Shown: one piece after another, positions 1-64,000 of the stretch | Layout of the letters: every line of letters starts with the position of its first letter | Numbering within the stretch: position 1 is the stretch's first letter | Assembly (NCBI GenBank): GCA_017471705.1 | Contig: JAFUSH010000034.1 | Location: forward strand, 43,934-107,933 | DNA length: 64,000 nucleotides | Reading direction: 5' to 3' | Source: Alphaproteobacteria bacterium | GTDB taxonomy: Bacteria > Pseudomonadota > Alphaproteobacteria > RF32 > CAG-239 | Program-made: the position numbers and the translations under genes | Notes under the pieces: generated by a model | Databases searched by the model: none | Told to the model about the DNA's origin: nothing | Seen by the model: the letters and a program-made list of their open reading frames with translations, nothing else

Positions 1-544
1 TTGTCGTTACGGCTCGTTGTGCTAACGGAACGATTCTCTCCTTACTGCCTTTCCCGAATATGGTCACCAGATTTTTTTTATAATTGATTGCGGTTTCCGG
101 CAGGGCAACCAGTTCGGAAACTCGCATACCGGAAGCATACATCAGTTCAATCATAACGGCGATTCGATGAAAGCGAAAATCATCGCTGGCAGTTGCGGCA
201 GAAATCAAACTTTCAATTTCTTCTGCCGTCAAAAACTTAGGCAACGGTTTTTGTTGTTTCGGCGTTAAAATATTTTGTGCCGGATTATCGGAAATGATTT
301 TTTCGGAATAAAGAAATTTGCAAAATTCCTTTATGGCGGACAATTTACGCGCAATGGTTTTGGGAGCGAATCCTCTGGTTGCCAAATCCTGCATAAAAGA
401 TTCTATCTGTTTTTTATCCAAATGGTCATCGGTGAATATTAAAAATTGCTTCAAATCTCTTTCATAAGCTGCAATGGAGTTTTGCGCAGATCCCTTTTCT
501 GCAGCCATCATTTGCAAAAAACTCTCTATTTGTTCGCCGAACAT
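1..544 (-). CDS. XerC/XerD-family tyrosine recombinase, N-terminal part; the gene continues beyond the window edge
   Basis: Reverse-strand translation from the ATG at 544 reads MFGEQIESFLQMMAAEKGSAQNSIAAYERDLKQF...RVSELVAL. This is the typical XerD/XerC N-terminal core-binding domain and the start of the catalytic domain. An AAGGAG-like RBS is absent but an ATG is present. Confidence 0.7.
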   Translation of the reverse strand, partial: MFGEQIESFLQMMAAEKGSAQNSIAAYERDLKQFLIFTDDHLDKKQIESFMQDLATRGFAPKTIARKLSAIKEFCKFLYSEKIISDNPAQNILTPKQQKPLPKFLTAEEIESLISAATASDDFRFHRIAVMIELMYASGMRVSELVALPETAINYKKNLVTIFGKGSKERIVPLAQRAVTT

Positions 545-806
545 TGTTTATTTTTCTAAATTGACACTGATTTTTTGACTGATATGTTCGGTCGGGGCTT
601 GAATATCTTGAACAATTACAACTCCTACGCCCAAAATCAAGGCTGCGGCTACGGCGTAAAAAATAACTTTTGTATTATTTTGCCGTTGATAAGAATATCT
701 CATATTATTTTTCCTTATAAACTGTTAAAAATTGTTGATTATATACTAACAAGGTTATATCTTAAGGTCAATAGTTAAGAGTAATAGAATAACAAATGAA
801 GTTAAA

Positions 807-1445
807 ATGCCTAAAATAGATAAAATAATACTGCTTGTTGGTTTGATGGGAAGCGGTAAAACGAGCGTGGGTAAACGATTGGCCAGAAAATTGTCCTTGC
901 CGTTTGTAGACGGCGATTCGGAAATAGAAAAAGCTGCCGGATTGTCGTTGGTCGATGTTTTTAAATGTTTCGGTGAAAAAGAATATCGTGCCGGAGAAGA
1001 AAGGGTTATGAAACGTTTATTGCAAGGAAATCCTTGTGTTTTAGCTTCGGGGGGCGGTTCGTTTGTGGCAGAGCAAACTCGCAAACTGGCAAAAAATCAC
1101 GCTTTAACGATTTGGCTCAAGGCTGATATAGATACGCTTTATCATCGTACCGCCGGACGTACGCGCCGTCCGTTTTTACTTGGCGATAACAATACGGTGA
1201 AAGAAAAATTGCAGGAATATATAGCTGAGGAATATCCGTTTTATTCCGAAGCGGATATCGTTGTCGAAACTAAAGATGAAAAAGTAGAAAATACGGTGCG
1301 GCACGTGATAGCGGCAATTAACCGTTTTTACGGCATAAAACCGCCGCGTCGTCCGTTTAAGTATTTTCACAGAAAAGCAAAGGATAACAAAAATGCGTCC
1401 AAACAGCAGAACGCCGGCGCAAATGCGTCCGTTAGAGATAATTAA
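807..1445 (+). CDS. aroK: shikimate kinase with a ~35-aa basic C-terminal extension
   Basis: Walker A GLMGSGKTSVGKRLA, the shikimate kinase core, and an LID-region RTRRP motif. Confidence 0.85.
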   Translation: MPKIDKIILLVGLMGSGKTSVGKRLARKLSLPFVDGDSEIEKAAGLSLVDVFKCFGEKEYRAGEERVMKRLLQGNPCVLASGGGSFVAEQTRKLAKNHALTIWLKADIDTLYHRTAGRTRRPFLLGDNNTVKEKLQEYIAEEYPFYSEADIVVETKDEKVENTVRHVIAAINRFYGIKPPRRPFKYFHRKAKDNKNASKQQNAGANASVRDN

Positions 1446-2103
1446 AGATGTAAATTTATATGCCGAAGGGTCGTGTCTGATAAAATTCGGTAATACTCAC
1501 GTGCTATGCACTGCCAGTGTTGATGAAAAAGTTCCCGTATGGCTTCAGGGGCAGGGACGCGGCTGGGTTACCGCCGAATATTCTCTGTTACCGCGGGCAA
1601 CGCAAACCAGAGTGAGCAGGGAAACCAAAGGTGTCGGCGGCAGAACGCACGAAATTCAACGTTTGATAGGGCGCTCTTTGCGGGCGGCCGTGGATTTGAC
1701 GCAGATGCCGGATATTTGTATACAAATAGATTGTGATGTATTACAAGCTGACGGCGGAACCAGAACCGCTTCAATTTCCGGAGGCTTTGTGGCGTTATAT
1801 ATTGCATTGGATAACTTGGTGAAGAAAGGACGTTTGCCGCGCAATCCGATAAAAGAGTATGTTGCGGCGATATCCTGCGGAATTTATGATGGTGAAGCGG
1901 TGCTTGATTTGGATTATACGGAGGATTCTCACGCAGATGCCGATACCAATTTTGTATTGACGGAGAGCGGAAAAATAGTTGAAATACAGGCTACCGCCGA
2001 GGGAGCCGTTTTTGATGAAGCCGATTTTAATGAACTTTTCGGGTTAGCCAAGTCAGGTATTCATCAAATTATATGTGCGCAAAAGAAAGTTTTGGGAGAA
2101 TAA
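1393..2103 (+). CDS. rph: ribonuclease PH
   Basis: MRPNSRTPAQMRPLEI...GNTHVLCTASV...EYSLLPRATQTR...ADGGTRTASISGG, canonical RNase PH motifs. It overlaps the aroK 3' end by 53 bp. Confidence 0.9.
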   Translation: MRPNSRTPAQMRPLEIIKDVNLYAEGSCLIKFGNTHVLCTASVDEKVPVWLQGQGRGWVTAEYSLLPRATQTRVSRETKGVGGRTHEIQRLIGRSLRAAVDLTQMPDICIQIDCDVLQADGGTRTASISGGFVALYIALDNLVKKGRLPRNPIKEYVAAISCGIYDGEAVLDLDYTEDSHADADTNFVLTESGKIVEIQATAEGAVFDEADFNELFGLAKSGIHQIICAQKKVLGE

Positions 2104-2104
2104 A

Positions 2105-2698
2105 ATGAAACTTAACAAGATTCTGTTTGCCAGTCATAATGCCGGTAAAATATCGGAAATAAAAAATATGTTACAGCCTTTGGGAATTCAGGTTATTTCG
2201 GCTGCAGATATTTCATTCCCCGATGTGGAAGAAACCGGTAGTACATTTGCCGAAAATTCATTACTGAAATCACAAACCATTGCCCAAACTTTGAATATTC
2301 CGTGCATTGCCGACGATTCGGGATTGTGTGTTGACGCATTAAACGGTGCGCCCGGAGTATATTCGGCGCGTTATGCTCCAAACCGCGACTTTGATAAAGG
2401 TATCGATAAACTGCTGGCAGAGATGAATAAAAGTTCCGACAAAAATCGAAACGCACATTTTTCCTGCGTAGTTTCATTGGCATATCCCGACGGCAGGTAT
2501 AAATTGTTTGAAGGTCGAGTCGATGGTAAAATAGCTTTTGAGAAAATGCAGGGAGAAGAAGGTTTCGGTTATGATCCCATATTTATTCCTGACGGCTATA
2601 ATTGCAGTTTTGCACAAATGAGCAAAGAGGAGAAAAATAAAATATCGCATCGCGGCCGCGCAATGCAAAAGTTTAAAGAATACTTGCTCAGCCTTTAA
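2105..2698 (+). CDS. rdgB: non-canonical purine NTP pyrophosphatase (Ham1/RdgB family)
   Basis: MKLNKILFASHNAGKISE...GFGYDPIF. There is a GGGAGA RBS before the ATG at 2105. The ORF-track start at 2075 lacks an RBS. Confidence 0.8.
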   Translation: MKLNKILFASHNAGKISEIKNMLQPLGIQVISAADISFPDVEETGSTFAENSLLKSQTIAQTLNIPCIADDSGLCVDALNGAPGVYSARYAPNRDFDKGIDKLLAEMNKSSDKNRNAHFSCVVSLAYPDGRYKLFEGRVDGKIAFEKMQGEEGFGYDPIFIPDGYNCSFAQMSKEEKNKISHRGRAMQKFKEYLLSL

Positions 2699-2710
2699 CG
2701 GAGATATAAA

Positions 2711-5623
2711 ATGATGAATGTTTACAATATCAGCGGAGATAAATCTTTTGTTGATATTTTGGCCGGTTATTTTCTGCAAAGGTACGAAAATAAACCGGAA
2801 GAACTCGCAAATATATTGTTTTTAATGCCTAATCGAAGATCTTGTCAGAATTTGGCGGATGCTTTTGTGAGATATAACGGAGGAAAACCGACGCTTCTGC
2901 CCCGAATGGAGCCGATTGCCGATGCCGATGAAGATGAAATTTTTTTGAGCGGCGGCGCAAAAATTTTGCCCCTTCTTAAACCGGCAATTGACAATATGGA
3001 AAGGTCCCTTGATTTTACTAAGCTGATTATGCACAAAAATAAGTACGGTATTGATGATGTTTCTTTATCGCAAGCGTATGCTTTGGCTCAAAATTTGGCA
3101 TCATTAATGGATACCGTGCAGAATGAGGAGCTGAACTTTGCTGACTTGGATAAAATTGTTCCCGATAATTATTCGAGCCATTGGCAAAAAACATTGACCT
3201 TGCTCAAAATTATTACGGAATATTGGCCGCGTATTTTGGAAGAAAACGGATATTGCGATCCCGCGGAAAGAAAAAAACAACTCATCAGAGCCGAATTGGA
3301 TTTTTGGCGCTCCTCGCCTAACCGTCCTAAAATAATTATAGCCGGAAGTACGGCGGCATTTCCCGTTTTGAAGGAAATGGTGAAAACAGTTGCCGAGTTT
3401 CCTGACGGAGAAGTTTATTTATACGGAGTGGATAAATATTTGGACGCCGATTCGTGGCAAAAAATTGATGAAAACCATCCGCAGTATGAACTAAAAGAGT
3501 TACTTGATTATTTGCAATTGTCGCGCGATTGCGTAATTGATATACCAGATAAAGATATAAGCAATCGGGAAAAGTTGATAAGTGAAATAATGCGTCCTGC
3601 TTCAACCACCGGAGAATGGAGAAAATTGTCGGAAGAAATGTTTCCGGCGGATACATTCAAAGATATTCATTTAATAAATTGCGATGATATGCGTCACGAG
3701 GCGAAGACCATCGCGCTGATTATGCGTGAAACCTTGGAAACCGAAGGAAAAACAGTTGCTTTGGTAACGGTTGACCGTAATCTGTCGCGGAGAGTTATTT
3801 CCGAATTGAAAAAATGGAATATAGATGCCGATGATTCGGCTGGACAACCTTTGAGTTTAACGCACATAGGCGTATATTTTCGTTTGGTTGCCGAAGCAAT
3901 AGTGCAAAATAATATGACGGCCAAAATGGCATTACTCAAATATCCGTTCACAGCTTGCGGAAATGATAGCATAAATTTCAAAGAAAAAGTCTATGATTTA
4001 GAGTTGGCTTTAAGAAAAGAAAGAAAACTTACTCCGGTTCAGCAAAATTTGCTTGATGATTTTGAAAGGAGATTACTTCCTTTAAAAGAACTTTATGACA
4101 ATCCGATGGTGGATTTGAAAAAAATGCTTATAACTCACATAGAAGTAGCGCAAAGTTTATCCGATACGGATATTAAAACCGGTGATAAAATCATCTGGAA
4201 AGGTGATGACGGGTATGTTGCGGCGGAATTTTTTGCCGAATTTATAAATAAGAGTGATAAATTAGGTAATATTGCCGCCAATGATTATCTGCCGTTTTTA
4301 GTTACGGTTATGACCGAGAAAAATGTGCGTTCAAGATACGGATATCACCCTCGTGTCAAAATTTTAGGACCGATTGAAGCTCGTTTAACAAATTATGACA
4401 GGGTGATTATCGGAGAAGCAAACGAAGATGTCTGGCCTAAGCTGCCGAAAGCCGATATGTGGCTGTCCCGCCCGATGAAGTCCGATTTTAAAATGCCGCA
4501 AGCGGAAAGAAGTATAGGTGTCAGCGCGGCAGATTTTGCTCATTTATTGAATGCTCCGGAAGTTTTTGTTACCAGAGCGCAAAAGGTTGACGGCACTCCT
4601 ACCGATAAATCAAGATGGTGGCTTCGGATGGAAACGGTTTTGGATGCGATTTTCGGAAGTGATGATGAGCAGAAAAAGAAATACGCCTTTATTTACAGAG
4701 AACCTTATTCACAGTGGGCAAAAAATTTAGAAAGATGCGATAATCCTCGTCCGGTAAAGGCTCCGCAGCCTCGTCCGAAATTGAAATATCGTCCTCGCAA
4801 GCTTACGGCCAGTCAGGTAGAAATTTTAATGCGTGATCCGTACTCGGTTTACGCTAAAGAAATACTTAAATTGGAACCTTTGAAAAAATTGGATCGTGAA
4901 AAAGAAGTATTTGATTTCGGAATTATGGTTCACAAAGTATTGGAAGAATTTAATAAAAAATATTACGGCGAGTATTATCCGGAAAATGCTGCCGAAATAT
5001 TAATGAAATCCGGTATGCAAAAATTTGCGGAAAATAATGTCAGCGAGGAAGTGCAAACCTTTTGGAAGCCGCAATTAAAAGCAATGATTGATATGGTTGT
5101 CGGAAGAGAAGCGGAATATCGTCATCTTATAACCAAAGTAAACAGCGAAGTCAAAGGAGAAATGATATTTAAAGCCAAAGGCGGTGATTTTTTGATTTCG
5201 GCAAAAGCAGACAGAATAGATAAGACAAAAGACGGATGTATAAACATTATAGACTATAAAACAGGTAAAGGACGCAGTGATAAAGAGCTGAAAGAAGTAA
5301 CCGCCCCGCAATTACCGGTAGAAGCAATGATAGCGCAAAAAGTCGGATTTGAAGATGTTGAAAAAGCAGAAGTTGCAAGTATGCAATATTGGGCATTAAA
5401 AGACAAATCGGGAAAAACTGATTATGATGAAACTCAAAATGCCATAGATAAAATAGAAACGGCTTTGCAAAAACTCATAGACGGGTTTGATGATGAAAAG
5501 CGTCCGTATTTGGCAAAACCGGTATCAAGCAAATACGGACAATACGGTGATTATGACCATCTTTCCCGTTATTTGGAATGGTCTGTACGCGAAGATAGCG
5601 AGGAAGAAAATGATGATGAGTAA
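2711..5623 (+). CDS. addB: double-strand break repair protein AddB (alphaproteobacterial type, PD-(D/E)XK nuclease)
   Basis: 970 aa. It sits immediately upstream of a UvrD-like helicase/nuclease. The C-terminal nuclease region is DYKTGK. addB-addA-trxA synteny is typical of alphaproteobacteria. Confidence 0.75.
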   Translation: MMNVYNISGDKSFVDILAGYFLQRYENKPEELANILFLMPNRRSCQNLADAFVRYNGGKPTLLPRMEPIADADEDEIFLSGGAKILPLLKPAIDNMERSLDFTKLIMHKNKYGIDDVSLSQAYALAQNLASLMDTVQNEELNFADLDKIVPDNYSSHWQKTLTLLKIITEYWPRILEENGYCDPAERKKQLIRAELDFWRSSPNRPKIIIAGSTAAFPVLKEMVKTVAEFPDGEVYLYGVDKYLDADSWQKIDENHPQYELKELLDYLQLSRDCVIDIPDKDISNREKLISEIMRPASTTGEWRKLSEEMFPADTFKDIHLINCDDMRHEAKTIALIMRETLETEGKTVALVTVDRNLSRRVISELKKWNIDADDSAGQPLSLTHIGVYFRLVAEAIVQNNMTAKMALLKYPFTACGNDSINFKEKVYDLELALRKERKLTPVQQNLLDDFERRLLPLKELYDNPMVDLKKMLITHIEVAQSLSDTDIKTGDKIIWKGDDGYVAAEFFAEFINKSDKLGNIAANDYLPFLVTVMTEKNVRSRYGYHPRVKILGPIEARLTNYDRVIIGEANEDVWPKLPKADMWLSRPMKSDFKMPQAERSIGVSAADFAHLLNAPEVFVTRAQKVDGTPTDKSRWWLRMETVLDAIFGSDDEQKKKYAFIYREPYSQWAKNLERCDNPRPVKAPQPRPKLKYRPRKLTASQVEILMRDPYSVYAKEILKLEPLKKLDREKEVFDFGIMVHKVLEEFNKKYYGEYYPENAAEILMKSGMQKFAENNVSEEVQTFWKPQLKAMIDMVVGREAEYRHLITKVNSEVKGEMIFKAKGGDFLISAKADRIDKTKDGCINIIDYKTGKGRSDKELKEVTAPQLPVEAMIAQKVGFEDVEKAEVASMQYWALKDKSGKTDYDETQNAIDKIETALQKLIDGFDDEKRPYLAKPVSSKYGQYGDYDHLSRYLEWSVREDSEEENDDE

Positions 5624-8600
5624 TAATACTTATGAAGATTTGTATAATGAAAGCAAAGAAAAAGCATCGGAACGTCAACGCAAGGCGGCAAATCCTCGCG
5701 TATCGGTTTGGGTAGAGGCCTCTGCCGGTACCGGAAAAACTCAAGTTTTGTCTGACAGAGTGCTTCGTTTACTACTCGAGAGCACTGAGCCTCAAAGTAT
5801 TATGCCGAAAATTTTGTGCCTGACCTATACCAAAGCGGCGGCAGTGGAAATGAAAACACGTATTTCCGAGAGATTAAGCAAATGGTCGGTGCAAAGTGAT
5901 GAAGAATTGAAAGAAAATATCGAAAATTTATTAGGTAAAGATACGTGCAGCCAAGAAAAATTATCGGAGTATGCGGACAGAGCCGGTACTCTTTTTGCTA
6001 TGCTGTTGGACACTCCGGGCGGAATCAAAATACAGACCATACATAGTTTTTGCGAACAAATACTTAAGCGTTTTCCGCTGGAAGCAGGTATTTCTCCGTA
6101 TTTTGAAATTCTGGGAGAAAGAGAGGCTGCGGAAACTTTAAAACAAATTCAAAATGAAATACTGCGGGAGAGTAATTTTTCCGATACACCGGAGGCGTTG
6201 GCAGTTCTGTATCTGACGGCTAATTTAAGCGAACATTCATTTCCTAAGGTGATGAAACATATCACCGAAAATTATATTAAAATTAATGAAAGTCTGCATC
6301 AATACGGCGGATTGAATAAAATACTGGAAAAAATGCGGCAAAAATGGGGAATTACTGACGGCGAGAGTGATGAAAAAATCATAGCCGAAGCTATGCGTAA
6401 CATAAATAAAAATGATTTGGAACAAAACATAAAAGCTTTGCGGAAAGGCGGAAATAAAAATAATACGACGGCAAATATTTTACAAGAGGTGCTTTCCGGA
6501 GGGTTGATATGCGGAGATTTTGATAAATATGCAAGCTGTTTTTTGAGTAAGAGTGACGAAATATTCGGTCAAAATTGGCGGTATGGTGATAAAGATGCAG
6601 TAAAAAGCGATGCGGAAATAATTGATAGAATGAAAACGGAAGCGCAACGCTTGTATGATGTGCAGAAAAAACGTTGCAAAATCAGAATTTATGAATCCAG
6701 CAAGGCTTTTTTAACCGTAGCCCAAAGCATAAATCGTAAATATGAAGAATATAAGCGGGCAAAGTCTTATTTGGATTATGCCGATTTAATTGATAAAACC
6801 TGTGCATTATTATCCGATGCCGAGCAGGCTTCTTGGGTGTTGTATAAGCTTGACGGCGGGATAGACCATATTTTGCTTGATGAAGCTCAGGATACTTCAC
6901 CGCAGCAATGGAAAATTATAGAGGCGCTAAGCAATGAATTTTTTTCCGGTTCCGGTGTGCGGGAAAAAATCCGCACGGTGTTTGCGGTAGGTGACAGAAA
7001 ACAATCAATTTTCAGTTTTCAGGGAGCCGATCCGCAGAAATTTGATGAAATGTCAAGAGAATTCAAAAAACGCGCAGGTGTCAATTTTGATAAAATCGAT
7101 ATGGAGTACTCATTCCGCTCCACTCCGGCAATATTGGACGGAGTAAATACCATATTTGCCGATGAAAAAATTGCCGACGGCGTAATTTCAGCCGGTTCTC
7201 CCGTCGAACACATACCGGTAAGAGCCGGAGAATACGGCAGAGTTGAAATCTGGCCGTTATATGTGGCAGAAAAAAGTGAAAAAGCTTCCGAAGACGAAAA
7301 ATTAATGCCGCCGATGGAAATGAGTAAAAAAATTTCGGTCAGAACAAAAATGGCAAGACAAATTGCCGAAAAAATCGAAAAGATGATTGAAAGCAGCAAA
7401 GACACGGTTAATCCTCTGAGATACAAAGATTTTATGATTTTGGTAAGACATCGTAACGCATTTATGGAAGAATTTATTCGTGTTTGCAAAGAAAACCATA
7501 TTAATATAGTCGGCGCCGATAAAATGGTATTGGCCGAGCAGATAGCTGTGCAGGATTTGATTTCATTGGGTAAATTTCTGCTTTTGCCCGATGATGATTT
7601 ATCTTTGGCTGAAACGCTGAAATCTCCGCTGTTTAATCTGACGGATGCAGATTTGGAGGTTCTTTGCTGTGAACGTCAACCGAATGCCTCCCTTTGGAAT
7701 AGTCTTGGTAAAAACGCAAAATATGCGGGAATATATAAAGATTTGAGCAGATTAATCGAAAAATTGGATTTTATTCGTCCGTTTGAACTGTTCAATTATG
7801 TTTTGGTTAATATGGGCGGCCGTCATAAATTTATGCAAAGAATGGGAATTGAAGCGGAAGATGCCATTGATGAATTTATGAATATAACTTTGGAATACGA
7901 ACAAACTCAAACTCCTAATTTACAAGGGTTTATATCGTGGTTTGAAGATGATGAAACCGCTATCAAACGCGAAGGTGATGATGCCGAAAACGATGCGGTG
8001 CGATTAATGACGGTACATCATTCAAAAGGTCTGCAGGCTAGAGTGGTGTTTTTACCGGACAGTGTTCAACTTCCGAAAAACAGTTGCGAGCAAAAGCTGT
8101 TGTTCGGAAATGACGGATTGCCTTATTATCCGCTTCGTAAAAAGGACTATGATGATATATGCGTTAAAATAAACGATGATGACGGAATTGTGCAGTTGGA
8201 AGAATATCGTCGTTTGCTGTATGTTGCTTTGACCAGAGCCGAAGAACAGTTAATTATATGCGGATACGCAAATTCAGATAAAATAAAAGACGATTCGTGG
8301 CTGAAAATCTGCAAAAATGCGATAGGCAAGATTATTGCCGAAAATGAAGATAAAAAACTGGTGATGGAGAGTCCGGCAAAGAGAATTGTGAAACCGAAAA
8401 CAAAATATATCATACAGCCGCTTATTAAAGAAAAAGAAAAGTGGCTTGATGTCAAAGTCAATGGTGAATCGGCAATGGCAAGACCGTATACACCGTCTAA
8501 ATTAAAAAAAGAAAAAGACGAAGAACCGGATTCGGTTTCACCGCTTAAAGAAAAAGCTGACTATTATCGCCGCGGTAAGCTTATACATAAAATTATACAA

Positions 8601-9023
8601 TTTTTACCGGCGGAAAATAAAAATAAAGAACAGATTATTGATGACTACTTGCAAAAAAATGCCGGTGGCTTTTCGAAAGAGCAAAAACAGAAAATCAAAT
8701 CGGAAGTTTTACAATTATTGGCAAAAGAAGAATACGCAGCATTTTTCGGTTCGGATTCGCACGCAGAAGTTCCGATTTTCGGAGCGGTGGGCGGACAGAT
8801 TATTTCGGCGCAGATAGACAGATTAATTGTGCGGAAAGATAAGGTTATCATCATAGATTTTAAAACAAACAGAGAAGTTGCAAAAAATGCCGATAAAATT
8901 CCGGAGCTGTACCGCCGCCAATTAAAAGCTTATGAAAAACTTGTCTGTGCCATATATCCTAACCGCAAAGCGGAAAGCTACATTTTATGGACCAATGAAT
9001 TAAGGTTGATGCGTGTTTTATAA
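5610..9023 (+). CDS. addA: double-strand break repair helicase AddA (UvrD/Rep superfamily 1 helicase with C-terminal nuclease)
   Basis: Walker A ASAGTGKTQVL, helicase motifs (LLDEAQDTSP, VGDRKQSIFSF), and a C-terminal PD-(D/E)XK DRLIV...IDFKT. The start is taken at the ATG at 5610, which follows a GAGGAAGAAAA RBS and overlaps the addB stop. The ORF-track start at 5487 lies inside addB. Confidence 0.85.
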   Translation: MMMSNNTYEDLYNESKEKASERQRKAANPRVSVWVEASAGTGKTQVLSDRVLRLLLESTEPQSIMPKILCLTYTKAAAVEMKTRISERLSKWSVQSDEELKENIENLLGKDTCSQEKLSEYADRAGTLFAMLLDTPGGIKIQTIHSFCEQILKRFPLEAGISPYFEILGEREAAETLKQIQNEILRESNFSDTPEALAVLYLTANLSEHSFPKVMKHITENYIKINESLHQYGGLNKILEKMRQKWGITDGESDEKIIAEAMRNINKNDLEQNIKALRKGGNKNNTTANILQEVLSGGLICGDFDKYASCFLSKSDEIFGQNWRYGDKDAVKSDAEIIDRMKTEAQRLYDVQKKRCKIRIYESSKAFLTVAQSINRKYEEYKRAKSYLDYADLIDKTCALLSDAEQASWVLYKLDGGIDHILLDEAQDTSPQQWKIIEALSNEFFSGSGVREKIRTVFAVGDRKQSIFSFQGADPQKFDEMSREFKKRAGVNFDKIDMEYSFRSTPAILDGVNTIFADEKIADGVISAGSPVEHIPVRAGEYGRVEIWPLYVAEKSEKASEDEKLMPPMEMSKKISVRTKMARQIAEKIEKMIESSKDTVNPLRYKDFMILVRHRNAFMEEFIRVCKENHINIVGADKMVLAEQIAVQDLISLGKFLLLPDDDLSLAETLKSPLFNLTDADLEVLCCERQPNASLWNSLGKNAKYAGIYKDLSRLIEKLDFIRPFELFNYVLVNMGGRHKFMQRMGIEAEDAIDEFMNITLEYEQTQTPNLQGFISWFEDDETAIKREGDDAENDAVRLMTVHHSKGLQARVVFLPDSVQLPKNSCEQKLLFGNDGLPYYPLRKKDYDDICVKINDDDGIVQLEEYRRLLYVALTRAEEQLIICGYANSDKIKDDSWLKICKNAIGKIIAENEDKKLVMESPAKRIVKPKTKYIIQPLIKEKEKWLDVKVNGESAMARPYTPSKLKKEKDEEPDSVSPLKEKADYYRRGKLIHKIIQFLPAENKNKEQIIDDYLQKNAGGFSKEQKQKIKSEVLQLLAKEEYAAFFGSDSHAEVPIFGAVGGQIISAQIDRLIVRKDKVIIIDFKTNREVAKNADKIPELYRRQLKAYEKLVCAIYPNRKAESYILWTNELRLMRVL

Positions 9024-9113
9024 AAAAAGTGTTGTAATTATTTTGTTTATCTTTAATATTAATCACAAGGCGACTATATAGTCGGAAGGATAACAAATAA
9101 CAAGGAGAACAAA

Positions 9114-9431
9114 ATGACACAACCTTTGACAGACAGCCAATTTGATGAAACGGTTTCTAATTCTAAAGGCTTGGTGCTGATAGATTTTTGGGCGGAATGG
9201 TGCGGACCGTGCCGTCAATTGGGGCCGATTTTGGAAACCATTGACGATGAAATGGGTGACACCGTAAAGATTTATAAAATGAATGTTGACGATTCGCCTG
9301 AAGTCGCAAGCCGTTTCGGATTACGTAGCATTCCTACGATGTTTTTGTTTAAGGACGGTAAACAGGTTGATATGAAAGTGGGTTTGAATACACAATCCAC
9401 CATTCAATCTTGGATTGAGTCGTATAAATAA
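9114..9431 (+). CDS. trxA: thioredoxin
   Basis: WAEWCGPCRQ active site; 105 aa. Confidence 0.9.
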   Translation: MTQPLTDSQFDETVSNSKGLVLIDFWAEWCGPCRQLGPILETIDDEMGDTVKIYKMNVDDSPEVASRFGLRSIPTMFLFKDGKQVDMKVGLNTQSTIQSWIESYK

Positions 9432-9456
9432 TCAAACAATGTAAGATTTCTGAGAT

Positions 9457-9487
9457 AAAACTCCGAAAAGTTATTTTCGGAGTTTTT
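9457..9487 (+). terminator. rho-independent terminator after trxA
   Basis: AAAACTCCGAAAAGTTATTTTCGGAGTTTTT: a perfect stem followed by a T-run. Confidence 0.7.
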
Positions 9488-9640
9488 CCATAAAAACGCT
9501 TGATTTTATAAAATATTTGTGCTAAAAGTCAGCCGAAATTGAGCGGCTTTTATGTATGAGCGCTTGGCGCCACCGTAGTAAAAGCCTTGTATTAATCCGC
9601 TTTGTAAAGCAAAGCACAGAAAAAAGAAAGGAATGACATC

Positions 9641-10105
9641 ATGAGACATGGTGACGCACACAGAAAATTTAATATGCCGAAAAGCCAAAGAAGAGCTTTG
9701 TTCTCTAACCTGACTTCCGCATTGTTAACGCACGAACAAATTACGATTACGTTGACTCGAGCCAAAGAATTAAGAACTTTTGCCGACAATATGATTACTT
9801 ATGCCAAAAAAGGTGATTTGAATTCTCGCCGCTTAGCCGCAGCTTTCTTGCGCAATGATGAAGTCGTTTCTAAGCTTTTCTCTACTTTGGCAGAACGCTA
9901 TAAATCTCGTAACGGCGGTTATACCCGCGTTTTGAAAGCCGGTTTCCGTTATGGTGATTGCGCTCCGATGGCTGTTATTGAATTGGTTGACAGAGATGTA
10001 AACGCCAAAGGTGCTAAAGACTTGGCCAGAGTTGCCGCCGAAAAGGCTGCTGCTGAAGCTGCCGAAAAAGCAGAGGCTACTGCCGAGACAAGCGAAAACG
10101 CTTAG
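9641..10105 (+). CDS. rplQ: 50S ribosomal protein L17 with an Ala/Glu-rich C-terminal tail
   Basis: [24 protein letters not shown]...[15 protein letters not shown]: the L17 signature. It has its own RBS AAGGAATGACATCATG. It is not preceded by rpoA. Confidence 0.85.
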
Positions 10106-10122
10106 TCTTTTTTATGATTTGA

Positions 10123-10158
10123 AAAAAACTCCGTCGATTCGCGTCGCGGAGTTTTTTG
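10123..10158 (+). terminator. rho-independent terminator after rplQ
   Basis: AACTCCG-TCGATTCGCGTCG-CGGAGTT hairpin followed by TTTTTTGTTT. Confidence 0.7.
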
Positions 10159-10173
10159 TTTGCTTACCGAATA

Positions 10174-10207
10174 AAAAAACTCCTCATAAAGAGGAGCTGA
10201 GGAGTAA
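10174..10207 (-). terminator. terminator for the convergent small minus-strand gene
   Basis: CTCCTC/GAGGAG inverted repeat with an A-run on the plus strand (a T-run on the minus strand), just downstream of the 10220 stop. Confidence 0.5.
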
Positions 10208-10219
10208 AACAATGAAAAT

Positions 10220-10438
10220 TTATCTGGTTTTAAGGAAATTATCACGAACTATCTGAGCAAGATTTTCTTGTTCACGAACTTTCTCAGCTATAACCTCCTG
10301 TGATTTCATAATAGGAGAATAGCCGCGGTCAATCGAATTTATCATAGATTTTCCGAAAGGTATTTTCCCCCCATAGGTTGCTGGACCGGTTGATTTTGTT
10401 ACAGCACCTTTTGTAAAATCTTTACTCATATCATTCAT
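10220..10438 (-). CDS. small hypothetical protein (72 aa)
   Basis: A good RBS (AAGGAATAAAAAAATG) on the minus strand and its own terminator. No family is recognised. Confidence 0.4.
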   Translation of the reverse strand: MNDMSKDFTKGAVTKSTGPATYGGKIPFGKSMINSIDRGYSPIMKSQEVIAEKVREQENLAQIVRDNFLKTR

Positions 10439-10609
10439 TTTTTTATTCCTTGAATTCCTATTCTTACTTTAGACATAACACGGACAAAATATTTTGTCAA
10501 TAGTTTTTTACGATATAATATTTATTTGTTATAAAAACAACAATTTTGTTATACAATCTGTGGAAAATAAGGTAAAAATAACCCTGAATACAACGTTTTT
10601 GAGGAAAAG

Positions 10610-12181
10610 ATGTCTTTATTTAAATCTGTTGCTACATTCGGCGGTTTAACTTTTATCAGCAGAATAACCGGATTTTTACGCGATATGGTATTGGCTAATT
10701 TGCTTGGCGCTTCGGCAATGGCCGATGCTTTTGTGGTTGCGTTTAAACTGCCTAATTTGTTCCGCAGTTTATTTGCGGAAGGTGCTTTTACCAGCGCTTT
10801 TGTTCCGCTTTTTTCTCAAAAACTGGTGGCGGAAGGCAAGAAAAAATCGATTTTCTTTGCCGCACAGGCAATGTCGGTATTGGTGGTGATTGTCGGTCTT
10901 TTTGTGGTATTGTTTGAAATATGTATGCCGTATGTGGTTGATGTTTTAGCTCCGGGATTTTATAATGATGCCGGTAAAACCGAACTGGCTGTAGAGTTGT
11001 GCCGCATTACGTTTCCGTTTTTGCTGTTGATTTCCATTGTTTCTTTTCAGGGCGGAATTTTAAATTCTTTTGAAAAATTTGCCGCACCGGCAGCTGCTCC
11101 GATAATTCTCAACTTAACAATGATATTTTCCGCTTATGTTTTTGTGCCTTTTATGCCCACGGCGGCGCACGGTATAGCTTTAGGTATAACGGTGGCCGGC
11201 TTGTTTGAAATATTATGGCTGTGGATTTTTTTGAGACAGATAGATGTTAAAATTCATCCTTATCTGCATATTATAAAAATTATGCACAATCAGGAAATCA
11301 AAACCTTGTTTAAGCGCATTGCTCCGGGAGTGGTGGGTGCAGGTATTTATCAAATAAATATGGCGGTGGATACCATTTTGGTGTCATTGGTAGGAACCGG
11401 AGCGATTTCTTGGCTTTATTATGCTAACAGATTGCAGCAATTACCGTTAGGAGTTGTCGGTGCTGCCATAAGTGTGGCTTTGCTTCCGATATTATCCAAA
11501 TTTTTGAAAGCCGGAGATTTGGATAATGCCAGAAATACTCAGGATAAGGCAGTGGAATACGGGTTGCTGTTATCTTTTCCGGCGGCGGTTTTGCTTATAG
11601 TCTTGGCAGAACCGATAGTCAGACTATTGTTCCAACACGGTAAATTTATGTCTGCCGATGCTTTAATGACGGCAAATGCGGTGATTGCCTATTCCATAGG
11701 TTTGCCGCTGTATGTTATGACTAAAGCGCTGATGCCTAATTTTTTTGCCAGAGGAGATACGGTAACACCGGTGAAATACAGCGCCGTTGTTTTTATTACC
11801 AATCTGGTATTTAATCTGATACTGATGAAATTTTACGGACACGTGGGAATAGCTATGGCAACCACCATCGCCGCTTTTGTATCATTAATGCAATATATTA
11901 TAGGACTGAAAAAACGCGGATATTGGAGCTTTAAAAAACAACTGCTTAAAAAAATGTGTAAAATAATTGCGGTTTCCGTTTTGATGGGATTGGTTGTCTG
12001 GTCGGTAAATAAAACTATGTTGTTTTATTTTCCGGATTATATAGAGCATAAAATCACCTTATTTATGGGATTAGGCTTTCTGGGAATTATTGCTCTTGCA
12101 TTTTTCCTGATTACCGCTACAATGTGCTCAATAATAAATTGTCGTGAAATTCTGCAAATGATGAGGAGAAAAAATGGTTAA
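10610..12181 (+). CDS. murJ: lipid II flippase MurJ (MviN)
   Basis: 523 aa polytopic membrane protein. The N-terminus reads LTFISRITGFLRDMVLANLLGASAMADAFVVAFKLPNLFRSLFAEGAF, the canonical MurJ start. Confidence 0.85.
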   Translation: MSLFKSVATFGGLTFISRITGFLRDMVLANLLGASAMADAFVVAFKLPNLFRSLFAEGAFTSAFVPLFSQKLVAEGKKKSIFFAAQAMSVLVVIVGLFVVLFEICMPYVVDVLAPGFYNDAGKTELAVELCRITFPFLLLISIVSFQGGILNSFEKFAAPAAAPIILNLTMIFSAYVFVPFMPTAAHGIALGITVAGLFEILWLWIFLRQIDVKIHPYLHIIKIMHNQEIKTLFKRIAPGVVGAGIYQINMAVDTILVSLVGTGAISWLYYANRLQQLPLGVVGAAISVALLPILSKFLKAGDLDNARNTQDKAVEYGLLLSFPAAVLLIVLAEPIVRLLFQHGKFMSADALMTANAVIAYSIGLPLYVMTKALMPNFFARGDTVTPVKYSAVVFITNLVFNLILMKFYGHVGIAMATTIAAFVSLMQYIIGLKKRGYWSFKKQLLKKMCKIIAVSVLMGLVVWSVNKTMLFYFPDYIEHKITLFMGLGFLGIIALAFFLITATMCSIINCREILQMMRRKNG

Positions 12182-13313
12182 ATTTAATAGTGAAAAATTT
12201 GCAAAATTGGCGGAAAAAATCAAAAATATCAAATCAAAAAGTATTCAATCGATATTGTCCGGAGCAAAAGCGGTTAAGGATAGAGTTATTTTAATGTCAA
12301 AACAAACGGAGCGGAAAAATTTTTTGTCGGCAATATGGAACAAAATAAAGAAAATTAAATTAAAAAAGACATCAATGTACAAAGTAGGTAAAAAATGTAT
12401 AAAAAAAATTTCCGATTCGTGGAAAATTGTGCTGACATTTGTTCCTCTTTTCCTTATTTTTTACTATGTGTTGGGGAGTAAAATAGTTGAAAATATAGAT
12501 GTTAAAACTCAATACAAAATTGAAAAAAGTGATAATGCGCCTCTGTTTATGACAGCCGATACGATGTCGTTTTTAATCAAACGTGAAATTGATGATAAAA
12601 TGTGGACACCTAATTTACCACCGATTTTTCCGGCATATATTTTGGATAATATGCCGAATTTTCAGGTCGGGATTATTACGGCGGTCAGGGATATTACAAG
12701 TACATTACGATATTTCAAACATAATACCGATTCTCAGAATAAAGACATTAAAGCGGCGTATAAATTGCTTAATTATGCTCCGAATGTATGGATAATGTCT
12801 CGTAAGGGGAAATTTAATTTGGCTCCTTCATCTAATTCGCAATATCGTAAAGCCGGTAACGAATTACGCAAGTTTATGCGCGATGGCATATATAATCCTG
12901 ATGTTGATGATTTACGTCTGTTGTTGAAAAAAATCAGCACGAAATTGCAGAAATTAACGTTGGATAGTGAAGATTATCAACAAGAAAATACATCTTTTTG
13001 GTTTAACGGCGGAGCTGATGATTTGTTTTATATGCATAAGGGATATTCTTTCGCGTTGTGGCAAATCAGCAACACTTTGTGCAGGGATTATAAAGATTTA
13101 ATCGTCAGAAATAATTTGTATGAAGATTGGATTAGAATGAGCGCGTCGCTGCAAAAAGCAGCGGAATTTTCACCGGCTGTTATTCGTAACGGCAAGGTTG
13201 ACAGCGCATTTACTCCTAATCATTTGTTGATGCAGAACTATTATTTGTTGCGCAGTATCTCGGCGGCACTTAAAATAAGGGATAATCTTGCGGGGGTTAC
13301 AAATGCTGATTAA
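12174..13313 (+). CDS. hypothetical membrane-anchored protein (379 aa, single N-proximal TM)
   Basis: Long ORF with sensible codon usage, overlapping the murJ stop by 8 bp. One TM (VLTFVPLFLIFYYVL). Family not recognised with confidence. Confidence 0.5.
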   Translation: MVKFNSEKFAKLAEKIKNIKSKSIQSILSGAKAVKDRVILMSKQTERKNFLSAIWNKIKKIKLKKTSMYKVGKKCIKKISDSWKIVLTFVPLFLIFYYVLGSKIVENIDVKTQYKIEKSDNAPLFMTADTMSFLIKREIDDKMWTPNLPPIFPAYILDNMPNFQVGIITAVRDITSTLRYFKHNTDSQNKDIKAAYKLLNYAPNVWIMSRKGKFNLAPSSNSQYRKAGNELRKFMRDGIYNPDVDDLRLLLKKISTKLQKLTLDSEDYQQENTSFWFNGGADDLFYMHKGYSFALWQISNTLCRDYKDLIVRNNLYEDWIRMSASLQKAAEFSPAVIRNGKVDSAFTPNHLLMQNYYLLRSISAALKIRDNLAGVTNAD

Positions 13314-13821
13314 AACTGAAAATTTATCATCGAAATCAGTTATTAATTTTTATTTACCGAATAATACGGCAACGGCGAAAAGTATGCTTCTTTTTGTATC
13401 TTCGGCAGATTGTAAAAACGACTTCGTGCAGGAAATTTTTTCTATGAGCGGGGTTATTTATTGTTTATTGGCCGAAAATTTGATTTCAATAAAATATGCT
13501 GATAGTTCCGATAAAGAAGCAATAAAAGCGCTTGCTTTGGCGTGTATTGATGATTATATTCAGGGCTTGCCCGATTTTGACGGCGGATGCGATGATTTGT
13601 CATTAAAATGCGAGGCATTGGCAAATGCTCTTATTCGTCCGACACTCAATCGTGATAATGGGGATATTGTAATGTCTTTGTTGTCAGAAAATATTCTGCA
13701 GGTACAATTTACGGGGCATTGCGCCGGTTGTCCGTATGCTCAAAATACTTTGCAGAATGTTATTGTAAAAACATTTAAACATTACCTTCCTCAAATAAAT
13801 GAAGTGAGGTTGAAAGAATAG
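13288..13821 (+). CDS. Nfu-type Fe-S cluster scaffold (Nfu_N + NifU_C domains); the probable true start is the ATG at 13303
   Basis: MLIKTENLSSKSVINFYLP resembles the Nfu_N start (MFIQTE.TPNP..LKFLPG). The C-terminal FTGHCAGCPYAQNTL is the NifU C-terminal CxxC motif. Confidence 0.6.
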   Translation: MRGLQMLIKTENLSSKSVINFYLPNNTATAKSMLLFVSSADCKNDFVQEIFSMSGVIYCLLAENLISIKYADSSDKEAIKALALACIDDYIQGLPDFDGGCDDLSLKCEALANALIRPTLNRDNGDIVMSLLSENILQVQFTGHCAGCPYAQNTLQNVIVKTFKHYLPQINEVRLKE

Positions 13822-13824
13822 CAA

Positions 13825-14715
13825 ATGGCAAAGTTTGTAAAAATACTTTTACTTTGTATTTGTTTTGCCGGCAGCGCAAGTGCCGAACCGGTGATGGAAA
13901 AGCGCGACGGCGCCATATATGTTGAATCGGCAACTACCGCCGAAGTTGAAAAGTTGTTTCGTACTTATCATTTTAATGAATATAGGGAGGCTTACGGAAA
14001 ATATCCGCGGATTTATTTAAAAAAAATGCCGGAAGATTGGAAGGAAGTGCCGGAAAATAAAGCCAAACATCGTACTTTTATTCGTATTTTACTTCCGTTG
14101 GTTTTAAAAGTTAATGAAGCAATTTCGGCGGAAAGAGCTTTGATAGAAAATATAAACAATAAATATATCAATAATGTGCCTTTAAACGAAAACGATTTAA
14201 AGGTTTTGGAAGAAAAAGCGGTGAAATATGATGTTTTCACGCGTATGAAAGGTGATACGCGGACGGCTCTTTTATTGGAAGGATTGCTGACAAATATAGA
14301 TGTTTTGCCGCCTTCTATTATGATTGCATCGGCGGCGGCATATACCGATTGGGGAACTTCCCGTTTGGCAATGCAGGCCAATTCGTTGTATTTGGAAGAA
14401 GTCTGGTATACTGATGAGGGGTTAAAACCGCTGAATGATGAAAATGCCGATTACCGCTATAAAATATTTTCTTCTTTGGAAGAAAGCATAGCAGCGCACG
14501 CTCTTAAAATTAATTCTCATATTAATTATGATTATTTCAGAGTAGGTCGTAAGCTCGGTCGTGATATTAACCGTCCGCCGTACGGCGAGCAATTGACGGT
14601 GCATTTTCTGCACGATAATAATATGCGCAATATTCTGGGGTTGATAGACTACACCCTTGTTCATTATGGTTTGGCAAAAACCGATTATTTTCCGCAGTTG
14701 GTGGATGTCGAATAG
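13825..14715 (+). CDS. secreted protein, possibly a Bax/FlgJ-type glucosaminidase-domain protein
   Basis: Signal peptide MAKFVKILLLCICFAGSASA. The central region is loosely reminiscent of glucosaminidase (Bax-like) proteins. Family assignment is weak. Confidence 0.35.
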   Translation: MAKFVKILLLCICFAGSASAEPVMEKRDGAIYVESATTAEVEKLFRTYHFNEYREAYGKYPRIYLKKMPEDWKEVPENKAKHRTFIRILLPLVLKVNEAISAERALIENINNKYINNVPLNENDLKVLEEKAVKYDVFTRMKGDTRTALLLEGLLTNIDVLPPSIMIASAAAYTDWGTSRLAMQANSLYLEEVWYTDEGLKPLNDENADYRYKIFSSLEESIAAHALKINSHINYDYFRVGRKLGRDINRPPYGEQLTVHFLHDNNMRNILGLIDYTLVHYGLAKTDYFPQLVDVE

Positions 14716-14724
14716 GAGAAGGAT

Positions 14725-16398
14725 ATGTATTTCAAGCTCAATAAAAAGATAATTTACAGTATGCTGAGTCTTCTGGCGATTATGGTTATCATTTTTTTGG
14801 TAATTTTTACAAATTTGTATTCGCAAAAATTACAAGATAATCAGAATTCTGTTTATATCCGCAATCAATATGTAGTCAGTTTGTTATACGATAAGGTGCG
14901 TATGCAGAAGCAACTTGCGGAAATATCAGCGAAATATCCGGAACTTATTACAGATAAAAATTTATTGCCGCTAAAACAGGGTATTAATACGGCTCAACAG
15001 GAATTAAGTAATGAACAAAAATTGAGCGATGAGCTTCGGCAAAATTACGATAATAACAGGGAAGCCATTATTACCGGTGCCAAAATCGTAGGCATAAGCG
15101 CATTGTTTGTAATATTTTTTATTTTACTGATGCTGTTTTTGCTGGATTATTGGGTGATAATGCCGGTAGAAAAGTTAATTAAAATCAGTAATAACGTCTC
15201 ATCCGGTATTTTTTCCAGCCGTCTGGAAATGCCGGAAAACAGGCATTTTAAGGATGAATTTGATATTTTGTTCCGCACGTTTAACAAAATGCTGGAAAAT
15301 ACCGAACAAAATATTGAAGAAAGCAAGTTGAGAGAACTCTTTTTGCAACAGCTTATAGATGCCATACCGGACGGGGTGCGGGTTATTGATAAAGATTTTA
15401 ACGTAATAATGGTCAATCGCTCTTTTTACGGATTGTTAAAATTAAAAGAAAACTGTACCGAAAAAAAATGCTATGAGGCATACGGGTTTGATGATTGCGA
15501 CGGTTGCCCGATAAGCAGATATAATTGTCCGGTTCGTCATTTTAAAGATGATACAACCGATTTACACACCATTCACGAGGTCGGAAAAATTCCGTTATAT
15601 GTTAATGCAACTCGCCTGATTTTCGGAAAAAATAAGCAAGATTACTATATCGTTGAAGCAATTCACGATTTGAGCGGTGATGTTCGCTTTTCACATCAAC
15701 AAAAAGTATCATCTCTGGCATTTCTATCTACCTCTATTGCTCACGAAATGAAAAATAATTTGGGAGCAATTCGTCTGATTTTGGAAGGTTTGCTGGATAC
15801 ATCTTATCAATATCTGGATAAAGATAATAACCGCCGAAAATATCTGACTATGGCCTACAATCAATTGGTGGAAACGGTTAAAATACCGGAAAGATTGCTG
15901 AAACTTGCCCGTTATTCCGATGCGGATTACTGTTTAATAGATGTGTCATCATCCGTTAATGATACTATGCTGATGATAGATTACGAAGCTAAACGCCGCG
16001 GAATAGTTATTATTGAAGATATTTCAAATGATTTAGCATTTTGGGGCAATGAAGCGGATTTTAAAATGATGATTCTTAATTTAACGCAAAATGCCATAAA
16101 AGCTATGCCTAACGGCGGCGAATTAAAAATAACAGGTGTTAAAAAATCTGCTAATATGGTTTTGAGTATAAAGGACACAGGAATAGGCATAGATGAAAAG
16201 CAGATTAAACATATATTTGAACCGTTTTATTCGGCAAACAGCTATGCTAAAAGCTCAGGGTTAGGGTTGGCAATAGTCAGCAGTTTGGTTGAAAAAAGCC
16301 TCGGAACAATAAGCGTAAAGAGTAAATTAGGGAAAGGTACGGAATTTACTATAAAGATTCCCGTAAAGCCGAAAAAAAATTCTCCGAGTAAATCATAA
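14725..16398 (+). CDS. sensor histidine kinase (2 TM, cysteine-rich PAS-like sensor domain, HisKA, HATPase_c)
   Basis: H-box SIAHEMKNNLGAI. N, G1 and G2 boxes: NLTQNAIKAM, IKDTGIGID, GLGLAIV. No response regulator is adjacent. Confidence 0.8.
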   Translation: MYFKLNKKIIYSMLSLLAIMVIIFLVIFTNLYSQKLQDNQNSVYIRNQYVVSLLYDKVRMQKQLAEISAKYPELITDKNLLPLKQGINTAQQELSNEQKLSDELRQNYDNNREAIITGAKIVGISALFVIFFILLMLFLLDYWVIMPVEKLIKISNNVSSGIFSSRLEMPENRHFKDEFDILFRTFNKMLENTEQNIEESKLRELFLQQLIDAIPDGVRVIDKDFNVIMVNRSFYGLLKLKENCTEKKCYEAYGFDDCDGCPISRYNCPVRHFKDDTTDLHTIHEVGKIPLYVNATRLIFGKNKQDYYIVEAIHDLSGDVRFSHQQKVSSLAFLSTSIAHEMKNNLGAIRLILEGLLDTSYQYLDKDNNRRKYLTMAYNQLVETVKIPERLLKLARYSDADYCLIDVSSSVNDTMLMIDYEAKRRGIVIIEDISNDLAFWGNEADFKMMILNLTQNAIKAMPNGGELKITGVKKSANMVLSIKDTGIGIDEKQIKHIFEPFYSANSYAKSSGLGLAIVSSLVEKSLGTISVKSKLGKGTEFTIKIPVKPKKNSPSKS

Positions 16399-17352
16399 CT
16401 TACATATTTTTTCAATATCGTGATCAAGGCGCTTTTCTTTAAGTCCGTAAGGATCTTGATGGATAATTACCTGCGCCTGCGGAAACAGCGAAACAATTTC
16501 AGATTCGGCAATATCTGATATTTTATGTGTTTCATACAAAGTCTTGTTACCGTCAAATTCCAAGTGGAGTTCAACAAAGAATGTGCTTCCCGATATCCGT
16601 GAACGAAAATCGTGACACCCTAATACGCCGTCAAGACGTGTTACCGCATTAATAATTTTTTGGCGGTCAGCTTCGTTTATTTCTTTATCGGTGATTTCTT
16701 CCAATGCCTCATAAGCTATTACTCCGGCATTATATAATAAATACAAGGCAATTAAAACAGCAGTGGCAACATCAAACCACATCCAGTGTAAATATTTTAC
16801 CACAAACAAAGAAACAATAACCGAACCGTTTGACAATAAATCAACGGTATAATGCCCGCTGTCGGCATTAATTGCCTGCGAATGTACCCGTTTGATTGTA
16901 TATTTTTGCAATAATATTAAAGCCAGTGTAATTATCCAACAGATTGACATTATGATAATACCGAACATTGTTTCTTCTATTTGTCGAGGATTGGCAAAAC
17001 GATAAAATCCGTCGTAAAGAATAAAACCGGCCGAACCTATAATAAAGGCTGACTGAAGCAAAGCGCTGACCGATTCGGCTTTACCGTATCCGTAACGGTG
17101 CTTGTTGGTAAGCGGTTTATCCGAATAGTGAACAGCTACAAAAGTTATGATTGATGCCAGTATATCCGATAAGCTGTCGATTAAAGATGACAAAACAGAA
17201 AGTGAACCGGTCATAAAAGCTGCATAAGTTTTTATTAATGTCAAGACAAAAGCCGTGCTGATACTGGCGATAGCCGCAAATTTTTTCAGGAAGGATTCAT
17301 CTTGTTTATTGATTAATGATTTCAATAATTTTCTCCATTTTATGATAATCAA
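16393..17352 (-). CDS. cation diffusion facilitator (CDF) family metal efflux transporter
   Basis: N-terminal TM bundle with SLSVLSSLIDSLSDILAS and HRYGYGKAE, plus a C-terminal cytoplasmic domain: the typical CzcD/FieF architecture. Confidence 0.8.
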   Translation of the reverse strand: MIIIKWRKLLKSLINKQDESFLKKFAAIASISTAFVLTLIKTYAAFMTGSLSVLSSLIDSLSDILASIITFVAVHYSDKPLTNKHRYGYGKAESVSALLQSAFIIGSAGFILYDGFYRFANPRQIEETMFGIIIMSICWIITLALILLQKYTIKRVHSQAINADSGHYTVDLLSNGSVIVSLFVVKYLHWMWFDVATAVLIALYLLYNAGVIAYEALEEITDKEINEADRQKIINAVTRLDGVLGCHDFRSRISGSTFFVELHLEFDGNKTLYETHKISDIAESEIVSLFPQAQVIIHQDPYGLKEKRLDHDIEKICKL

Positions 17353-20300
17353 TGAGTGCTGCTTTTTCGTTTAGATATTCAGCAATCAATTTTAAGTGAG
17401 GATTTTGGTTCAATCTGTCAAAATCGTAAGAAACATAAGCTTTACCATCTTGTTTATAGAAAAATATTTCGGCTTTGTTTCCATCTTCAATCAGTAATTG
17501 TATGCTTTGTACAGGTTCGATTTGCGGTTTTGCCGTAATCTCAATAAACGGCGTGTTTAGCATAAGTTTTATCAGGTAAGCCAATCTGTCTTCCTGTTTT
17601 GCGTCGTGGTTACGGTCATAAACTCTGCCGTAACGCAGGTTCCACAAGTTGCTGTATGTCCAATTGTGCCAGTCCAAGTCCATATCTACGAAATCTGCAA
17701 TAATTTGCCAGACTTGAAATTGATTTTCAAAACGTATGTAAGCCGATTTATTGCCTCTGCCTATGTCAATACCGATGTCTCCAAGATAAAATTGCTGAAT
17801 AATATTATCACCGTTATTCAGGGAAACCTGTATTGTTTTGGAATTTTTATCTTCTATCGGAGAGAGATTAAAAATACTCAAATTTTCTGCTTTGTCACTC
17901 TTTTGTGCAAAAAAAGTCGCCTGTGCCGTTGTGGTCAGCAAACGACGAATTCGTTCCTGATATACCGGTAAGTCCGGCATTTGTTTGAGTTGCCATAGTC
18001 CGTTTTGTTTTTCAAAAGTCAATTCGGTATTATTGGATTTTAAGGATATCTTATCAATATCATTAATTTTTTGCAAAACATCGGGAAAGGCCGGTTTGTT
18101 TTCAAACGTATCCAAACGGCTGCGATTTGATAAATAGACGGATAAAATACCGCCGCCCAAAATAAGCAGGCATAAAATAAATAAAAAACACAGACGTTTG
18201 CTCGGAAGAGCGAAGCGTAATTTTTGATGTCTGCGTAAAATTATCTTCATAAATTGTTTTATAAGCAGCAATATGGATATTATAAGCGGGATTAGCCAAA
18301 TATTGAAGAAGTTAACCATTGATGATATTGAGTGAATGTTTGCATAAGCCTGATAACGCAAATCGCTTAAGTTTTGCCGTAAATCATTGAGTTCTTTTCT
18401 GATTTTGGAAATAGCCGCCAATTCATCGGGAGTGAAATTTTCCCGTTCTTCAAACTTCTTTTTGCTCCATACTTCTTGGATGGCTCGTTTTGCATTTTCT
18501 ATTCGGGCAAAAATCTCGTCTTCTTTTTTCTTGTATTGCAAAGAGTTTATACGGCGCATAGTTTCGATATCTTCAAATTTACGCGATAAAGTTCTTTTGC
18601 CGCGCAATCCTATCAATGAATTATCATTTGCCAAATAGTCTACGGCATTTAAAAGGAAGTTGGCGTTATCGAAAACATTGACAATATAATCACTTTCCAG
18701 AAATTTGCGTTTATTCATCCAAAAAGTGTCGTAAAGAAAATCGGAATCGGTTACAACAATAATATCAAACGGATTATCTTTTTCCAAACCGATAATTTCA
18801 GCGGCCATAATTTTTTGATTATCGTCCGGTTTAAAATATTGCAGAATATCTTGCGGATTAAGTCCGTCAAGCACTACTTTGGACGTCATAATTGATGAAA
18901 TATTGCTGCCGCGAAGCAACGGATAAAAAGCTATTTTACCGCTTTGCAGGGCGGAAATATCCGGAATAATCACCGAAGCTGATGCCATCATAATTTCATT
19001 TAAATTTTTGGTAATCGGATGCGCCGGATTCATATCTGTATGCGGAATTTTAAATTGAATAATGTCCTGCGAAAATACTGGATTTGTTTGATAATTAATT
19101 GTTGCGTCAACAGTTATGGAATTTTTCAAATCTGCCACCACATAGTCAGAATAGAATTTAAATTTCCAAAAATCTTCCAATTCTCCCAAGTCGGACTTTT
19201 CCAGTAATCCGCTGCTTAAGGAATAGAGGCGTGCCGCTTCGTGAGCCGGATCCGATATTATTACGATTTTACCGACATTGTGCGAAAACTGTTTAATTTG
19301 CGTAATCATTTCCTGTGATAAATTTTTAGGAAATAATAAAAGCAATACATCAATTTTGTTTTTGTTTAAATCTTGAGGGTCTTTAATATGTAAAACTTTA
19401 TATTTTTGTTGCAGCAAGCTGATAATTTCCCACGGATCGGTAACGAAAGAACCTCCTTCGGACGAACCGAATACAGGCAATCCGGTAATAATTCCCAGAG
19501 TTTTGCGTTCGATTCCCATAAGTTGCAGTTTAGATGTTATTTCCTGTTCGGGAGAAGTTTGTCCGATTTGTGCAAAAAAAGGAATTATCTGTTTATTTTT
19601 CAAAGTATCTTCCAAAGTCATTCCGAAAAGTGCGTTTTGGTTCAAATCAATCAAGGGTACGGATTGCAGACCATCGGCAATGGCTATATCTTCTTCGGTA
19701 CTTAAAAATTTCGGATAATAAATTTTATATTCAAATTTTCCGGCAGAATTTTTTTGATATTTTTTAAGCAATATTCTCAAATTTTCGAACTGACTGCGAA
19801 TATCGGAATTACGTTTGGCCAAGACAGGTGAAAAATAAAGTTTGGCGGTTACTCTTTCCGGCAGATTTTGCAATATTTTTTTAGTGTTGTCGCTAAGCGT
19901 AAATATTTTTTCTTTTGTAGCATCGTATTGAATTGTGGCAGCAAAATTATTGGCAATCAGGTTTATTCCGAAAAAGGCAAGTAACAAAGCCGTCCACGCC
20001 AGACAAGTTTGAGTTTTGGTTTGGGTTTTTAACCAACCGGAAGTACCGGAAGTTTTGTAATTTACAATCAAAACGGTGGTATAATTTCCAAAAATTATGA
20101 CCGAAGCGAAGAAAATAGCATCGCGTAATTCAATAAGACCGTTTATGGTGGAATTAAAGTGCGATATAAAGCTCAAAGATGCTATCATATCAATGAAAGA
20201 ATCCGGTAAAAATAAACGACAAAATGACAAAATATACTCTATTCCGCTCCAAAAGAAAAACAAGTTTACTATGACCGCCGTAACCAAAGCAATTACCTGA

Positions 20301-20776
20301 TTTTTAGTCAGAGCAGACATTGTTTGCGAAACAGCCAGCATACATCCTGCCAATAAAAAACTACCCAGATAACCGATAAAAATTACCGAATTTTCAGGGT
20401 GTCCCAACGCATTTACCGTAAGCCAAAAAGGAAAAGTAAGCATTAATGCAATGCCGCAAAATATCCAAGCGGCGAAAAATTTACCTAATACCAGATTTTT
20501 TATTGAAACAGGCAGGGTAGCCATTTGTACGATTGTCTTGGAATGAAATTCTTCCGCCCATAAACGCATAGATATACCGGGGATAAAAAGCAAATAAATC
20601 CACGGTTGAAAAGCAAACATAGAACTTAAATCTGCCTCACCGCGATTGAAAAAATCGCCGAAGTATATTGCAAAAGAACCGTTTAAAATCAAAAAACTCA
20701 ATAAATAGACATAAGCCAAAGGAGATACAAAATAACGAATTAGCTCGTTTTTAACAACTGCCAGAAGTTTTTTCAT
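17306..20776 (-). CDS. fused ABC-2 type permease / GldG-like ABC auxiliary domain / C-terminal DUF4340-like domain (1156 aa)
   Basis: The first ~240 aa is a 6-TM ABC-2 permease. A large extracytoplasmic region and further TM segments follow. It is translationally coupled to the upstream ABC ATPase. Confidence 0.55.
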   Translation of the reverse strand: MKKLLAVVKNELIRYFVSPLAYVYLLSFLILNGSFAIYFGDFFNRGEADLSSMFAFQPWIYLLFIPGISMRLWAEEFHSKTIVQMATLPVSIKNLVLGKFFAAWIFCGIALMLTFPFWLTVNALGHPENSVIFIGYLGSFLLAGCMLAVSQTMSALTKNQVIALVTAVIVNLFFFWSGIEYILSFCRLFLPDSFIDMIASLSFISHFNSTINGLIELRDAIFFASVIIFGNYTTVLIVNYKTSGTSGWLKTQTKTQTCLAWTALLLAFFGINLIANNFAATIQYDATKEKIFTLSDNTKKILQNLPERVTAKLYFSPVLAKRNSDIRSQFENLRILLKKYQKNSAGKFEYKIYYPKFLSTEEDIAIADGLQSVPLIDLNQNALFGMTLEDTLKNKQIIPFFAQIGQTSPEQEITSKLQLMGIERKTLGIITGLPVFGSSEGGSFVTDPWEIISLLQQKYKVLHIKDPQDLNKNKIDVLLLLFPKNLSQEMITQIKQFSHNVGKIVIISDPAHEAARLYSLSSGLLEKSDLGELEDFWKFKFYSDYVVADLKNSITVDATINYQTNPVFSQDIIQFKIPHTDMNPAHPITKNLNEIMMASASVIIPDISALQSGKIAFYPLLRGSNISSIMTSKVVLDGLNPQDILQYFKPDDNQKIMAAEIIGLEKDNPFDIIVVTDSDFLYDTFWMNKRKFLESDYIVNVFDNANFLLNAVDYLANDNSLIGLRGKRTLSRKFEDIETMRRINSLQYKKKEDEIFARIENAKRAIQEVWSKKKFEERENFTPDELAAISKIRKELNDLRQNLSDLRYQAYANIHSISSMVNFFNIWLIPLIISILLLIKQFMKIILRRHQKLRFALPSKRLCFLFILCLLILGGGILSVYLSNRSRLDTFENKPAFPDVLQKINDIDKISLKSNNTELTFEKQNGLWQLKQMPDLPVYQERIRRLLTTTAQATFFAQKSDKAENLSIFNLSPIEDKNSKTIQVSLNNGDNIIQQFYLGDIGIDIGRGNKSAYIRFENQFQVWQIIADFVDMDLDWHNWTYSNLWNLRYGRVYDRNHDAKQEDRLAYLIKLMLNTPFIEITAKPQIEPVQSIQLLIEDGNKAEIFFYKQDGKAYVSYDFDRLNQNPHLKLIAEYLNEKAALIDYHKMEKIIEIINQ

Positions 20777-20777
20777 T

Positions 20778-21500
20778 TTATATATCCTCCTTGGTCAAAG
20801 CGCGAAAGGCTTCATTTATATTTTTGCAACCGGTTTTTTTGAGTAAATTCGGCAAATCGGCATCGGCTTTTATCTGCCCTTTGTCAATCAGAATAATACG
20901 GTTACAGACGGATTCGGCTTCTTCCAATAAATGCGTGGAAATAATGATGGTTTTATTTTCCGACATATTTTTTATCAGAGAACGAATATAGTCTTTTTGG
21001 TTAGGGTCAAGTCCGTCCGTCGGTTCATCTAATAATAAAATCGGCGGATTGCTTATTATGCTTTGTGCAAAACCGACACGGCGCTGATATCCTTTGGAAA
21101 GTGTGTCGATTTTTTGTGACAGAACATTTTCAATATTGGCAACTTGTGCCGCTTTAGTTACCTCATTTTTGCCTAATCCGCGAATTTGCGCCGTATACAG
21201 TAAAAAACGTTTGACCGATAAATCAGCGTAAAGAGGAGAGCCTTCCGGTAAAAAACCGATATTTTCTTTGGCAAATAGAGGATATTGTGCGATGTTTTTT
21301 CCCAAGACTTCAATAGTTCCCGAAGTCGGAGCCAGATATCCGGCAATCATATTCATCAAAGTTGACTTTCCGGCTCCGTTGGGACCGAGAAGCGCGACTA
21401 TATCACCGATATGAGCTTCAAAATTCAAATTTTTCGAGGCTTGAATATCGCCGTAATTTTTGTATAAATTACTAATTCTGAGTGTTGTTTGCGTATTCAT
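20778..21500 (-). CDS. ABC transporter ATP-binding protein (ABC-2 subfamily)
   Basis: Walker A GPNGAGKST, signature LSKGYQRRV, Walker B ILLLDEPT. Confidence 0.85.
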   Translation of the reverse strand: MNTQTTLRISNLYKNYGDIQASKNLNFEAHIGDIVALLGPNGAGKSTLMNMIAGYLAPTSGTIEVLGKNIAQYPLFAKENIGFLPEGSPLYADLSVKRFLLYTAQIRGLGKNEVTKAAQVANIENVLSQKIDTLSKGYQRRVGFAQSIISNPPILLLDEPTDGLDPNQKDYIRSLIKNMSENKTIIISTHLLEEAESVCNRIILIDKGQIKADADLPNLLKKTGCKNINEAFRALTKEDI

Positions 21501-22590
21501 AGATTTCTCCTCCGGTCATTGGTTCGTATGCGCCGGTTGTATTAGGATAGGTAATCGGCAATCCGTATATTCTGCGCACGGCATTAAAAGCGGCAATTTG
21601 TGCTCCGATGGCTGTTAATTTCGGGTTGATTTCGGTCAGATTAATAACTTTTCTGGGAGCAAAATTTTGTTTTATATAGCGCAAAAGAGACGGATTTTTG
21701 ATTCCTTCTCCGCCGATATAGATATTTTGCGGAATTGCCGGCAGAAAATCAAGAGCCGACTGATAAATAGCTTCCGCAATAAAGTTGGCGGCGGTGGCGG
21801 TCCCGTCTTCCAAGGTCAATCCTTCCAAATGTTCTTTTTTATCGGCAAATTCCAATACATCTAATGATTTGGGCGGCGCTTTATGCAAAATTTTATGCTT
21901 AAGCATGGAATTTACCACTTGCGGGTGGATACTCCCCAAAGCTGCCAGTTTTCCGTTATAGTCTGTCTGCATATTGGCGTGACGAAATGTCCAATCCTCT
22001 ATCATCGCAATTCCCGGAGAACAATCATAAGCCGTAATTTCCCCGCTTTCACCGATATAGATAATGCTGCAAACCGCTTCAACATCGATAAAAAGCAACG
22101 GTTTCGGTAAGGTTTGTCCGATAAAGTTGAAAAAGGCAGGGGACAGCGGAGAAGCTTGTCCGCCCGAAAGCAAATCGGCTTTACGAAAATGAGTTATGAC
22201 TTGCTGTTTCAGTTTATCGGCAATCCGATGTCCGTCTTCCAGTTGATATGAACATTTATTTTGCGGTTCATTGAAAATAGTCAGACCGTCCACACCGATA
22301 CAGTCGGGTTTTTCGTTACCGCAGAATTCGGTAATGCATTCACAATAAAAATTACTGATGTTTTCTCTCACTTTTTGAACTTCTTCGTTTTGCTCCAATT
22401 CGAGGAATGACCAACTTCTTTTAGCTAATAGTTTGCGCAATGACAAAGCCAAATCTTCCGGATATGGAACAATAACCGAATTCATAAGTTTTTGTATATC
22501 TAAGCCGTCGGAAACAAGCAAAGCCAGCTCAACTGAATTGAGAGATGCGCCGCCGTACAGACCGAGAGATGTTAAACTTTTTATAACCAT
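21472..22590 (-). CDS. anmK: anhydro-N-acetylmuramic acid kinase
   Basis: 372 aa. The N-terminus SLGLYGGASLNSVELALL parallels AnmK M(S)GTSLDG.D.ALV. ASKHA-fold length and a C-terminal TGA...TGG motif. Confidence 0.55.
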   Translation of the reverse strand: MVIKSLTSLGLYGGASLNSVELALLVSDGLDIQKLMNSVIVPYPEDLALSLRKLLAKRSWSFLELEQNEEVQKVRENISNFYCECITEFCGNEKPDCIGVDGLTIFNEPQNKCSYQLEDGHRIADKLKQQVITHFRKADLLSGGQASPLSPAFFNFIGQTLPKPLLFIDVEAVCSIIYIGESGEITAYDCSPGIAMIEDWTFRHANMQTDYNGKLAALGSIHPQVVNSMLKHKILHKAPPKSLDVLEFADKKEHLEGLTLEDGTATAANFIAEAIYQSALDFLPAIPQNIYIGGEGIKNPSLLRYIKQNFAPRKVINLTEINPKLTAIGAQIAAFNAVRRIYGLPITYPNTTGAYEPMTGGEIYEYANNTQN

Positions 22591-22676
22591 AAGCCATTAA
22601 TCCTGTTGCAATAGCAAAATATTATGCTACTATACGTTAAAATTTAGTATAAAGCAATGAAAGGACAAATATAACT

Positions 22677-23927
22677 ATGTCACAGTTTAAGTCGGAATTT
22701 TTAAATATAATGCACGGACGCGGTTTTTACAATCAATGCACTAATGAAGAAGGTTTTGATGCGTACCTTTATGAATGCGAAAGCAAAGGTAAACCGGCAG
22801 TGGGGTATTTAGGTTCGGATCCGACCGGTGACAGTTTGCACGTGGGGCATATTGTGCCGTTGATGATGCTGCGTTGGTTCCAAAAATGCGGACACAAGCC
22901 GTTAACATTAGTCGGCGGTGCCACCGCGCGTATAGGCGATCCTTCCGGCAAAGATAAACTTCGACCTTTTTTGGATGAAGAAACGTTAAAGCATAATACG
23001 GCCGGATTGAAAAAATCTTTTTCCAAGTTTTTGAAATTCGGTGACGGTGCTACCGACGCTCTGATGGTTGATAACTGGGAGTGGTTTAAGGATATCAATT
23101 ATTTGTCGTTTTTACGTGATATCGGAACTTGTTATTCAGTTAACAGAATGTTGACGATGGATAGTGTGAAAAGCCGCTTGGAACGCGAACAGCCGATGTC
23201 TTTTTTGGAATTTAACTATATGCTTTTGCAAGGTTATGATTTTTGCGTGTTGTTGCAAAAATACGGTTGCCGCGCACAAATTGCCGGAGCAGACCAGTGG
23301 GGTAATATAGTATCCGGAACTGAGCTGGGACGCCGTCGGTATGATACGGAATTGTTCGGTTTTACCAGCCCGATTATCACCGATTCTTCCGGTAAAAAAA
23401 TGGGCAAATCCGAGGGTAATGCCGTGTGGATTAATGAAGATAAACTGCCTGCTTATGATTACTACCAATATTTCCGTAACATCGGAGATTCCGAAGTCGG
23501 TAAATGCTTGCGTATATATACCGATTTGCCGATGGATGAAGTTCACCGTTTGGAACAGTTACGGGATAAGGAAATCAATGAAGCCAAGAAAATATTGGCT
23601 TTTGAAGCTACCAAGATTTGCCGCGGCGAAGAGGAAGCACAGTCAGCGCAAAATACCGCGATAAAGGCATTTGAACAAGGAATTGCCGGCGGAGATTTAC
23701 CGGTACTGAATGCGGATTTGAAAACCGGTATCGGAGTTTTGGATGCTTTTTTGCAAATAGGATTTGTTGCCAGTAAAGGCGAAGCCAGACGTTTGATTAA
23801 ACAGGCCGGATTAAAGATAAACGATAAGCCGGTAACCGATGAAAATTATATCATTACATCAGCTGATTTGATTGACGGTGCGGTTAAAATAGCTCAAGGC
23901 AAGAAAAAGTTCGGTCTGATTAAATAA
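22677..23927 (+). CDS. tyrS: tyrosine--tRNA ligase
   Basis: HIGH-like GSDPTGDSLHVGH, KMSKS as KMGKSEGN, C-terminal S4 domain. Confidence 0.9.
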   Translation: MSQFKSEFLNIMHGRGFYNQCTNEEGFDAYLYECESKGKPAVGYLGSDPTGDSLHVGHIVPLMMLRWFQKCGHKPLTLVGGATARIGDPSGKDKLRPFLDEETLKHNTAGLKKSFSKFLKFGDGATDALMVDNWEWFKDINYLSFLRDIGTCYSVNRMLTMDSVKSRLEREQPMSFLEFNYMLLQGYDFCVLLQKYGCRAQIAGADQWGNIVSGTELGRRRYDTELFGFTSPIITDSSGKKMGKSEGNAVWINEDKLPAYDYYQYFRNIGDSEVGKCLRIYTDLPMDEVHRLEQLRDKEINEAKKILAFEATKICRGEEEAQSAQNTAIKAFEQGIAGGDLPVLNADLKTGIGVLDAFLQIGFVASKGEARRLIKQAGLKINDKPVTDENYIITSADLIDGAVKIAQGKKKFGLIK

Positions 23928-23942
23928 CAGGAAAAACAAATA

Positions 23943-25379
23943 ATGTCCAAGAGCCTTAAATATACATTATACGGCATTCTAATCTTGGATATTATAGGAA
24001 TATTGCTATCGGTCCCGTTCAGCTCAACTTTGCTAATGGATAACTTGGAACATCTGAGAATGAGTTATCTCGTGAGTCAGGGATATGTACCGTACCGCGA
24101 TTTTTTTGAACATCACCATCCGCTTTTATGGTATATGTTTGCGCCATTTATGAAAATTTTGCCGCATAATATCATAACGGTTCTATTTATTGCCCGCTTC
24201 TCAGCACTGATTGCGCGTGTGATAATGTTTTATTTTATTTATTTGATATTTAAGAGATTTTTCGGTGATGGCACATTAATACTGTATTTTATGCTGATAG
24301 TGTTCTCGTTCTACCCGATTTGGTATGGATTTTCGTATTTCAAGCCCGATGTTTTTGAGCTATTATTCTTTTTTATTGGTTTATACCTGTTTTTTATGTA
24401 TATGCATAGCCTTAAAATAATATATCTCATTGCAAGCGCTCTTTGCTTTATGGTGTCATTTTTATTTCTGCAAACCGCAATATTCAGTATTCTGCCGTTA
24501 TCTGTAATCTTAATTTATTTTGCAAAGAAAAATCCCAAAGTTACGGCAGATATTCTGATTGCAAGTGTATTGCCCATACTTATACTTTCGGGTATTGCTT
24601 TATATATGTATGAAAATGAAGTTATACGGCGCTATTATGATTTGAACTGGACTTTCAACAGAAACATATTTGATTTGTGTGACGATTTTATCGATTTTTC
24701 TTCGGTTATTCCGTATTATATTGTCCAACTGTTTATGGGAATTGTTTCATTAATGTGGGTTATTAAAAAGGATAGAGATAATAAATATGTGCAAACAGTG
24801 GGACTTCTATACATATTTTCAATTGCCGAACATACATTTTTTGTGACAACAAACGCACATTACCTGATATTAACATTGATATATTGTTCAATGATAATTG
24901 CTCCGGTTATGAAACAAATTTTCTGCAGTGTTAAAAAACAATCGAAAAACAGAGCCGTGTTTTATATATTTTCATATTTATTTGTATACATTATATTCAA
25001 TTTTACAGGATTGTGGCTGTGGAATAATAATGAATTATTCCGTAATCGGAAAATTTTTTCAAATTACGATAAGTCCCCGATAGTTAATATTGATAATACA
25101 TATAAGTTTATATGGAATAAGCACGTTTCTTATTATGAAATGCGCAATACATTGCATAAAGTTGATGATTATTTATTCCATACTCATCCCGAGTATGATA
25201 TTAACGAACAAATAAAGCAATATAAACCGGAGTATTTGGAATATGATGTAACGCTGGCGCAAAAACATCAAAGGTATAAAATTAAAAACGGCAGGTTTGA
25301 GATTTCATTGAAAAATCTGCAGGAATATGAGCAAATATATCCTAACTTATGGCGCCGCAAAGATACTTTTTCTCAATAA
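23943..25379 (+). CDS. polytopic membrane protein, possibly a GT-C-type glycosyltransferase-like protein
   Basis: About 11 predicted TM helices and a Phe/Tyr/Ile-rich composition. Family call is weak. Confidence 0.45.
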   Translation: MSKSLKYTLYGILILDIIGILLSVPFSSTLLMDNLEHLRMSYLVSQGYVPYRDFFEHHHPLLWYMFAPFMKILPHNIITVLFIARFSALIARVIMFYFIYLIFKRFFGDGTLILYFMLIVFSFYPIWYGFSYFKPDVFELLFFFIGLYLFFMYMHSLKIIYLIASALCFMVSFLFLQTAIFSILPLSVILIYFAKKNPKVTADILIASVLPILILSGIALYMYENEVIRRYYDLNWTFNRNIFDLCDDFIDFSSVIPYYIVQLFMGIVSLMWVIKKDRDNKYVQTVGLLYIFSIAEHTFFVTTNAHYLILTLIYCSMIIAPVMKQIFCSVKKQSKNRAVFYIFSYLFVYIIFNFTGLWLWNNNELFRNRKIFSNYDKSPIVNIDNTYKFIWNKHVSYYEMRNTLHKVDDYLFHTHPEYDINEQIKQYKPEYLEYDVTLAQKHQRYKIKNGRFEISLKNLQEYEQIYPNLWRRKDTFSQ

Positions 25380-26497
25380 ACTTTATTAAATGTTTCATTT
25401 TCGTATTTATAAACGGCGTAACTTTCGCTGACACGGGGTGCGCCGTTATGAAACATTTTATTGCCGAATTCGGTTTTAATCGTTTTATCGTTAAGAGCGG
25501 AAGAAAGTTTATTGTAATCAAATGATTTTGCCTTTTTTACCAGTTCTTGCCACAGTTTCACCGCTGAATAACCGTAAAGAGATAATCCTTCGGTATCCAA
25601 TCCGCTTAAACGCAATTTAACCAAAGTCTCGGCAAATTCAGGATTGTCGTCTTTACCTCGGAGTTCCATAAAATAAGTTCCTTCTGCCCATCTGTCCAAA
25701 TAACGGATATATTCATCGGTAGCACGATATTTATTGGTGAATATAATGAAATCTTCATTTTCTTCACGGATGGCGCGTGCCATTTTGCGAATATTTTTGG
25801 CAGTTCCCAATAAAAAAGCGATTTGATTTTGCTCATCAACAATTTTTTCTGCCAAATCATCGTAATCTTTATTTGTCATTTGATAAGTATAATGTTCAAT
25901 TACTACCGACTTACCGTGACGGGAAAACTCTTTGATAATGGCTTCGGCTTCCTGAGTACTATCACCATCGGCGGAATTACTGACAACAGCTACTTTCTGA
26001 CCGGCAAAAGCAGTGTTATAAAATTTGAAGAAATCCACGGCTTGCTGATTTGTATACCCCAACATTTTAACCAATCCGCTTTTAATTGTTTTAGCCTGCG
26101 AGTAGTTAACGGTTGTCGGAATAATCTGAAAGATTTTAGAGCGGGCAAAAACATCGGCAACCGTATCAAAAGAATTGGCGCAATAAGGTCCGATAACCAA
26201 ATTCAAGGGATTTTCTTTGGAAACCGCCAGCATTTGCGCTGTAGATATAGCCATCGCATCATTGCATTCATCATCAACTTCCAACAGATGAATTTTTTTT
26301 CCCAACAATCCGCCGTGCATATTTATCTCATCGACAGCTTTCTTTACTCCCTTAGAAAGCTCGGTACCTTGCTGCAGATAATCTCCGGCTTTGGGAGCAA
26401 TAAGAGCTACCGTGACCTTAGCATTAACCGGTGCGGATAATAGCAATAATCCGCTTAAAACTATGTATTTACCAAAACAATTCATATCTTTAAGCAT
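25373..26497 (-). CDS. periplasmic substrate-binding protein, LivJ/branched-chain amino acid-binding (PBP type 1) family; orphan
   Basis: Signal peptide, then KVTVALIAPKAGDYLQQGTELSKGVKKAVDEINMHGGLLGKKIHLLEVDDECN: the classical Leu/Ile/Val-binding protein N-terminus. Confidence 0.75.
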   Translation of the reverse strand: MLKDMNCFGKYIVLSGLLLLSAPVNAKVTVALIAPKAGDYLQQGTELSKGVKKAVDEINMHGGLLGKKIHLLEVDDECNDAMAISTAQMLAVSKENPLNLVIGPYCANSFDTVADVFARSKIFQIIPTTVNYSQAKTIKSGLVKMLGYTNQQAVDFFKFYNTAFAGQKVAVVSNSADGDSTQEAEAIIKEFSRHGKSVVIEHYTYQMTNKDYDDLAEKIVDEQNQIAFLLGTAKNIRKMARAIREENEDFIIFTNKYRATDEYIRYLDRWAEGTYFMELRGKDDNPEFAETLVKLRLSGLDTEGLSLYGYSAVKLWQELVKKAKSFDYNKLSSALNDKTIKTEFGNKMFHNGAPRVSESYAVYKYENETFNKVY

Positions 26498-26609
26498 TAG
26501 TTAATTTTTTGTTAATATATCAAAAAAATTTTTATTTGCAATAAATATTAAAAGGTTGCCAATTTACGGATAATGATGTTATATATCATAAGCATTTTAC
26601 GGAGAAAAT

Positions 26610-29429
26610 ATGACAGAAGGTAAATATATAGAAATTAAGGGCGCACGCCAGCATAATCTGAAAAACATAAACGTTAATATTCCTAAAAATAAATTAACGG
26701 TGATTACAGGCTTGTCCGGCTCGGGAAAATCATCTTTGGCATTTGATACCATATATGCCGAAGGTCAGCGGCGTTATGTTGAAAGTTTATCGGTATATGC
26801 CAGACAATTTTTGGATTTAATGAGCAAACCTGATGTAGATTCCATTGAAGGACTTTCGCCGGCAATATCTATTGAACAAAAAACGGTTTCGCATAACCCG
26901 CGCTCAACAGTGGGAACCATTACCGAAATATATGATTATATGCGGCTTCTGTGGGCAAGAGCCGGAACTCCGTATTCACCGGCGACCGGATTACCGATAG
27001 AAGCACAGTCCGTGTCGCAAATGGTAGATAAAATAATGTCTTATCCCGAGGGTTCAAAAATTATTCTGCTGTCTCCGATTGCCCGCGGTAAAAAAGGTGA
27101 ATTTAAAAAAGAGTTTGCCGAATTGCAAAAAAAAGGATTTCAGCGCCTTAATATTGATGATGAAATATATAATATCGATGAACTTCCGGATTTAAATAAG
27201 AATATAAAACATAATATTGAAGTAGTCGTTGACAGACTGATAATTAAAGACGGAATAGTCACTCGTTTAGCGCAATCGGTGGAAACTGCGCTTAAATTAA
27301 GCAACGGAATTTTATATGTGGAAAATATGGCTGATAAATCACGGGAAACTTTTTCTTCGCGATTCGCCTGTCCGGTTTCCGGATTTACCATAGAGGAAAT
27401 AGAACCTCGCTTGTTTTCTTTTAATAATCCACAGGGAGCTTGCCCGCATTGCGGAGGATTGGGAGCAAGTTTATATATGGATCCGGAGCTAGTTGTTCCA
27501 AACGAAAATTTAAGCTTGGCAAACGGAGCAATCGCTCCGTGGTCGGTAAGCAGTCACTCTGTTTTTTATCGGCAGACACTTAATTCTTTGTGTGATTATT
27601 TGGAAATATCCAATAAAACTCCGTGGAAAGATTTACCGGCTTATGCACAGGAAACCATATTATACGGCTCCGGCAATCGCTGTGTACCGATGGTTTTTTC
27701 CAAATGGGTGAGCGATAAACCTTTTGAAGGTGTTATTCCTAATATGGAGCGCCGTTTTTTGGAAACCGATTCGGCGGTGGTCAGAGATGAGCTTTCACGC
27801 TATCAATCGGCGGCTCCTTGTGAGAGTTGCCGCGGCAAGCGTTTAAAGCCTGAGGCTTTGGCGGTAAAAATCTGCGGTCTGGATATTATAGATGCTTCGG
27901 AAATGTCAGTTAAAAAAGCGCTTAAGTGGTTTGAGGGTGTTGAAGAACAATTAACTCCGCAAAAACGTGAAATAGCACGCAAAATAGTTAAAGAAATTCA
28001 CGAGCGCCTGAGTTTCTTGAATAATGTCGGATTGGATTATTTGACCTTATCGCGCCAATCGGGAACATTGTCGGGCGGCGAAGCACAGCGGATTCGGTTG
28101 GCATCGCAAATAGGTACCGGCTTAACCGGTGTTATGTATGTTTTGGATGAACCGTCCATAGGTTTGCATCAAAGGGATAATGACAAACTTTTGGATAGTC
28201 TGACTCGTCTGCGCGATATCGGCAATACCGTTATTGTGGTGGAGCACGATGAAGATGCTATGCGGGCGGCTGACTATTTGGTCGATATGGGGCCTCTTGC
28301 CGGAAGCAAGGGCGGATACGTAACCGCGAGCGGCACGGTTGAGCAAGTATTGAAAAATCCCGATAGTCTGACGGCGCAATATCTGACCGGTAAAAAATGC
28401 ATTCCGGTTCCGCCGAAACGCCGCAAAGGTAACGGTAAGTTTTTGGAGTTAAAAGGCGCGCGTACCAACAATTTGAAGAATATCGACGTAAAAATTCCAC
28501 TGGGAACGCTTACTTGCGTTACCGGAATATCCGGCAGCGGAAAATCATCGTTGATTTTGGAAACATTGTTTAAAGCAATTGATAAAGAGCTTAACGGCAG
28601 CCGTGTTCCCCCCGGACCGTATGATAAACTTATCGGTTTGCAGAATATTGATAAAGTTATTGATATTGACCAATCACCGATCGGCAGAACCCCGCGTTCT
28701 AATCCGGCAACCTATACCGGCGTGTTTACCAATATCCGCGATTGGTTTGCCGAATTGCCGGAAGCTAAAGCCAGAGGATATACTTCGGGATATTTTTCAT
28801 TTAATGTTGCCGGCGGACGTTGCGAAGCTTGCAAAGGCGACGGCGTAATGAAGATAGAAATGAATTTTCTGCCTGATGTGTACGTTCCGTGCGATGCTTG
28901 TCACGGTACTCGCTACAATCGTGAAACTTTAGAGGTTAAATATCGCGATAAGTCAATTGCCGATGTTTTGGATATGACAATTGATGATGCTTACGTGTTC
29001 TTTGAAAATATTCCGGCTATTAAACGCCGCCTTGATTTATTGCGCCGTGTCGGTTTGGGGTATGTTAAACTCGGGCAGCCGGCTCCGACATTATCGGGCG
29101 GTGAGGCGCAGCGCATTAAACTTTCTAAAGAATTGAGTAAAAAAGCCACCGGAAAAACATTGTATATTTTAGATGAACCGACTACCGGATTGCATTTTGA
29201 AGATATAAAACATTTGTTGGAAGTGTTGGAAATGCTGGTAGAGCAGGGAAATACGGTGGTAGTTATCGAGCATAATTTGGATGTGATAAAAACCGCTGAT
29301 TACATAATTGATGTCGGACCGGAGGGCGGCGACGGCGGCGGTGAAATCGTGGCAATCGGCACTCCGGAAGAAGTGGCGAAAAATAAAAAAAGCTTTACCG
29401 GAAAATACTTAAAAGGAAAACTGGGGTAA
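26610..29429 (+). CDS. uvrA: excinuclease ABC subunit A
   Basis: Two ABC modules ([15 protein letters not shown]; [11 protein letters not shown]), zinc-finger cysteines, 939 aa. Confidence 0.95.
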
Positions 29430-29432
29430 GAT

Positions 29433-29660
29433 TTATTTAAAACATATTTTTATCTGTTTGCCATAGAATTTAAGCAGTTTTTTTAAAGCGGTCACGTCTA
29501 TTGCCTTACCCAATTCCATAATATCAATCAAGTCAATCGGTACTCTGGAATGTTTGGCAACCTGATAAATATACAAATGTTTCTCTTGTCGAGCCAACCA
29601 TAGTTCGTGACCGATTTGCATTCTTATTTTTTTATTTAGCTCAACAGTATTATTAAACAT
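29433..29660 (-). CDS. small helix-turn-helix (XRE-like) DNA-binding protein
   Basis: 75 aa. LYIYQVAKHSRVPIDLIDIMELGK resembles an HTH_3 motif. It is convergent with uvrA, with only a 3-bp gap. Confidence 0.5.
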   Translation of the reverse strand: MFNNTVELNKKIRMQIGHELWLARQEKHLYIYQVAKHSRVPIDLIDIMELGKAIDVTALKKLLKFYGKQIKICFK

Positions 29661-29689
29661 TTGAAAAACTCCTTTTTGCCGATATTAAA

Positions 29690-29880
29690 CAAAAAAGACC
29701 ACTCGAAAAAGTGGTCGGGAGTTCAAAGCTGCTCAAAGTCAGTCTGGCGTATTCAATATATTCCGCCAGCTCCCCACCATTGAGGAGTTATTTTCTCTGA
29801 GAGGAGCTTTGATACTCCGCAGACGACCTCTCGTCCGCAGAAACCATATTAAACAAATGAGTATAATTTGCAAGCGAAAA
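29690..29880 (-). ncRNA. candidate structured small RNA of unknown class, ending in an intrinsic terminator
   Basis: A GC-enriched segment in a 350-bp non-coding gap. On the minus strand, GGAGTATCAAAGCT and AGCTTTGAACTCC form a 13-bp closing helix around ~80 nt. Inside are internal hairpins (CTGGCG...CGCCAG) and a terminal GACCACTTTTTCGAGTGGTC hairpin followed by TTTTTTG. Confidence 0.3.
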
Positions 29881-30012
29881 AATTGTGTTACCCTGTTTTT
29901 TGCCGATGGATAAAAAATTCAAGGGGACTCCAAATTAATTTTAACTAAGCGTTATTTAGGAGCGCCAAATTTTTAAACTTGCTTTTTATGTTGATTCTTA
30001 TATGTTTAAGGT

Positions 30013-30555
30013 ATGGTTGATGAAATAGAAAAAATATTGTTGCTTTCGTGTTGCGCTCCGTGTTCCTGCGCAGTAATCAAAACTTTGGCTGAACAAAAAA
30101 AAGATTTTGCCGTGGTGTTTTATAATCCGAACATCTGCCCTTATGCCGAGTATGAAAAGCGCCGAGACGAAAATAAACGTGTTTGCGAGCAATACGGCGT
30201 GGAATTTATTGAGCTTGAGTATGATAACGAGCGTTGGTGCGAATTAACCAAAGGATTGGAAAACGAGCCTGAGCGAGGAAAACGTTGTTCAATATGCTTT
30301 TATATGCGTTTAAAAAGAGTTATGCAATACGCTGAAGAACACAGATTTACGGCAGTAAGCTCTGTTTTGGGAGTTTCACGCTACAAAAATTTGGAACAGG
30401 TAAACGAAGCAGCATATAAAGCGGCAAAGGATACCGGATTTATTTATACCGAAATTGAAGGACGTAAGAACGGTATGCAGGATTTACGCCAAGAACTTAT
30501 AAAAGAATTGAACTTGTACAATCAAAATTATTGCGGATGCAAACCGCGTAACTGA
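30013..30555 (+). CDS. queH: epoxyqueuosine reductase QueH (DUF208)
   Basis: LLLSCCAPCSCAV is the QueH cysteine motif. There is a C-terminal CGC. Confidence 0.8.
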   Translation: MVDEIEKILLLSCCAPCSCAVIKTLAEQKKDFAVVFYNPNICPYAEYEKRRDENKRVCEQYGVEFIELEYDNERWCELTKGLENEPERGKRCSICFYMRLKRVMQYAEEHRFTAVSSVLGVSRYKNLEQVNEAAYKAAKDTGFIYTEIEGRKNGMQDLRQELIKELNLYNQNYCGCKPRN

Positions 30556-30571
30556 AAAAAGGAGAAAAAAT

Positions 30572-31552
30572 ATGCAAAAAATAATCCCGAATAAATTACA
30601 AAAAGGCGATAAAATAATGATAGTGGCTCCGTCCAGCGGATTAAAAATAGTGCGTGCGGATTGCCGTCAATGTTCTGAAGAACGCTTTAAGCAGATGGGA
30701 TTGGAGTTGGTGTTTGCCGATAATACAATTGATGACAATTGGAACAAACTCGGCACCGGTTCGGTAGAACAGCGGGCCGCGGATATTATGCAGGCCTTTA
30801 AGGATAAATCGGTAAAAGCGATTTTTACGGTTTTGGGAGGCTTTAACAGTAATCAGATTTTGGCGCATTTGGATTATGATGTTATTCGTCAAAATCCGAA
30901 AATTATCTGCGGATTTTCTGATATCACCGCTGTTTTGGGAGCTATTAATGCCAAGACGGGAATGGAAGTATATTACGGACCGCATTACAGTTCGCTCGGT
31001 ATGAAAAAAGGCTGCGAATATACATTGGATTATTTGCAGAAAATGCTGTTTTGCGATGATGAAGTTGAAATAAAAGCTTCGCCGGAATGGAGCGATGATC
31101 CGTGGTATATAGATCAGGAAAAAAGAGAATTTATAAAAAATGAAGGTTTTTGGCATATTCACGAAGGCGATGCAGAGGGTACCATTGTCGGCGGTAATTT
31201 ATGCACTTATAATTTGCTTTTGGGTACAGAATATCAGCCTAAATTTGAGCGTGACACGATTTTAATGATAGAAGATGACGCCGAGAGTTATCCTGCAGCA
31301 TTTGACCGTAATTTGCAAGCGTTGTGCCATCAACCGGATTTTAAAAATGTTAAAGGTTTGGTCATCGGACGTTTCCAAAAAGGCTCGAAAATTGATCGTG
31401 AAATGTTGGAATTTATGATTAATAACAAAGATGAGTTGAAAAATATTCCGGTGCTGGCAAACGTGGACTATGGGCATACCACGCCGATTATAACCATACC
31501 TTTGGGCGGTTATGCCAAAATGCAAAACGGCAGATTGCTTATCAAAAAATAA
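30572..31552 (+). CDS. ldcA: LD-carboxypeptidase (peptidase S66, LdcA/MccF family)
   Basis: GDKIMIVAPSSGL N-terminal motif, 326 aa, S66 architecture. Confidence 0.75.
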   Translation: MQKIIPNKLQKGDKIMIVAPSSGLKIVRADCRQCSEERFKQMGLELVFADNTIDDNWNKLGTGSVEQRAADIMQAFKDKSVKAIFTVLGGFNSNQILAHLDYDVIRQNPKIICGFSDITAVLGAINAKTGMEVYYGPHYSSLGMKKGCEYTLDYLQKMLFCDDEVEIKASPEWSDDPWYIDQEKREFIKNEGFWHIHEGDAEGTIVGGNLCTYNLLLGTEYQPKFERDTILMIEDDAESYPAAFDRNLQALCHQPDFKNVKGLVIGRFQKGSKIDREMLEFMINNKDELKNIPVLANVDYGHTTPIITIPLGGYAKMQNGRLLIKK

Positions 31553-31571
31553 ATACATCAGGATAAAACAG

Positions 31572-31609
31572 AAATCCCGATACTTTTTTGTAAAGTATCG
31601 GGATTTTTC
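31572..31609. terminator. bidirectional intrinsic terminator between ldcA (+) and the convergent minus-strand gene
   Basis: AAATCCCGATACTT-TTTTGTAA-AGTATCGGGATTT flanked by A/T runs on both sides. Confidence 0.7.
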
Positions 31610-32135
31610 AACATAGCGGTTTTTTGCAAAAAATCAGGCGTAAAGCTGTGATTATCAGAAATATAACGTATCCCCAGATGAATGACAGCGAAAATATCAG
31701 GAACAGTCTTTTGAGATAAAGAAAAATATCCCAATTATTATCACTGAAACGATTTACTCTAAAGTAAATTTCATTGTGCGGAGCACCGCAGACACGCCAT
31801 CTGCCCATAACAACGACATTCCAAAATATGTGGTAACTCAAGTTTGCACATAGCATATACTCGCACATTGCTATCTTAGAGAGTCTCACTTTTTCATAAT
31901 CTTCTCCGAAATACCAACTGTTAGGACATTGTCTACGGTCTTGGATAATGTCATCTTTAGTGGCCAAATCAAAGAAAAGGCTGCGCCTAATACATAAAAA
32001 CAGAGAAATAACTACGCTTATAACAAAAAATATAACGGCGAATGTCAATAATCGCCACGGCAATACGGATAAAGAAAATTCCCAAAAATTATCCATATCG
32101 GCAAGCCAATCGGAAAAACCATAATTACTATTCAT
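31608..32135 (-). CDS. hypothetical membrane protein (175 aa, 2-3 TM, Cys/Trp-rich)
   Basis: ORF with TM segments. No family recognised. Confidence 0.4.
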   Translation of the reverse strand: MNSNYGFSDWLADMDNFWEFSLSVLPWRLLTFAVIFFVISVVISLFLCIRRSLFFDLATKDDIIQDRRQCPNSWYFGEDYEKVRLSKIAMCEYMLCANLSYHIFWNVVVMGRWRVCGAPHNEIYFRVNRFSDNNWDIFLYLKRLFLIFSLSFIWGYVIFLIITALRLIFCKKPLC

Positions 32136-32240
32136 AATCTTTGTATTTTAAAGTTTATAATAATCAAAATCTGATTGATTTATAACAAGAACTTAAAATA
32201 GTGTCAATGTTTTTGAAATAAGAGGAGTGTGGGCTTTGCT

Positions 32241-34538
32241 CTAAACTAGCTGAGTTTTATAAAGAGCGGCATATTCACCTTCTTTAGCCAGAAGTTTTTC
32301 GTGTGAACCGCGTTCAACGATTCGTCCGTTATTAACAACCGCTATATAATCGGCATTACGCACTGTCGAAAGACGGTGAGCTATAACCAGTACCGTGCGG
32401 TCTTTCATCAGATTATCGATAGCCTGTTGTACCACCGCTTCAGATTTATTATCTAAAGCTGACGTCGCTTCATCTAAAATCAGAATAGGGGCATTTTTGA
32501 TAAAAGCGCGGGCAATGGCGATTCGTTGTTTTTGTCCACCGGAAAGCATTACTCCGCGTTCACCGATTTGTGTATCGAGTCCGTTTTCCAAACTGTTAAC
32601 GAACTCTTCCAAACAGGCGGATTTGATAGCTCGATTCAATTGTTCATCACTGATATCTTGGCGATCGAAAATAATATTTTCCCTGATAGTTCCTCCGAAC
32701 AGGAAATTATCCTGAAATACAACGGCGATATTCTCACGCAAATTGCACAAATCAATGTCTTTGGTGTTTATACCGTCGATGGTAATTTCACCGTGATGGA
32801 TGTCATAAAATCTCGGTAACAGCATCGCAATGGTACTTTTTCCGCCGCCGGAATTTCCGACTAAAGCAACGGTTTGCCCCGATTTTATGTTCAGATTTAT
32901 GTGATTAAGCACATATTTGCCTTTAACGTAAGAAAACGTAACATCTTTGAAAGATATATCACCGTTGCATTTTTCCAAAAACACAGGATTTTCGGCATTA
33001 ATCACTTTAGGTTTGTAGTTGAGCGTTTGGAATACGCGCTCGACCGCCATCAACGACATAATAACTCCGCTAAGATTATTTCCGATTGACTTAAGCGGAT
33101 TATACAGCATTACCAGTGAAGTTATGAACGAGACAAAATTACCGACGGTAATTTGATGTTGAGTTATCAAATAACTGCCGTACCAAATTACCAGAGCAAT
33201 GCCGCAAGCCGAGATAGTGTGCATTAAAGGTGCGACAACACCGATTTTTTTCATCATTACCATCAGCATATTCATCATTCCGTCAGTTGTTTGCTTGAAT
33301 TTTTCCTTATAGATTTTGGATAAATTATAGGCGCTTACTATCCGGTTTCCGCCGAATATTTCATTAAAATGAGCATAGAGAGCTGCTATAAAGTTAACGT
33401 CCTGTCTAACAGCAGTTTTCAATTTTTTCCGCATTTGCGTAACCGGATAAAAAGTCAAAATCAGAATGACAATGGCAACAATTGCCAGTTTCCAAGAGTT
33501 ATACAAAAGCACTATAATGAGTGATATTGAAGAAAAAAAACGCGTGGAAAATAAACGCATACTGTTGAGTAGTCCGCCGCAAGCCATTTCGGCATCGCGA
33601 TTAAAACGCATCAATACCATTCCGGAATCGGTCTTATCAAAGAATGAAGCGTCGTTATGTACCAGCCTGTCAAATAGTTTTCTCTTAATATCCAGTGCAA
33701 TTCGGTTACCCACCCAAGTGTTCATATAAGTAGCAATATAGGTGAACACAGCTTGCAAAACACTAAAAGTAATAATCATCAGCGGAATATAACTTGTCCA
33801 GCCAGTCTGCTGTTCAACTAACACTACATCCATAAATGGTTTTAATGACCACGCTATAACCGCATCCATAGAGCCGATGGGAATGGTTATGCCTACAGCT
33901 AATACGGCTCTAATCCAATAAGGTTTGGCGTAAGGCAATATAAGCGAATAGTTTTTTAACGAATAAATAGACAGCATTTTTTGCTTAATTTTGTCACGTA
34001 TTAGATAACATACAAAAATAAGCAACAAAATTCCCAAATAAACACCGGCAACAATTCCGAAACGAAGAAGTTTAAAAACAGAAGTGTTTTGCGGATAACA
34101 ATTACGGCATAATTCTATTTGCGTTATATCCGTAACGTCAAAAGAAATATTATTGGAGCTGTTGTTAATCACTTTTAATTTATCGTCTGTCGGTTGCATA
34201 TCGGTAAGATGGATTCCTTGCAAAAACACGTCGGAAATATGCAACGAGCCTGTATAATGTTTTATGGTAACATCTATATTTTTAATTTCCGGAGTATTGA
34301 TTTTGATTTTCTGCAGAACAGGCTGACCTTCCAACTGCGGATATACGGAAATAACATTTTTATCATCATCATTATAAGTATATGTTATATCAACATAAGG
34401 TTCGCCTTTGCCGTTTAAGAAAAAAGACAAATTTAAATCATTCGGACCATACCAAAAGCAAAAAGTTGCTCCGATAAATAACAAAAAGCCACCTAAAGTG
34501 TATGCAATAATTTTCAACAAGTACGATTTATTTCTCAT
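32241..34538 (-). CDS. ABC exporter, fused TMD-NBD (MsbA/ABCB type), with an extra ~180-aa N-terminal TM plus extracytoplasmic domain
   Basis: Walker A GNSGGGKST, signature LSGGQKQRIAIARA, Walker B ILILDEATSALD. The 6-TM exporter domain is preceded by an additional N-terminal module. Confidence 0.8.
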   Translation of the reverse strand: MRNKSYLLKIIAYTLGGFLLFIGATFCFWYGPNDLNLSFFLNGKGEPYVDITYTYNDDDKNVISVYPQLEGQPVLQKIKINTPEIKNIDVTIKHYTGSLHISDVFLQGIHLTDMQPTDDKLKVINNSSNNISFDVTDITQIELCRNCYPQNTSVFKLLRFGIVAGVYLGILLLIFVCYLIRDKIKQKMLSIYSLKNYSLILPYAKPYWIRAVLAVGITIPIGSMDAVIAWSLKPFMDVVLVEQQTGWTSYIPLMIITFSVLQAVFTYIATYMNTWVGNRIALDIKRKLFDRLVHNDASFFDKTDSGMVLMRFNRDAEMACGGLLNSMRLFSTRFFSSISLIIVLLYNSWKLAIVAIVILILTFYPVTQMRKKLKTAVRQDVNFIAALYAHFNEIFGGNRIVSAYNLSKIYKEKFKQTTDGMMNMLMVMMKKIGVVAPLMHTISACGIALVIWYGSYLITQHQITVGNFVSFITSLVMLYNPLKSIGNNLSGVIMSLMAVERVFQTLNYKPKVINAENPVFLEKCNGDISFKDVTFSYVKGKYVLNHINLNIKSGQTVALVGNSGGGKSTIAMLLPRFYDIHHGEITIDGINTKDIDLCNLRENIAVVFQDNFLFGGTIRENIIFDRQDISDEQLNRAIKSACLEEFVNSLENGLDTQIGERGVMLSGGQKQRIAIARAFIKNAPILILDEATSALDNKSEAVVQQAIDNLMKDRTVLVIAHRLSTVRNADYIAVVNNGRIVERGSHEKLLAKEGEYAALYKTQLV

Positions 34539-34597
34539 AGTAGAGATATATATAATATTTTTTTATTACTGGCAATATTAATTTTAGTTATGCAAAA

Positions 34598-35032
34598 TCA
34601 GATGATTTCTCTATCCCTTTTAAGCATTACCTTGTTTAAATCAACCGAACACCGCTCAATTGTTTTTACACCGTATTCGTTGGGAAATTCGGCGGAAAAT
34701 ACTTTGCAGAAATTGTCAAGAGCCTTATCTTTTGTCATTTTAGGATTTTTTTGCTGCACTAATTTTATGTATTTGTTCATAATCATATACAGCTTGTCAT
34801 TGGTCGACAGATTATTATTCATTATTGCGTGGCTGCTGCCGATGGCGGCTCCCAGATTTATACTGGTCGGATTAACTCGCAGATCTTGATTTTTTCGTTC
34901 CAAAAAAGTGCGTTTGTCGTGCGAATCATCAATGGCCTCTTTAGCCAATTGCACAAGTTTTTTCTCATCATCAGCCATCATATCAAGCTTGAGGATGAAT
35001 TTTAACCCTTCGGTATTCTTCTTATCAGTCAT
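34598..35032 (-). CDS. hypothetical protein (144 aa)
   Basis: ORF only. No recognisable motifs. Confidence 0.4.
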   Translation of the reverse strand: MTDKKNTEGLKFILKLDMMADDEKKLVQLAKEAIDDSHDKRTFLERKNQDLRVNPTSINLGAAIGSSHAIMNNNLSTNDKLYMIMNKYIKLVQQKNPKMTKDKALDNFCKVFSAEFPNEYGVKTIERCSVDLNKVMLKRDREII

Positions 35033-35219
35033 AACGCACCTCCATAATTATATAGCGCAATTATACCATAAATCAGAAGCCATTTCAATAGCATATTTTC
35101 CGGATATTAAGTAATTTTCAATATAATAAAGATACTGTATAACAAAATATTAATCATAGACAAAGTATACATTTGTAAAGTATAAAATATAGAAAAGAAA
35201 GTTACAAAGGAGAATATAA

Positions 35220-36188
35220 ATGAGCAGAATTAATGACGTGTTTTATTCGGATATATACATTACGCCGGAGAAAATGATGTTTGTACCGGATCCGAATACG
35301 GAATGCGGTTTGATGCAGATATTTCCGGAAGATTTTGACGATTTTTATTCTTTATTGGAGAGAGCGTATGATAAGAATCCCAGTTATTCGATAATTTATG
35401 AAGGATTCTTTTTCCGTGTTGAGCGTTCTGTTTCTATGTACGGTATTACTTTCTGTATGCGTAAAATGCCAAAAAAGGTTCCGGACTTGGATATTTTGGG
35501 CTATCCGCCGGCATTGATTGATTATCTGGCAGGTTTAGGCAAGGCATCGGGATTGATTTTACTATGCGGTGCTACCGGTTCGGGAAAGACAACCACCATA
35601 TCCAGTTTGTTACGTGAATATTTAATTCAGCACGGCGGTTTTGCCTACACTATTGAAGATCCGTTTGAAATGCCTTTGGATGGTGAATATAAGGCAATGA
35701 ACGGTTCTATAGGTGTGTGCAAACAAACTCAGCCGATTAACGATGATTGGGGGGCTTCGCTCCGTTCAGCTTTACGTTCTCGCCCTCGTTACATTATGGT
35801 GGGTGAGATTCGTAATCCGGCAGCCGCCAGCGAATGTTTGCGCGCTGCAACATCAGGTCACCTCGTGCTTTCCACAATTCACGCCAATAATGTTGCCGAT
35901 GCGATTGACGCCATTGTTAAGCACGCTTCCGCCGGTGAAATGAGTGAAGATTTGGCATTTGACTTGTTGTCACGCGGAATTTTGGGAATTGTTCACCAAG
36001 CGCTTATCGGCACCGGTCAAAAACGTCCGGTAGTGCAGTATTTGTTTGCTAATCCGAATACCACTAAAGGGGATCAAACCAGAAACATTATCAAGACCGG
36101 AAAAATTAACGTATCTACAACCATTGAAATGCAGATGACGCGTATGGCACAAGGGCGCCCGCTGTTTGATAAGCCGGAAATAGGCTAA
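35220..36188 (+). CDS. PilT/BfpF/VirB11-family hexameric secretion ATPase (short form, 322 aa)
   Basis: Walker A CGATGSGKTTT, Asp box YTIEDPFEMPL, Walker B YIMVGEIRN, His box GHLVLSTIHANN. Confidence 0.7.
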   Translation: MSRINDVFYSDIYITPEKMMFVPDPNTECGLMQIFPEDFDDFYSLLERAYDKNPSYSIIYEGFFFRVERSVSMYGITFCMRKMPKKVPDLDILGYPPALIDYLAGLGKASGLILLCGATGSGKTTTISSLLREYLIQHGGFAYTIEDPFEMPLDGEYKAMNGSIGVCKQTQPINDDWGASLRSALRSRPRYIMVGEIRNPAAASECLRAATSGHLVLSTIHANNVADAIDAIVKHASAGEMSEDLAFDLLSRGILGIVHQALIGTGQKRPVVQYLFANPNTTKGDQTRNIIKTGKINVSTTIEMQMTRMAQGRPLFDKPEIG

Positions 36189-36191
36189 AGT

Positions 36192-36743
36192 TTATTGGAA
36201 ATTCCATATAATGGTATTTTCTGTCGGCTGGCATACGTCGCGAGCCGCATATTTTGCCACGGGTAAGAAATGCTTGTCACCGTCCCATTCAAAATCAGTA
36301 GAGCCTTTTGAGTTTATTACAGTTATTTTCTGTAAGCTGAGCAGCTGTTCTTTGTTTGCTTTGGTTTCAACTAAACCTATACAGGCTGATTTATTTACTC
36401 CCGCCAAAACTATATCAAAAGTTAAATCTGACGGTAACGCGGTATTACCGTCGACTCCTATTCCGATTTTAAAATCATATTCAGTGTGTCTGAGCAATTC
36501 ATCGCTTACCAATTTATCGTCAATCGCCGTTTCGGTATTCAATTTCCAATAATTGGGATAATCGCGATAATATGCGTGGATATTATCGGCAGTTTGAAAA
36601 ATATGCTCGTGCAGCTTTTGATAAGGGTTGTGCAATAACAGGTAAATCAATGTAATCAAGACCAAGAACAACGATATTATTATAATTAATCCGTTATAAT
36701 TTGTCAGCCTGAGCCTTCTTAAATCTACATACAATTTACTCAT
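36192..36743 (-). CDS. candidate type IVb prepilin-like protein (PilS position); start taken at MSKLYV
   Basis: An 18-aa basic leader ending in G, followed by a ~20-aa hydrophobic segment (NYNG|LIIIISLFLVLITLIYLLL). The C-terminal half contains two Cys ~50 aa apart. It is the last gene of the pil-like operon, after the platform gene. It lacks the canonical Glu5. Confidence 0.35.
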   Translation of the reverse strand: MSKLYVDLRRLRLTNYNGLIIIISLFLVLITLIYLLLHNPYQKLHEHIFQTADNIHAYYRDYPNYWKLNTETAIDDKLVSDELLRHTEYDFKIGIGVDGNTALPSDLTFDIVLAGVNKSACIGLVETKANKEQLLSLQKITVINSKGSTDFEWDGDKHFLPVAKYAARDVCQPTENTIIWNFQ

Positions 36744-36744
36744 A

Positions 36745-37866
36745 TTATGCTTTACCCATAGAACTCGTGATTTGATCCTGCATATCGAAGGTACCGAACA
36801 CCGCCCAAGCAATAACCGCGGATACGAACAGCATTGCCACAACGTTCATTATTTCGGCTTTTTGTTCAATCATATAAACCGAATCTTCCAACCAGTCATT
36901 AGCCAATTTATCAAGCGCTTCTTCAAAGTTATCCAATTCGGAGTATATTTTCAAATCAGATATGACCTGCTTATCAGGAAATTCCTGACCGGCTTTAGCC
37001 AACGCCTGCCCCAAGTTATCACCGTTTTTAATATGGAACAAAGCTCCGTCGATGCGGTCACGAAGATATTTGTTGGCATCTTTTCTTAAAGAAGAAAGAG
37101 CGACAGATACCGGAACACCGCCCTTTACCAAAGCGGATAAAGCCAAAAGCCAAGTAATTCCGGTGAATATTTTATATAAAGACCACGGCGGAAAACGGTC
37201 AAATTTAACTCTGATTTTACCCGACCAGAAACCGATGGTTATATAAATTACCGAACCTATGGCAGGGAAAAAAGCGAAAGCGGCAATCCAGTTTTTCTGA
37301 ATCCAGCCTGATAAATCAACCAAAGAACGAGCCGTACCGGTCCAAATGGTATCCGGCGCCGCGCTGAGCATCGGAGGTACCATATATACACCGATAGCAT
37401 ACAAAATGAGAACGGAAGCCATCAATAAGAAGGAAGGGTACGCAATAGCACTCACAATCGGACGAATCATACGGGTTGAGCCTTCACTAACTTTAATAAG
37501 GTTTAATAAGGCGCTTTCCAAATCGGAAACATCACCCACCGAAAGCATTAAGCGCTCGCGGTTAGGCGCCCATCCTTTAAGAGCATCGGAAAACGGATGA
37601 CCTTCCTGCAGAGCGCGTCCCCAAGCGCTGACGGCAATAGCCATAGGCTCATTCGGACTTTGACCCTCATCGGATAAACCGTTGTAAATCATATCAAGAG
37701 CATTCATCAATGAAAAACGGTTACGCAGTAAGGCTGCTAATTTGCGATAGATTTTAAGACGCCCTTTGTTAGAAAAATTGCACATAAATTTTGCATAACC
37801 CATCAACCACTCGTTGGTGTTCATCATCGCACGGCTAAAGGCACTTTTTTTCTTTATTTCAGGCAT
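36745..37866 (-). CDS. GspF/PilC-family inner-membrane platform protein (R64 PilR / BfpE / TcpE-like)
   Basis: 373 aa. Two T2SSF-like repeats with 3 TM segments (AYPSFLLMASVLILYAIGVYMVPPM). Adjacent to the GspE-type ATPase. Confidence 0.7.
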   Translation of the reverse strand: MPEIKKKSAFSRAMMNTNEWLMGYAKFMCNFSNKGRLKIYRKLAALLRNRFSLMNALDMIYNGLSDEGQSPNEPMAIAVSAWGRALQEGHPFSDALKGWAPNRERLMLSVGDVSDLESALLNLIKVSEGSTRMIRPIVSAIAYPSFLLMASVLILYAIGVYMVPPMLSAAPDTIWTGTARSLVDLSGWIQKNWIAAFAFFPAIGSVIYITIGFWSGKIRVKFDRFPPWSLYKIFTGITWLLALSALVKGGVPVSVALSSLRKDANKYLRDRIDGALFHIKNGDNLGQALAKAGQEFPDKQVISDLKIYSELDNFEEALDKLANDWLEDSVYMIEQKAEIMNVVAMLFVSAVIAWAVFGTFDMQDQITSSMGKA

Positions 37867-37877
37867 ATTTCAAACTC

Positions 37878-39689
37878 CTAATAAATCGGACGCTGATCAA
37901 GCAAACCGCACCAACGCTCTACCTCGTCAATATCAATATAGCCTTTGAGCATTCGCTCAATTGCGGCATCCCTGAGCGGACGACCGTTCAATTCACTGAC
38001 CCAATAGTCAATAGCTTCTTTAGTATTTCCCTCAATCATCAAATGTAAGAAGTGGGCATCCGGCAAAATGATTTCCGGAACGGACATACGACCTATAACT
38101 CCCTTACCGTTGCAGTATTTACATCCTTCGCCGCGCATATAGGTGTTTTCCACACCGAAGTCGCCCAAAGCGGTTTTTAAACGTTTATAAGCCGCGGAAG
38201 ATTTTTTATCTTTAATCGAAACTCGGCAATAAGGACAAATCTTTCGGAATAATCGTTGAGAAACAAGACCTTTCATAATTTCAGGATCTTCCAACATATA
38301 ATGACGCACACCCATATCACGCAAACGAGTGATAATCGCCGGTGCCGAGTTGGCGTGCAGTGTCGTCCACACACTGTGACCTGACAAAGCGCCGCGGAAC
38401 ACCAGTGAAGCTGCTGATAACGTACGAATTTCGCCGACCATTAAAACATCAGGGTCTGAACGAAGTGCTGCTGACAGGGCTTTTGTAAACTCTTCATCTT
38501 TTTCTTCTTCGGTGGAAGCATTGGTAACCGGCATTTGTCTTGCTCCCGGAATCGGGTACTCAGGCGGGTCTTCCACGGTAATAACGTTAATTTCTCCTTT
38601 GTGTTCCTGCAGTAATTTAATCATATTGCGTTGCAAGGTGGTTGACTTACCTGAACCGGTAGGTCCGGCAATAACTTTAAGCCCTGTGGCATTGGCACGC
38701 AAACGATAGAACAAATCAAGTTCTCGGGTACCCAAACCCAGTGAACGCAAATCACTCTCACCGTTAGGGTTATCATCAGCGTACAACAAACGCATTACCA
38801 AATATTGCGAACCGAATGCAATAGGGTTGAACTGCAAACGAATAGCCAAAATGTTATGAGGTAATCTCAACTTACCATTGGTACCGCGTAAAGGTGTTGA
38901 ACCTAATTTTTGTGCGCCCTGAAATTCATTTTTGGCATAGTTGGCATCGGAAATATCGGCAGAAGCAAATGCGGCACGCACAAACGCCTCTCCCCATTCC
39001 TTAGAGTATTCAAGCTCGCGCTCCATCATACCGTTTATACGGAACAAAATAAGAGTAGAATCGGCAACTACAACGTGAATATCGGAAACTTTATGAATGG
39101 CTGCACGGGATATAACACTCAAAAAGTCGATTTGCATCTGGTAGTCAGATGTCTCTTCGGCAGAGATGTTAATTTGTCCCATACCGCGCTCGGCATAGGC
39201 ATATATGGCAGATATTTCGGCAGCAGAAAAATATCTCGGAGTTGCAACCGGAATTTTACGCCGCTTCATCGTGGCGACAAAGTTAAGCACTTTACCGTCA
39301 TATTTGTGAGCCTCATCGACAATATACGTACCGTCGGAAAACAACGCCAGCATATGACGAGTTTCGCTGTCAACACTGACCGGTCCGTTTTCAACGGTTA
39401 TAAGTCTGTTGTCGTTGGAAAAAAGCATTTGAAAAAGATTCTGGTTCTCCGCAGCATCTTCGGCAGAATCATCAATAATATCCTCATTTTTTCGTCTTAC
39501 CGGTGCATTTTGCACGGCGAGCTCGCCGGAATCTGCTTTAGCTACGTCCTTATCATTATCTTTTTTCTTTTTATTTGCACTGTCCGGCAAAGCATCTCCG
39601 GCGGGTTTTTCACTGTCGGAATTCCCTAAAATCTTGGATATGTCTTCGTCAACTACGACAACATCATTATTTTTATTTTCTTCAACCAT
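37878..39689 (-). CDS. GspE/PilB-family pilus assembly ATPase with C-terminal tetracysteine zinc motif (R64 PilQ-like)
   Basis: Walker A GPTGSGKSTT, Asp box ITVEDPPEY, Walker B VLMVGEIRT, His box GHSVWTTLHANS, and CPYC...CKYC. Confidence 0.85.
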   Translation of the reverse strand: MVEENKNNDVVVVDEDISKILGNSDSEKPAGDALPDSANKKKKDNDKDVAKADSGELAVQNAPVRRKNEDIIDDSAEDAAENQNLFQMLFSNDNRLITVENGPVSVDSETRHMLALFSDGTYIVDEAHKYDGKVLNFVATMKRRKIPVATPRYFSAAEISAIYAYAERGMGQINISAEETSDYQMQIDFLSVISRAAIHKVSDIHVVVADSTLILFRINGMMERELEYSKEWGEAFVRAAFASADISDANYAKNEFQGAQKLGSTPLRGTNGKLRLPHNILAIRLQFNPIAFGSQYLVMRLLYADDNPNGESDLRSLGLGTRELDLFYRLRANATGLKVIAGPTGSGKSTTLQRNMIKLLQEHKGEINVITVEDPPEYPIPGARQMPVTNASTEEEKDEEFTKALSAALRSDPDVLMVGEIRTLSAASLVFRGALSGHSVWTTLHANSAPAIITRLRDMGVRHYMLEDPEIMKGLVSQRLFRKICPYCRVSIKDKKSSAAYKRLKTALGDFGVENTYMRGEGCKYCNGKGVIGRMSVPEIILPDAHFLHLMIEGNTKEAIDYWVSELNGRPLRDAAIERMLKGYIDIDEVERWCGLLDQRPIY

Positions 39690-39698
39690 AATTGCCTT

Positions 39699-41327
39699 TT
39701 ATTGTACAAATGTTCCCGAACCGAAAGAAAGATTTCCGTTAGTTTTTTTCGGTTGCTTTATCAACACCGGAGCATTTTCATCGACAGCGCCTTTACCAAA
39801 AGTATTCGAAAAATTACCTTTAATTATTTGTTTGTCGGTTTGCTCAGGAGTCTTATCCGAACCGTTGAAAGTTACCATCGGTTCATATTCCATTACAGTG
39901 CCTCCGGTATATAAGTAGCTCTGAACCCCGTTATTGTCAAATGAAATATAATGATCTGTGATAGAAGTAACCACTTCTCCGTTTCTAAGCTTAGATCCTT
40001 TGTGAATTATGAAAGTACTGCCGTCGCGGCTTACGAGTTTGGCAATGACGTCGTCGCCTTTTCCCGTAATATCCATAATTGCATAGTCTTTAGACATATC
40101 AATCGCATCTTCGCCCGGAGTACCGTTATCCGAGAAAGGATTGGAAAGTTGTTTGATTTCATCTTCTCTTTCGAGCATAGAAGACTTCAGTTGATTAATA
40201 TTGTTATTCAGAAGTTCCATTTTATGATTGAAAACTCTAACTGAATTTTCGCTCAAAGTTTCCAACTCCGCCGTTTTGGCATTGAGTTGAGATATCTTGT
40301 CAAGAGAAGCACTTTGGAGAGCTGCTTTTTCTTCTTCAAGCTCGTGTATTCTCTTTTGCAATTCTGCATTTTTAGCCACCCATTGCTGGTTAACTACCAA
40401 CATTTCGTTCATATAGTCTTTCACTATTTGAGCCTGACGAACTTTTTCCAGTTCTATTTCTTTTTGCTTTAATTTTTCTTGTTCGGCGACAATCATTGCC
40501 TGACGCTCTGCCTCCATATCTTTAGCTCTTTCTTCTTCAGCCTTCATTCTCAAATCTTCTTCCTGCTGAGCTTTCAGACGAGCGGCACGTAAAGCTTCAA
40601 CCTTGCTTTTCAACTCCTCTCTGCGTAATTCCAGACGCAATAAGGTGGTTTGTTTTTCAATATTCGACATTTGATTAAATAAATCGTTGTCTACTTTTGA
40701 AAGCACGGAGTTGCCGAAACTTTCGAAAGGCGATTTTGCTTCACCGATTTCCGGAATTACATCATCTACTTCCGCCGTAGAGTCAATTTGCGCCTTATTG
40801 GCATCTGTTTCCAACGAATCGAGACTGTCATCATCAGGGAAAGGCTGAACATCCAACAGCGGAGACGGAACCGCGGCCGGTTTTTCCATTGACGGCTTTT
40901 CATCAACTTTTTTGCCGGCAATCGGTAAATCGGAGTTCATCGGTAAATCAGCAAGATTGTCTTGCTTAGGAGCAAATGTTTCTTCAGGTGAAACTTCATT
41001 GAGAAAATTCAAATCATCAGTATCTTCACCTTCAGTCTCATCTTCAGATGTTAAATCTTCTGCCGGAGCAACCGGAATCTCGTCCTTAACTTCCGGAAAT
41101 TTCTCTTCGGAACCGTCAGATGATATATCAATATCCTGATTTTCTTCGGCACTGTCGTCCGCAATTTCATCAAGCCCCAATAACTCATCACTGATATCTA
41201 CATCGGCGGCTGCCTGATTTGCCGAAGGTATCTCTTCTTTGGCATAACCGGTACCGATACCCGCAACTGTTATTATAAAAGCGCAGGCAATAAGTACTGT
41301 AATTTTATTATTCAGGTTGTTTTTCAT
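39699..41327 (-). CDS. secreted acidic coiled-coil protein with a C-terminal beta-rich domain (PilP-like position)
   Basis: Signal peptide, a ~200-aa acidic low-complexity region, ~180 aa of coiled coil, and a C-terminal ~130-aa domain. It sits between the PilO-like gene and the ATPase, as in the R64 pilO-pilP-pilQ order. Confidence 0.35.
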   Translation of the reverse strand: MKNNLNNKITVLIACAFIITVAGIGTGYAKEEIPSANQAAADVDISDELLGLDEIADDSAEENQDIDISSDGSEEKFPEVKDEIPVAPAEDLTSEDETEGEDTDDLNFLNEVSPEETFAPKQDNLADLPMNSDLPIAGKKVDEKPSMEKPAAVPSPLLDVQPFPDDDSLDSLETDANKAQIDSTAEVDDVIPEIGEAKSPFESFGNSVLSKVDNDLFNQMSNIEKQTTLLRLELRREELKSKVEALRAARLKAQQEEDLRMKAEEERAKDMEAERQAMIVAEQEKLKQKEIELEKVRQAQIVKDYMNEMLVVNQQWVAKNAELQKRIHELEEEKAALQSASLDKISQLNAKTAELETLSENSVRVFNHKMELLNNNINQLKSSMLEREDEIKQLSNPFSDNGTPGEDAIDMSKDYAIMDITGKGDDVIAKLVSRDGSTFIIHKGSKLRNGEVVTSITDHYISFDNNGVQSYLYTGGTVMEYEPMVTFNGSDKTPEQTDKQIIKGNFSNTFGKGAVDENAPVLIKQPKKTNGNLSFGSGTFVQ

Positions 41328-42555
41328 AGATTTCTCCTTTGTAAGTCCACATTCCGGAATTAATGTCGTATGTTATAGTATCAACCGTTAATCCTGAAAA
41401 TTTCATTAATAAATCACTCCAAATCAGCGGATCGTTGTTTGATGATATTGAATAAGCCATCAGTTTATATTTTGTACCGCGCGGTGACATCCAAGTTTTA
41501 GGACCGAATGATATACTTATTCCCAAAGATTGATTAATATCATTTAACACGTTTATCAAATCTTCTTCATCATATTCCGGAGGTGAATTCAATTTGGTGA
41601 TTTCACCTATCGGAACCGATACCATAACAGTACTGCCGTCTCGTCCCAAAACGCGCGATGAAAATTCAACGCCGGATACATTAAGCGCTTGTTCAATCCA
41701 AGTTAATCTTCCGAGGTCACGGCGCCAAGAAGTCACAACCCCCGCATTCGGTGTACAGGTAATACCTTCAATATGCCACCCCGGAGTGACCACCTGCACG
41801 ACCTTTTTGGTAGTCAAATAACACTGACGCATAACGTCTAAAGGATTATTTAGCTCTACCCAAGGCTTAGGTTCCGGCGGCAAAGGCGGTTCTTTTACTT
41901 CAACGGGTTCTATAACCGGTTCTTCCGGCGCGGTGAAAAATAAGTCTTTCAGGGTAGAATAACCGAACCATAAGATAACGGCAAAGCAAACAACTATAAC
42001 TCCCAGCATTAATGTATCATTGCTGGCGTTGATTTTTGCCAACCTTGTTTGGATACCTTTTTCCAACATAGGTCCCAAATGGTCAGCTTTGGTATCTTCT
42101 ATTCCCCAATCGGCCGGTGCGAATATAATGTCCCAATCCGGTACGGCTAACATTGCGATAAGCTGGTTTTTAGCATCTTTCTCGTTGATGAATAAAGTAT
42201 CACCGTCCGACAATATAACTTCGTTTCTGAAACATATATACCACCAACCGGTATCAACTTTGAATACGCCCAAGAAAGAAGTAACGGCTCCCAGACCGGT
42301 AATAAGAGATACCGCAGCAGAAGGCAATCCGGGGGTGAAACCTTGAGAGGAAGCGGCTAAACCGAACTGAGACGATTTACCTTTACGGGTAACGTACAAA
42401 TCTGCGCCTTCCAGAATATTTTCTGCGGCCTCCTTTACTTCCGGCAAAGGCTTTGCTTCGTTTAACAGCGGTTGCCAGAAAAGACTCGCGGCGTAAGTTA
42501 TCCCTCTTTCGGTGAAAGATGATCTCCAAGCCTTATCTTCAGTTTGATCTACCAC
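41308..42555 (-). CDS. bitopic pilus assembly protein (R64 PilO / GspL-like topology)
   Basis: A ~190-aa cytoplasmic domain, a single TM (LMLGVIVVCFAVILWFGY), a Pro-rich linker and a ~180-aa periplasmic domain. Located between the secretin and the PilP-like gene. Confidence 0.4.
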   Translation of the reverse strand: MVDQTEDKAWRSSFTERGITYAASLFWQPLLNEAKPLPEVKEAAENILEGADLYVTRKGKSSQFGLAASSQGFTPGLPSAAVSLITGLGAVTSFLGVFKVDTGWWYICFRNEVILSDGDTLFINEKDAKNQLIAMLAVPDWDIIFAPADWGIEDTKADHLGPMLEKGIQTRLAKINASNDTLMLGVIVVCFAVILWFGYSTLKDLFFTAPEEPVIEPVEVKEPPLPPEPKPWVELNNPLDVMRQCYLTTKKVVQVVTPGWHIEGITCTPNAGVVTSWRRDLGRLTWIEQALNVSGVEFSSRVLGRDGSTVMVSVPIGEITKLNSPPEYDEEDLINVLNDINQSLGISISFGPKTWMSPRGTKYKLMAYSISSNNDPLIWSDLLMKFSGLTVDTITYDINSGMWTYKGEIYEKQPE

Positions 42556-42571
42556 TTGCTCTCTCCTTAAA

Positions 42572-44194
42572 CTAATCGTTCATTCTGGATTCAGGTGATA
42601 ACGGCGATTCCAAAACAACCGGTGTTAACATAATAACAAGAATGGTTCTGGCTTTTTCAGCTGATTGCGAACCGCCTAACAGCATATTTTCAGGAGTTCC
42701 CACACCTTTTTTATCAACAGAATCTTCAACGCGTTCATAACCTGCCAAAATCAGCGTTTCACCCGATTTCATCGCAACTTCCTGTGTAAATCCGCGGGTT
42801 TCGATTACAGGGTTCTGAATGGATTCGGAATCACCGCCGCCTTCTTCACCGCCTCCGCTGACCGTAATGGTATCAAGCGACAGCAAGTCAGACAGTGTCA
42901 GGTTGAAAAACATTAAGATACGACCGTGATCCAAAATTCTCGGCAATACACTCATAGTGAAACCGGTTTCAATTTCCTCGGTATCGACGGAAACATCATA
43001 AGTATCACTGTCACCGCTGTTGGTCTTGGTAATTTGTGAAATGTAGTTTTGCGTTTTAACAACTTGAATCGGAGCCGGTTTATTGTTCATAGTCGTAACC
43101 GTACCGCTGGTAACCAAATTGGTTTGACCTTCTTGAGATAATGCCTGCATTGCGGCATCAACGCTCCAACTCTTGCTGCTGACAGCCATTGTCAAGTCAC
43201 TTAAAGCATTACCCAAATCACCCGGATGGGTTCCGGCAGTTACGCCTTTAATGCTACCGCGTTTATCAAAAGTTGCCGTTAAATCCAAATTATATTTATC
43301 GGCATTTGATATACTGAGCTGAATAACTTTTACGCTGATGGCGACTTGTTTGGATACACGATTATTTTGCTCATTGATATATTTTGCCACACGACGGATA
43401 TCTGTCGGTGTTGATGTAAGGTTAATAGTACCGCTTGCCTTATCAATATTAAGATTTGCATCTTGTGAAATCATAGATTGAATGGTGCTTTCCAAATTGC
43501 TCCACAAATCGAGTCCGTCAATAGAGCTGCTTTGCGAAATGCTGGAAGCACCTGCATCGGCACCGCCCACACTGACGCTCAAAGAAGGGCTTGTCGGTAA
43601 CGAATAAATTACAAAAGTTTTGGTAATAAACTTATAAAAATAAATTTCACCTTTTTCATATTTCCACCAAATACCGAAGCGGTTGGCAACTTCATCCAAT
43701 AAACCGCTCATCGGACCTTTGTAGTTGACAATCATTTTGGTCGAATCGGTCCATTGAGTGCCGATTTCATCCATAGAAGGTTTATTGCTGTCGGCCTGAG
43801 AAATAGCTGTTTCTTCAAGTTCAGGAGCATAACGAACCGAAAGAGAAGTGATTTTACTTATCATTGAACCGATTTCATACAAAGTAATAGGACGGTTGCT
43901 GATTAAAGTAATACCATCTTTCTTTTCCAAATAGGTCGGGATAGGTTCGCCTTCAAATTCAATTTTGGATGTGTCGCCGAGCCAAATATCGTTCTTAACT
44001 CTTACCACATCGTCAGGAATAGGCTCGGTAGGCATTGCTGCTTTCTGTTTTAAGTCCAAGGTATCCTTGGCACGCTGCGCCATTTCCCTGTCCATTTCCG
44101 GAGAGATGGAACAAGCTACCGTAATTCCTAAGATGCACAGTGTTAATAGTTTAAATATATTAGTCGTACGCATTTTCGTCCTCCATTGTTTCAA
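42572..44194 (-). CDS. secretin lipoprotein (type IVB pilus PilN/BfpB/TcpC family)
   Basis: Lipobox LGITVAC. The C-terminal secretin domain reads ETLILAGYERVEDSVDKKGVGTPENMLLGGSQSAEKARTILVIMLTPVVL. It lacks the N0-N1 GspD-type N-domain arrangement, consistent with T4bP lipo-secretins. Confidence 0.75.
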   Translation of the reverse strand: MKQWRTKMRTTNIFKLLTLCILGITVACSISPEMDREMAQRAKDTLDLKQKAAMPTEPIPDDVVRVKNDIWLGDTSKIEFEGEPIPTYLEKKDGITLISNRPITLYEIGSMISKITSLSVRYAPELEETAISQADSNKPSMDEIGTQWTDSTKMIVNYKGPMSGLLDEVANRFGIWWKYEKGEIYFYKFITKTFVIYSLPTSPSLSVSVGGADAGASSISQSSSIDGLDLWSNLESTIQSMISQDANLNIDKASGTINLTSTPTDIRRVAKYINEQNNRVSKQVAISVKVIQLSISNADKYNLDLTATFDKRGSIKGVTAGTHPGDLGNALSDLTMAVSSKSWSVDAAMQALSQEGQTNLVTSGTVTTMNNKPAPIQVVKTQNYISQITKTNSGDSDTYDVSVDTEEIETGFTMSVLPRILDHGRILMFFNLTLSDLLSLDTITVSGGGEEGGGDSESIQNPVIETRGFTQEVAMKSGETLILAGYERVEDSVDKKGVGTPENMLLGGSQSAEKARTILVIMLTPVVLESPLSPESRMND

Positions 44195-45143
44195 CTACCA
44201 GAACTCGGTTGCCTTTATAGAAGGTTGCAACCGGAGCCGGTCTGGCGCGTGCAAATGCTCTTATCAGTGCGGAAGCCACATCGGCAAAATTTCCTCTGAA
44301 CATAGCGCCGGCATTTAAAGTGTAGTTACGATTCGTTTTCCAAATCAATCTCCATCCGGCTTCATCGCTCCACATAGTCAGAAGTTCTTTAAGGCTCTGT
44401 CCTTCTTCTGCTAACCAATCCTTATTGGCTGAACTTTCCTCAGATGCTTCGTCATCACCGTCTTGAATATTTCCCCCTTGAGCAATATTTCCTTGTGTGC
44501 CGCCGGTAGTATTAGAAACGGTATATCCGTTTTGTACATATTGAGGTTGTCCTGCAACTGCCGGAGTGTTCGCATAAGCTGCTTGCCCCTGTCTGCCGTT
44601 TACCGGAACCTGTCTGCCGGCTGTCGGAACTTGTCCTCCTCCGACTGTAGGAGCCGTTCCGCCGTTTGCAGTTACCATCGGAGCATTGCCGTTTGCCGCG
44701 GGAGCAGCTCTTCCGTTATGCGGAATCGGAGCCGCCGGATTCCACGATTGATCATATCCGTTGTCAGCGATAACGCTGTTTTCGTATTCCACCACTTCAT
44801 TATCTATGCTCGGCGGAATAGCCGCAGATATATTATTTCCGGCGCCCGCTTGTGTAATACGATGATCTCGAGGCGAACGTTCGCCGTATCCACGAAAATC
44901 TGCAGCACCGCGAGTATAATTTATGTTGCCGGCATCACTGCATTCGCTGTAACCGTCGGCATTTTCAACGCAAACCGCCGTATATTCTCGATTACTGGTG
45001 CAGATGCCGTTTTCGCATTCTTCTTCCAGATAGCTTCTGTTGCTGAGGGCGCCGATACAGCCCGACGTGCTTAAAATGCAACAAATTAAGCCGGTAACAG
45101 CCAGTTTGTTTGTTATTATTTTTCCTTCAAATTTATTTCTCAT
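44160..45143 (-). CDS. PilL-like lipoprotein with C-terminal TcpQ-type domain
   Basis: Lipobox LSTSGC. A Gly/Asn/Ala/Pro-rich linker. The C-terminal ~90 aa reads DWLAEEGQSLKELLTMWSDEAGWRLIWKTNRNYTL...FRGNF, resembling the TcpQ/PilL domain. It is immediately upstream of, and overlapping, the secretin. Confidence 0.55.
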   Translation of the reverse strand: MRNKFEGKIITNKLAVTGLICCILSTSGCIGALSNRSYLEEECENGICTSNREYTAVCVENADGYSECSDAGNINYTRGAADFRGYGERSPRDHRITQAGAGNNISAAIPPSIDNEVVEYENSVIADNGYDQSWNPAAPIPHNGRAAPAANGNAPMVTANGGTAPTVGGGQVPTAGRQVPVNGRQGQAAYANTPAVAGQPQYVQNGYTVSNTTGGTQGNIAQGGNIQDGDDEASEESSANKDWLAEEGQSLKELLTMWSDEAGWRLIWKTNRNYTLNAGAMFRGNFADVASALIRAFARARPAPVATFYKGNRVLVVETMEDENAYD

Positions 45144-45191
45144 CGTATTTTCCTATAATACACGTTAAAATTGAAATATCAACATCGGATT

Positions 45192-46841
45192 CTAATACCA
45201 AGGATTATCGGCTCGTTTCATTGCCTTTATCTTGTCATCTTCCGATGCGTATCGTACATTCCTAATAATAAATGAGTTTGGCTCCCTATCGGTAAAAATT
45301 ATGTTAATTTTATGATAATCAACACCATTATTGGCCAAAATCTTGTACAACAGCTTTAAACGCTTTTCCTGCAAAGCGTACGGAGCTGTCTTGTCTATCC
45401 TTATTTCGATAAACACATCTTCGTTTTTCACCGAATTATCTGCGAAAGCGTGTAGCCATTCAAGAGTTTGACCGGAAATTTCCGCCCGATTCGGCTGAAA
45501 AGATAATTTTAATTCGGAAGGAGTAATGTTATCATCATTGCTACCCCCGATGCCTAAAAGCTTATTAAATATTGAACCTTCGCTTTTTTGAGATTTTTTA
45601 TTGTTATTTTTACTTTGAGTTTTCGGAGCAGTGATATTATCGTTACCGGTCTTCTTTTTAGAACCTGAAAACCACTCGGCGATACTGTCCGATAAACTTT
45701 TAGAAGTTTCTTCGTCTGCATCGACATCATCGTCTTCTTCAAAATCTTGAAAATCATCGTCGTTATCATTGTTTGATTTGGTACTTGATGAATTATCAAA
45801 ATATTTATCATCATCTAAGGCCGGAAGTGTGTGTTTGGCACGCAGTTCGCGCTCTAACTTCAAATTTTCTTCCGAAGATGAAAATTGCGGTGTCAGATTA
45901 CGCTCATTCGCAATGTTTTCCGGTATGGGAATGACTAAATTTTTTTGCATTCTGTATTCTTCGGTCGGTTGCTCAATAACTTCCTGATCCGGAGAAATAA
46001 TGTTATCTTGATGCTTTGCCGCGTAAACATTAGCGGAATTTTCCTCAGATTTTTTATTCGAAGTCTCTGCAACTTCCCACGGATTTGTATATCCTTCGTC
46101 GGAAGAAGATAGGCCGGCCGAAAATTCGGATTTCCCAATATATCCGTCGTTATTTACCAACGGTTCGGTCACAGCCGCATAGGTATCGGCTCCCAAATTA
46201 TCGGTACTTACGCCGCTTGAAGCCATAGCAATTTGGTTTTCATCGGCACTGTCCGAAAATACTACAGTTCCGTTTTCCGTTTTATAGTGGTGTACCAAAG
46301 GAATTCTGAAAACCGGAGCTTCAGAGGCATCGGCTATTTGCAATTCTTCGGATTCTTCTTTCGTTTCAGCCACCTCTAAAACAGAAGAATTTTCAGCATC
46401 AGCTATGTCTAAGATAGAGGCATCTTCAATACGCAAATCATCGTTGTCCGAAACCTTAACTTCGGCGGACTTTTCATCTAATTCGGTATAATCGGTAGTT
46501 TCTGGTCGGTATAGCACTGTATCGGAAGAACCTGATTTGACGCTTTGATTTGAAATCAATTTATCTTCATCGTTATACGGCAATTCATTATGTTGTTCCA
46601 AACTTTTGAATTTGTCATATAACGGATCATTTTCTTCATTGGCGGCAAAAAGCTCAATATTTTGAGCCGGCAAATTTTCAATATATTCTTCCGTCGGTCC
46701 GTTTTCATTCAAAGACAAAACAAAATAAGCCTTGGTAACCGAAAATACGGCAACCAGTGAGAGAATAAAGCTTCCTAAAAAGCATTTTAAACCAAGTTTA
46801 GGCATTCCAAAATCCCATACATTCATTAAAGGTATCGGCAC
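45192..46841 (-). CDS. membrane-anchored highly acidic low-complexity protein (549 aa), first gene of the pil-like operon
   Basis: N-terminal TM/signal anchor LGSFILSLVAVFSV, long D/E/S/N-rich stretches (DNDDDFQDFEEDDDVDADEE), and a conserved-looking ~100-aa C-terminal domain. Confidence 0.45.
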   Translation of the reverse strand: MPIPLMNVWDFGMPKLGLKCFLGSFILSLVAVFSVTKAYFVLSLNENGPTEEYIENLPAQNIELFAANEENDPLYDKFKSLEQHNELPYNDEDKLISNQSVKSGSSDTVLYRPETTDYTELDEKSAEVKVSDNDDLRIEDASILDIADAENSSVLEVAETKEESEELQIADASEAPVFRIPLVHHYKTENGTVVFSDSADENQIAMASSGVSTDNLGADTYAAVTEPLVNNDGYIGKSEFSAGLSSSDEGYTNPWEVAETSNKKSEENSANVYAAKHQDNIISPDQEVIEQPTEEYRMQKNLVIPIPENIANERNLTPQFSSSEENLKLERELRAKHTLPALDDDKYFDNSSSTKSNNDNDDDFQDFEEDDDVDADEETSKSLSDSIAEWFSGSKKKTGNDNITAPKTQSKNNNKKSQKSEGSIFNKLLGIGGSNDDNITPSELKLSFQPNRAEISGQTLEWLHAFADNSVKNEDVFIEIRIDKTAPYALQEKRLKLLYKILANNGVDYHKINIIFTDREPNSFIIRNVRYASEDDKIKAMKRADNPWY

Positions 46842-47030
46842 CGATAAGGCGCAAATATCCCACTATTTTGTTTGAAGATACAACTGATTGTGTTAAAATA
46901 GAGTTAATGATATAAATGAAAGTTGATAAGCCGGAAAAATGTTCAAAATACAGCGGCTGTTGCCATCTGTTTCTCGCGCACGCGCGCAATCTAATACCCT
47001 TGTAATCTGCGGAAAAATTTTGCTTTATAA

Positions 47031-47077
47031 AAAGTTCACAAAAAGTTCACAATTATTTTGCCGAGAATATGTTACAA
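47031..47077 (+). promoter_or_regulatory. tandem 10-bp direct repeat AAAGTTCACA x2 followed by an extended -10 (TGTTACAAT) in the pil/virB2 divergent region
   Basis: Exact tandem repeat at 47031-47040 and 47041-47050. TGnTACAAT lies at 47069-47077, upstream of virB2 paralog 1. Confidence 0.3.
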
Positions 47078-47309
47078 TCAATTTAACACTCAAAGAGTAT
47101 ACCGAAGTTAAACAGAGATATATTTCTTATCAGTTTATTAACCTTTTGGTGTTATTCGTGGTGTGTATAACTGGTGTATTGTAGAAATTTTTGTGAAAAT
47201 TCAGATTGATATAGACAAATGGGATATATTTTAACAAAAGTCTGGAAATTTTTTGTAAAATGATTTACAATAACAGTGTGATTAAGAATATATGTTAAGG
47301 AGAACTGAA

Positions 47310-47672
47310 ATGAAATTCTTAAAAAACAACATTATGAGCATTTTGGGTATGACCTTCTTATTTACGATGGTTATGCTGGGCGATGCAAACGCTACGGTGT
47401 TTGAAGATGTAAAAACAAAACTCGTAGATTTGTTCAAAAATGCTAAAATGGTAGTATTTATTATCGGTGGTTTCGGTTTGATTTGTTTGGCTTTCCAAGC
47501 AATCTTCGGAAAAGTTAAATGGGCTTGGTTTGCTGCTCTGGCTTTCGGTTTGGCCGTTGTGGCTGCTGCCGGTGCTATTATTAACTACGCTGCTAATAAC
47601 GATGTTGCTACCGGTAAGAACTTCTCAGATACATTGGGTGACGGTTCCGGTGCATCTAGTATGGGTCATTAA
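47310..47672 (+). CDS. virB2: VirB2/TrbC-family T4SS pilin, paralog 1
   Basis: Signal peptide followed by two hydrophobic helices separated by a short loop (VVFIIGGFGLICLAFQAIFG...WAWFAALAFGLAVVAAAGAI). AAGGAG RBS before the ATG at 47310. Confidence 0.7.
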   Translation: MKFLKNNIMSILGMTFLFTMVMLGDANATVFEDVKTKLVDLFKNAKMVVFIIGGFGLICLAFQAIFGKVKWAWFAALAFGLAVVAAAGAIINYAANNDVATGKNFSDTLGDGSGASSMGH

Positions 47673-47743
47673 TGCCAAGAATGATATTCGGGGGGAGCCC
47701 AGTCTCTCCCCGAATGTGGTAAAATTTTAAGGCGGAGGTAGAT

Positions 47744-48064
47744 ATGTTGTGCAATAGTATAAAGAGATTTTTGTACGAGAACAGATATGCAATTATCTTA
47801 TTTGTTTCTTTATTCTTTTTCATAACCGATGCCTCTGCTGAGACATTCGGTGCATTATCGACTGCCGGCACGGCAATTTTTCAGGGCTTGCGCAAAATTA
47901 TATATCCGGCGGCTACCATAGGTATAGCCTGTGTTTGTATCGGAGGTATGTTCGGCAGTTTTAACTGGAAGTGGTTAGTGGCAATTCTGTTGGGTGTGTT
48001 TATTATAGCCACGGCTAATTCCGGAAACGGTGTGGATGCTATTGCTATGGACGGCAGTAATTAG
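47744..48064 (+). CDS. virB2: VirB2-family pilin, paralog 2
   Basis: The same architecture (signal; ATIGIACVCIGGMFG...WKWLVAILLGVFIIA). GGAGG RBS. Confidence 0.65.
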   Translation: MLCNSIKRFLYENRYAIILFVSLFFFITDASAETFGALSTAGTAIFQGLRKIIYPAATIGIACVCIGGMFGSFNWKWLVAILLGVFIIATANSGNGVDAIAMDGSN

Positions 48065-48074
48065 GAGAATGCAG

Positions 48075-48473
48075 ATGAAAAGAATCGGCGTATTATGTTT
48101 TTTTATTTTAATTTGTTGTGTTGCTTTTGTTTCTCCGGCATTTGCCGAGCCTTCATCCGGTGATGCTATTTGGACTAAATTAGCTGGCAAGGCCAGTACT
48201 ATAGGGGTAGGTTTGCAGAAAAGCGGCTTTATTATAGGCGGTATCGGGTTAATCTTTTTTTCATTTATGGCAATTTTTAACAAGATATCGTGGAAGAATC
48301 TTGCCTATATTATGCTGAGCTGTTTTGTGCTTTCGGCAATGGTTGCATTGGTTAATTATTTTTCGGCAAAAGATGCAACCAGTACGGCTTCGTACTCAGA
48401 ATTTAACGGTCCTGACGGCGAGGTTTCTTTTGAAGGAGGCGTAGCTCCTGCCGGAGGGACGGCGCATAAATAG
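48075..48473 (+). CDS. virB2: VirB2-family pilin, paralog 3
   Basis: Signal MKRIGVLCFFILICCVAFVSPAFA and two hydrophobic helices. RBS AGGAGAATGCAGATG. Confidence 0.65.
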   Translation: MKRIGVLCFFILICCVAFVSPAFAEPSSGDAIWTKLAGKASTIGVGLQKSGFIIGGIGLIFFSFMAIFNKISWKNLAYIMLSCFVLSAMVALVNYFSAKDATSTASYSEFNGPDGEVSFEGGVAPAGGTAHK

Positions 48474-48482
48474 GGGAATATA

Positions 48483-48923
48483 ATGAGGTTGTTTGCTTGG
48501 CTGAGTGCTTTTTGTTTTTTTATATCGGTATCCCCTGCTATGGCATACATAGAAGAAGATACTGCCGGAATGACGGAAGCAGATGCCGGTGAGCAGAATA
48601 CCAATATGTATAAACTGAATGCACGCGGTGATTATTTTATCAAGAAACTGAAAAAAATAGATGAATATGCCAGTAAAAATAGTCGGTATGAAGTGCCTAA
48701 TCTGTCCGATATAAATGACATAAACAGTTTTGAACAAAAGAATAAGGAAGAAGAGCAAAATAAATTGATTTTAGCCGACGTGGTTAAAATGACGTCTAAT
48801 CCGCAACAACTGAAAGTTATTCTTAAATCCGATGTTTATACGTCATTGACGGCTATTAACGAAGTGCGCGATGCACAAGTTGCATCGGTATTGCAAAGAC
48901 AAATTGCCGGAGGACGCCGATGA
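48483..48923 (+). CDS. small secreted protein (146 aa) between the virB2 paralogs and virB3
   Basis: Signal peptide MRLFAWLSAFCFFISVSPAMA, then a hydrophilic Lys/Glu-rich body. It overlaps the virB3 start by 4 bp. Confidence 0.45.
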   Translation: MRLFAWLSAFCFFISVSPAMAYIEEDTAGMTEADAGEQNTNMYKLNARGDYFIKKLKKIDEYASKNSRYEVPNLSDINDINSFEQKNKEEEQNKLILADVVKMTSNPQQLKVILKSDVYTSLTAINEVRDAQVASVLQRQIAGGRR

Positions 48924-49210
48924 GAGAAGAGATTCTGAAAGCGGTTGCGCAACCTCCGAAAGTACTGTGGGCTCCGATGGTACCTGCTCTCATAAATTTA
49001 GGCGTTCAGTTTCCGATGATGTTTATCGGTATGGGTATCGGCGGAGCTAACCCGCTGTATTTTGTTGCTTGTATTATAATTGCGCACGCCGTGTTGGTGG
49101 GGTTGGGAATAAAAGAGCCGCATTTGTCCACAATGCTGCAGGCTTACGGTCAGACATACAGAAAAACAATAAATCTTTATGTGGTAAAGGGTAATAAGTT
49201 TGAGCCATGA
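48920..49210 (+). CDS. virB3: type IV secretion system protein VirB3
   Basis: 96 aa, two TM. LWAPMVPALINLGVQFPMMFIGMGIG is VirB3-like. Translationally coupled to virB4. Confidence 0.75.
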   Translation: MREEILKAVAQPPKVLWAPMVPALINLGVQFPMMFIGMGIGGANPLYFVACIIIAHAVLVGLGIKEPHLSTMLQAYGQTYRKTINLYVVKGNKFEP

Positions 49211-51636
49211 ATGAATACGATTTTTTCAGCATATTTGTGCAAGGATTAAACAATATTCAGGTAGCTGTAACGGTAATAGGTATTATTGCCGCGGCTTCGT
49301 TTTCGGTTTTATTGGTGACCAAATTCGGTAATTGGGTGTTGCCGCAACCGAGAGAATCACGGGTTTCAGACTTTTTGCCGTTTCAAAAATTGATGTCCGA
49401 CGGAGTTACCATTCAATGCAGTAACAATTCCTATGCCCGAGTATTCAGATTAGATGGTGTTGATTTATCATCTGCGACCAACGAAAAAGTATATTCTATG
49501 ATGGAAGCGCGGAAGGCGTGGATTGACGATATGTCAAATATGCAGGTAATATGCCGTATTATAACCACCAGAGACAGAGCTTCGTTGGAAAGTGAAAAAC
49601 GCGACTTCGGTAACAAATTGCTGGAAACTGTTTCAAAAATTTGGTATGAAGGGATGAACCGCGTTTATGAGAACAAACACTATATTGTTCTTTCGGTTAT
49701 TGATCGTAAAGACGCCTTGAAGGATTTGAACTACGCATCTCAAAGTTTGATATCTACATTGGGAGAGTATGGGGTAAGTCCTATGTATGAAAGTGATACC
49801 AGCAGTCCGCTTGATAGTCCGTTTTATTTGTTTTCTCATCTTTGCAGTCCGGTTTCCAAACCGACGCCGAAGGTTCGTAATACCGGCGGGGCGCGGATGT
49901 GCGAAATGCTTACGGCTGACCATATTCATTTTACGGAAGAGGAAGGAATTATTCATTTTTTCTCGGGTGACAGCGATTTGTTCGAAATTGTTATGGGAAT
50001 TCGTGTCAGCGGTGAAGCAATGGATGAAAGTATGATATATTCTTTGAACGCCATTGATTGCGAGTTGGTAATATTGCACAATATCAGACCGTTTTTCAGG
50101 GCTGAGGCCAGAGGTTTGTTAATGCAGCAACAGCGTATGGCAATGACTACGAGTTTGTCGGGAGGAGTGGTGGAGCAATACGCCGCGGCTCTGGCTTCAA
50201 TTGATGACAGTGATAATGACTATCAATCGCTGTGTGAATATTCAATGAGCATAATAGTAAAAGGAGCTTCAAAAGAAGAGTTGGATTTCGGAGAATCTGA
50301 AGTACAAAGAATATGCCGTTCTTTCGGTGTTACTCCGGTTCGGGAAGGCTGGGTAACGCAGGCAGTGTTCTTTACGCAATTTCCGACATACGATACTTAC
50401 CCGAGAACTTATCGCTATCTTTCACGCGTTATAGCTATGGCAATAACTATGGATAAACCTGCCGAAGGCTTCGGAAAAAGCGACTGGGGAAAAGGAGCAA
50501 TTACCATTTTCCGCACAATGTCCGGTTCGGCATATCGTTTCCAATTTCACGTAAGCAGTGAAGAATCGGCAGTGGCTCACTGTTGTATTATCGGTCCTAC
50601 CGGTCAAGGTAAAACAACGTTGTTGACATTTTTGGCCGGTCAGGCGATGCGGCACGGTGATTTGAAAGTGTTCTTCTTTGATCGTCACTTAGGTGCGCAA
50701 ATATTCACTCGAGCCGTTAAGGGAGCATATATCGGTTTTGACGGTGACGAAAAAAATGTTTCGCTTAATCCGTTTGATTGCGCAAATACCGCGGAAAACA
50801 GAGCGTTTTTACGTCGTTGGCTGAAGTCTATTACTATGATTGATGATGCTTTGGCCGATCGCGAAGTTTCTCGTGCGGTTACGACTGCTTTTGATTATTT
50901 ACGTCCGGAAGAACGTTTGTTGAAGAATCTGTATAAAAGTTGCTTTTCTCCGACCGGAAATATGCGCAGAGAGCTGTATCGTTGGGTAAATCCGGATCAA
51001 TACGGAGCTATTTTTAACGGTCAGGATGACAGTTTGGATTTGAAGAGCCGGCGCTTTATGGCTTTCGATTTCACACATATTTTTGAAGATGAGAATTTGG
51101 CTCCGGCGGTAATCAGTTACATTATGCACCGTATTCAAGCCGAAACCGGAGAAACCGGCGTTCCGTCATTGATCATGATTGATGAAACGGCGCCAATGCT
51201 GAAGCACCCGATGTTTAGAGATTATTTCATTATAGGTTTGCAAGAAGGACGTAAGAAACGTCAGGCTTACTTATGTGCGTTCCAACAACCTAACATTGTA
51301 GATAAATTGGGCGTGGGCGAAGTTATTCGCGGTCAATGTCAAACGGTTATTTTCTTCAGAAATCCGCAAGCACAACCCGATGATTATGCTAACTGGAATT
51401 TGACGCAAAATGAGCTTGATTTTATATTCGGTAAGAGTTACCGCGATTTTCCGTATGCCATACTGCTTTCCCGACCTGTTACCGGAGAATCGGTGATATT
51501 GGATGTTAATTTGGGCGGTTTGGGTAAATATCTGCGAGTTTATAACTCAGGTCGTAAGAATGTGTTGTTGGTTCAGCAGCTTATCCAAGAGTACGGCGAA
51601 GATAACTTCCTCACGAAATATTTGGATTTCTCATAA
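49207..51636 (+). CDS. virB4: type IV secretion system ATPase VirB4
   Basis: 809 aa. Walker A IIGPTGQGKTTLL, Walker B LIMIDETAPM, VirB4/CagE/TrbE domain order. Confidence 0.9.
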   Translation: MNEYDFFSIFVQGLNNIQVAVTVIGIIAAASFSVLLVTKFGNWVLPQPRESRVSDFLPFQKLMSDGVTIQCSNNSYARVFRLDGVDLSSATNEKVYSMMEARKAWIDDMSNMQVICRIITTRDRASLESEKRDFGNKLLETVSKIWYEGMNRVYENKHYIVLSVIDRKDALKDLNYASQSLISTLGEYGVSPMYESDTSSPLDSPFYLFSHLCSPVSKPTPKVRNTGGARMCEMLTADHIHFTEEEGIIHFFSGDSDLFEIVMGIRVSGEAMDESMIYSLNAIDCELVILHNIRPFFRAEARGLLMQQQRMAMTTSLSGGVVEQYAAALASIDDSDNDYQSLCEYSMSIIVKGASKEELDFGESEVQRICRSFGVTPVREGWVTQAVFFTQFPTYDTYPRTYRYLSRVIAMAITMDKPAEGFGKSDWGKGAITIFRTMSGSAYRFQFHVSSEESAVAHCCIIGPTGQGKTTLLTFLAGQAMRHGDLKVFFFDRHLGAQIFTRAVKGAYIGFDGDEKNVSLNPFDCANTAENRAFLRRWLKSITMIDDALADREVSRAVTTAFDYLRPEERLLKNLYKSCFSPTGNMRRELYRWVNPDQYGAIFNGQDDSLDLKSRRFMAFDFTHIFEDENLAPAVISYIMHRIQAETGETGVPSLIMIDETAPMLKHPMFRDYFIIGLQEGRKKRQAYLCAFQQPNIVDKLGVGEVIRGQCQTVIFFRNPQAQPDDYANWNLTQNELDFIFGKSYRDFPYAILLSRPVTGESVILDVNLGGLGKYLRVYNSGRKNVLLVQQLIQEYGEDNFLTKYLDFS

Positions 51637-51739
51637 TTGCTGATTTTGTATGCTGCGATCTACGGTGCTCTCTATGAAGTCGTTCCTCGCACGATGCAGT
51701 ACATTCTGCGTCAAGGAATCTGACCTTTCAACGTATAGC

Positions 51740-52040
51740 GTTGCTTCTGATTTCGCGTCATTCTGAACCCTGAGCATAGCGAATGGGTGAAGAATCCATT
51801 TCGTTCCGCCGGAACGAAACAACGCCATCGGCGTTGCTGGATACTTCGCCGCCAATGCGGCTCAGTATGACGATAAAAAGTCAGCGTTGCTTCTTTATTA
51901 TTTAATCGGAAGATCCTCTGATTTTTGCTTTTGGTCACAAAAGCAAAAAAGGGATGACTTTATTGTTATATTTTAGTCGGAAGCCTCTCTGACGATTCCT
52001 GCGGAATCGAGGGGTGACTTTATTATCTTTATAGTAATAT
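51740..52040. repeat. structured intergenic element with a 22-bp perfect palindrome, a long-range imperfect inverted repeat and a degenerate ~60-bp tandem duplication
   Basis: ATTTCGTTCCGCCGGAACGAAA (51798-51819). CGTCATTCTGAACCCTGAGC versus GCTCAGTATGACG. Units AATCGGAAGATCCTCTGA...GGGATGACTTTATTGTTAT and AGTCGGAAGCCTCTCTGA...GGGGTGACTTTATTATCTTT. GC-enriched relative to the flanks. Confidence 0.4.
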
Positions 52041-52226
52041 CTCCGAATGCACGGTGAAGTAAATTGGTCAATATTCTTAATAATAGACAATTTGTCCATT
52101 AAAATGTAACAAAAATTTAACATTTTTTTTATTAAAATTGTGATACACTAATAAAAGGAGAATGGGTTTACTTTGCGCTGAAGATATGTTAGCATAAGAA
52201 TATCTGGGCACTACAGGGAGGTTATT

Positions 52227-53453
52227 ATGATGGTAAATACAAAGAGATTCAATATTTTGGCCGGCGTTGCCTTTATGATAACGTTTGCGGCGCCTGATGC
52301 AAAAGCTTTTCCGTTGCTTTGTGGGGATCCTTCCCGTTTAGTAGCCAGCGCTAAGGTTACAATGCAGGAAATTATGATAATCAAGCAAGAAGTTGAGAGT
52401 AATCTGCGAATCATTGAAGAAATTCGCAACGGTGGCTTTGCCGCAGCCGGTGCGATGATTTTCGAGAAAATTCAAAACGGTGATTATGATCGCTTCGGTA
52501 AAGCTTTGAGTAATGTTAAAACCAATGCGCAGGATATGGCACATAATGTGGCGGAACGTGAAGAAAGAGCTAAAAGGGAAAAAGAGCTGAGAGAAAGCGG
52601 TATGAGCGCTAAAGAAGCTAAGGCTAAGGCTCAACAAGAATCCGCCGAGAGAATGGTAGAATGGCAGAAAAAACAAGACGAAGCCAGAGAAAAAGCTAAA
52701 TCTGAGCGCGGTTCAAACGCTTTTACAAATTCGTATAACTGGCTGAAAAATAATCAATCATTTACCAGCGGCGCCAGCACTGCTTTAAGAGGTGTTGACA
52801 GCGGCAATTGGGGACAGGCTTTAAGCGGTGCGGCAGGTGCCACCGGAGGTGCAATCAACAGCGGCGGCGAATCCACACTCGGAAACATTTTCCAAAATGC
52901 GGCAGGCGGTGCCGGAAATGCTCTGAACAGCGCGCTTGACGGCAATTGGGGTAATGCCTTTAATGCAGCGGCCGGAGGCGCCGGTTCCGCAATTGGCGGC
53001 GCGACTGGATCCGAAGGTATCGGTAATACCATCGGTGCGATTGGTAATATAGGCGCCGGTGCTTATGATGCTATCAGCAGCGGCGATGGTTTCGGCGGTA
53101 CCGTAAATAATTTAATTAATAACAACCAGATAAACTCCGGACTTACCGGTTTAGAGAACGGCTATAATCAAACACAGGAAGAGCGCGAGGCCGCGCTTAA
53201 AGCTCAAGAAGAAGCTGCGAAAAAACAAGCCGAGGAATTAAAAAAAGGATTAGACGAACAGATAAAGAAGGATCAAGAAGAGAGAAAGAAAGAGCAACAG
53301 AAAAAATGTCAGGAATGCCGTAAAAATGCTCAAGCCGGAGCAGAAGCTGCGGCGAAGGCTGCCGGTAAAACGGGATTGGCGGCTCAAGCAGATGCAGAAG
53401 CAAGGGTTAATAGCCAATGTTTAAGTGCTTGCGGTGGTTTTTCAGGTATGTAA
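52227..53453 (+). CDS. secreted coiled-coil / glycine-rich GNWG-repeat protein with C-terminal CxxC...CxxxC motif (paralog A)
   Basis: Signal peptide, an N-terminal coiled coil, two ~47-aa Gly/Ala/Asn repeats (GNWGQALSGAAGATGG...; GNWGNAFNAAAGGAG...), a Lys/Glu coiled coil, and a C-terminal CQEC...CLSACGG. Confidence 0.6.
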   Translation: MMVNTKRFNILAGVAFMITFAAPDAKAFPLLCGDPSRLVASAKVTMQEIMIIKQEVESNLRIIEEIRNGGFAAAGAMIFEKIQNGDYDRFGKALSNVKTNAQDMAHNVAEREERAKREKELRESGMSAKEAKAKAQQESAERMVEWQKKQDEAREKAKSERGSNAFTNSYNWLKNNQSFTSGASTALRGVDSGNWGQALSGAAGATGGAINSGGESTLGNIFQNAAGGAGNALNSALDGNWGNAFNAAAGGAGSAIGGATGSEGIGNTIGAIGNIGAGAYDAISSGDGFGGTVNNLINNNQINSGLTGLENGYNQTQEEREAALKAQEEAAKKQAEELKKGLDEQIKKDQEERKKEQQKKCQECRKNAQAGAEAAAKAAGKTGLAAQADAEARVNSQCLSACGGFSGM

Positions 53454-53465
53454 AGGAGCAAAACA

Positions 53466-54740
53466 ATGAAGAATAAAATATTAAACAGAATCTTATTTTT
53501 AACAGTTATTTCGGTAATGGTATTGCCCCTTCCGTACACAGTATCGGCGCAGACATTTACACCGCCGACTAGTAATGATGATCCGATTGACGGCGGTTCT
53601 ATCGGTGAAGTTGTGGTTACAGGCAAGAAACCTACATATACGGCGAATTTCAGCGGATTTAATCCTACTCCGCTGGATGGAGCAACTATCCCGACCATAA
53701 ATGTTACGGCAACTGCTCCTGCTCCTGTTGTCACTTCAGATGGTAATGATGATCCGATTGACGGCGGTTCTATCGGTGAGGTTGTGGTTACAGGCAAAAA
53801 ACCTACATATACGGCGAATTTCAGCGGTTTCAATCCTACTCCGCTGGATGGAGCAACTATCCCGACCATAAATGTGGGTAATTCTTATGACGGTCCGAGT
53901 GAAGAAGATGGAGAAGAAGGCACTGCAGGTGAGAGCTATACAATGACTTCGACTGTTCGTACGAATGATAACGGTAGTATAAACGAAACTACGGACAGCA
54001 GTTCATTTACAATAACCGACGGCGGAACAGGAAATGGTACAGATTTATCTGCAGCAATCGCCAATGCTGGCGGTAATATAGTTCCGGATCCAACGACTAC
54101 AACTATTAATCCCAGTGATGTAAAAATAGATAATTTACCGCAGCCGACAACTACAACGGTAAAGGAAGAGGAAGATTTAAGTCAGTATACCGGTTTGTAT
54201 AACGGTCGTCAGTTATTACCGGATATTATGGCGAGACATTGCCGAATTAAAGGTGAAGATGTTGCTAAAGATGTAAGTTTGTATGTTGAATGTATCAAAC
54301 AGTATGTTTCGGAAATGAACAGTTCCAATGCGGCGGCAAAAGCTAAAGCTCAGGAAGAATTTGAGATATTGCGTTATAAAGGATTGTTGGATATGGCTTC
54401 CAATGCGATGACCAAGTCGCAAAGTGTTCTCAATTATGAAAACACGATGAACGAATACAATAAAGCTGATCAGGATATGCAGACCGAATTTGACGATAAT
54501 CACGCTTTGATAGCAACAATGTCGTTTATTACCGATGTTATGAACAGTTTCAGAGAACTGCAGGCTGAACAACTTAAGTATTTGGCGATAAGCGGTATTG
54601 TTAACGTTGATCCGGCGGTTGTTTTGGCAGATGAAGAAGAGGAAGAACCGGAAGAAAAGAAACCTGCATCAACAAACGGTAATGCTGGAGATGCGGAAAT
54701 ACATACCACGGAAGCAAATACCACGATTAAACATAATTAA
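53466..54740 (+). CDS. secreted protein with a 57-aa tandem repeat, a Thr-rich linker and a C-terminal helical domain
   Basis: Signal peptide. The unit NDDPIDGGSIGEVVVTGKKPTYTANFSGFNPTPLDGATIPTINV occurs twice. PTTTT linkers and an acidic tail. Confidence 0.6.
   Translation: MKNKILNRILFLTVISVMVLPLPYTVSAQTFTPPTSNDDPIDGGSIGEVVVTGKKPTYTANFSGFNPTPLDGATIPTINVTATAPAPVVTSDGNDDPIDGGSIGEVVVTGKKPTYTANFSGFNPTPLDGATIPTINVGNSYDGPSEEDGEEGTAGESYTMTSTVRTNDNGSINETTDSSSFTITDGGTGNGTDLSAAIANAGGNIVPDPTTTTINPSDVKIDNLPQPTTTTVKEEEDLSQYTGLYNGRQLLPDIMARHCRIKGEDVAKDVSLYVECIKQYVSEMNSSNAAAKAKAQEEFEILRYKGLLDMASNAMTKSQSVLNYENTMNEYNKADQDMQTEFDDNHALIATMSFITDVMNSFRELQAEQLKYLAISGIVNVDPAVVLADEEEEEPEEKKPASTNGNAGDAEIHTTEANTTIKHN
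53571..53876 (+). repeat. two 135-bp near-identical direct repeats (53571-53705 and 53742-53876) inside a coding region
   Basis: About 5 mismatches over 135 bp. The 171-bp period is in frame. Confidence 0.8.
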
Positions 54741-54778
54741 CTGACTGCAGGGAAACTAGAACGGAGGGAGATGGAATT

Positions 54779-56422
54779 ATGAATAAGAGAATGTTAGCAA
54801 TATTCATTGCCGCAGCGCTGGTAGTTTTTCCGAAAACCTCCAAGGCCGATTTGGATGTACTGTCTATTGCCCAAGATCAAATAACGTCAATTACGGAAAA
54901 AGTCGGTGCTATTGTTAAAAAATATACGCAAATTCAAGCAAGTTTGCAGGAATTGAGCTTAAACCGTAATATTGTGTCGCAGTTGAAGGATAAAGTAAAA
55001 TCAGAATTAAAGTCAAGAGCTATGGCTTTTTACGGAGATTTGAAAGATATGGCAATGGCGGAAGGAATGGCATTTCTGAAAACTTCTTTAAGCAGTGTGT
55101 CGTTACCGGGGGTCGGTCAATACATCGATTTGGGAGGCTTTATTAATCCGAAACTGACGGTGGCAGTCGGCAAAACTTATTTAAAGAAAAAGCATAAAAA
55201 GAATGATGTACAAAGTACTGTGGCGCAAGATGAGCGCAGTAACAATCTGATGATAGATAATTTATCTGTTTTATTTGCCAACAGTTTGGTTCGTCGTAAG
55301 CAGATTATAGAAGAAGATCCTTGCAGTTGCGTTGCCGAAGCAGGCAGAGATTGCAGCGAAGAAAAACAAAAATGTGAAGATCAAGAAAAAGAATTTAATG
55401 AAATGAGCGATATCAATGTTGTAAAGAATAAACAGTATGGAGTTATGCTTAACGCTAATCATCGCTGGTTAAAAATTAAAGAAGCGGTTGCAATGTATGC
55501 AAAGATGAAAGGCGAGGCAATGATGAATCAGGGTAATATAGATGATATCAGTGCTATAACCGGTGAAATAGAAGATGAGGAAGAAGAGGATGACACCGGT
55601 GAAGATGCAGTTCAGGCTTTAATGCAAAACAAAATCAATCCGTTGGATTTGACGAATTCAGTGAAAGACAGTTTAAATAAAATTAAAAGCGGCGATTATA
55701 CAGGTGCTTTTGCCGGCGCAATGGGGACAGCTACCGATTTATACGGTAATGCTCCCGGCAGTTGGGATAGTGTTACTAAAGCTATGCAAGAAGTTACCAC
55801 CGGTGCAGGTGCTTTGAATAATGCTTACCATAATGCCGAGAACGGAAACTGGGGCGGCGCGCTTAATTCAGCTTTAGGCGGTGCCGGAAATATTGTAGGA
55901 AGTACCGGTAATGAAGGGTTGGGTAATATATTCAATAATGCCGCCGGAGGAGCCGGAAACGCGCTTAACTCTGCACTTAGCGGAAACTGGGGCGCGGCCA
56001 TAGGCAATGCGGCAGGCGGCGCCGGAAATGCAATCAGCGGTAGCGGTAATGATGTTTTGGGCAGTTCAATCGGTGCGGTCGGAAGTTTAGTTAATGTCGG
56101 AGTAAATGCGGCAAATGCCGGCGGAAATTTAGGCGATATTATTGATAACACCGTGGGCAACAGTCAAGCTCAAGGAGCGTTGAATGCATTGTATGGTGCG
56201 TATGATGCGCAAAATACGCAAAACGCGGCCATTGTAGAAGCTCAGCAAAAAGCGGAAGAAGAACGTAATAAAAAATTTGAAGAAATGAAAAAACAGCAAG
56301 AAGAAGAGATGAAAAAGCGCAAGCAGGCTGAGTGCAAAAAATGCAATGAAGATAATGAAGCTTTGTTAAAAGCGGGCAAGCCGCTATCATCGCTCAAATC
56401 TTGTATCGGTGTTTGTATGTGA
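54779..56422 (+). CDS. secreted coiled-coil / glycine-rich GNWG-repeat protein with C-terminal CxxC...CxxxC motif (paralog B)
   Basis: Signal peptide, a VirB5/TrbJ-like N-terminal coiled coil, a mid Cys cluster CSC...C...C, and GNWGGALNSALGGAGN.../GNWGAAIGNAAGGAGN... repeats that resemble paralog A at the DNA level. C-terminal CKKC...CIGVC. Confidence 0.6.
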   Translation: MNKRMLAIFIAAALVVFPKTSKADLDVLSIAQDQITSITEKVGAIVKKYTQIQASLQELSLNRNIVSQLKDKVKSELKSRAMAFYGDLKDMAMAEGMAFLKTSLSSVSLPGVGQYIDLGGFINPKLTVAVGKTYLKKKHKKNDVQSTVAQDERSNNLMIDNLSVLFANSLVRRKQIIEEDPCSCVAEAGRDCSEEKQKCEDQEKEFNEMSDINVVKNKQYGVMLNANHRWLKIKEAVAMYAKMKGEAMMNQGNIDDISAITGEIEDEEEEDDTGEDAVQALMQNKINPLDLTNSVKDSLNKIKSGDYTGAFAGAMGTATDLYGNAPGSWDSVTKAMQEVTTGAGALNNAYHNAENGNWGGALNSALGGAGNIVGSTGNEGLGNIFNNAAGGAGNALNSALSGNWGAAIGNAAGGAGNAISGSGNDVLGSSIGAVGSLVNVGVNAANAGGNLGDIIDNTVGNSQAQGALNALYGAYDAQNTQNAAIVEAQQKAEEERNKKFEEMKKQQEEEMKKRKQAECKKCNEDNEALLKAGKPLSSLKSCIGVCM

Positions 56423-56439
56423 TAAGGGAGGACAAGGGT

Positions 56440-57705
56440 ATGAAAAAATATAATAAAAAGATTTTAATACTTGTAGCCGTTTCTTATCTGTCGGTGACTG
56501 CTCCGGCAATGGCTGTAACCAAATTGGAAGCTACAGGACCGGCTGCCGATATTGTTAACAAAATTCAGAAAGTTAAAGAAAAGTTCGAAGATATTCAAAC
56601 AAAGATAATGAAGGAGAAGGAAAAGTGGACCAAAAAGGCAGAGGCTTTCTTGGATAAAACACTTGGAACCGAAGGCGCGGCTTTGTTTAAGCAATATGTT
56701 GTAGAACCGGGAGCCGGTATTGTTAAAAGTGTTGCTAAAGGTCAGTATAACGCAGGTGATTTCAGTTTAAGCGGGTTTACCAGCGCCATAAAATCGGAAC
56801 TTGGCAATTACAAACTTGATTTTGCAACTTTGGTGTCGCAAGCAAAAGATATGGCTAATACTGCGGCCAAAGCCAGACTTGAAAAGAGCAGAGCCATTGA
56901 AATTCAAGTTGCTAAGCTGCAATCTGAATGGGATGCAAAGAATAATCTTAATGCAACCGTGAAGTCGGCTCAGTTGGAAGCAGAACTTGAAGAATTGGCT
57001 AAAAGAATATCTGGATTGAAAGAGCAAGCGGCTCAACTAAACAATAAGACGCTTGAGGAAACCGAAGCTCAAAAGAAAATGCAGGAAAAGATGGTGGCAA
57101 TGCAGGATTTGATGGCAAGTTACAGCGGTAAAATATCTCAGGATGATTTACTTAAAAAACTTAATGCCGAGGCAATGTCATTGTTCACGCTTAAAACCGA
57201 TGAAGAAGAAGATCAGGCGATATATTCTGCCAGTATGGAAAAGCTGTTTTTAGGTAAGTATGATTTCGGAACATCTGAGAATTTGGCGAGAATTCGCCGC
57301 GCTCGTCAGGAAGAATATTATAAGTCCGAAAAGAATATTCTCAAAGTTATTGTCGAAACTTATAACAGTATTGAAAATACCGAACAAAACATAAAAGGCT
57401 GTACGCAGGCAAGCGGAGAAGCACAGGCTATATTCGGCGGCAGTGCTATGCGTGTATGTGTCGATGTTCAGATAATAAAGATAGCAGCACAATATATGGA
57501 AATGTTATTGGCGCAAATTCAACAGGAAGCCAGTTTGGAGATTCAAAACTGGGCGGATATATACAAATTACCGGATTACAACCGTGATTATACCAAGTTT
57601 AATTTGGATGATTACGTTCTGACCAAAGATGACCTGAAAAAGAATTTGAAAAGTATGGCAACCGGAGCCATCGGTGATGCAATGATGAAATTTAAAGGTT
57701 TTTAA
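56440..57705 (+). CDS. secreted coiled-coil protein (421 aa)
   Basis: Signal MKKYNKKILILVAVSYLSVTAPAMA. GGGAGG RBS before the ATG at 56440. Long helical heptad regions and two Cys. Confidence 0.55.
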   Translation: MKKYNKKILILVAVSYLSVTAPAMAVTKLEATGPAADIVNKIQKVKEKFEDIQTKIMKEKEKWTKKAEAFLDKTLGTEGAALFKQYVVEPGAGIVKSVAKGQYNAGDFSLSGFTSAIKSELGNYKLDFATLVSQAKDMANTAAKARLEKSRAIEIQVAKLQSEWDAKNNLNATVKSAQLEAELEELAKRISGLKEQAAQLNNKTLEETEAQKKMQEKMVAMQDLMASYSGKISQDDLLKKLNAEAMSLFTLKTDEEEDQAIYSASMEKLFLGKYDFGTSENLARIRRARQEEYYKSEKNILKVIVETYNSIENTEQNIKGCTQASGEAQAIFGGSAMRVCVDVQIIKIAAQYMEMLLAQIQQEASLEIQNWADIYKLPDYNRDYTKFNLDDYVLTKDDLKKNLKSMATGAIGDAMMKFKGF

Positions 57706-57717
57706 GAGAGGTGTGAA

Positions 57718-60700
57718 ATGAAGAAAATAGTTTATTTTATATCCGTTTTAATGACTTGCCTTTGTCTTAACCGCAATGCGCAGGCGTTTGTATGGCCGGA
57801 TTTTACGCCTCTGATTCCGTTTTCTCCGCAATTTTGCGTTATGTGTATTCCACCGGCGATTGATTGGGCATATAATACCGTTGACCAAGTTAAAGATGCG
57901 AAGAATCGTTTGAAAGAAATGACCGACGTGACCAAAATTAAACAGGCGCTTTCGGCATATGCGGCAAATCTCGGAAATATGGCGCTTAATTGGGCAACAC
58001 AAAAATTATCCGCACGCAAAAAAGTTATATCGTATTCCCGTACCATTATGGATAGTGAGCGCGAGGGAGTGGATGTAAAAAAAGAAGATTCGGTTAAAGT
58101 TGATTTCGTAAATCTGTTTTTGCAGTATCCTTCGACTAAAAATAAAATAAAGAAAGCATATCAGAAAAAAGGAGATGCCATTAAAACCGATACATCTCTT
58201 GAGATGTACATTACCGCTTCCGAAATGATGAAAGAATTATGCGGTGCTAAGGGTAAAGGATGCGAATTAGCAACTACTTTAGCAGATTACGACGGAGATG
58301 TAAGCACCGAATTTAAAGATTTTAAAGATATGGGAATGATGTTGCAATTAAGTCTGGTTGAGCAATGCTTTATGCAAGGTCAATATTGTGGTTTAATCGG
58401 TACAATCGGTTGCGAGCCGGGTAAAGATGGAGACAGTAGTGCGGAGCCGTCGGAAGAACAACCGACAGAGGGAGAAAGCACCGATGAAGATAAGGTTTGT
58501 CACTGGAAGGCCAGTTTGCAGCTAGCCCGTATGTATGATAAAATTATGCGCTACAATGAAATGCTTGTTTATATGCAGTATCAGTATGAAGCTGTTAAAG
58601 GTATTGATACTCTGGCAAAAATCAGAGCTGCTAAAGAAAATGAAGGTACTAAGGGTGAGCAAGGTGCTTTTCTTATGGATAAATATTTGCCGCAAAAGAA
58701 AAATGTGGCCTACAGCACATTATCAGACACTTTTGCGTTTGCCGATGAAGAACTCACAGATGAAGATTTAGAAGAGTTTTCTAAATATGAAAAAAGTATG
58801 TCCAATCGCGAAAATGTATTGGGCGGCAACTTTGAAACTCTTAAAGAAGCAAAAGGTTTTGAAACGGTTTTGGATGATAAAAAAGATGATCTTGCCAGTA
58901 TGCAATTTTTGGAAGAAACCAATAAAGCACTGAAAGATGCATTGGTATATCACAATATGAAACAGATGTTGCCCGATTACAGAGGCACATTTAAAACTTT
59001 AAAACAAGCCGAGGAATATCACGATAAGACTGTGGAATATTTACAGGATTCCGGCGAATGTATAAAGGGATATTTGGAACCTCATTACAATAATCCTGCT
59101 AAAGTGTGGTTTGGTGAAGGGTGTGATTATTTTGACCAAGGAACCATATATTGTCACTATTCACCGGAAAAAGAAATAAATGACAGTGAGGAAAGCAAAG
59201 GTTTGTATGATGAGCTGTGTCCGGACAATCCTCAATATAAGTGTTTTATTCAAAAACTGGAAGAAAGCGATATGAATAAAGGTGTTGCCGGAGCTTTGTT
59301 AGCTTTTTATAATGAAGGCAAAACAGCTGATGCGTTGCAGGAAACTCAGACTTATCTCAAAGAGGGCGAACAGTCACCGGAAGTTGAAACAGAAAAAACT
59401 TCGGAAAAGTCATATACCGCTCAGGTTACCATAGAAGGCGGAGATGAGGTTTCCGGAGATAAAGAAACGTATGTTACCGGTCGTGATGATTCTGCGATGA
59501 TGGGCAGGGATAACGCCAATGCCTCAGATGTGTTGCCGAGTGCCAGTTCGGTTCAAGCAAAAGCAAAGACTACTCGTGATGATCAGGAAGCCGATGAAAA
59601 TATAAAAGATCCTAAGGCTGCCGAGAGTTTGGCCGATGAGACACGGAAAGGACACCTGATGAATTGGATATGGGGTGCTACTATGGCTAATGTCATTTCT
59701 GCCGATTTAGACAGTTCTTCTCCAAAATTCGGAACACGTAAAAATAAGTTTCCGTTATGGAATGACCAGAAAGAGTTTTATGACCAATATATTGACGGCA
59801 AATATGATAACATTTCTCAATATATGGAAAGAGCTCCGATGCCTGATGGTATTATGAGTGCTGCCGAGGCGATAAACGAAGTGTATAATTATCCTGAGAT
59901 AGTTAAAGAAATAAAAGATGCGTTAGGCAATGTAACGGATACGATTACGGTGACTAAAGATGAACAGCAGGGATTTATAGCTGATGCTATAGAAGCTGTT
60001 AAGGATGATTTTAAGGATGTAAAAGACGAAACAAAAGAAACAATGGACAGCTTGATTGAAACGGAAACGGCTGAGCTTGAGGCGTTAAAAGCAGAACATA
60101 ATGCCAAGATTAGTAAATTATTGGAAGAAAAAGAATTGCTTCAGAGCCGTTTGGGACAAACCAATAGGGATTTGGATGCCGCAAATCAGGCATTTAATAA
60201 TGCCGGAGGAAAAATAGCTTCTTCAGTAAATACCGACAGAGCAACTAAGGAAAATGACGAAGCGAATAGAGAATTGCAGGCTAAGTACCGCAATCCGGTG
60301 GATTTATCCCAATCTCCGGCAAATAAGAAATTTGCGGGGATGAAGGCGGAAAGCGCAGAAAACAAAAAAGCTGCCGAAGCCGAACTTAAAGCCAAAGAAA
60401 AAGAAGCTCAAAACTTGGAAAAGAGTTCGGAAATGTTGGCTAAGTTGCTGAAGGCTAAAAAAGAAGAAATTGAAAAAGAACGCCGTCAGTTTGTTAAAAA
60501 ATACAGCGAAGCCGAAGAAAATGCCCGCAACGGATTTAATGATAAGGTGGAAGCTTATCTGGAAGAAGGTGTCGTTCTGAAAGATGAAGATGTCACTGCT
60601 ACTATTGAAAATGCAATAGTAAGAGCATCTGAGAAACTTTCCAAAGAGTTGTCAAGTCAGTATGGTACGGCGATTTCTATTGAACTGCCGACTGTAGCAG

Positions 60701-62379
60701 CAAGCGGAGCCGGACAAATGATTGCCTGTCTGCGTGAAAAAGCATCGCAAACTGCCAAAGATACGAAAGAGCAGGATATGAATTCGCTGAAAGCAAACGG
60801 CAAAATATATTATAATGAGTATGCGCCGGATGTTACGAATAAACACAACTCAATGATTAATAAAATGAAGAGTATAAGCGAATGTGCAATCGAAGGCGTA
60901 CCTTCCGAACCTATAGCCGAAAAAGTTTTCGGAGATATGTGCGATTCCGTTAATTGTACTACTCCTGATTTAAGCAAAGACGAAAACGGTTTGATAAATT
61001 ATTTTGTCGGTGCTTTGGGTGTAAGAGATGACTTGAAGGCTCCTACTCCGCCGGTAGCATTTTCATCGGCGCCGATGCGTGAAATTTTCCACTTTGATAT
61101 TGCTGACTACGAAAGTATTGAGAAGTATTACGAAGATGATGAGCCGAAAAATCCGAGCAGTTCGGATATTACCATAACGGCAGAAGGTTTCTTGAAGTTG
61201 GGTGAGGATATGCAATCCGGTCAAAAAGAGGCACAACAGAAATTGGAAAATCAAGGCGAAGTGGCCGGAACATTCCCTGAAATATGGAAGTATGTATTGA
61301 GACGTCATACTTACGGTCAAAAACAATTTGATCTAAAGAGGCTGTTGGGCAGTAAGGAATTAGGTGATGATGTTCGCGGTAATCCGGATAAGAGTTATTT
61401 GCGTTCAGGCAGTTTCCCTTGTTATATTGATAACAATGTAATTGATGCTTCGGCGGTGGTTAAATTGGTAGGTTTCAGACTTGTCCCGAATAATTTCAGC
61501 TATTCGATAAACAGTACGCCGGATAAGGATTTGTATACTAAAGTTCCGTGTAAAGGGTTGTTGATTAAAAAAGGAAGAGTGTTTGATTTTACGGCTGACG
61601 GAAGTCCACCTAACGGCGTACCTGTAAACGGTGAAGGAAGTATCAGCGAAACCAGTGAATTAGGAACTATTTTAGGATATGTTCCTGACGCAAACAATAA
61701 TATAGTGCGAGTTCTATTCGGTCACGGAATACCTACGGATATGAGCAAGGCTCCGCGTAAGCTGACATTTAATTCTACGCTGCAAAAAGCTGTGAATATT
61801 ATTTCCGAAACGGAAGAATTAGGCGAAGATAAAAGTAAAGATGCGGTATTCTATATGGCTAACCGCACCTTGCTTGACCGCAATCAGTTCGGTGATTATT
61901 TAAATCAGGTAGAGCAAGAAGCTATAGCGCGTGAATCTTTGGCGAAAATTCAAAACCAGATAGATGAGATATTGACAAATCTGCAAGATGTTTTTTACGG
62001 CACCGGTATTGTTATATCTGATGAGTTTAATTTACTGAATGATGATGATTATAAAGAGGCTGCCGAGGCTTTGGATGAACAAAAGCAAATATATCTTAAC
62101 AGAGCCGAAACGGAAATTCAAAAAGTTAAGGGTGTTTCCGAGACGGTAAAAAACAAGACGGAAACGCTTTTGAAGACCATTGCCGTTTTACGTGCGGATA
62201 GCGATGAAATTATTCATTTGAACGGCGGTGAGGATATAAATCAGGTTAAGTCCAGAATAGCCAATCAGAGTGCTGATAATTCGGTCGGAGATGAATATGA
62301 AAAAATGGGTGACGAAGCTCATCTGCGCCGGATAAGAGATTTACAGCCTCCTTTCTGTGAAGTTCATCCTTATAAATAA
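57718..62379 (+). CDS. giant secreted cysteine-rich coiled-coil protein (1553 aa)
   Basis: Signal MKKIVYFISVLMTCLCLNRNAQA. About 24 Cys, many in CxxC/Cx(n)C pairs. A central ~400-aa Lys/Glu coiled coil. No TM helices. Confidence 0.6.
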   Translation: MKKIVYFISVLMTCLCLNRNAQAFVWPDFTPLIPFSPQFCVMCIPPAIDWAYNTVDQVKDAKNRLKEMTDVTKIKQALSAYAANLGNMALNWATQKLSARKKVISYSRTIMDSEREGVDVKKEDSVKVDFVNLFLQYPSTKNKIKKAYQKKGDAIKTDTSLEMYITASEMMKELCGAKGKGCELATTLADYDGDVSTEFKDFKDMGMMLQLSLVEQCFMQGQYCGLIGTIGCEPGKDGDSSAEPSEEQPTEGESTDEDKVCHWKASLQLARMYDKIMRYNEMLVYMQYQYEAVKGIDTLAKIRAAKENEGTKGEQGAFLMDKYLPQKKNVAYSTLSDTFAFADEELTDEDLEEFSKYEKSMSNRENVLGGNFETLKEAKGFETVLDDKKDDLASMQFLEETNKALKDALVYHNMKQMLPDYRGTFKTLKQAEEYHDKTVEYLQDSGECIKGYLEPHYNNPAKVWFGEGCDYFDQGTIYCHYSPEKEINDSEESKGLYDELCPDNPQYKCFIQKLEESDMNKGVAGALLAFYNEGKTADALQETQTYLKEGEQSPEVETEKTSEKSYTAQVTIEGGDEVSGDKETYVTGRDDSAMMGRDNANASDVLPSASSVQAKAKTTRDDQEADENIKDPKAAESLADETRKGHLMNWIWGATMANVISADLDSSSPKFGTRKNKFPLWNDQKEFYDQYIDGKYDNISQYMERAPMPDGIMSAAEAINEVYNYPEIVKEIKDALGNVTDTITVTKDEQQGFIADAIEAVKDDFKDVKDETKETMDSLIETETAELEALKAEHNAKISKLLEEKELLQSRLGQTNRDLDAANQAFNNAGGKIASSVNTDRATKENDEANRELQAKYRNPVDLSQSPANKKFAGMKAESAENKKAAEAELKAKEKEAQNLEKSSEMLAKLLKAKKEEIEKERRQFVKKYSEAEENARNGFNDKVEAYLEEGVVLKDEDVTATIENAIVRASEKLSKELSSQYGTAISIELPTVAASGAGQMIACLREKASQTAKDTKEQDMNSLKANGKIYYNEYAPDVTNKHNSMINKMKSISECAIEGVPSEPIAEKVFGDMCDSVNCTTPDLSKDENGLINYFVGALGVRDDLKAPTPPVAFSSAPMREIFHFDIADYESIEKYYEDDEPKNPSSSDITITAEGFLKLGEDMQSGQKEAQQKLENQGEVAGTFPEIWKYVLRRHTYGQKQFDLKRLLGSKELGDDVRGNPDKSYLRSGSFPCYIDNNVIDASAVVKLVGFRLVPNNFSYSINSTPDKDLYTKVPCKGLLIKKGRVFDFTADGSPPNGVPVNGEGSISETSELGTILGYVPDANNNIVRVLFGHGIPTDMSKAPRKLTFNSTLQKAVNIISETEELGEDKSKDAVFYMANRTLLDRNQFGDYLNQVEQEAIARESLAKIQNQIDEILTNLQDVFYGTGIVISDEFNLLNDDDYKEAAEALDEQKQIYLNRAETEIQKVKGVSETVKNKTETLLKTIAVLRADSDEIIHLNGGEDINQVKSRIANQSADNSVGDEYEKMGDEAHLRRIRDLQPPFCEVHPYK

Positions 62380-62390
62380 AGGTAGGTAAA

Positions 62391-63146
62391 TTGGTTGAAT
62401 TAGGCAGAATAGAAGTAAAAAAGAAATTGATAGCCGGAAACTATCCTTCTCAGAGGCAGAATGATAGTCAGGTTCAGTTTTTATCAGAACTCAGTGAGGC
62501 CGATAGATCATCAAAAGAAGTCTATTTTCGTTGGTTATCTCGTTTGGTTATGCTCTGTGCCGTTGTGTCATTAAGTTTCTTTTTGAGCTCGTCATTGGTA
62601 ATATTCAGATTGGCTCCGGAGATTATTGTGGAGCCATTGCTGCTGATAAGGCAAAATGATTCGGAAAGTATGGTGAGATATGAGCCGATTACTACTAAGA
62701 TGCCGTCAATTCGCCAATTTACGGAGATGTTTATAAGACAATATGTTATTATGCGTAATACGGTTATTAATGATGAACAAGAGATGCGTACGCGCTGGGG
62801 ACCCGGAGGAATTGTCCATTATTTATCAATGCCGGATGTGTATGCTGATTTTGTGGGCTTAAATGCGGAATCCGTCAATAATATGTTTGATGACGGATAT
62901 TCCAGTGAAGTTCGGATAAATGAACTGGAAAAAGAGGAAACAAGTCCGGCGTGGTCAGTGATATTTACGGTTTACAACTTATCTAAAGATCGCAGCAGCA
63001 GCGGATCGCTCACTCTTAAAACGCAGCGATATAAAGCATCCATAACTCCTAAATTTATTCCTGAACGCAGTATGTACAGAGCACGTTTGATTAATCCGCT
63101 CGGCTTTACGGTTATAAAATATAATCAGAGCGAGATAAGAGAGTAA
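62391..63146 (+). CDS. virB8: type IV secretion system protein VirB8 (paralog a); possible TTG start
   Basis: A cytoplasmic N-terminus, a single TM (LVMLCAVVSLSFFLSSSLVIF) and a periplasmic NTF2-like domain with FTEMFIRQYVIMRNTV. Confidence 0.7.
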   Translation: MVELGRIEVKKKLIAGNYPSQRQNDSQVQFLSELSEADRSSKEVYFRWLSRLVMLCAVVSLSFFLSSSLVIFRLAPEIIVEPLLLIRQNDSESMVRYEPITTKMPSIRQFTEMFIRQYVIMRNTVINDEQEMRTRWGPGGIVHYLSMPDVYADFVGLNAESVNNMFDDGYSSEVRINELEKEETSPAWSVIFTVYNLSKDRSSSGSLTLKTQRYKASITPKFIPERSMYRARLINPLGFTVIKYNQSEIRE

Positions 63147-63292
63147 TTTGTTTAATTTATTTTAATCTTTTTATTTTATTATATCACCCAAAGGGGTATC
63201 TTTGCCTTTCGTCGTAGTGTGTAAAAGCGGGGGAAATCCTTTAGTGTAGGCACTTCTGCACGGTTAAATAAAAAAAATGAAAGAAATGAAAA

Positions 63293-63481
63293 ATGTATAA
63301 AAAAATTTTGATTTTTGTTGCTTTTTTAATTTTATCAGCCTGTAGTTTATTCGGTTCTTATTATGAACCTGAAGCTGTGGGTATAGGTAAAGATATAAAC
63401 GAGTTGAAGTTATCTCCTTGTGCTTGTATGCAGATTGAGTTAATAAAAGAAGTTCCGGATTGGTTTTGGGAAACAATTTAA
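63293..63481 (+). CDS. virB7: small lipoprotein, VirB7-like
   Basis: 62 aa, lipobox LSACS. It lies between two virB8 paralogs, as in the Rickettsiales rvhB8a-rvhB7-rvhB8b arrangement. Confidence 0.45.
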   Translation: MYKKILIFVAFLILSACSLFGSYYEPEAVGIGKDINELKLSPCACMQIELIKEVPDWFWETI

Positions 63482-63495
63482 TTTAGGGAAAAGAA

Positions 63496-64000
63496 ATGGC
63501 GGATCAACTCGGTATAAACAGTACGCAACAGCGGCTTATCGGTTCGGAACAAACCAGAAGCGCTATGGCACAGCGTTCTCAGGTAAATCAACATTTGAAT
63601 CATAGTGAAGATTCATTTGTGGTAAATGCCAGTGAAAAAAGATATTTATGGACAGCTCGTGCTTTTGCCGTAGTTACCGCTATAAGCATTTGCTGCAATC
63701 TGCTGTTATTACTGACGGTGGCGAATATTTTGCCTCTTTATCGTGTTGAGCCGTATTTGTTGACATTATCTAATAAAGAAGAGCAAGTGTACCGAATTGT
63801 TCCTTACAGTAAAGATATGGAATCGCAAAAGTCTATAACGGAGACGTTTGTGAGACAGTATATTTTATTACGTACCACATTGCTGCCGGATATTGAAGAA
63901 ATGCAATCTCGTTGGCAAAACGGCGGCGATTTGCAAGAAATGTCTTCTCCGATTGTTTATCAAGATTTCCTGAAAATTACCGGTAACAAGTTTATGCAAA
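63496..64000 (+). CDS. virB8: type IV secretion system protein VirB8 (paralog b); 3' end lies beyond the window
   Basis: N-terminal cytoplasmic region, a TM (AFAVVTAISICCNLLLLLTVANIL), then ETFVRQYILLRTTL. The ATG at 63496 follows a GGGAAAAG RBS. Confidence 0.7.
   Translation, partial: MADQLGINSTQQRLIGSEQTRSAMAQRSQVNQHLNHSEDSFVVNASEKRYLWTARAFAVVTAISICCNLLLLLTVANILPLYRVEPYLLTLSNKEEQVYRIVPYSKDMESQKSITETFVRQYILLRTTLLPDIEEMQSRWQNGGDLQEMSSPIVYQDFLKITGNKFMQ

Follow-up and report, generated by a model that had tools for sequence, protein, structure and literature searches.

The plasmid-borne genes pilI-pilV of IncI1 R64 encode a type IVb thin pilus that is partnered with a Dot/Icm-like type IV secretion system (T4SS), and R64-type pili are classically not known to have a retraction ATPase. 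Genomic islands of the type of Salmonella Typhi SPI-7 (PilS) and Pseudomonas PAPI-1 (pilL2-pilM2) carry a chromosomal R64-like pil cluster adjoining a T4SS; such islands are mobile elements that sit at tRNA genes and occur in some strains but not in others. TCP of V. cholerae, CFA/III of ETEC and BFP of EPEC share a TcpQ-domain protein and a lipoprotein secretin. BfpF, a PilT-like ATPase, serves for retraction in BFP, and some systems of this kind, TCP and CFA/III among them, secrete soluble proteins as well. Here we analysed a 64-kb stretch of DNA (64,000 nucleotides, hereafter the window) from an uncultured gut or rumen alphaproteobacterium, in which a tightly packed operon of eight genes occupies positions 36192-46841 of the minus strand. 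It is likely that this operon is functional, has been inherited vertically and encodes a type IVb pilus assembly machine of the R64/PilS lineage, and that the machine is probably retractile and partnered with a chromosomal T4SS. Literature searches found no description of type IVb pili in this group, consistent with what the earlier note on this DNA had said, and chromosomal R64-like type IVb pilus genes adjoining a T4SS are apparently an undescribed arrangement.

The comparison with R64 was made with the pil cluster of the Salmonella plasmid pSal8934a (NC_019111.1, locus L085). All nine open reading frames, the eight of the operon and a neighbouring PilT-like gene, were found where the earlier note had placed them, and the spacing within the operon (-35 to +48 nt) fits a single transcription unit. 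Behind a first gene that has no counterpart in R64, the products follow the R64 order: a TcpQ-domain lipoprotein (PilL), a PilN-family lipoprotein secretin, a PAP_PilO protein, a PilP/GspC-domain protein, a tetracysteine GspE-type ATPase (PilQ), a GspF platform (PilR) and a protein with the type IVb pilin fold. Six of the eight match R64-type components in profile and pairwise searches. Together with the pilin fold, these matches bear out the proposal of an R64-type (type IVb) set in pilL-N-O-P-Q-R-S order, and a T2SS or Tad identity was rejected on profile, pairwise and fold matches. Like R64, the cluster is physically linked to a T4SS. On the other hand, its proteins are only 25-29% identical to the IncI counterparts, the cluster is chromosomal and clade-wide rather than plasmid-borne, and the partner T4SS is VirB-type. 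Also extra to R64 are a probable OmpA-like anchor gene and the linked PilT-like ATPase.

Contrary to what had been claimed, the set is not complete, and it lacks more than pilM: neither the window nor the surroundings of the cluster yielded R64 pilI/J/K, pilM, the lytic transglycosylase gene pilT, the peptidase gene pilU, the pilV adhesin gene or a shufflon, and the pilin-position protein has no Glu5. That the window holds neither a prepilin peptidase nor PilV had been noted correctly. The peptidase was likewise not found in the +/-10 kb extension of the window, in +/-10 kb round the cluster in 80 relatives or in five pilin contexts, the test in raw loci being a weak one (single-sequence phmmer with clustering). 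Compared with TCP, CFA/III and BFP, the matching PilO and PilP models are R64-type, the gene order is R64-like, Tcp/Bfp/Cof-specific accessory genes were not detected, and in place of one major pilin gene there is a large family of dispersed pilin paralogues.

All the family calls that the earlier note had wished to see searched with profiles (TIGR02520, PF10671, T2SSE, T2SSF, PilO/PilP) were upheld, with the secretin just under, and the PilP domain of the window's own protein also below, the NCBIfam trusted cut-off. The PilN-family lipoprotein secretin (42572..44194, minus strand; PF00263, 67 bits, 1.9e-18) scored highest with the NCBIfam model for PilN-family type IVB secretins, TIGR02520, at 272.9 bits against a trusted cut-off of 287.65, while MshL gave 110.7 bits and GspD 50.3. 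With IncI PilN it shares 29% identity (E 1.7e-49), and its lipobox A27-C28-S29 is invariant across 13 homologues. Read from its TTG start at 44194, the frame shares 35 nt with the PilL-like gene, a stretch that shrinks to 14 nt if the 533-aa gene call is used. The PilL-like lipoprotein (44160..45143, minus strand) has a signal peptide ending in STSGC and a C-terminal TcpQ domain (PF10671, 60.4 bits against a cut-off of 27, 1.8e-16), and matches IncI PilL in BLASTP at 7.5e-9. On the sequence and structure evidence, the secretin and its likely partner PilL form the outer-membrane channel.

The channel is connected to the inner membrane by the bitopic PilO and the PilP/GspC-domain protein. The PilO-like protein (41308..42555, minus strand) matches PAP_PilO (PF06864, 57.2 bits against a cut-off of 26.7, 1.8e-15) and IncI PilO in BLASTP at just 0.016; its strongest predicted transmembrane segment is 181-199, with a second at 80-98. 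The PilP-like protein (39699..41327, minus strand) consists of an N-terminal anchor, an acidic linker, a coiled coil and a C-terminal PilP/GspC (HR-type) domain that is expected to contact the secretin, and at 542 aa it is far longer than the 150-aa R64-type PilP. Of 26 orthologues, 25 are matched by TIGR03021, the best at E 1.6e-9, and 14 by GspC, and hhalign against IncI PilP gives E 1.3e-4; the window's own protein, taken singly, gives a faint PilP match (15.8 bits, cut-off 34.65). The first gene of the operon (45192..46841, minus strand) encodes a bitopic protein with one N-terminal transmembrane helix, a long acidic linker and a conserved C-terminal domain predicted to adopt an OmpA/Pal/MotB-like peptidoglycan-binding fold, in one single-sequence model of moderate confidence (pLDDT above 50 in only one of five models). 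It probably adds an OmpA-like peptidoglycan anchor, which would tie the machine to the cell wall.

The PilQ-like ATPase of the GspE/PilB family (37878..39689, minus strand; T2SSE, 215.8 bits, 9.5e-64) shares 28% identity with IncI PilQ (E 5e-44) and has a Walker A motif, GPTGSGKST, at residue 342. The CxxC...CxxC motif reported for it is present as CPYC485 and CKYC523, a tetracysteine/zinc motif. GspE is its highest-scoring model (221 bits vs 185 for PilB); the public-record name 'TadA' was rejected, as the TadA model scores just 38.7 bits. The polytopic PilR-like platform of the GspF family (36745..37866, minus strand; T2SSF, 88.9 bits, 3.3e-25, two domains) has four predicted transmembrane segments and is 25% identical to IncI PilR (E 8.8e-33). 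Judged by sequence and structure, the two proteins form the assembly motor.

In a back-to-back arrangement also seen in 56 of the 64 related loci having enough upstream DNA, a VirB-type T4SS operon is transcribed divergently from the pil operon. The 450-nt intergenic region (46842..47291) is presumed to be a shared control region; a promoter scan of it gave no signal above chance. The T4SS genes (47292..51636, plus strand) encode three VirB2-like pilin paralogues (47292-47672, 47744-48064 and 48030-48473; TrbC/VirB2 PF04956, 4.4e-8, 1.6e-10 and 9e-7), an exported 146-aa protein, VirB3 (48920-49210; weak match, 0.0076) and VirB4 (49207-51636; TIGR00929, 2e-112). Five frames in the VirB6 position gave no VirB6/TrbL match and are not polytopic. 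A virB8, a VirB7-like lipoprotein gene and a second virB8 do lie to the right as had been described, but the assignment to the rvh type is not supported: VirB8 duplication is among the published rvh hallmarks (PMC11077975), and it alone of them is seen here. We regard the T4SS as a partner system outside the pilus machine proper. From family membership and gene linkage we infer that the pilus could bring a target cell to the T4SS, as the R64 thin pilus does for its conjugative T4SS.

The opposite flank of the pil operon holds the gene for a PilT-like hexameric ATPase (35220..36188, plus strand), a candidate retraction motor. It is not divergent, as first thought, but convergent: it and the final gene of the operon meet tail to tail, the stop codons being 3 nt apart. 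Its T2SSE match (109 bits) is closest to PilT, with pilT_fam at 122 bits, TraJ at 94, DotB at 80 and VirB11 at 54.5, every score below its cut-off; its best solved relatives are PilT (2e-23) and DotB (4e-20). It has no Cys motif, and carries QTRNIIKT, an AIRNLIRE-like motif. It is unlikely, though a possibility to be reckoned with, that this ATPase is no retraction motor and serves the adjacent T4SS in a VirB11- or DotB-like role: the TraJ, DotB and VirB11 matches fit such a role, no VirB11 gene was seen in the T4SS DNA examined, and R64-type pili are not classically known for retraction ATPases. However, the top matches are to PilT, the AIRNLIRE-like motif is present, the pil operon separates the gene from the T4SS genes, and the T4SS cluster runs on past VirB10, so that VirB11 may be located further on. 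The gene lies about 4 kb or less downstream of the pil operon in 39 of 57 related loci (none within the DNA examined in the other 18), and in 11 loci it shares the operon's strand, in ten of these directly following canonical pilin genes. Family membership and this linkage suggest that the PilT-like ATPase would retract the pilus.

The last operon gene, in the pilS position (36192..36743, minus strand), encodes a protein that has two invariant Cys and whose 18-residue leader ends in an invariant Gly. IncI PilS has G|WGILE, whereas this protein lacks the Glu at +5 (Glu5) of assembling pilins. Its fold matches are filament-forming type IVb pilins, and it is homologous to canonical pilins. GspK-type minor pilins can do without Glu5, having no subunit above them; by the same logic the protein is probably not the major subunit but acts as a minor or tip (initiator) pilin. 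Relatives encode canonical prepilins of the PilS/bundlin family, with the near-invariant N-terminus G|RSMIEMLGVLAIIGVLS and the Pfam domains PilS_N, shared with the pilins of SPI-7/PAPI-1-type islands, and Bundlin. Their genes directly follow the pilin-like gene in 16 related loci, and there are many dispersed paralogues, one of which adjoins ComEC in one relative. In a distant subclade they lie between the pilin-like and PilT-like genes on the same strand. Neither the window nor its extensions hold a canonical major pilin gene. The filament would be built from canonical prepilins, encoded here beyond the window and processed by a peptidase encoded elsewhere.

The same Glu5-less protein could instead form a short periplasmic pseudopilus, a piston pushing soluble proteins through the secretin of a T2SS-like exporter without a surface pilus. 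The ATPase's preference for GspE, the GspC matches among PilP-like orthologues, the single pilin-like gene in the window and the secretion of soluble proteins by TCP and CFA/III would agree with this. We consider it improbable, however, as GspG-K pseudopilins, GspL/M and a GspD-type secretin are absent (GspD 50 bits vs 273 for the PilN family), 16 relatives have canonical prepilin genes within the cluster, the pilins matched by fold are ones that form filaments, and a PilT-like ATPase is linked. Nor does it seem probable that the type IVb pilus serves chiefly for DNA uptake rather than adhesion or T4SS-assisted contact. The linked PilT-like ATPase and the paralogue beside ComEC would suit competence, but the latter is one adjacency among many scattered paralogues, ComEA, DprA and other competence genes were not seen near the operon, and the conserved neighbour is the T4SS.

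A scan found a PilN relative in 203 species genomes, of which the best 80 are gut or rumen MAGs, mostly labelled Alphaproteobacteria, proteobacterium, Rhodospirillaceae or Azospirillum, plus Ca. Scatocola (Rhodospirillales in NCBI taxonomy). Gene order and strand are identical in all 64 related loci holding all eight genes, with protein identities lowest for the pilin-like protein (22-72%) and highest for the platform (66-96%), a sign of purifying selection over the long term. Unlike SPI-7 and PAPI-1, the cluster has no tRNA or integrase gene beside it, shows no G+C shift (0.41-0.43 vs about 0.40 for the window) and is fixed lineage-wide. That an integrated conjugative element or plasmid (IncI or PAPI-1/ICE-type pil genes with a T4SS) has been decaying into the present cluster, which would no longer work, is disfavoured and very improbable: R64-type pil clusters are known almost always as conjugative-element cargo, 2493 of 2991 plasmid matches are on conjugative plasmids and several R64 genes are absent, but all eight frames are intact and keep their order in the species-level relatives, the G+C resembles the flanks, the window has no tRNA gene, the sole integrase-family (XerC/D-like) gene seen is about 1 kb beyond the window's left end and about 35 kb from the cluster, and the low identity to IncI proteins speaks against recent transfer from known plasmids. 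The suggestion of a Rickettsiales-like, obligate-intracellular-type context found no support, since the MAG is labelled only "Alphaproteobacteria bacterium" (locus tags IJ532_) and its relatives are gut or rumen MAGs. The window also encodes MurJ, AnmK, LdcA and a histidine kinase.

Eight minus-strand ORFs fill window positions 36192-46841 with gaps of -35 to +48 nt, as expected of one operon; a scan of the locus for promoters and terminators gave nothing above the shuffled expectation. Most of the part-by-part calls made in the earlier note were confirmed by curated profiles (TcpQ, PilN-family secretin, PilO, T2SSE and T2SSF). The PilL-like protein (44160-45143, minus strand) carries a TcpQ domain behind a lipoprotein signal (PF10671, 60.4 bits against a cut-off of 27). 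The next product (42572-44194, minus strand) is a PilN-family lipoprotein secretin, for which TIGR02520 was the best secretin model with 272.9 bits, some 15 short of its trusted cut-off (287.65). The same protein scored 110.7 bits with MshL, 50.3 with GspD (TIGR02517), 33.5 with PilQ and 31.8 with SctC, its PF00263 match was above the cut-off, and its lipobox Cys was invariant in 13 homologues. Further along are a PAP_PilO inner-membrane protein (41308-42555, minus strand; PF06864, 57.2 bits against 26.7), a PilQ-like ATPase of the GspE/PilB family with the motifs CPYC485 and CKYC523 (37878-39689, minus strand; T2SSE, 215.8 bits, 9.5e-64), and a PilR-like platform protein of the GspF family (36745-37866, minus strand; T2SSF, 3.3e-25). 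The last gene, in the pilS position (36192-36743, minus strand), encodes a protein with the pilin fold and Gly-1 in which Glu+5 is absent, and is called here the Glu5-less gene.

The 542-aa product in the PilP position (39699-41327, minus strand) scored 15.8 bits with TIGR03021 when searched alone (cut-off 34.65). When the orthologous C-terminal regions from related genomes were used, TIGR03021 matched 25 of 26 (best 1.6e-9) and GspC matched 14 of 26, and hhalign against the IncI PilP gave an E-value of 1.3e-4. Because of these orthologue profile matches and the hhalign result, we assign to this product a secretin-contact domain of the PilP/GspC type, carried by a long stalk with three parts: anchor, acidic linker and coiled coil. 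Judged from its sequence, the PilP domain is present, but the predicted 542-aa architecture is very different from that of PilP. The first gene of the operon (45192-46841, minus strand) encodes an acidic bitopic membrane protein that is probably an OmpA-like peptidoglycan anchor, the OmpA-like identity of its C-terminal domain having come from a fold search only. Sequence methods returned no significant match for this domain, whether Pfam searches of 27 orthologues or hhalign comparisons with E. coli OmpA and the IncI proteins; PDB sequence searches with the PilP-like and acidic proteins returned no meaningful match. Taken together, the results demonstrate that the operon encodes components of a type IVb assembly machine: the secretin and its TcpQ partner, PilO, a connector with a PilP domain, an ATPase with a zinc motif, the platform and a protein with the pilin fold.

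To relate this machine to the thin pilus of plasmid R64, we compared it product by product by BLASTP with the annotated IncI pil cluster of Salmonella plasmid pSal8934a. The PilN pair was 29% identical (E 1.7e-49), the PilQ pair 28% (E 5e-44), the PilR pair 25% (E 8.8e-33), the PilL pair 26% (E 7.5e-9) and the PilO pair 21% (E 0.016). The PilP-position protein matched IncI PilP with 35% identity over 49 aa (E 0.29), and the pilin-position protein gave no BLASTP match to IncI PilS. Searches by phmmer with IncI PilV, PilM, the PilT lytic transglycosylase and PilI/J/K against the window and 1.65 Mb of related loci returned none at E < 0.01, and clustering of non-window ORFs from 80 related loci revealed no further gene family that is conserved in the neighbourhood of the cluster. 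Pfam scans of window ORFs and Pfam annotation around five pilin paralogues likewise yielded no PilM, PilV, lytic transglycosylase or PilI/K. The set is thus not the complete one that the earlier note had described: the DNA examined is without a canonical PilS, PilU, PilV, PilM, PilI/J/K and the PilT lytic transglycosylase. By most tested criteria the system works like, and is a member of, the R64/PilS lineage of type IVb pili. Unlike the R64 thin pilus, which is an accessory of a conjugative element, it is chromosomal and has a VirB-type T4SS as its partner. It further differs from R64 by an added PilT-like retraction-type ATPase, by the probable OmpA-like peptidoglycan anchor, and by a large pilin family whose paralogues share a near-invariant assembly helix but differ in their heads.

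Among the rivals to a pilus, a T2SS-like exporter can point to real matches, namely the GspE/F-family and GspC-like domains; these are the only T2SS-like matches and are common to type IV pili. A T2SS was rejected since the GspD model TIGR02517 reached only 50 bits and neither GspG-K pseudopilin genes nor GspL/M were present. A Tad/Flp pilus was rejected as well, the TadA-family model scoring 38.7 bits against 221 for GspE, with no match to Tad components such as TadB/C, RcpA or an Flp pilin. Hence the profiles hold and the cluster is best matched by neither of the two systems that the earlier note had weighed against a type IVb pilus. Public annotation is corrected at several points. The NCBI name of 37878-39689, 'Flp pilus assembly complex ATPase component TadA', is unsupported, the TadA model being far below GspE/PilB, and 'hypothetical protein' is the NCBI name of the VirB4 (49207-51636) and of both those secretin homologues from related MAGs for which NCBI gives a name.

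A further ORF, the ninth, occupies 35220-36188 on the plus strand. It stops 3 nt away from the last operon gene's own stop codon, so that the two converge; they do not diverge, as first described. In a rival reading, this ATPase, previously called PilT/VirB11-family, would belong to the neighbouring T4SS. The TraJ, DotB and VirB11 models all scored below PilT, which was the closest family (pilT_fam, 122 bits; solved PilT, 2e-23). The protein lacks the Cys motif of the assembly ATPases and has a QTRNIIKT motif that is AIRNLIRE-like, and a PilT-like gene lies within about 4 kb downstream of the cluster in 39 of 57 related loci. Beyond it, an ABC exporter (32241-34538, minus strand; ABC_membrane and ABC_tran) whose N-terminus is extended by about 220 unannotated residues adjoins the PilT-like gene in many related loci. 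The gene between the two (34598-35032, minus strand) encodes a 144-aa soluble protein with a weak DUF4806 match that is conserved in the closest relative only (71%).

The relatives suggest what the machine may assemble. In a distant subclade, the Glu5-less gene is followed by one to three same-strand genes of about 210 aa and then by the PilT-like gene. The products of these genes have C-terminal Cys residues and, with Glu+5 in place, a class III signal of canonical form (...SGRS MVEMLGVLAIIGVLS, i.e. G|RSMVE), and prepilins of relatives are of the PilS_N/Bundlin type with the N-terminus G|RSMIE. A search with one ~210-aa pilin returned thousands of relatives, and in precomputed Pfam annotation most of the pilin matches listed had PilS_N (PF08805), Bundlin (PF05307) or both. 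The 22-residue pilin N-terminus GRSMIEMLGVLAIIGVLSVGGI was identical in 102 of the best 120 matches, and single MAGs encode at least eight distinct pilin paralogues each. In the relatives, these are solo genes among housekeeping genes, with three within 10-20 kb in two cases. The solo genes often edge blocks that are common to the window (LdcA-QueH-UvrA and AddA-AddB), at sites syntenic with window positions ~9023-9641 and 31552-32241, where the window has a 175-aa membrane protein (31608-32135) and trxA/L17 and no pilin. Among the relatives' paralogues, one neighbours ComEC, and a phage terminase gene is close to another.

An HMM of the relatives' pilins had a single match in the window, the Glu5-less ORF (E 5.8e-5), and found no canonical prepilin in the window or in its 10-kb extensions on either side. 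A prepilin peptidase (PilU) was not found by Pfam scans of the larger window ORFs, by phmmer with IncI proteins in 1.65 Mb of loci, or in Pfam-annotated contexts including those of five pilin paralogues; the earlier note had likewise seen no peptidase and no PilV in the window. The likely major subunits thus exist in the lineage; in the source genome they, like any peptidase, would lie outside the DNA examined.

To follow the cluster across genomes, one genome per GTDB species was scanned with a PilN alignment, and 203 genomes encode a relative. The best 80 of these (57-94% identity) are MAGs from rumen and from human, horse, chicken and rabbit gut. They are labeled mostly Alphaproteobacteria, proteobacterium, Rhodospirillaceae or Azospirillum; one is Candidatus Scatocola, which belongs to Rhodospirillales in NCBI taxonomy, and a few bins have unrelated labels. 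All eight operon genes are present in 64 of the 80 loci, with the order and strand of the window in all 64, and divergent virB2 genes lie upstream in 56 of 64 loci with room for them. A decaying ICE was another rival; R64-type type IVb pili are known as accessories of mobile conjugative elements. Recent horizontal acquisition was rejected: the G+C content of the operon (0.41-0.43) is like that of the rest of the window, no tRNA gene is present in the window, and the sole integrase-family gene seen, probably XerC/D-like, is about 35 kb away from the cluster, just past the left end of the window. On the question of origin, left undecided in the earlier note, the absence of a G+C shift and the conservation throughout the clade show that the lineage has long inherited the pil operon vertically and that it is no recent island. 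A competence pilus was the remaining rival, and the MSHA and type IVa readings were rejected on comparative model scores.

The flanking T4SS, in window positions 47292-64000 and the adjoining extension, is unusual, with the order three VirB2 paralogues, VirB3, VirB4, five ORFs, virB8, lipoprotein, virB8, virB9, two large ORFs and VirB10. The five exported or large ORFs after virB4 (408-1553 aa) have no family match and at most one TM segment; a reading of them as five VirB6 paralogues was rejected because they show no TrbL/VirB6 match, and VirB6 was not found in the DNA examined. The lipoprotein between the two virB8 genes is 62 aa long and VirB7-like, the 1014-aa protein after virB9 is made of DxDGNVIG-type repeats, and VirB10 has 1412 aa. 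No relaxase or coupling protein, only one VirB4 and only one VirB9 were found in the DNA examined. The hallmarks of the rvh system are duplicated VirB8, VirB9 and VirB4, multicopy VirB6 and no VirB5 (PMC11077975). Of these only the VirB8 duplication is evident, in the virB8-virB7-virB8 arrangement noticed earlier. The locus is a caution against taking rvh-like T4SS features as proof of Rickettsiales or of an intracellular lifestyle.

We propose that the fibre would consist of PilS/bundlin-type pilins, whose assembly helix is constant and whose heads vary, and that the Glu5-less pilin may prime or cap it. The OmpA-like protein would hold the machine in the wall, and the PilT-like ATPase could retract the fibre. 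By analogy with the type IVb pili of R64 and of ICEs, this pilus may set up cell contact for the neighbouring T4SS. A bolder reading, which we consider tentative and rather unlikely, is that the lineage is defined by a single contact apparatus, built from the pil operon, its PilT-like motor, the dispersed and expanded repertoire of PilS/bundlin pilins and the VirB-type T4SS encoded back to back with the operon. In it, a retractile, antigenically or adhesively variable pilus would reel in a partner, which could be host epithelium, a protist or another gut bacterium, and the T4SS would then inject or exchange material. If so, this uncultured, reduced-genome gut alphaproteobacterial order would be an obligate cell-associated epibiont, parasite or predator, and its pilus the first of R64 type to have been domesticated into a core organelle that is paired with a VirB-type system. 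Regardless, the R64-type machine appears here as a chromosomally fixed trait of about 200 species-level gut and rumen genomes. This provides a testable hypothesis for how abundant uncultured gut bacteria attach to partner cells and interact with them. Searches of the literature on RF32, CAG-239, Rickettsiales and type IVb pili found no description of the system, in agreement with the earlier impression that such pili are undescribed in these bacteria.

The host had been taken for an obligate-intracellular-type bacterium. Nothing in the window or the relatives shows this, and the window encodes MurJ, AnmK, LdcA, UvrA, a sensor kinase and ABC systems. The system is less surprising than a type IVb pilus in an obligate intracellular bacterium; its interest lies chiefly in what it may reveal about how a gut lineage that is abundant yet uncultured lives. 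The related genomes probably belong to the GTDB order RF32. Rumen RF32 MAGs are reported to have reduced genomes (1.59 Mb) that are poor in amino-acid biosynthesis (PMC8199421), which suggests a dependence on other cells. The window also contains an uncharacterised export system, in which an ABC ATPase gene (20778-21500) precedes a gene for a 1156-aa fusion (17306-20776, minus strand) of an ABC-2 permease, DUF7088, a GldG-like ABC_transp_aux domain and DUF4340.

Follow-up and report, generated by a model that had tools for sequence, protein, structure and literature searches.

Two candidate promoter units between divergent type IVb pilus-like and type IV secretion operons in uncultured gut Alphaproteobacteria

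Organisation of the locus

The 504-bp region between a pilus (pil) operon and the virB2 genes of a type IV secretion system (T4SS) appears, on balance, to consist of two physically separable promoter units, each directed outward to its own operon. The two units lie about 200 bp apart, the virB2 unit persists in species where pil is not adjacent, and each unit was rewired in a different lineage with the other unit unaltered. This reading draws on the sequences themselves and on their recurrence, spacing, orientation, conservation and phylogenetic distribution in and around a stretch of 64 kb (the window) and in related genomes. A first-pass annotation of the window had described a single control region shared by both divergent operons. 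The divergent region is indeed conserved, the pil/T4SS arrangement being kept in 55 of 64 informative species, but instead of one shared unit it probably holds two separate ones.

The first gene of the minus-strand operon (45192-46805) encodes a secreted, highly acidic protein of 537 aa without Pfam family. Its start had been set at a GTG at 46841, which is only the start of the longest open reading frame; the ATG at 46805 is conserved in all relatives and was chosen by an independent gene caller. The intergenic region therefore spans 46806-47309 (GC 0.31), and its length is corrected from about 450 bp to 504 bp. Besides the acidic protein, the minus-strand operon encodes a TcpQ-like protein, a PilN/BfpB-type secretin, a PAP_PilO protein, a T2SSE ATPase and a T2SSF platform protein. 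The plus-strand operon starts with three VirB2/TrbC pilin paralogs (47310-48473; genes at 47310-47672, 47744-48064 and 48075-48473), followed by VirB3-like and VirB4 genes. The T4SS neighbours of the VirB2 genes are VirB3, VirB4, two copies of VirB8, VirB9 and VirB10, and housekeeping genes flank the pil side of the cluster. In eight species no complete pil operon adjoins the T4SS; six of them have none within 10 kb, and the other two (L047 and L068) carry the pil operon in another arrangement. Small open reading frames of the spacer (29 aa from 46917; 81 aa, 46939-47184) were rejected as genes, as they are not conserved even in the sister species, with a stop after nine codons and a lost ATG, respectively. 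A scan of 46500-47700 against Rfam (E up to 1) gave no matches.

The host clade comprises gut and rumen metagenome-assembled genomes labelled Alphaproteobacteria, Rhodospirillaceae or Ca. Scatocola, placed by NCBI in Rhodospirillales or left unclassified. These uncultured bacteria are common in gut metagenomes of humans, primates, ruminants, horses, rabbits and chickens.

Promoter elements upstream of the virB2 genes

The T4SS unit contains a tandem repeat of AAAAAGTTCAC (47029-47052, plus strand; 2.2 copies, 11-nt period, 100% identical copies). Within the repeat lies the sequence TTCACA-N5-TTCACA, with hexamers at 47035-47040 and 47046-47051. An exact tandem 10-mer had been reported here; two copies of AAAGTTCACA are real (47031-47040 and 47042-47051), but they do not abut, the repeated unit being AAAAAGTTCAC with a period of 11 nt. 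The extended -10 element reported with it was confirmed as TGTTACAAT and placed at 47070-47078 on the plus strand, its hexamer (47073-47078) standing 21 nt after the operator. The whole module reads TTCACA-N5-TTCACA, 18 nt, then TGnTAnnnT. Transcription from TGTTACAAT is predicted to start at about 47085, which would place the operator centre at about -42. The 228-nt leader that would begin at this distal start folds no better than shuffled sequences do (z = -0.68).

A second copy of the module, GTAACA-N5-TTAACA, 18 nt, TGATACACT, is present at 52106-52149 (plus strand), about 5 kb downstream of the first. It lies 78 nt upstream of a gene for a secreted protein of 408 aa (52227-53453), which directly follows virB4; TGATACACT itself occupies 52141-52149 (plus strand), with a predicted start at about 52156. 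Further repeat copies before T4SS or surface-protein genes had been proposed as a check of the first-pass annotation, and within the 64-kb window the search thus returned this second module. Both window copies point into T4SS genes only. TGTTACAAT and TGATACACT fit the extended -10 of sigma-70, with TGn immediately before TAnnnT, and the same holds for all 19 module instances found.

The tandem repeat would serve as a direct-repeat operator, its TTCACA hexamers 11 bp apart and in the place usually taken by the -35 box. Such a layout is what may be expected of a promoter that needs a winged-helix response regulator (OmpR/PhoB/CtrA family), bound as a head-to-tail dimer that recruits RNA polymerase. 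With the same module also upstream of the gene after virB4, at least two transcription units of the T4SS would be activated by a single regulator. The open reading frames scanned in the 64-kb window included no response-regulator gene, only an orphan histidine kinase (14725-16398).

Between the module and the first virB2 gene (virB2a), a presumably older proximal promoter persists, predicted at 47243-47271 on the plus strand. It comprises a -35-like TGGAAA (47243-47248), 17 nt and a -10 TACAAT (47266-47271), and is conserved clade-wide. Its start is predicted at about 47278, and a Shine-Dalgarno sequence AAGGAGAA lies at 47297-47304. A sigma-54 reading of CTGGAAA...TGC was rejected, the GG-GC spacing being 2 nt short and the GC unconserved. 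A further block, TTATCAGTTTATTAACCTTTTGGTGTTATTCG (block B, 47127-47160, plus strand), is conserved in relatives. The spacer between the two promoter units (46910-47126) is hypervariable, with 29-308 nt in relatives and 1.3 kb of extra DNA between the units in one locus (L040); the upstream T4SS module sits within this spacer in the window species and its sister species.

Promoter elements of the pilus operon

In the pilus unit, a CtrA-type box, TTAA-N7-TTAAC, would cover the -35 region, with TATCTT and a stem-loop of the 5' untranslated region (UTR) downstream of it. The box, TTAACTCTATTTTAAC (46892-46907, minus strand), is a perfect match to the motif and reads toward pil; TTAA-N7-TTAA occurs at only four sites in the window, including this one. 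In 40 of 56 loci both half-sites are kept while the spacer between them varies, and a conserved GATACAAC lies beside them. The predicted -10 hexamer TATCTT (46875-46880, minus strand) lies within the conserved block GTTGTATCTT, and ATACAAC / TAnnnT is conserved across relatives. Drawn from this conserved TATCTT, the pil transcription start is predicted at about 46868, with the box centred at about -32.

A stem-loop, GGGATATTTGCGCC...GGTGCCGATACC (46831-46862, minus strand), was found in the predicted 5' UTR by folding each sequence separately. It is present in 25 of 25 species examined, with differing stem sequences and modest z-scores. When the pil 5' UTRs were aligned with MAFFT and given to RNAalifold, no base pairs were predicted, since the stems vary in sequence and are not aligned with one another.

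On the plus strand, the pil box overlaps TGTTAAAAT (46891-46899), a good extended -10 with TTGAAG 16 nt upstream, and a plus-strand promoter at this site is possible. A purely plus-strand extended -10 was not favoured as an account of the conserved block around the box (block A): its TG is unconserved, in contrast to the two TTAA half-sites and the GTTAAT downstream. An AAAnAAAGT is also conserved, 9-10 nt away on the plus side of the box.

Evolution of the T4SS operator and possible co-regulation

In about 50 other species an 18-bp operator, TGTGAATTTTTTGTTACA, is found in the opposite orientation at -127 to -155 (about 130-150 nt) from the virB2a ATG, in most species some 90 bp upstream of the predicted proximal start. 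Read on the minus strand, the virB2a tandem repeat is TGTGAACTTTTTGTGAAC, which matches this clade-wide element at 14 of 18 positions. A degenerate remnant of the ancestral operator, TGTAGAAATTTTTGTGAAAA, can be recognised at 47180-47199 (plus strand); its matrix score is 9.9, against 25-28 in other species, and its sequence differs between the window and the sister species. The species that bear the module at the -42 position form a single clade in the VirB4 tree (10 species, monophyletic). The operator is inverted in one clade with the pil box unaltered there, and the pil box is absent in L059-L082 with an unaltered T4SS operator. The locus illustrates operator turnover cleanly in a natural setting: within one clade an element was inverted, moved and duplicated, and the neighbouring promoter was not altered.

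The alternative that survives best is a shared factor, CtrA or a close relative, which binds both the pil box and the T4SS operators, or else a pil-proximal box that fires both ways, so that pilus and T4SS are produced together. Both elements are 11-bp-phased direct repeats of the OmpR/CtrA-family type, and a shared regulator is therefore possible. They fit KTMAC-N6-KTMAC, each facing its own operon. This pattern has five sites in the window, where 1.67 would be expected; of the four intergenic ones, three are the pil, virB2 and post-virB4 promoters. The post-virB4 operator, GTAA-N7-TTAAC, has one mismatch to the CtrA consensus, and the virB2 operator, TTCA-N7-TTCAC, has two. The strongly conserved synteny of the two operons and the AAAnAAAGT kept 9-10 nt from the pil box on its plus side also agree with a common control, as does a precedent from Rhodobacter, where one CtrA site activates two divergent promoters (PMC6180460). 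However, the T4SS operator differs from the pil box in its non-TTAA bases and A/T-run spacer, which are themselves conserved across about 50 species and suggest a specificity other than that of the pil box. The operator matrix gives the pil box a poor score, with no window match there, and the two elements evolve independently, as seen from the loss in L059-L082 and from the inversion in one clade. Common control of both operons is thus a tentative alternative, with perhaps a modest chance of being correct. The co-regulation proposed earlier is retained in a weaker sense, as a shared half-site family (KTMAC-N6-KTMAC); a module serving both operons is not, as the module points into the T4SS only and pil has its own box.

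A broader version, which we consider doubtful, would have one CtrA-like regulator switch on a chromosomal, vertically inherited, retractile type IVb pilus together with a VirB-type T4SS through 11-bp-phased direct repeats; one ancestral event would have inverted the T4SS operator, shifted it from about -90 to about -42 and duplicated it within the cluster. If true, it would mean a dedicated state for attachment and injection (or for cell-to-cell transfer or killing).

Recurrence of the module and its evaluation against chance

Neither the repeat alone nor the -10 alone exceeds chance. Tandem Repeats Finder gave 41 rows with a score of at least 30 in the window, and short exact tandem duplications of such size are not rare; a generic promoter scan found five sites, against 4.6 in shuffled sequences. 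The two AAAGTTCACA copies have no further counterpart in the window, even with one mismatch permitted. The repeat could accordingly have arisen by neutral slippage, with TGTTACAAT a chance match in AT-rich DNA and virB2 transcribed only from the proximal promoter at 47243-47271. Such an origin would agree with the commonness of short tandem duplications, with a promoter scan without excess, with the clade-wide conservation of the proximal promoter, and with the lack of the repeat and TGTTACAAT at that position of the hypervariable spacer in 26 of 27 aligned species.

The composite element behaves differently. KTMACA-N5-KTMACA-N18-TGNTANNNT has exactly two matches in 128 kb of strand and none in 100 shuffles; this pattern was devised after the sites had been seen, and its half-sites are derivable from the relatives alone. 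The two matches (47035-47078 and 52106-52149, both plus strand) are the only ones in the 64-kb window, and across 91 fetched loci all matches are confined to the same two orthologous places. The simpler TGTKAM-N5-TGTKAM has two window matches against 0.18 expected. With a weight matrix built from the plus-oriented element of 55 other species, position 52105 ranks first and position 47034 third in the window. The same composite and spacing thus recur before the gene after virB4, and also in nine related species. The 19 operator instances from 10 related species, which are orthologous or paralogous copies in related genomes and represent few independent events, are each followed by TGnTAnnnT, with a gap of 21-22 nt or of 32 nt. 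In the latter case a third 11-nt unit intervenes; a third in-phase unit is found in L004, L009, L011, L013 and L014. The sister species, whose VirB4 is 97% identical, shares the repeat and TGTTACAAT without any change amid immediate flanks that have diverged by roughly 50%, and the ancestral operator copy has decayed there. Together with the 14 of 18 matches to the clade-wide operator, these observations make a neutral origin unlikely; judged from sequence conservation, the repeat very likely represents a genuine operator and TGTTACAAT its promoter.

Gut bacteria commonly control surface structures by invertible promoters, and 47035-47048 and 47184-47197 form inverted repeats (14 nt, 13 of 14 complementary, 135 nt apart) that enclose the promoter. 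A flip of the 135 bp would move the TGTTACAAT promoter from virB2 to pil, and the operator does have opposite orientations in different lineages. Nevertheless, only one orientation is seen in the window, in L001 and in five aligned sister-species assemblies from different samples, and the exact plus-strand pattern matches the window, L001 and all six sister-species assemblies, and also L085 and L087. The arms are explicable as two copies of one operator, only the 18-bp element flips between lineages, with no flanked segment, and the open reading frames scanned in the 64-kb window include no recombinase gene, so that a promoter switch is very improbable here.

Identity of the pilus

The last gene of the pilus operon (36192-36743, minus strand) encodes a type IVb pilin-like protein of 183 aa, with an 18-aa leader, a hydrophobic helix and two invariant cysteines. 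The leader is of class-III type and ends in an invariant glycine (Gly18, -1), and Glu at +5 is lacking. The top 14 PDB matches of its AlphaFold2 model (pLDDT 81) are all type IVb pilins, namely TcpA, CofA, the enterotoxigenic E. coli type IVb pilus (9iuf) and PilS (probability 0.28-1.0, TM 0.27-0.58, E about 1e-2). The secretin matches TIGR02520 with 272.9 bits (E 5e-81), just below the cut-off of 287.65 bits, and BfpB with an E of 1e-49. The TcpQ-like partner matches PF10671, and the ATPase, platform and PilO proteins match PF00437, PF00482 and PF06864. The operon also encodes a PilT-like ATPase. No Peptidase_A24 match, as expected of a prepilin peptidase, was found among the window open reading frames scanned; the gene may lie elsewhere in the genome.

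VirB2-type and type IV pilins follow unrelated assembly routes. The earlier suggestion of a composite organelle, in which a secretin-bearing type IVb basal body assembles or exports VirB2 pilins, is extremely improbable: it has in its favour only the adjacency and conserved synteny of the operons, and is unsupported. The pilus operon has a type IVb pilin-like subunit of its own, with a predicted TcpA/CofA/PilS-like fold, beside a full ATPase, platform and secretin set and the PilT-like ATPase; the VirB2 genes are grouped with VirB3, VirB4, two VirB8, VirB9 and VirB10; and in eight species the T4SS is retained with no complete pil operon next to it.

Use of the regulatory elements

The elements amount to a cis-regulatory code with three components: the 18-bp operator, conserved in about 60 species; the module, as a marker of T4SS transcription units; and, for the pilus operon, the CtrA-type box. 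This code could be used to find the remaining regulon in complete genomes, and hence effectors or targets, to fish out the regulator, and to read the activity of the system in metatranscriptomes. It offers concrete handles on uncultured and widespread gut bacteria.

Comparison with known systems

Promoters that depend on activators of the OmpR/PhoB family include those with the pho box of PhoB/PhoP and, at a T4SS, those with the vir box of VirG. The sites bound by PhoP, of this family, are 7-bp direct repeats separated by 4 bp, or repeat units of 11 nt (PMC4832192, PMC2275107). The T4SS unit resembles OmpR/PhoB-type promoters in its two 6-7-bp direct repeats with a 4-5-bp A/T spacer and an 11-bp period (PMC4832192, PMC2275107), in the position of the repeats at the -35 place before a good -10, with a fixed gap in 19 of 19 instances, and in a layout repeated at several units of one regulon. 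It differs in the half-site, K-T-M-A-C-A, which is neither a pho-box nor a vir-box sequence, and in the operator of most clade species, which is reversed and lies about 90 bp upstream of the predicted proximal start.

The CtrA consensus TTAA-N7-TTAA occurs at the -35 position of target promoters, including a pilin promoter (PMC11264516, PMC6180460). Similar to CtrA-dependent promoters such as that of Caulobacter pilA and the divergent ones of Rhodobacter fla2, the pilus operon has a perfect TTAA-N7-TTAAC over its predicted -35, with half-sites kept and a variable spacer (PMC11264516, PMC6180460). However, the pilus is here of type IVb (PilN/BfpB type) and not Tad/Cpa, and the virB2 operator departs from the consensus at conserved positions.

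The rvh system shares several VirB2 paralogs, the order VirB8 / small ORF / VirB8 / VirB9 and an alphaproteobacterial host; here, two VirB8 genes flank a 62-aa open reading frame, and the stretch seen has one VirB4 and one VirB9. Unlike rvh, the cluster is contiguous and the host clade is not labelled Rickettsiales. The expansion of VirB6 was not detected either: the five open reading frames between VirB4 and VirB8 carry signal peptides and have neither a TrbL/VirB6 match (E up to 5) nor a polytopic membrane region. The label rvh given in the first-pass annotation was consequently dropped. A literature search on RF32 Alphaproteobacteria and type IV secretion found no papers.

A type IVb pilus beside a T4SS is also known from conjugative elements (the IncI1 R64 thin pilus, IncI2 TP114, PAPI-1 and pYR4), with which the locus shares a PilN-type lipoprotein secretin, PilO, an ATPase, a platform protein and a type IVb pilin. 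The pilus of such elements keeps donor and recipient in contact (PMC9045228, PMC5297154, PMC6232867). Neither the window nor the 10 kb that follow VirB8 yielded a relaxase, a coupling protein or an integrase, and no shufflon was seen in the window. In contrast to the conjugative systems, the T4SS is VirB/Trw-like, and the pair is chromosomal, with housekeeping genes on the side seen, and is inherited in 55 of the 64 clade species.

Genomic setting and gene content

The window is chromosomal and derives from an uncultured alphaproteobacterium, with housekeeping genes including those for AddAB, MurJ, UvrA, TyrRS and ribosomal protein L17. Homologs of VirB4 (74-97% identity) were present in over 200 genomes at species level, which carry one of the labels Alphaproteobacteria, Rhodospirillaceae, CAG:495 or Candidatus Scatocola and were obtained from the rumen and from the gut of human, primate, horse, rabbit and chicken. 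Comparison of 80 related loci showed the divergent pil/virB2 layout in 55 out of 64 informative species; six species lack a pil operon within 10 kb of virB2. No VirB2 homolog was found upstream of VirB3/VirB4 in loci L047, L053, L068 and L070, and in L068 the pil operon and the genes of the type IV secretion system (T4SS) are co-oriented.

The pil operon occupies minus-strand positions 46805 to 36192 and encodes eight products: a secreted acidic protein of 537 aa (beginning at 46805), a TcpQ-like protein, a PilN/BfpB-type secretin, PAP_PilO, a 542-aa protein, a T2SSE ATPase, a T2SSF platform protein and a 183-aa protein (ending at 36192). A PilT-like ATPase gene adjoins it on the plus strand. 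The 183-aa protein possesses a leader of 18 residues, the last of which is an invariant glycine; a hydrophobic helix and a pair of invariant cysteines are also present. The best 14 PDB matches of its AlphaFold2 model (pLDDT 81) are all type IVb pilins, namely TcpA, CofA, the enterotoxigenic E. coli type IVb pilus and PilS. Taken with the rest of the gene set, these features identify a complete type IVb pilus operon that supplies its own pilin; the prepilin peptidase is the sole pilus component not found.

The T4SS cluster occupies the plus strand and opens with three VirB2/TrbC paralogs, followed by genes for a 146-aa protein, a VirB3-like protein and VirB4; among solved structures, TrwK is the nearest relative of VirB4. 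The next five genes specify proteins that have signal peptides and match no family. Beyond them come VirB8, a 62-aa ORF, another VirB8 copy, VirB9, two large proteins and a VirB10. In loci L089/L090 of the same species (10001-20756), the T4SS carries on beyond the window's end, with the second VirB8 after the 62-aa ORF, a 552-aa VirB9/CagX, proteins of 1014 and 486 aa without strong family matches, and the VirB10, which is 1412 aa long and carries Bflower-type domains. Nothing in the T4SS cluster matched VirB6/TrbL.

Intergenic region between the pil and virB2 genes

The first-pass annotation reported a tandem repeat and an extended -10 between the two operons, and both features are present. 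The region itself spans 46806-47309, because the ATG at 46805 serves as the conserved start codon of the first pil gene, and the repeat (TTCACA-N5-TTCACA, 47029-47052) has a period of 11 nt. Alignment of 27 intergenic regions (320-637 bp) placed this repeat and the extended -10, TGTTACAAT at 47070-47078, within a hypervariable spacer of 29-308 nt, and both are missing from the other 26 species of the alignment. Conserved near pil are ATACAAC-N6-TGTTAAAATAGAGTTAATG and a stem-loop; conserved near virB2 are the block TTATCAATTTATTTAC, an 18-bp element (TGTGAATTTTTTGTTACA), a promoter CTGGAAA-17-TAnnAT and a strong Shine-Dalgarno sequence.

Much of the spacer length variation in the clade is due to a family of short palindromic intergenic repeats, whose copies end in ...CTCGGAATGACA or ...GGGGTGACTTTATT. 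These occur in the window at 51890-52030, as four tandem copies in L027 (about 7620-7730), and upstream of virB2a, the first virB2 paralog, in L034, L040, L050, L055 and L076. The AT-rich spacer of the window also contains a 13-nt G+C-rich alternating purine-pyrimidine tract, CGCGCACGCGCGC, at 46975-46987; the sister species has CGCACACGCACGCACG at this position.

Proposed operator-promoter module of the T4SS

In the sister species, whose VirB4 is 97% identical, the repeat and TGTTACAAT are identical to those of the window, although the immediate flanks are heavily diverged. At the ancestral position, the 18-bp element differs between the two species and is degenerate in both. The clade-wide element is itself built as a direct repeat of 11-bp period, TGTGAAt-tttt-TGTTACa, and the window's tandem repeat, read on the minus strand as TGTGAACTTTTTGTGAAC, matches it at 14 of 18 positions. 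A weight matrix trained on the element of 55 other species was scanned over the window (128 kb of strand). Its top hits were 52105, upstream of the gene following virB4; 21104-21121 on the plus strand (TGTCGATTTTTTGTGACA, 19.8 bits), which lies within an ABC-transporter ATPase gene of the opposite strand and is probably a chance match; and the tandem repeat.

The usual plus-oriented element is missing in ten species, among them the window's, its sister, and those of L004, L005, L008, L009, L011, L013 and L014. These possess an inverted copy nearer the promoter and another directly after virB4. An extended -10 (TGnTAnnnT) follows the operator in all 19 instances, at 21-22 nt, or at 32 nt if the two are separated by a third 11-nt unit. 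The composite KTMACA-N5-KTMACA, 18 nt, extended -10 has exactly two matches in the window, at 47035-47078 and 52106-52149, both on the plus strand, and none in 100 shuffles; across all fetched loci, its matches are confined to the two orthologous places. A search for further copies upstream of T4SS or surface-protein genes had been proposed as a check, and the second composite is one. The two window copies share the motif and not the flanks, which rules out a mobile repeat. A neighbour-joining tree of VirB4 groups the ten species in one clade, so a single rewiring in their ancestor would best explain the inversion of the operator, its move to about -42 and its duplication.

The internal module (52106-52149 in the window, between virB4 and the next gene) is limited to the clade with the inverted operator, and was also found in L003, L004, L005, L008, L009, L011, L013, L014 and L083-L088. 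L004 carries two copies, one ahead of each of two paralogous genes. In other species the gap after virB4 is only 70-160 nt, with no operator.

The repeat and TGTTACAAT are thus a real, recurrent T4SS promoter module, with predicted transcription starts. Similar to promoters of winged-helix OmpR/PhoB/CtrA-family response regulators (PMC4832192, PMC2275107), the module has direct repeats phased by 11 bp that stand at about -42, where a -35 box would usually lie, and it recurs at two units of one cluster. On the basis of this layout, we propose that it would be an activator-dependent promoter of the virB2 operon, and that a predicted twin of the same kind would drive the genes after virB4.

Predicted promoter of the pilus operon

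The pilus operon would be under its own predicted CtrA-box promoter. A TTAA-N7-TTAA box with conserved half-sites and a variable spacer was found in the block near pil in 40 out of 56 loci, about 85-110 nt from the pil start where this was called at the conserved ATG; the distance deviates in some loci where an upstream in-frame ATG was called. The box is adjoined by a conserved GATACAAC. In the window (46892-46907, minus strand) it reads TTAACTCTATTTTAAC in the pil direction, which is the full CtrA consensus TTAA-N7-TTAAC. TATCTT follows after 11 nt, with TAnnnT in all relatives, which places the box centre near -32 from the predicted start. CtrA-activated promoters, a pilin promoter among them, normally carry TTAA-N7-TTAA at the -35 position, and divergent promoters served by a single CtrA site have been described (PMC11264516, PMC6180460).

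From about 6 nt past the predicted start, the pil 5' UTR forms a hairpin. This stem-loop (46831-46862, minus strand) was found in 25 of 25 species folded individually (the MAFFT alignment misaligns the stems), with modest z-scores (-0.2 to -3.2). Its inner stems have quite different sequences between species, which suggests compensatory changes. A conserved AAAnAAAGT, 9-10 nt to the plus side of the box (46918-46923 in the window, and orthologous positions), could be the -10 of a plus-strand promoter using the box or a piece of the pil upstream region. Two overlapping TTAA-N7-TTAA sites (26490-26515), one a perfect TTAACAAAAAATTAAC, fall in the gap that separates uvrA from a periplasmic-binding-protein gene; they may represent another CtrA-type site. 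The pil box is absent from a more distant group (L059-L082), in which the 18-bp element is unchanged; about 40-80 nt ahead of its first pil gene, this group shares another conserved sequence, CTCTTGGCAAG(G)CAGATATA.ATTTATGCACAAA.

Separate or shared regulation

Four observations argue that the pil and virB2 units are separable. The spacer between them is hypervariable, and in L040 it contains an additional 1.3 kb with a GIY-YIG-like ORF. L030, L036, L055 and L061, which are those with a detectable virB2a among the six species without a nearby pil operon, keep the virB2-proximal blocks, which there border on the terminator of an unrelated gene. The 18-bp element lies at a fixed distance from virB2a (-127 to -155) and not from pil. 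Finally, the two units were rewired in different lineages.

Nevertheless, a CtrA-like regulator shared by both units is possible, because KTMAC-N6-KTMAC fits both the pil box and the T4SS operator, which speaks against complete independence. This motif has five matches in the window (1.67 expected), four of them intergenic, and three of these are the pil, virB2 and post-virB4 promoters, each facing its gene. The non-TTAA bases of the T4SS operator and its A/T-run spacer are conserved in about 50 species, a pattern that would suit a separate specificity no less well than a common one. The first-pass annotation's observation of the motifs is confirmed and its interpretation holds in part; the shared control that it proposed is weakened.

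An invertible promoter switch is suggested by 14-nt inverted arms flanking the promoter, but every assembly checked has the same orientation and no recombinase gene lies nearby. The other earlier proposal, a composite organelle joining the pilus basal body to VirB2 pilins, is unsupported and we reject it, because the pilus operon carries its own type IVb pilin and the VirB2 genes accompany a full VirB set. Chance origin of the repeat, which taken alone is within chance expectation, as is TGTTACAAT, is contradicted by the recurrence of the composite.

Comparison with known systems

Similar to rvh, the cluster has the order VirB8, small ORF, VirB8, VirB9 and multiple VirB2 genes. However, its host does not belong to Rickettsiales, the cluster is contiguous and the VirB6 expansion was not detected, and the earlier label 'rvh' is not retained. 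A PilN-type type IVb pilus is also paired with a T4SS on IncI plasmids, TP114, PAPI-1 and pYR4, where the role of the pilus is mating stabilisation (PMC9045228, PMC5297154, PMC6232867). No transfer genes were seen in the stretch examined, and in contrast to those elements, the pair described here is chromosomal and clade-wide.

Follow-up and report, generated by a model that had tools for sequence, protein, structure and literature searches.

Comparison with related genomes showed that the operon analysed here encodes three anciently diverged, predicted VirB2 pilins, which have been kept as separate orthologous groups. The operon lies in a 64,000-nt stretch of DNA (the window), and the host of this T4SS is an uncultured rumen/gut alphaproteobacterial lineage. 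On balance, and judging the whole explanation jointly with the protein roles proposed below, we lean towards reading the region as the 5′ end of a VirB/Trb-type T4SS that is chromosomal, inherited vertically and heavily elaborated. The six genes have the same orientation and run 5′ to 3′ in the order virB2a, virB2b, virB2c, X146, virB3 and virB4; independent annotation made the same gene calls in public assemblies. The features of the window are:

47243..47271, + strand, candidate sigma-70-like promoter, TGGAAA-17-TACAAT, about 40 nt upstream of virB2a (consensus scan only)
47310..47672, + strand, virB2a, 120 aa, PF04956 33.7 bits, strong RBS AGGAG
47686..47715, + strand, GC-rich stem-loop immediately 3′ of virB2a, identified by inspection of the sequence
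47744..48064, + strand, virB2b, 106 aa, PF04956 41.5 bits, RBS GGAGG
48075..48473, + strand, virB2c, 132 aa, PF04956 29.5 bits
48483..48923, + strand, X146, 146 aa, signal peptide, stop overlapping the virB3 start (ATGA)
48920..49210, + strand, virB3, 96 aa, 4-nt overlaps with both X146 and virB4
49207..51636, + strand, virB4 ATPase, 809 aa, TIGR00929 2e-112, PF03135

All three pilin ORFs passed the gathering cut-off of PF04956 TrbC/VirB2 (27.9 bits), which bears out the original prediction of three adjacent VirB2-type pilins. Most B2c orthologues carried a precomputed match to the same family, and the genes belong to a T4SS cluster, adjoining virB3/virB4. According to hydropathy, each product has a hydrophobic N-terminal signal with an AxA cleavage motif (ANA↓T, ASA↓E and AFA↓E) and two hydrophobic helices separated by a short basic loop (GKVKW, SFNWKW and NKISWKN). 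In virB2a, the signal peptide covers residues 1-28 and the helices about 44-67 and 69-95, and the tail carries the motif F-S-D-T-L-G at 107-112 followed by a variable Gly/Ser end. In virB2b, they cover residues 1-32, about 51-73 and about 73-94, with a short tail. In virB2c, they cover residues 1-24, 32-68 and 73-99, with a 34-aa disordered Gly/Ala/Ser tail; the AlphaFold2 model of B2c gave helices 32-68 and 73-99, a loop at 69-72 and a disordered tail (core pLDDT about 80). The signal-peptide plus two-helix topology, on which the original prediction had been made to depend, was thus present in all three ORFs. The tails of the first and third paralogs, which had been described as Gly/Ser-rich, were rich in Gly, Ser and Ala. 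Sequence and profile searches of the PDB with the pilins gave nothing significant to solved VirB2 pilins, and Foldseek gave no PDB matches for the B2c model; short helical hairpins are poor queries.

The genes from virB2b through virB4 are tightly packed, with spacers of 9-10 nt and, as had been noted before, stop/start overlaps (ATGA, 4 nt each) at X146/virB3 and virB3/virB4. The candidate promoter lies in a 468-nt divergent intergenic region common to a type IVb pilus operon. However, with 8 sites returned by the consensus scan where chance predicts 7.3, the candidate is not significant on its own. The T4SS is chromosomal, in a window filled with housekeeping genes, and was kept across 80 species-level genomes. 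Of the 80 species loci, 78 had VirB4 identities of 69-97%, and the remaining two had 49-50%. Many fast-evolving secreted proteins occurred across the whole T4SS.

Among canonical single-copy virB2-virB3-virB4 modules of alphaproteobacterial conjugative-type T4SSs, the nearest that we found was on plasmid pMVF16-3 of Microvirga sp. VF16. Like the window, it has the order virB2, virB3, virB4, secreted proteins, VirB7-like lipoprotein, virB8, virB9 and virB10. Its VirB2 matched the B2a profile at 1.5e-28, with a C-terminal F-x-D-T-L motif in common, and its VirB3 and small lipoprotein are homologous to those of the window. The window virB3 scored 17 bits with the Pfam VirB3 family, under the cut-off of 23.9, but its orthologue profile matched the annotated plasmid VirB3 at 7e-15. 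The product has 96 aa with hydrophobic segments and is encoded immediately 5′ of virB4, and we assigned it to VirB3. The window lipoprotein, 62 aa with an LSAC lipobox, sits between two virB8 genes; it matched its plasmid counterpart at 1.7e-11 and is, as judged from this homology, a VirB7 homologue. Unlike the window, the plasmid carries a single VirB2 with an adjacent relaxase and lacks X146, and its VirB4, the nearest plasmid VirB4, is just 37% identical. The window T4SS is chromosomal and vertically inherited rather than plasmid-borne, and it has three VirB2 groups, X146, five large secreted proteins between virB4 and virB8, two VirB8 copies and a VirB10 of 1412 aa.

The three virB2 paralogs are only 25-30% identical pairwise, and no DNA repeats were found between the three genes in the window. 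Their homologues fell into three separate orthologous groups, with 44-61% identity within groups and about 25% between them; the B2b (n = 66) and B2c (n = 67) groups were each monophyletic. Related MAG species of rumen/gut Alphaproteobacteria provided 64 informative loci, of which 51 had the exact a-b-c array. Extra copies, occasional and recent, were confined to B2a and occurred in seven loci, some with long insertions. Among the remaining six, one was without B2c, one was cut at a contig end and four had no virB2 at the locus.

The pilin cores are under strong purifying selection. Their dN/dS was 0.03-0.22 (B2a about 0.08, B2b 0.05-0.14, B2c 0.03-0.22), compared with 0.02-0.11 for virB3 and 0.01 for VirB4; these and all other dN/dS values given here are rough, because dS had reached saturation even in the most closely related pairs (1.0-1.4 for virB3/virB4 and higher in other genes). 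Within clade A, core identity to the window was 56-87% (B2a 87%, B2b 77%), whereas it was 36-59% in the mature N-terminal segments and 17-39% in the tails. The divergence of the tails, claimed originally, was borne out, and the tails and mature N-terminal parts evolve fastest, down to 17-39% identity where VirB4 is 83-97% identical, and tail dN was about 10-fold above VirB4 dN. The suggested dN/dS comparison of the mature regions nevertheless gave no evidence of positive selection. Nowhere did dN/dS exceed 1, tails included, and the tails, although faster, reached only 0.08-0.34 in the closest pairs. The low paralog identity, the lack of repeats, the three orthologous groups, the fixed order and the constrained cores together fit an ancient triplication with specialisation or division of labour, and not a diversity-generating array.

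Arrays of the latter type have been described in Anaplasmataceae, which have 8-15 virB2 copies varying between strains (PMC3556328), and in Bartonella Trw, where trwL copy number differs between species and recombination hampers orthologue assignment (PMC2883598). The window resembles the Anaplasmataceae rvh system in its tandem VirB2 genes beside a virB4, each with a signal peptide and two helices, in its duplicated VirB8, and in that a virB3-virB4 locus lacking an upstream virB2 occurs in some of its relatives. Anaplasma VirB2 is hypervariable in its mature N-terminal segment and near its C-terminus (PMC3556328), and the window pilins evolve fastest in these two regions as well. With Bartonella Trw, it has in common a conjugation-derived T4SS fixed in the chromosome; in both, two or more VirB2-type pilins precede virB3/virB4, and the surface components evolve fast (PMC2883598). 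These variable regions, the changing B2a copy number (7 of 64 loci) and the many fast-evolving secreted proteins throughout the T4SS would suit three variants expressed together or alternately, which would diversify the exposed surface for immune evasion or for adhesion to different hosts. We consider such a variation array unlikely, given the 25-30% identity of the paralogs without common DNA repeats, the three stable groups in fixed order in 51 of 64 loci, the absence of dN/dS above 1 even in closest-pair tails and the hairpin described below.

Unlike in Anaplasmataceae, copy number is essentially fixed at three in the window lineage, the groups are about 25% identical, and strain-to-strain copy flux is confined to the occasional B2a duplicates. 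The window cluster showed no large polytopic VirB6 paralogs, and the host is a gut/rumen bacterium that is not a known obligate intracellular one. Unlike in Bartonella Trw, with its trwL and trwJ-I-H amplification, orthology is clean and the order fixed, and the co-amplified VirB5-VirB6-VirB7 unit is not present in the window. We rejected a recent tandem duplication as in the variable arrays (divergent paralogs, no repeats, clean orthology) and also a copy number varying between close relatives (exact a-b-c array in 51 of 64 loci, extra B2a in just 7). The proposed link between tandem amplification and surface variation was only partly supported: the tails do evolve fast, but the likeness to the Anaplasmataceae and trwL arrays found no support.

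Returning to the ancient triplication, the stem-loop after virB2a has a 12-bp stem with one G-U pair (ATTCGGGGGGAG / CCCAGT / CTCTCCCCGAAT), and the 90 nt after the virB2a stop fold at an MFE of -30.1. In 60 of 64 loci (94%), the 70 nt following the B2a stop contained a stem of at least 8 bp (median MFE -24.6), compared with 14% of 400 random 70-mers (MFE -11.6), and the structure is kept while the sequence differs between loci. The frequency of such stems was 0-26% after B2b, clade-A B2c and X146, but 52% after the long B2c genes of clade B and 40% after virB3. Among clade-A pilin genes, the hairpin is thus kept after B2a only, which argues for unequal pilin roles. A terminator scan of the window did not call it, because no T-run follows the stem there. 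We propose that it is a candidate attenuating terminator or mRNA 3′ stabiliser, which would keep B2a transcripts more abundant than those of the genes that follow. In addition, the single plasmid VirB2 scored 88.9 bits with the B2a profile, against 52.6 and 42.4 (B2c) with the other two. The closeness of B2a to the VirB2 of the nearest plasmid T4SS and the hairpin in 94% of loci suggest that B2a is the major pilin. It would form the major pilus or channel subunit and be the ancestral type and most conserved of the three.

The B2a tails have a conserved D-[TS]-[LF] motif, and some orthologues simply end there. The motif is also found in clade-B B2b and the plasmid VirB2, and it is absent from B2c. 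IncP RP4 TrbC and Ti VirB2 are likewise pro-pilins with an N-terminal signal and a C-terminal segment past the second helix, and their maturation involves C-terminal trimming and reported cyclisation. Eisenbrandt et al. reportedly described the C-terminal processing of TrbC in 1999, and cyclisation of the T-pilus pilin has been disputed by cryo-EM work. The motif of B2a followed by a dispensable variable end resembles a pro-pilin that loses its C-terminal peptide, and D-[TS]-[LF] is possibly a processing site; it probably serves maturation or recognition, the variable residues beyond it probably being removed. As the Gly/Ser-rich end lies downstream of a motif where some orthologues end, it may be shed as a leaving peptide and not serve as a variable epitope on display. 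Unlike RP4, the window had no identified TraF-like peptidase, and D-[TS]-[LF] differs from the RP4 cleavage site; the T-pilus dispute is documented in 10.1101/2022.04.28.489814.

We conclude that the triplet probably comprises one major and two specialised pilins. B2b and B2c would be made at a lower dose, perhaps for initiation, tip or display, with cores that co-assemble with B2a and with fast-evolving N- and C-terminal segments that would be periplasmic and later surface-facing. B2c is the most divergent of the three paralogs. Its long forms reach 328-629 aa in clade B, sister lineages have large extensions at its N- or C-terminus, and in the sister clade the third pilin bears a C-terminal extension of 200-500 aa. 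Extensions of that size at either end are hard to fit into the tight helical packing of a pilus. Moreover, B2c lacks the D-[TS]-[LF] motif and scores lowest both on Pfam (29.5 bits) and with the plasmid VirB2 (42.4 bits). B2b and/or B2c might then be VirB2-fold inner-membrane proteins rather than pilus subunits, acting, for example, as an assembly platform or primer, as a membrane anchor of periplasmic or surface domains, or as an exclusion/immunity factor. We give this reading a small probability, since B2c shows strong conservation of its helix-loop-helix core (clade B, about 90%; close pairs, dN/dS 0.03) and keeps its pilin-like basic loop. Published cryo-EM structures of F-, T- and N-type pili place both ends of the pilin on the outside, so the B2c extensions could be displayed if the extended subunits were sparse.

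The protein X146, encoded ahead of virB3, does occupy a non-canonical VirB position, as originally noted. Its signal peptide (cleavage SPAMA↓Y) was found as expected, but its description as Lys/Glu-rich was too strong, the enrichment in Lys, Glu and Asn being only mild (K 9.6%, E 8.8%, N 8.8%). The mature N-terminus is conserved (AY[IV]EE...GEQNTNMY...KKLKKIDEY), and the protein is under purifying selection in the lineage, with a dN/dS of 0.02 for residues 22-62 and about 0.09 for residues 63-146. Just 37 cluster representatives, mostly about 130-160 aa, were found among 1.84 billion proteins, and the named ones among 33 word-indexed homologues were all Alphaproteobacteria MAGs. No family match was found in Pfam, NCBIfam or the PDB, where the profile search gave nothing below E = 0.78. 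The AlphaFold2 model was all-helical with low confidence (pLDDT 61), and Foldseek with this low-confidence model gave no matches. X146 is thus an orphan family limited to this lineage, helical and secreted or periplasmic. It is missing from the sister clade and so is not essential to the machine in general.

X146 was rejected as VirB7, since it has no cysteine at +1 after the cleavage site and the separate 62-aa lipoprotein is the VirB7 homologue, and also as a member of VirB5/TraC/TrbJ by the searches above. A divergent VirB5-like tip or minor pilus protein, or a secreted effector, would share its signal peptide, small size, all-helical fold and place beside the pilin genes, and the fast evolution of its C-terminal two-thirds resembles that of an exposed protein; Pfam found no recognisable VirB5 among the neighbouring genes. 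We regard this identity as improbable, because the searches revealed no resemblance to VirB5, TraC, TrbJ or CagL in profile or fold (the fold search using the low-confidence model), the mature protein of 125 aa is about half the size of VirB5, and the sister clade lacks X146 wholly. For VirB5/TrbJ, a secreted coiled-coil protein of 421 aa encoded downstream is no worse a candidate. In our preferred model, X146 would be Sec-exported, its output kept in step with VirB3/VirB4 through translational coupling, and would act as a clade-specific periplasmic accessory of pilin handling or pilus assembly. With three old pilin genes and a putative secreted helper found only in its lineage, this T4SS is an unusual yet recognisable form of a known machine.

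The genes and elements at the head of the T4SS cluster lie in the window as follows.

47310-47672: B2a, first virB2 pilin gene (120 aa)
47686-47715: GC-rich stem-loop after B2a, with a 12-bp stem
47744-48064: B2b, second virB2 pilin gene (106 aa)
48075-48473: B2c, third virB2 pilin gene (132 aa)
48483-48923: X146, gene of a secreted 146-aa protein
48920-49210: virB3
49207-51636: virB4

All three pilin genes belong to the VirB2/TrbC family. They matched PF04956 at 33.7, 41.5 and 29.5 bits, all above the cut-off of 27.9. The signal-peptide plus two-helix topology expected by the original prediction was found in each ORF: a signal with an AxA site, two hydrophobic helices and a short basic loop. 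The starts at 47310, 47744 and 48075 follow strong Shine-Dalgarno sequences (AGGAG, GGAGG and AGGAG) and match independent gene calls. An AlphaFold2 model of B2c, built from a 40-sequence alignment, predicted a helix-loop-helix (32-68, 73-99) and then a disordered tail. Single-sequence searches of the PDB with the three pilins gave only chance matches (antibody heavy chains, ClpP), and neither a B2c profile search of the PDB nor a Foldseek search with the B2c model matched a solved VirB2 structure. The extra secreted ORF was also confirmed by its Sec signal (SPAMA|Y), and the Lys/Glu richness ascribed to it is only a mild enrichment in K, E and N. As had been described, the stop of X146 overlaps the start of virB3 and the stop of virB3 overlaps the start of virB4, both as ATGA. 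VirB3 itself is under the Pfam threshold, and a profile of its orthologues matches an annotated VirB3 at 7e-15.

The paralogs are only 25-30% identical to each other in the window, where no nucleotide repeats common to the three genes were found. We searched all ORFs of 80 related loci from rumen and gut alphaproteobacterial MAG species with the three pilin proteins. Sixty-four of them had enough upstream sequence to be informative.

Content of the region upstream of virB3 in the 64 loci (the first count takes in two loci with one gene mislabelled by a margin of 1-9 bits)
B2a-B2b-B2c array: 51/64
Array plus an extra B2a copy: 7/64
B2c missing: 1/64
Region cut at the contig end: 1/64
Housekeeping genes, no virB2: 4/64

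The three pilin lineages thus stand side by side in 58 of the 64 informative species loci. In a neighbour-joining tree of 95 core columns, B2c was monophyletic (67/67) and so was B2b (66 plus one mislabelled sequence). The mean identity was 44-61% inside the groups and about 25% across them. As the pilins form three separate orthologous groups, we infer that the triplication is older than the radiation of this lineage and that each copy has been retained. One clade-A locus (clade A being the relatives close to the window), L057:8465-10004, has the order B2a-B2b-X146-virB3 with B2c cleanly absent, so B2c is dispensable in at least one lineage. In four other loci (L051, L059, L061 and L071), virB3-virB4 directly follow secA, nusA-infB-rbfA or xerD/aroK without any virB2 upstream, and the truncated loci L060 and L073 show the same layout. 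Such loci resemble the split T4SS layout of Rickettsiales.

The array had been likened to the virB2 arrays of Anaplasmataceae (PMC3556328) and of Bartonella Trw (PMC2883598). One part of this comparison holds, because the variability is concentrated at the exposed ends in all of them; the features of an amplified, recombining array were not found here. In clade A, the core helices are 87% (B2a), 77% (B2b) and 56% (B2c) identical to those of the window, and the tails 39%, 17% and 19%, respectively.

dN/dS for all clade-A pairs (dS saturated, tails poorly alignable) and for the closest relatives (VirB4 97% identical, yet dS 1.0-1.4 for virB3 and virB4)
Pilin cores: all pairs 0.08-0.22; closest relatives 0.03-0.05 (B2b, B2c)
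Pilin tails: all pairs 0.59-0.77; closest relatives 0.08-0.34 (B2b, B2c)
X146 residues 22-62: all pairs 0.31; closest relatives 0.02
X146 residues 63-146: all pairs 0.50; closest relatives about 0.09
VirB3: all pairs 0.11; closest relatives 0.02-0.03
VirB4: closest relatives 0.01

All measured regions are under purifying selection, and dN in the tails is roughly ten times that of VirB4. None of the pilin, X146, VirB3 or VirB4 regions compared had dN/dS above 1; because dS is saturated even between the closest relatives, this can be stated only as no evidence for ω > 1. Diversifying selection at finer scales may be compatible with the saturated dS.

The first paralog, B2a, is probably the closest to the ancestral type, as judged from profile scores. 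The nearest plasmid T4SS found, on pMVF16-3 of Microvirga sp. VF16, has a relaxase, the canonical order virB2, virB3, virB4 ... virB11 and a single VirB2, which scored 88.9 bits on the B2a profile versus 52.6 on that of B2b and 42.4 on that of B2c. The stem-loop behind B2a is also widely kept. In 60 of 64 loci, the 70 nt after the B2a stop held a stem of at least 8 bp (median length 11 bp, with a median MFE of -24.6 kcal/mol), compared with 14% of random 70-mers from the same loci (n = 400, median MFE -11.6 kcal/mol). Comparable stems were found after 0-26% of B2b, clade-A B2c and X146 genes, after 40% of virB3 genes and after 52% of the long B2c genes of clade B, the sister clade with VirB4 69-79% identical. 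As the hairpin sequences vary between loci, it is the structure that seems to be kept. An Rfam scan of 46500-49500 found no RNA family, and in a terminator and promoter scan the site counts were not above those of shuffled sequence; the hairpin went uncalled because no T-run follows it in the window. The genes downstream either overlap or are separated by spacers of 9-10 nt. The simplest reading is that the hairpin raises the dosage of B2a, likely as an attenuator or mRNA stabiliser: as a partial terminator or a stabilising 3′ hairpin, it would lift B2a above the downstream genes. Such raised dosage is usual where a pilus operon starts with the gene of its major subunit.

Essentially all B2a orthologues share a tail motif, [F/Y/L]-x-D-[T/S]-[L/F], 12-25 residues past helix 2 and followed by 0-20 variable residues. 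The window copy (FSDTLG) is at 47628-47645, residues 107-112. The B2a proteins of several species terminate at the motif (…DSL, …DSLK, …DTLQ). It is also found in the Microvirga VirB2 (DFGDTLTAR) and in clade-B B2b (GI[ST]DTL…), and a related sequence, A-D-[L/M]-x-G, is present in clade-A B2b; B2c is without the motif and usually ends in basic residues. IncP TrbC undergoes C-terminal trimming, and on this analogy the motif may serve in maturation or recognition, with the residues after it perhaps lost as a leaving peptide. The Gly/Ser-rich end of B2a, which the original prediction pointed out, lies beyond this motif and is a candidate for such a leaving peptide. Cyclisation of pilins is debated (10.1101/2022.04.28.489814).

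For X146, a word-indexed search gave 33 homologues, the named ones all from Alphaproteobacteria MAGs, and only 37, mostly of about 130-160 aa, came out of an exhaustive profile search among 1.84 billion representatives. By these sequence searches, X146 is an orphan family. Its mature N-terminus is strongly conserved (A|Y[IV]EE, GEQNTNMY, KKLKKIDEY) and the remainder is variable. The AlphaFold2 model is all-helical at low confidence (pLDDT 61), and neither a PDB profile search nor Foldseek with this low-confidence model found remote relatives. We considered X146 as the VirB7 of the system and rejected it, since a 62-aa lipoprotein encoded between the two virB8 genes, homologous to a lipoprotein of pMVF16-3, suits that role. 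X146 is present where VirB4 is at least 83% identical to that of the window, and absent, with no room for it, in clade B. The complementary distribution of X146 and long B2c tails is suggestive of a relation, but it is no evidence of a shared function. A split-off piece of a long B2c tail was rejected as its origin at the sequence level: when 23 long B2c proteins were searched with an X146 profile, all filters off, the best E was 0.2. X146 is tentatively regarded as a Sec-exported periplasmic accessory in pilin handling or pilus assembly, which would be made in step with VirB3 and VirB4.

In clade B, B2c reaches 328-629 aa. A normal signal peptide and pilin hairpin are followed by a C-terminal extension of 200-500 aa, composed of an acidic linker, Cys-containing motifs and a Gly/Asn/Ser/Asp-rich region, to which no Pfam domain matched. 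Examples are L040:8415-9578, L047:757-2646, L063:7762-9576 and L054:8724-9710, with about 20 further clade-B loci. Homology of these tails to the Gly/Asn-rich 408- and 547-aa proteins encoded after virB4 found no support (no phmmer match, hhalign probability 33%); the likeness is at best compositional. One small subclade (L033, L035, L036, L079 and L082) has X146 plus a B2c with an N-terminal insert of 100-230 aa. At L036:54-1109, L082:8521-9132 and L079:1297-1926 and in L033 and L035, an insert of 60-230 aa separates the signal peptide from the pilin core; recent extra B2a copies with such an insert were seen at L082:6838-7584 and L007:1848-2333.

It is conceivable, though we think it improbable, that the pilus is a heteropolymer of three non-interchangeable VirB2 proteins, in which B2c is a display pilin with adhesin-like domains and X146 partly replaces the long tail. 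The conserved helical hairpin of B2c would then be a scaffold carrying fast-evolving passenger segments on its outward-facing ends: the 34-aa tail in the window, and in the sister clades the Cys-, Gly-, Asn- and Asp-rich C-terminal domains of 200-500 aa or the N-terminal inserts of 100-230 aa. X146, encoded by a gene of its own, would act as a partner that assumes part of the role of the tail where a long one is missing. We know of no described precedent for a T4SS pilus with adhesin-like domains fused directly to its pilin, and a full-text literature search found none. If the long clade-B proteins are real pilus subunits, they would be a natural case of domain display on a conjugative-type pilus, which would add to their interest.

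The remainder of the T4SS cluster and the neighbouring pilus genes are arranged as follows.

52227-62379, and L083/L084:1-20756 in the related loci: genes after virB4
Between virB4 and virB8: five large secreted proteins without Pfam domains, of 408, 424, 547, 421 and 1553 aa in order
After the 1553-aa protein: virB8, the VirB7-like 62-aa lipoprotein, a second virB8
After the second virB8: a 552-aa VirB9/CagX, proteins of 1014 and 486 aa, a 1412-aa VirB10
36192-46841 (-) and 35220-36188 (+): complete-looking type IVb pilus cluster, divergent from B2a

The 408-, 424-, 547- and 421-aa proteins have coiled-coil or Gly/Asn-rich regions, and several of the secreted proteins between virB4 and virB8 have Gly/Asn-rich repeats (GNxxNxAGGAGNALNSAL) and Cys-rich C-termini. 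Within the 424-aa protein (53466-54740), a segment of about 45 aa is duplicated almost perfectly, with DDPIDGGSIGEVVVTGKKPTYTANFSGFNPTPLDGATIPTINV occurring twice. The protein was called as 288 aa in one sample (L083:1484-2350) and as 424 aa in another of the same study (L084:1076-2350), which could be a polymorphism in repeat number or start site, or an assembly artefact. No polytopic VirB6 was seen among the T4SS cluster proteins inspected, and no VirB11, VirD4 or relaxase was located in the sequence covered. The type IVb cluster encodes a TcpQ-domain PilL-like protein, a PilN-family secretin, PilO, a PilQ-type ATPase, a PilR-type platform protein, an unknown 542-aa protein and a fast-evolving acidic 549-aa protein; a separate 322-aa PilT/TraJ/DotB-like ATPase is nearby. 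The 549-aa gene is directly upstream of B2a, and 50 ORFs in the related loci are homologous to it. Compared with its plasmid cousins, this T4SS has duplicated subunits and large extensions. Changes of the same types are seen in the Cag and rvh systems, and they suggest that it serves contact with other cells rather than self-transfer.

The window is chromosomal DNA and encodes addA/addB-type nucleases, murJ, tyrS, uvrA, queH and ABC transporters. Rumen MAGs under the labels Alphaproteobacteria or Rhodospirillaceae (RUG772, RGIG4925) encode proteins 97% identical to the VirB4 of the window (49207-51636). In 76 other species-level genomes, from the gut of ruminants, humans, horses and rabbits, the identity is 69-93%, and in another two it is 49-50%; an identical protein is on contigs from a ruminant gut metagenome series. 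These gut genomes may belong to the GTDB order RF32. As VirB4 is conserved across species genomes, the T4SS is a conserved chromosomal feature of the lineage, not a newly arrived plasmid. The nearest VirB4 on a plasmid shares only 37% identity with it, and a nucleotide search of plasmids gave no match.

By the usual account, a T4SS pilus is a homopolymer of a single VirB2, in some cases tipped with VirB5, and the known multi-copy cases (Anaplasmataceae, Bartonella Trw) are interpreted as variation arrays. The T4SS described here, from an uncultured gut clade, combines three pilin lineages of ancient specialisation with a conserved hairpin that probably acts on dosage and an accessory protein specific to the lineage. 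Descriptions of such a three-pilin T4SS, or of any T4SS of RF32 or gut Alphaproteobacteria, were not found in the searchable literature. As three old pilin lineages have been retained together with signs of unequal dosage, a division of labour among VirB2-type subunits is indicated, like the one between major and minor type IV pilins. The three-pilin locus would thus be a different solution from the multi-copy variation arrays. The hosts are widespread, uncultured Alphaproteobacteria of the rumen and the human gut, and because many large, fast-evolving secreted proteins are encoded alongside, the locus is a concrete starting point for studying their contact with other cells.
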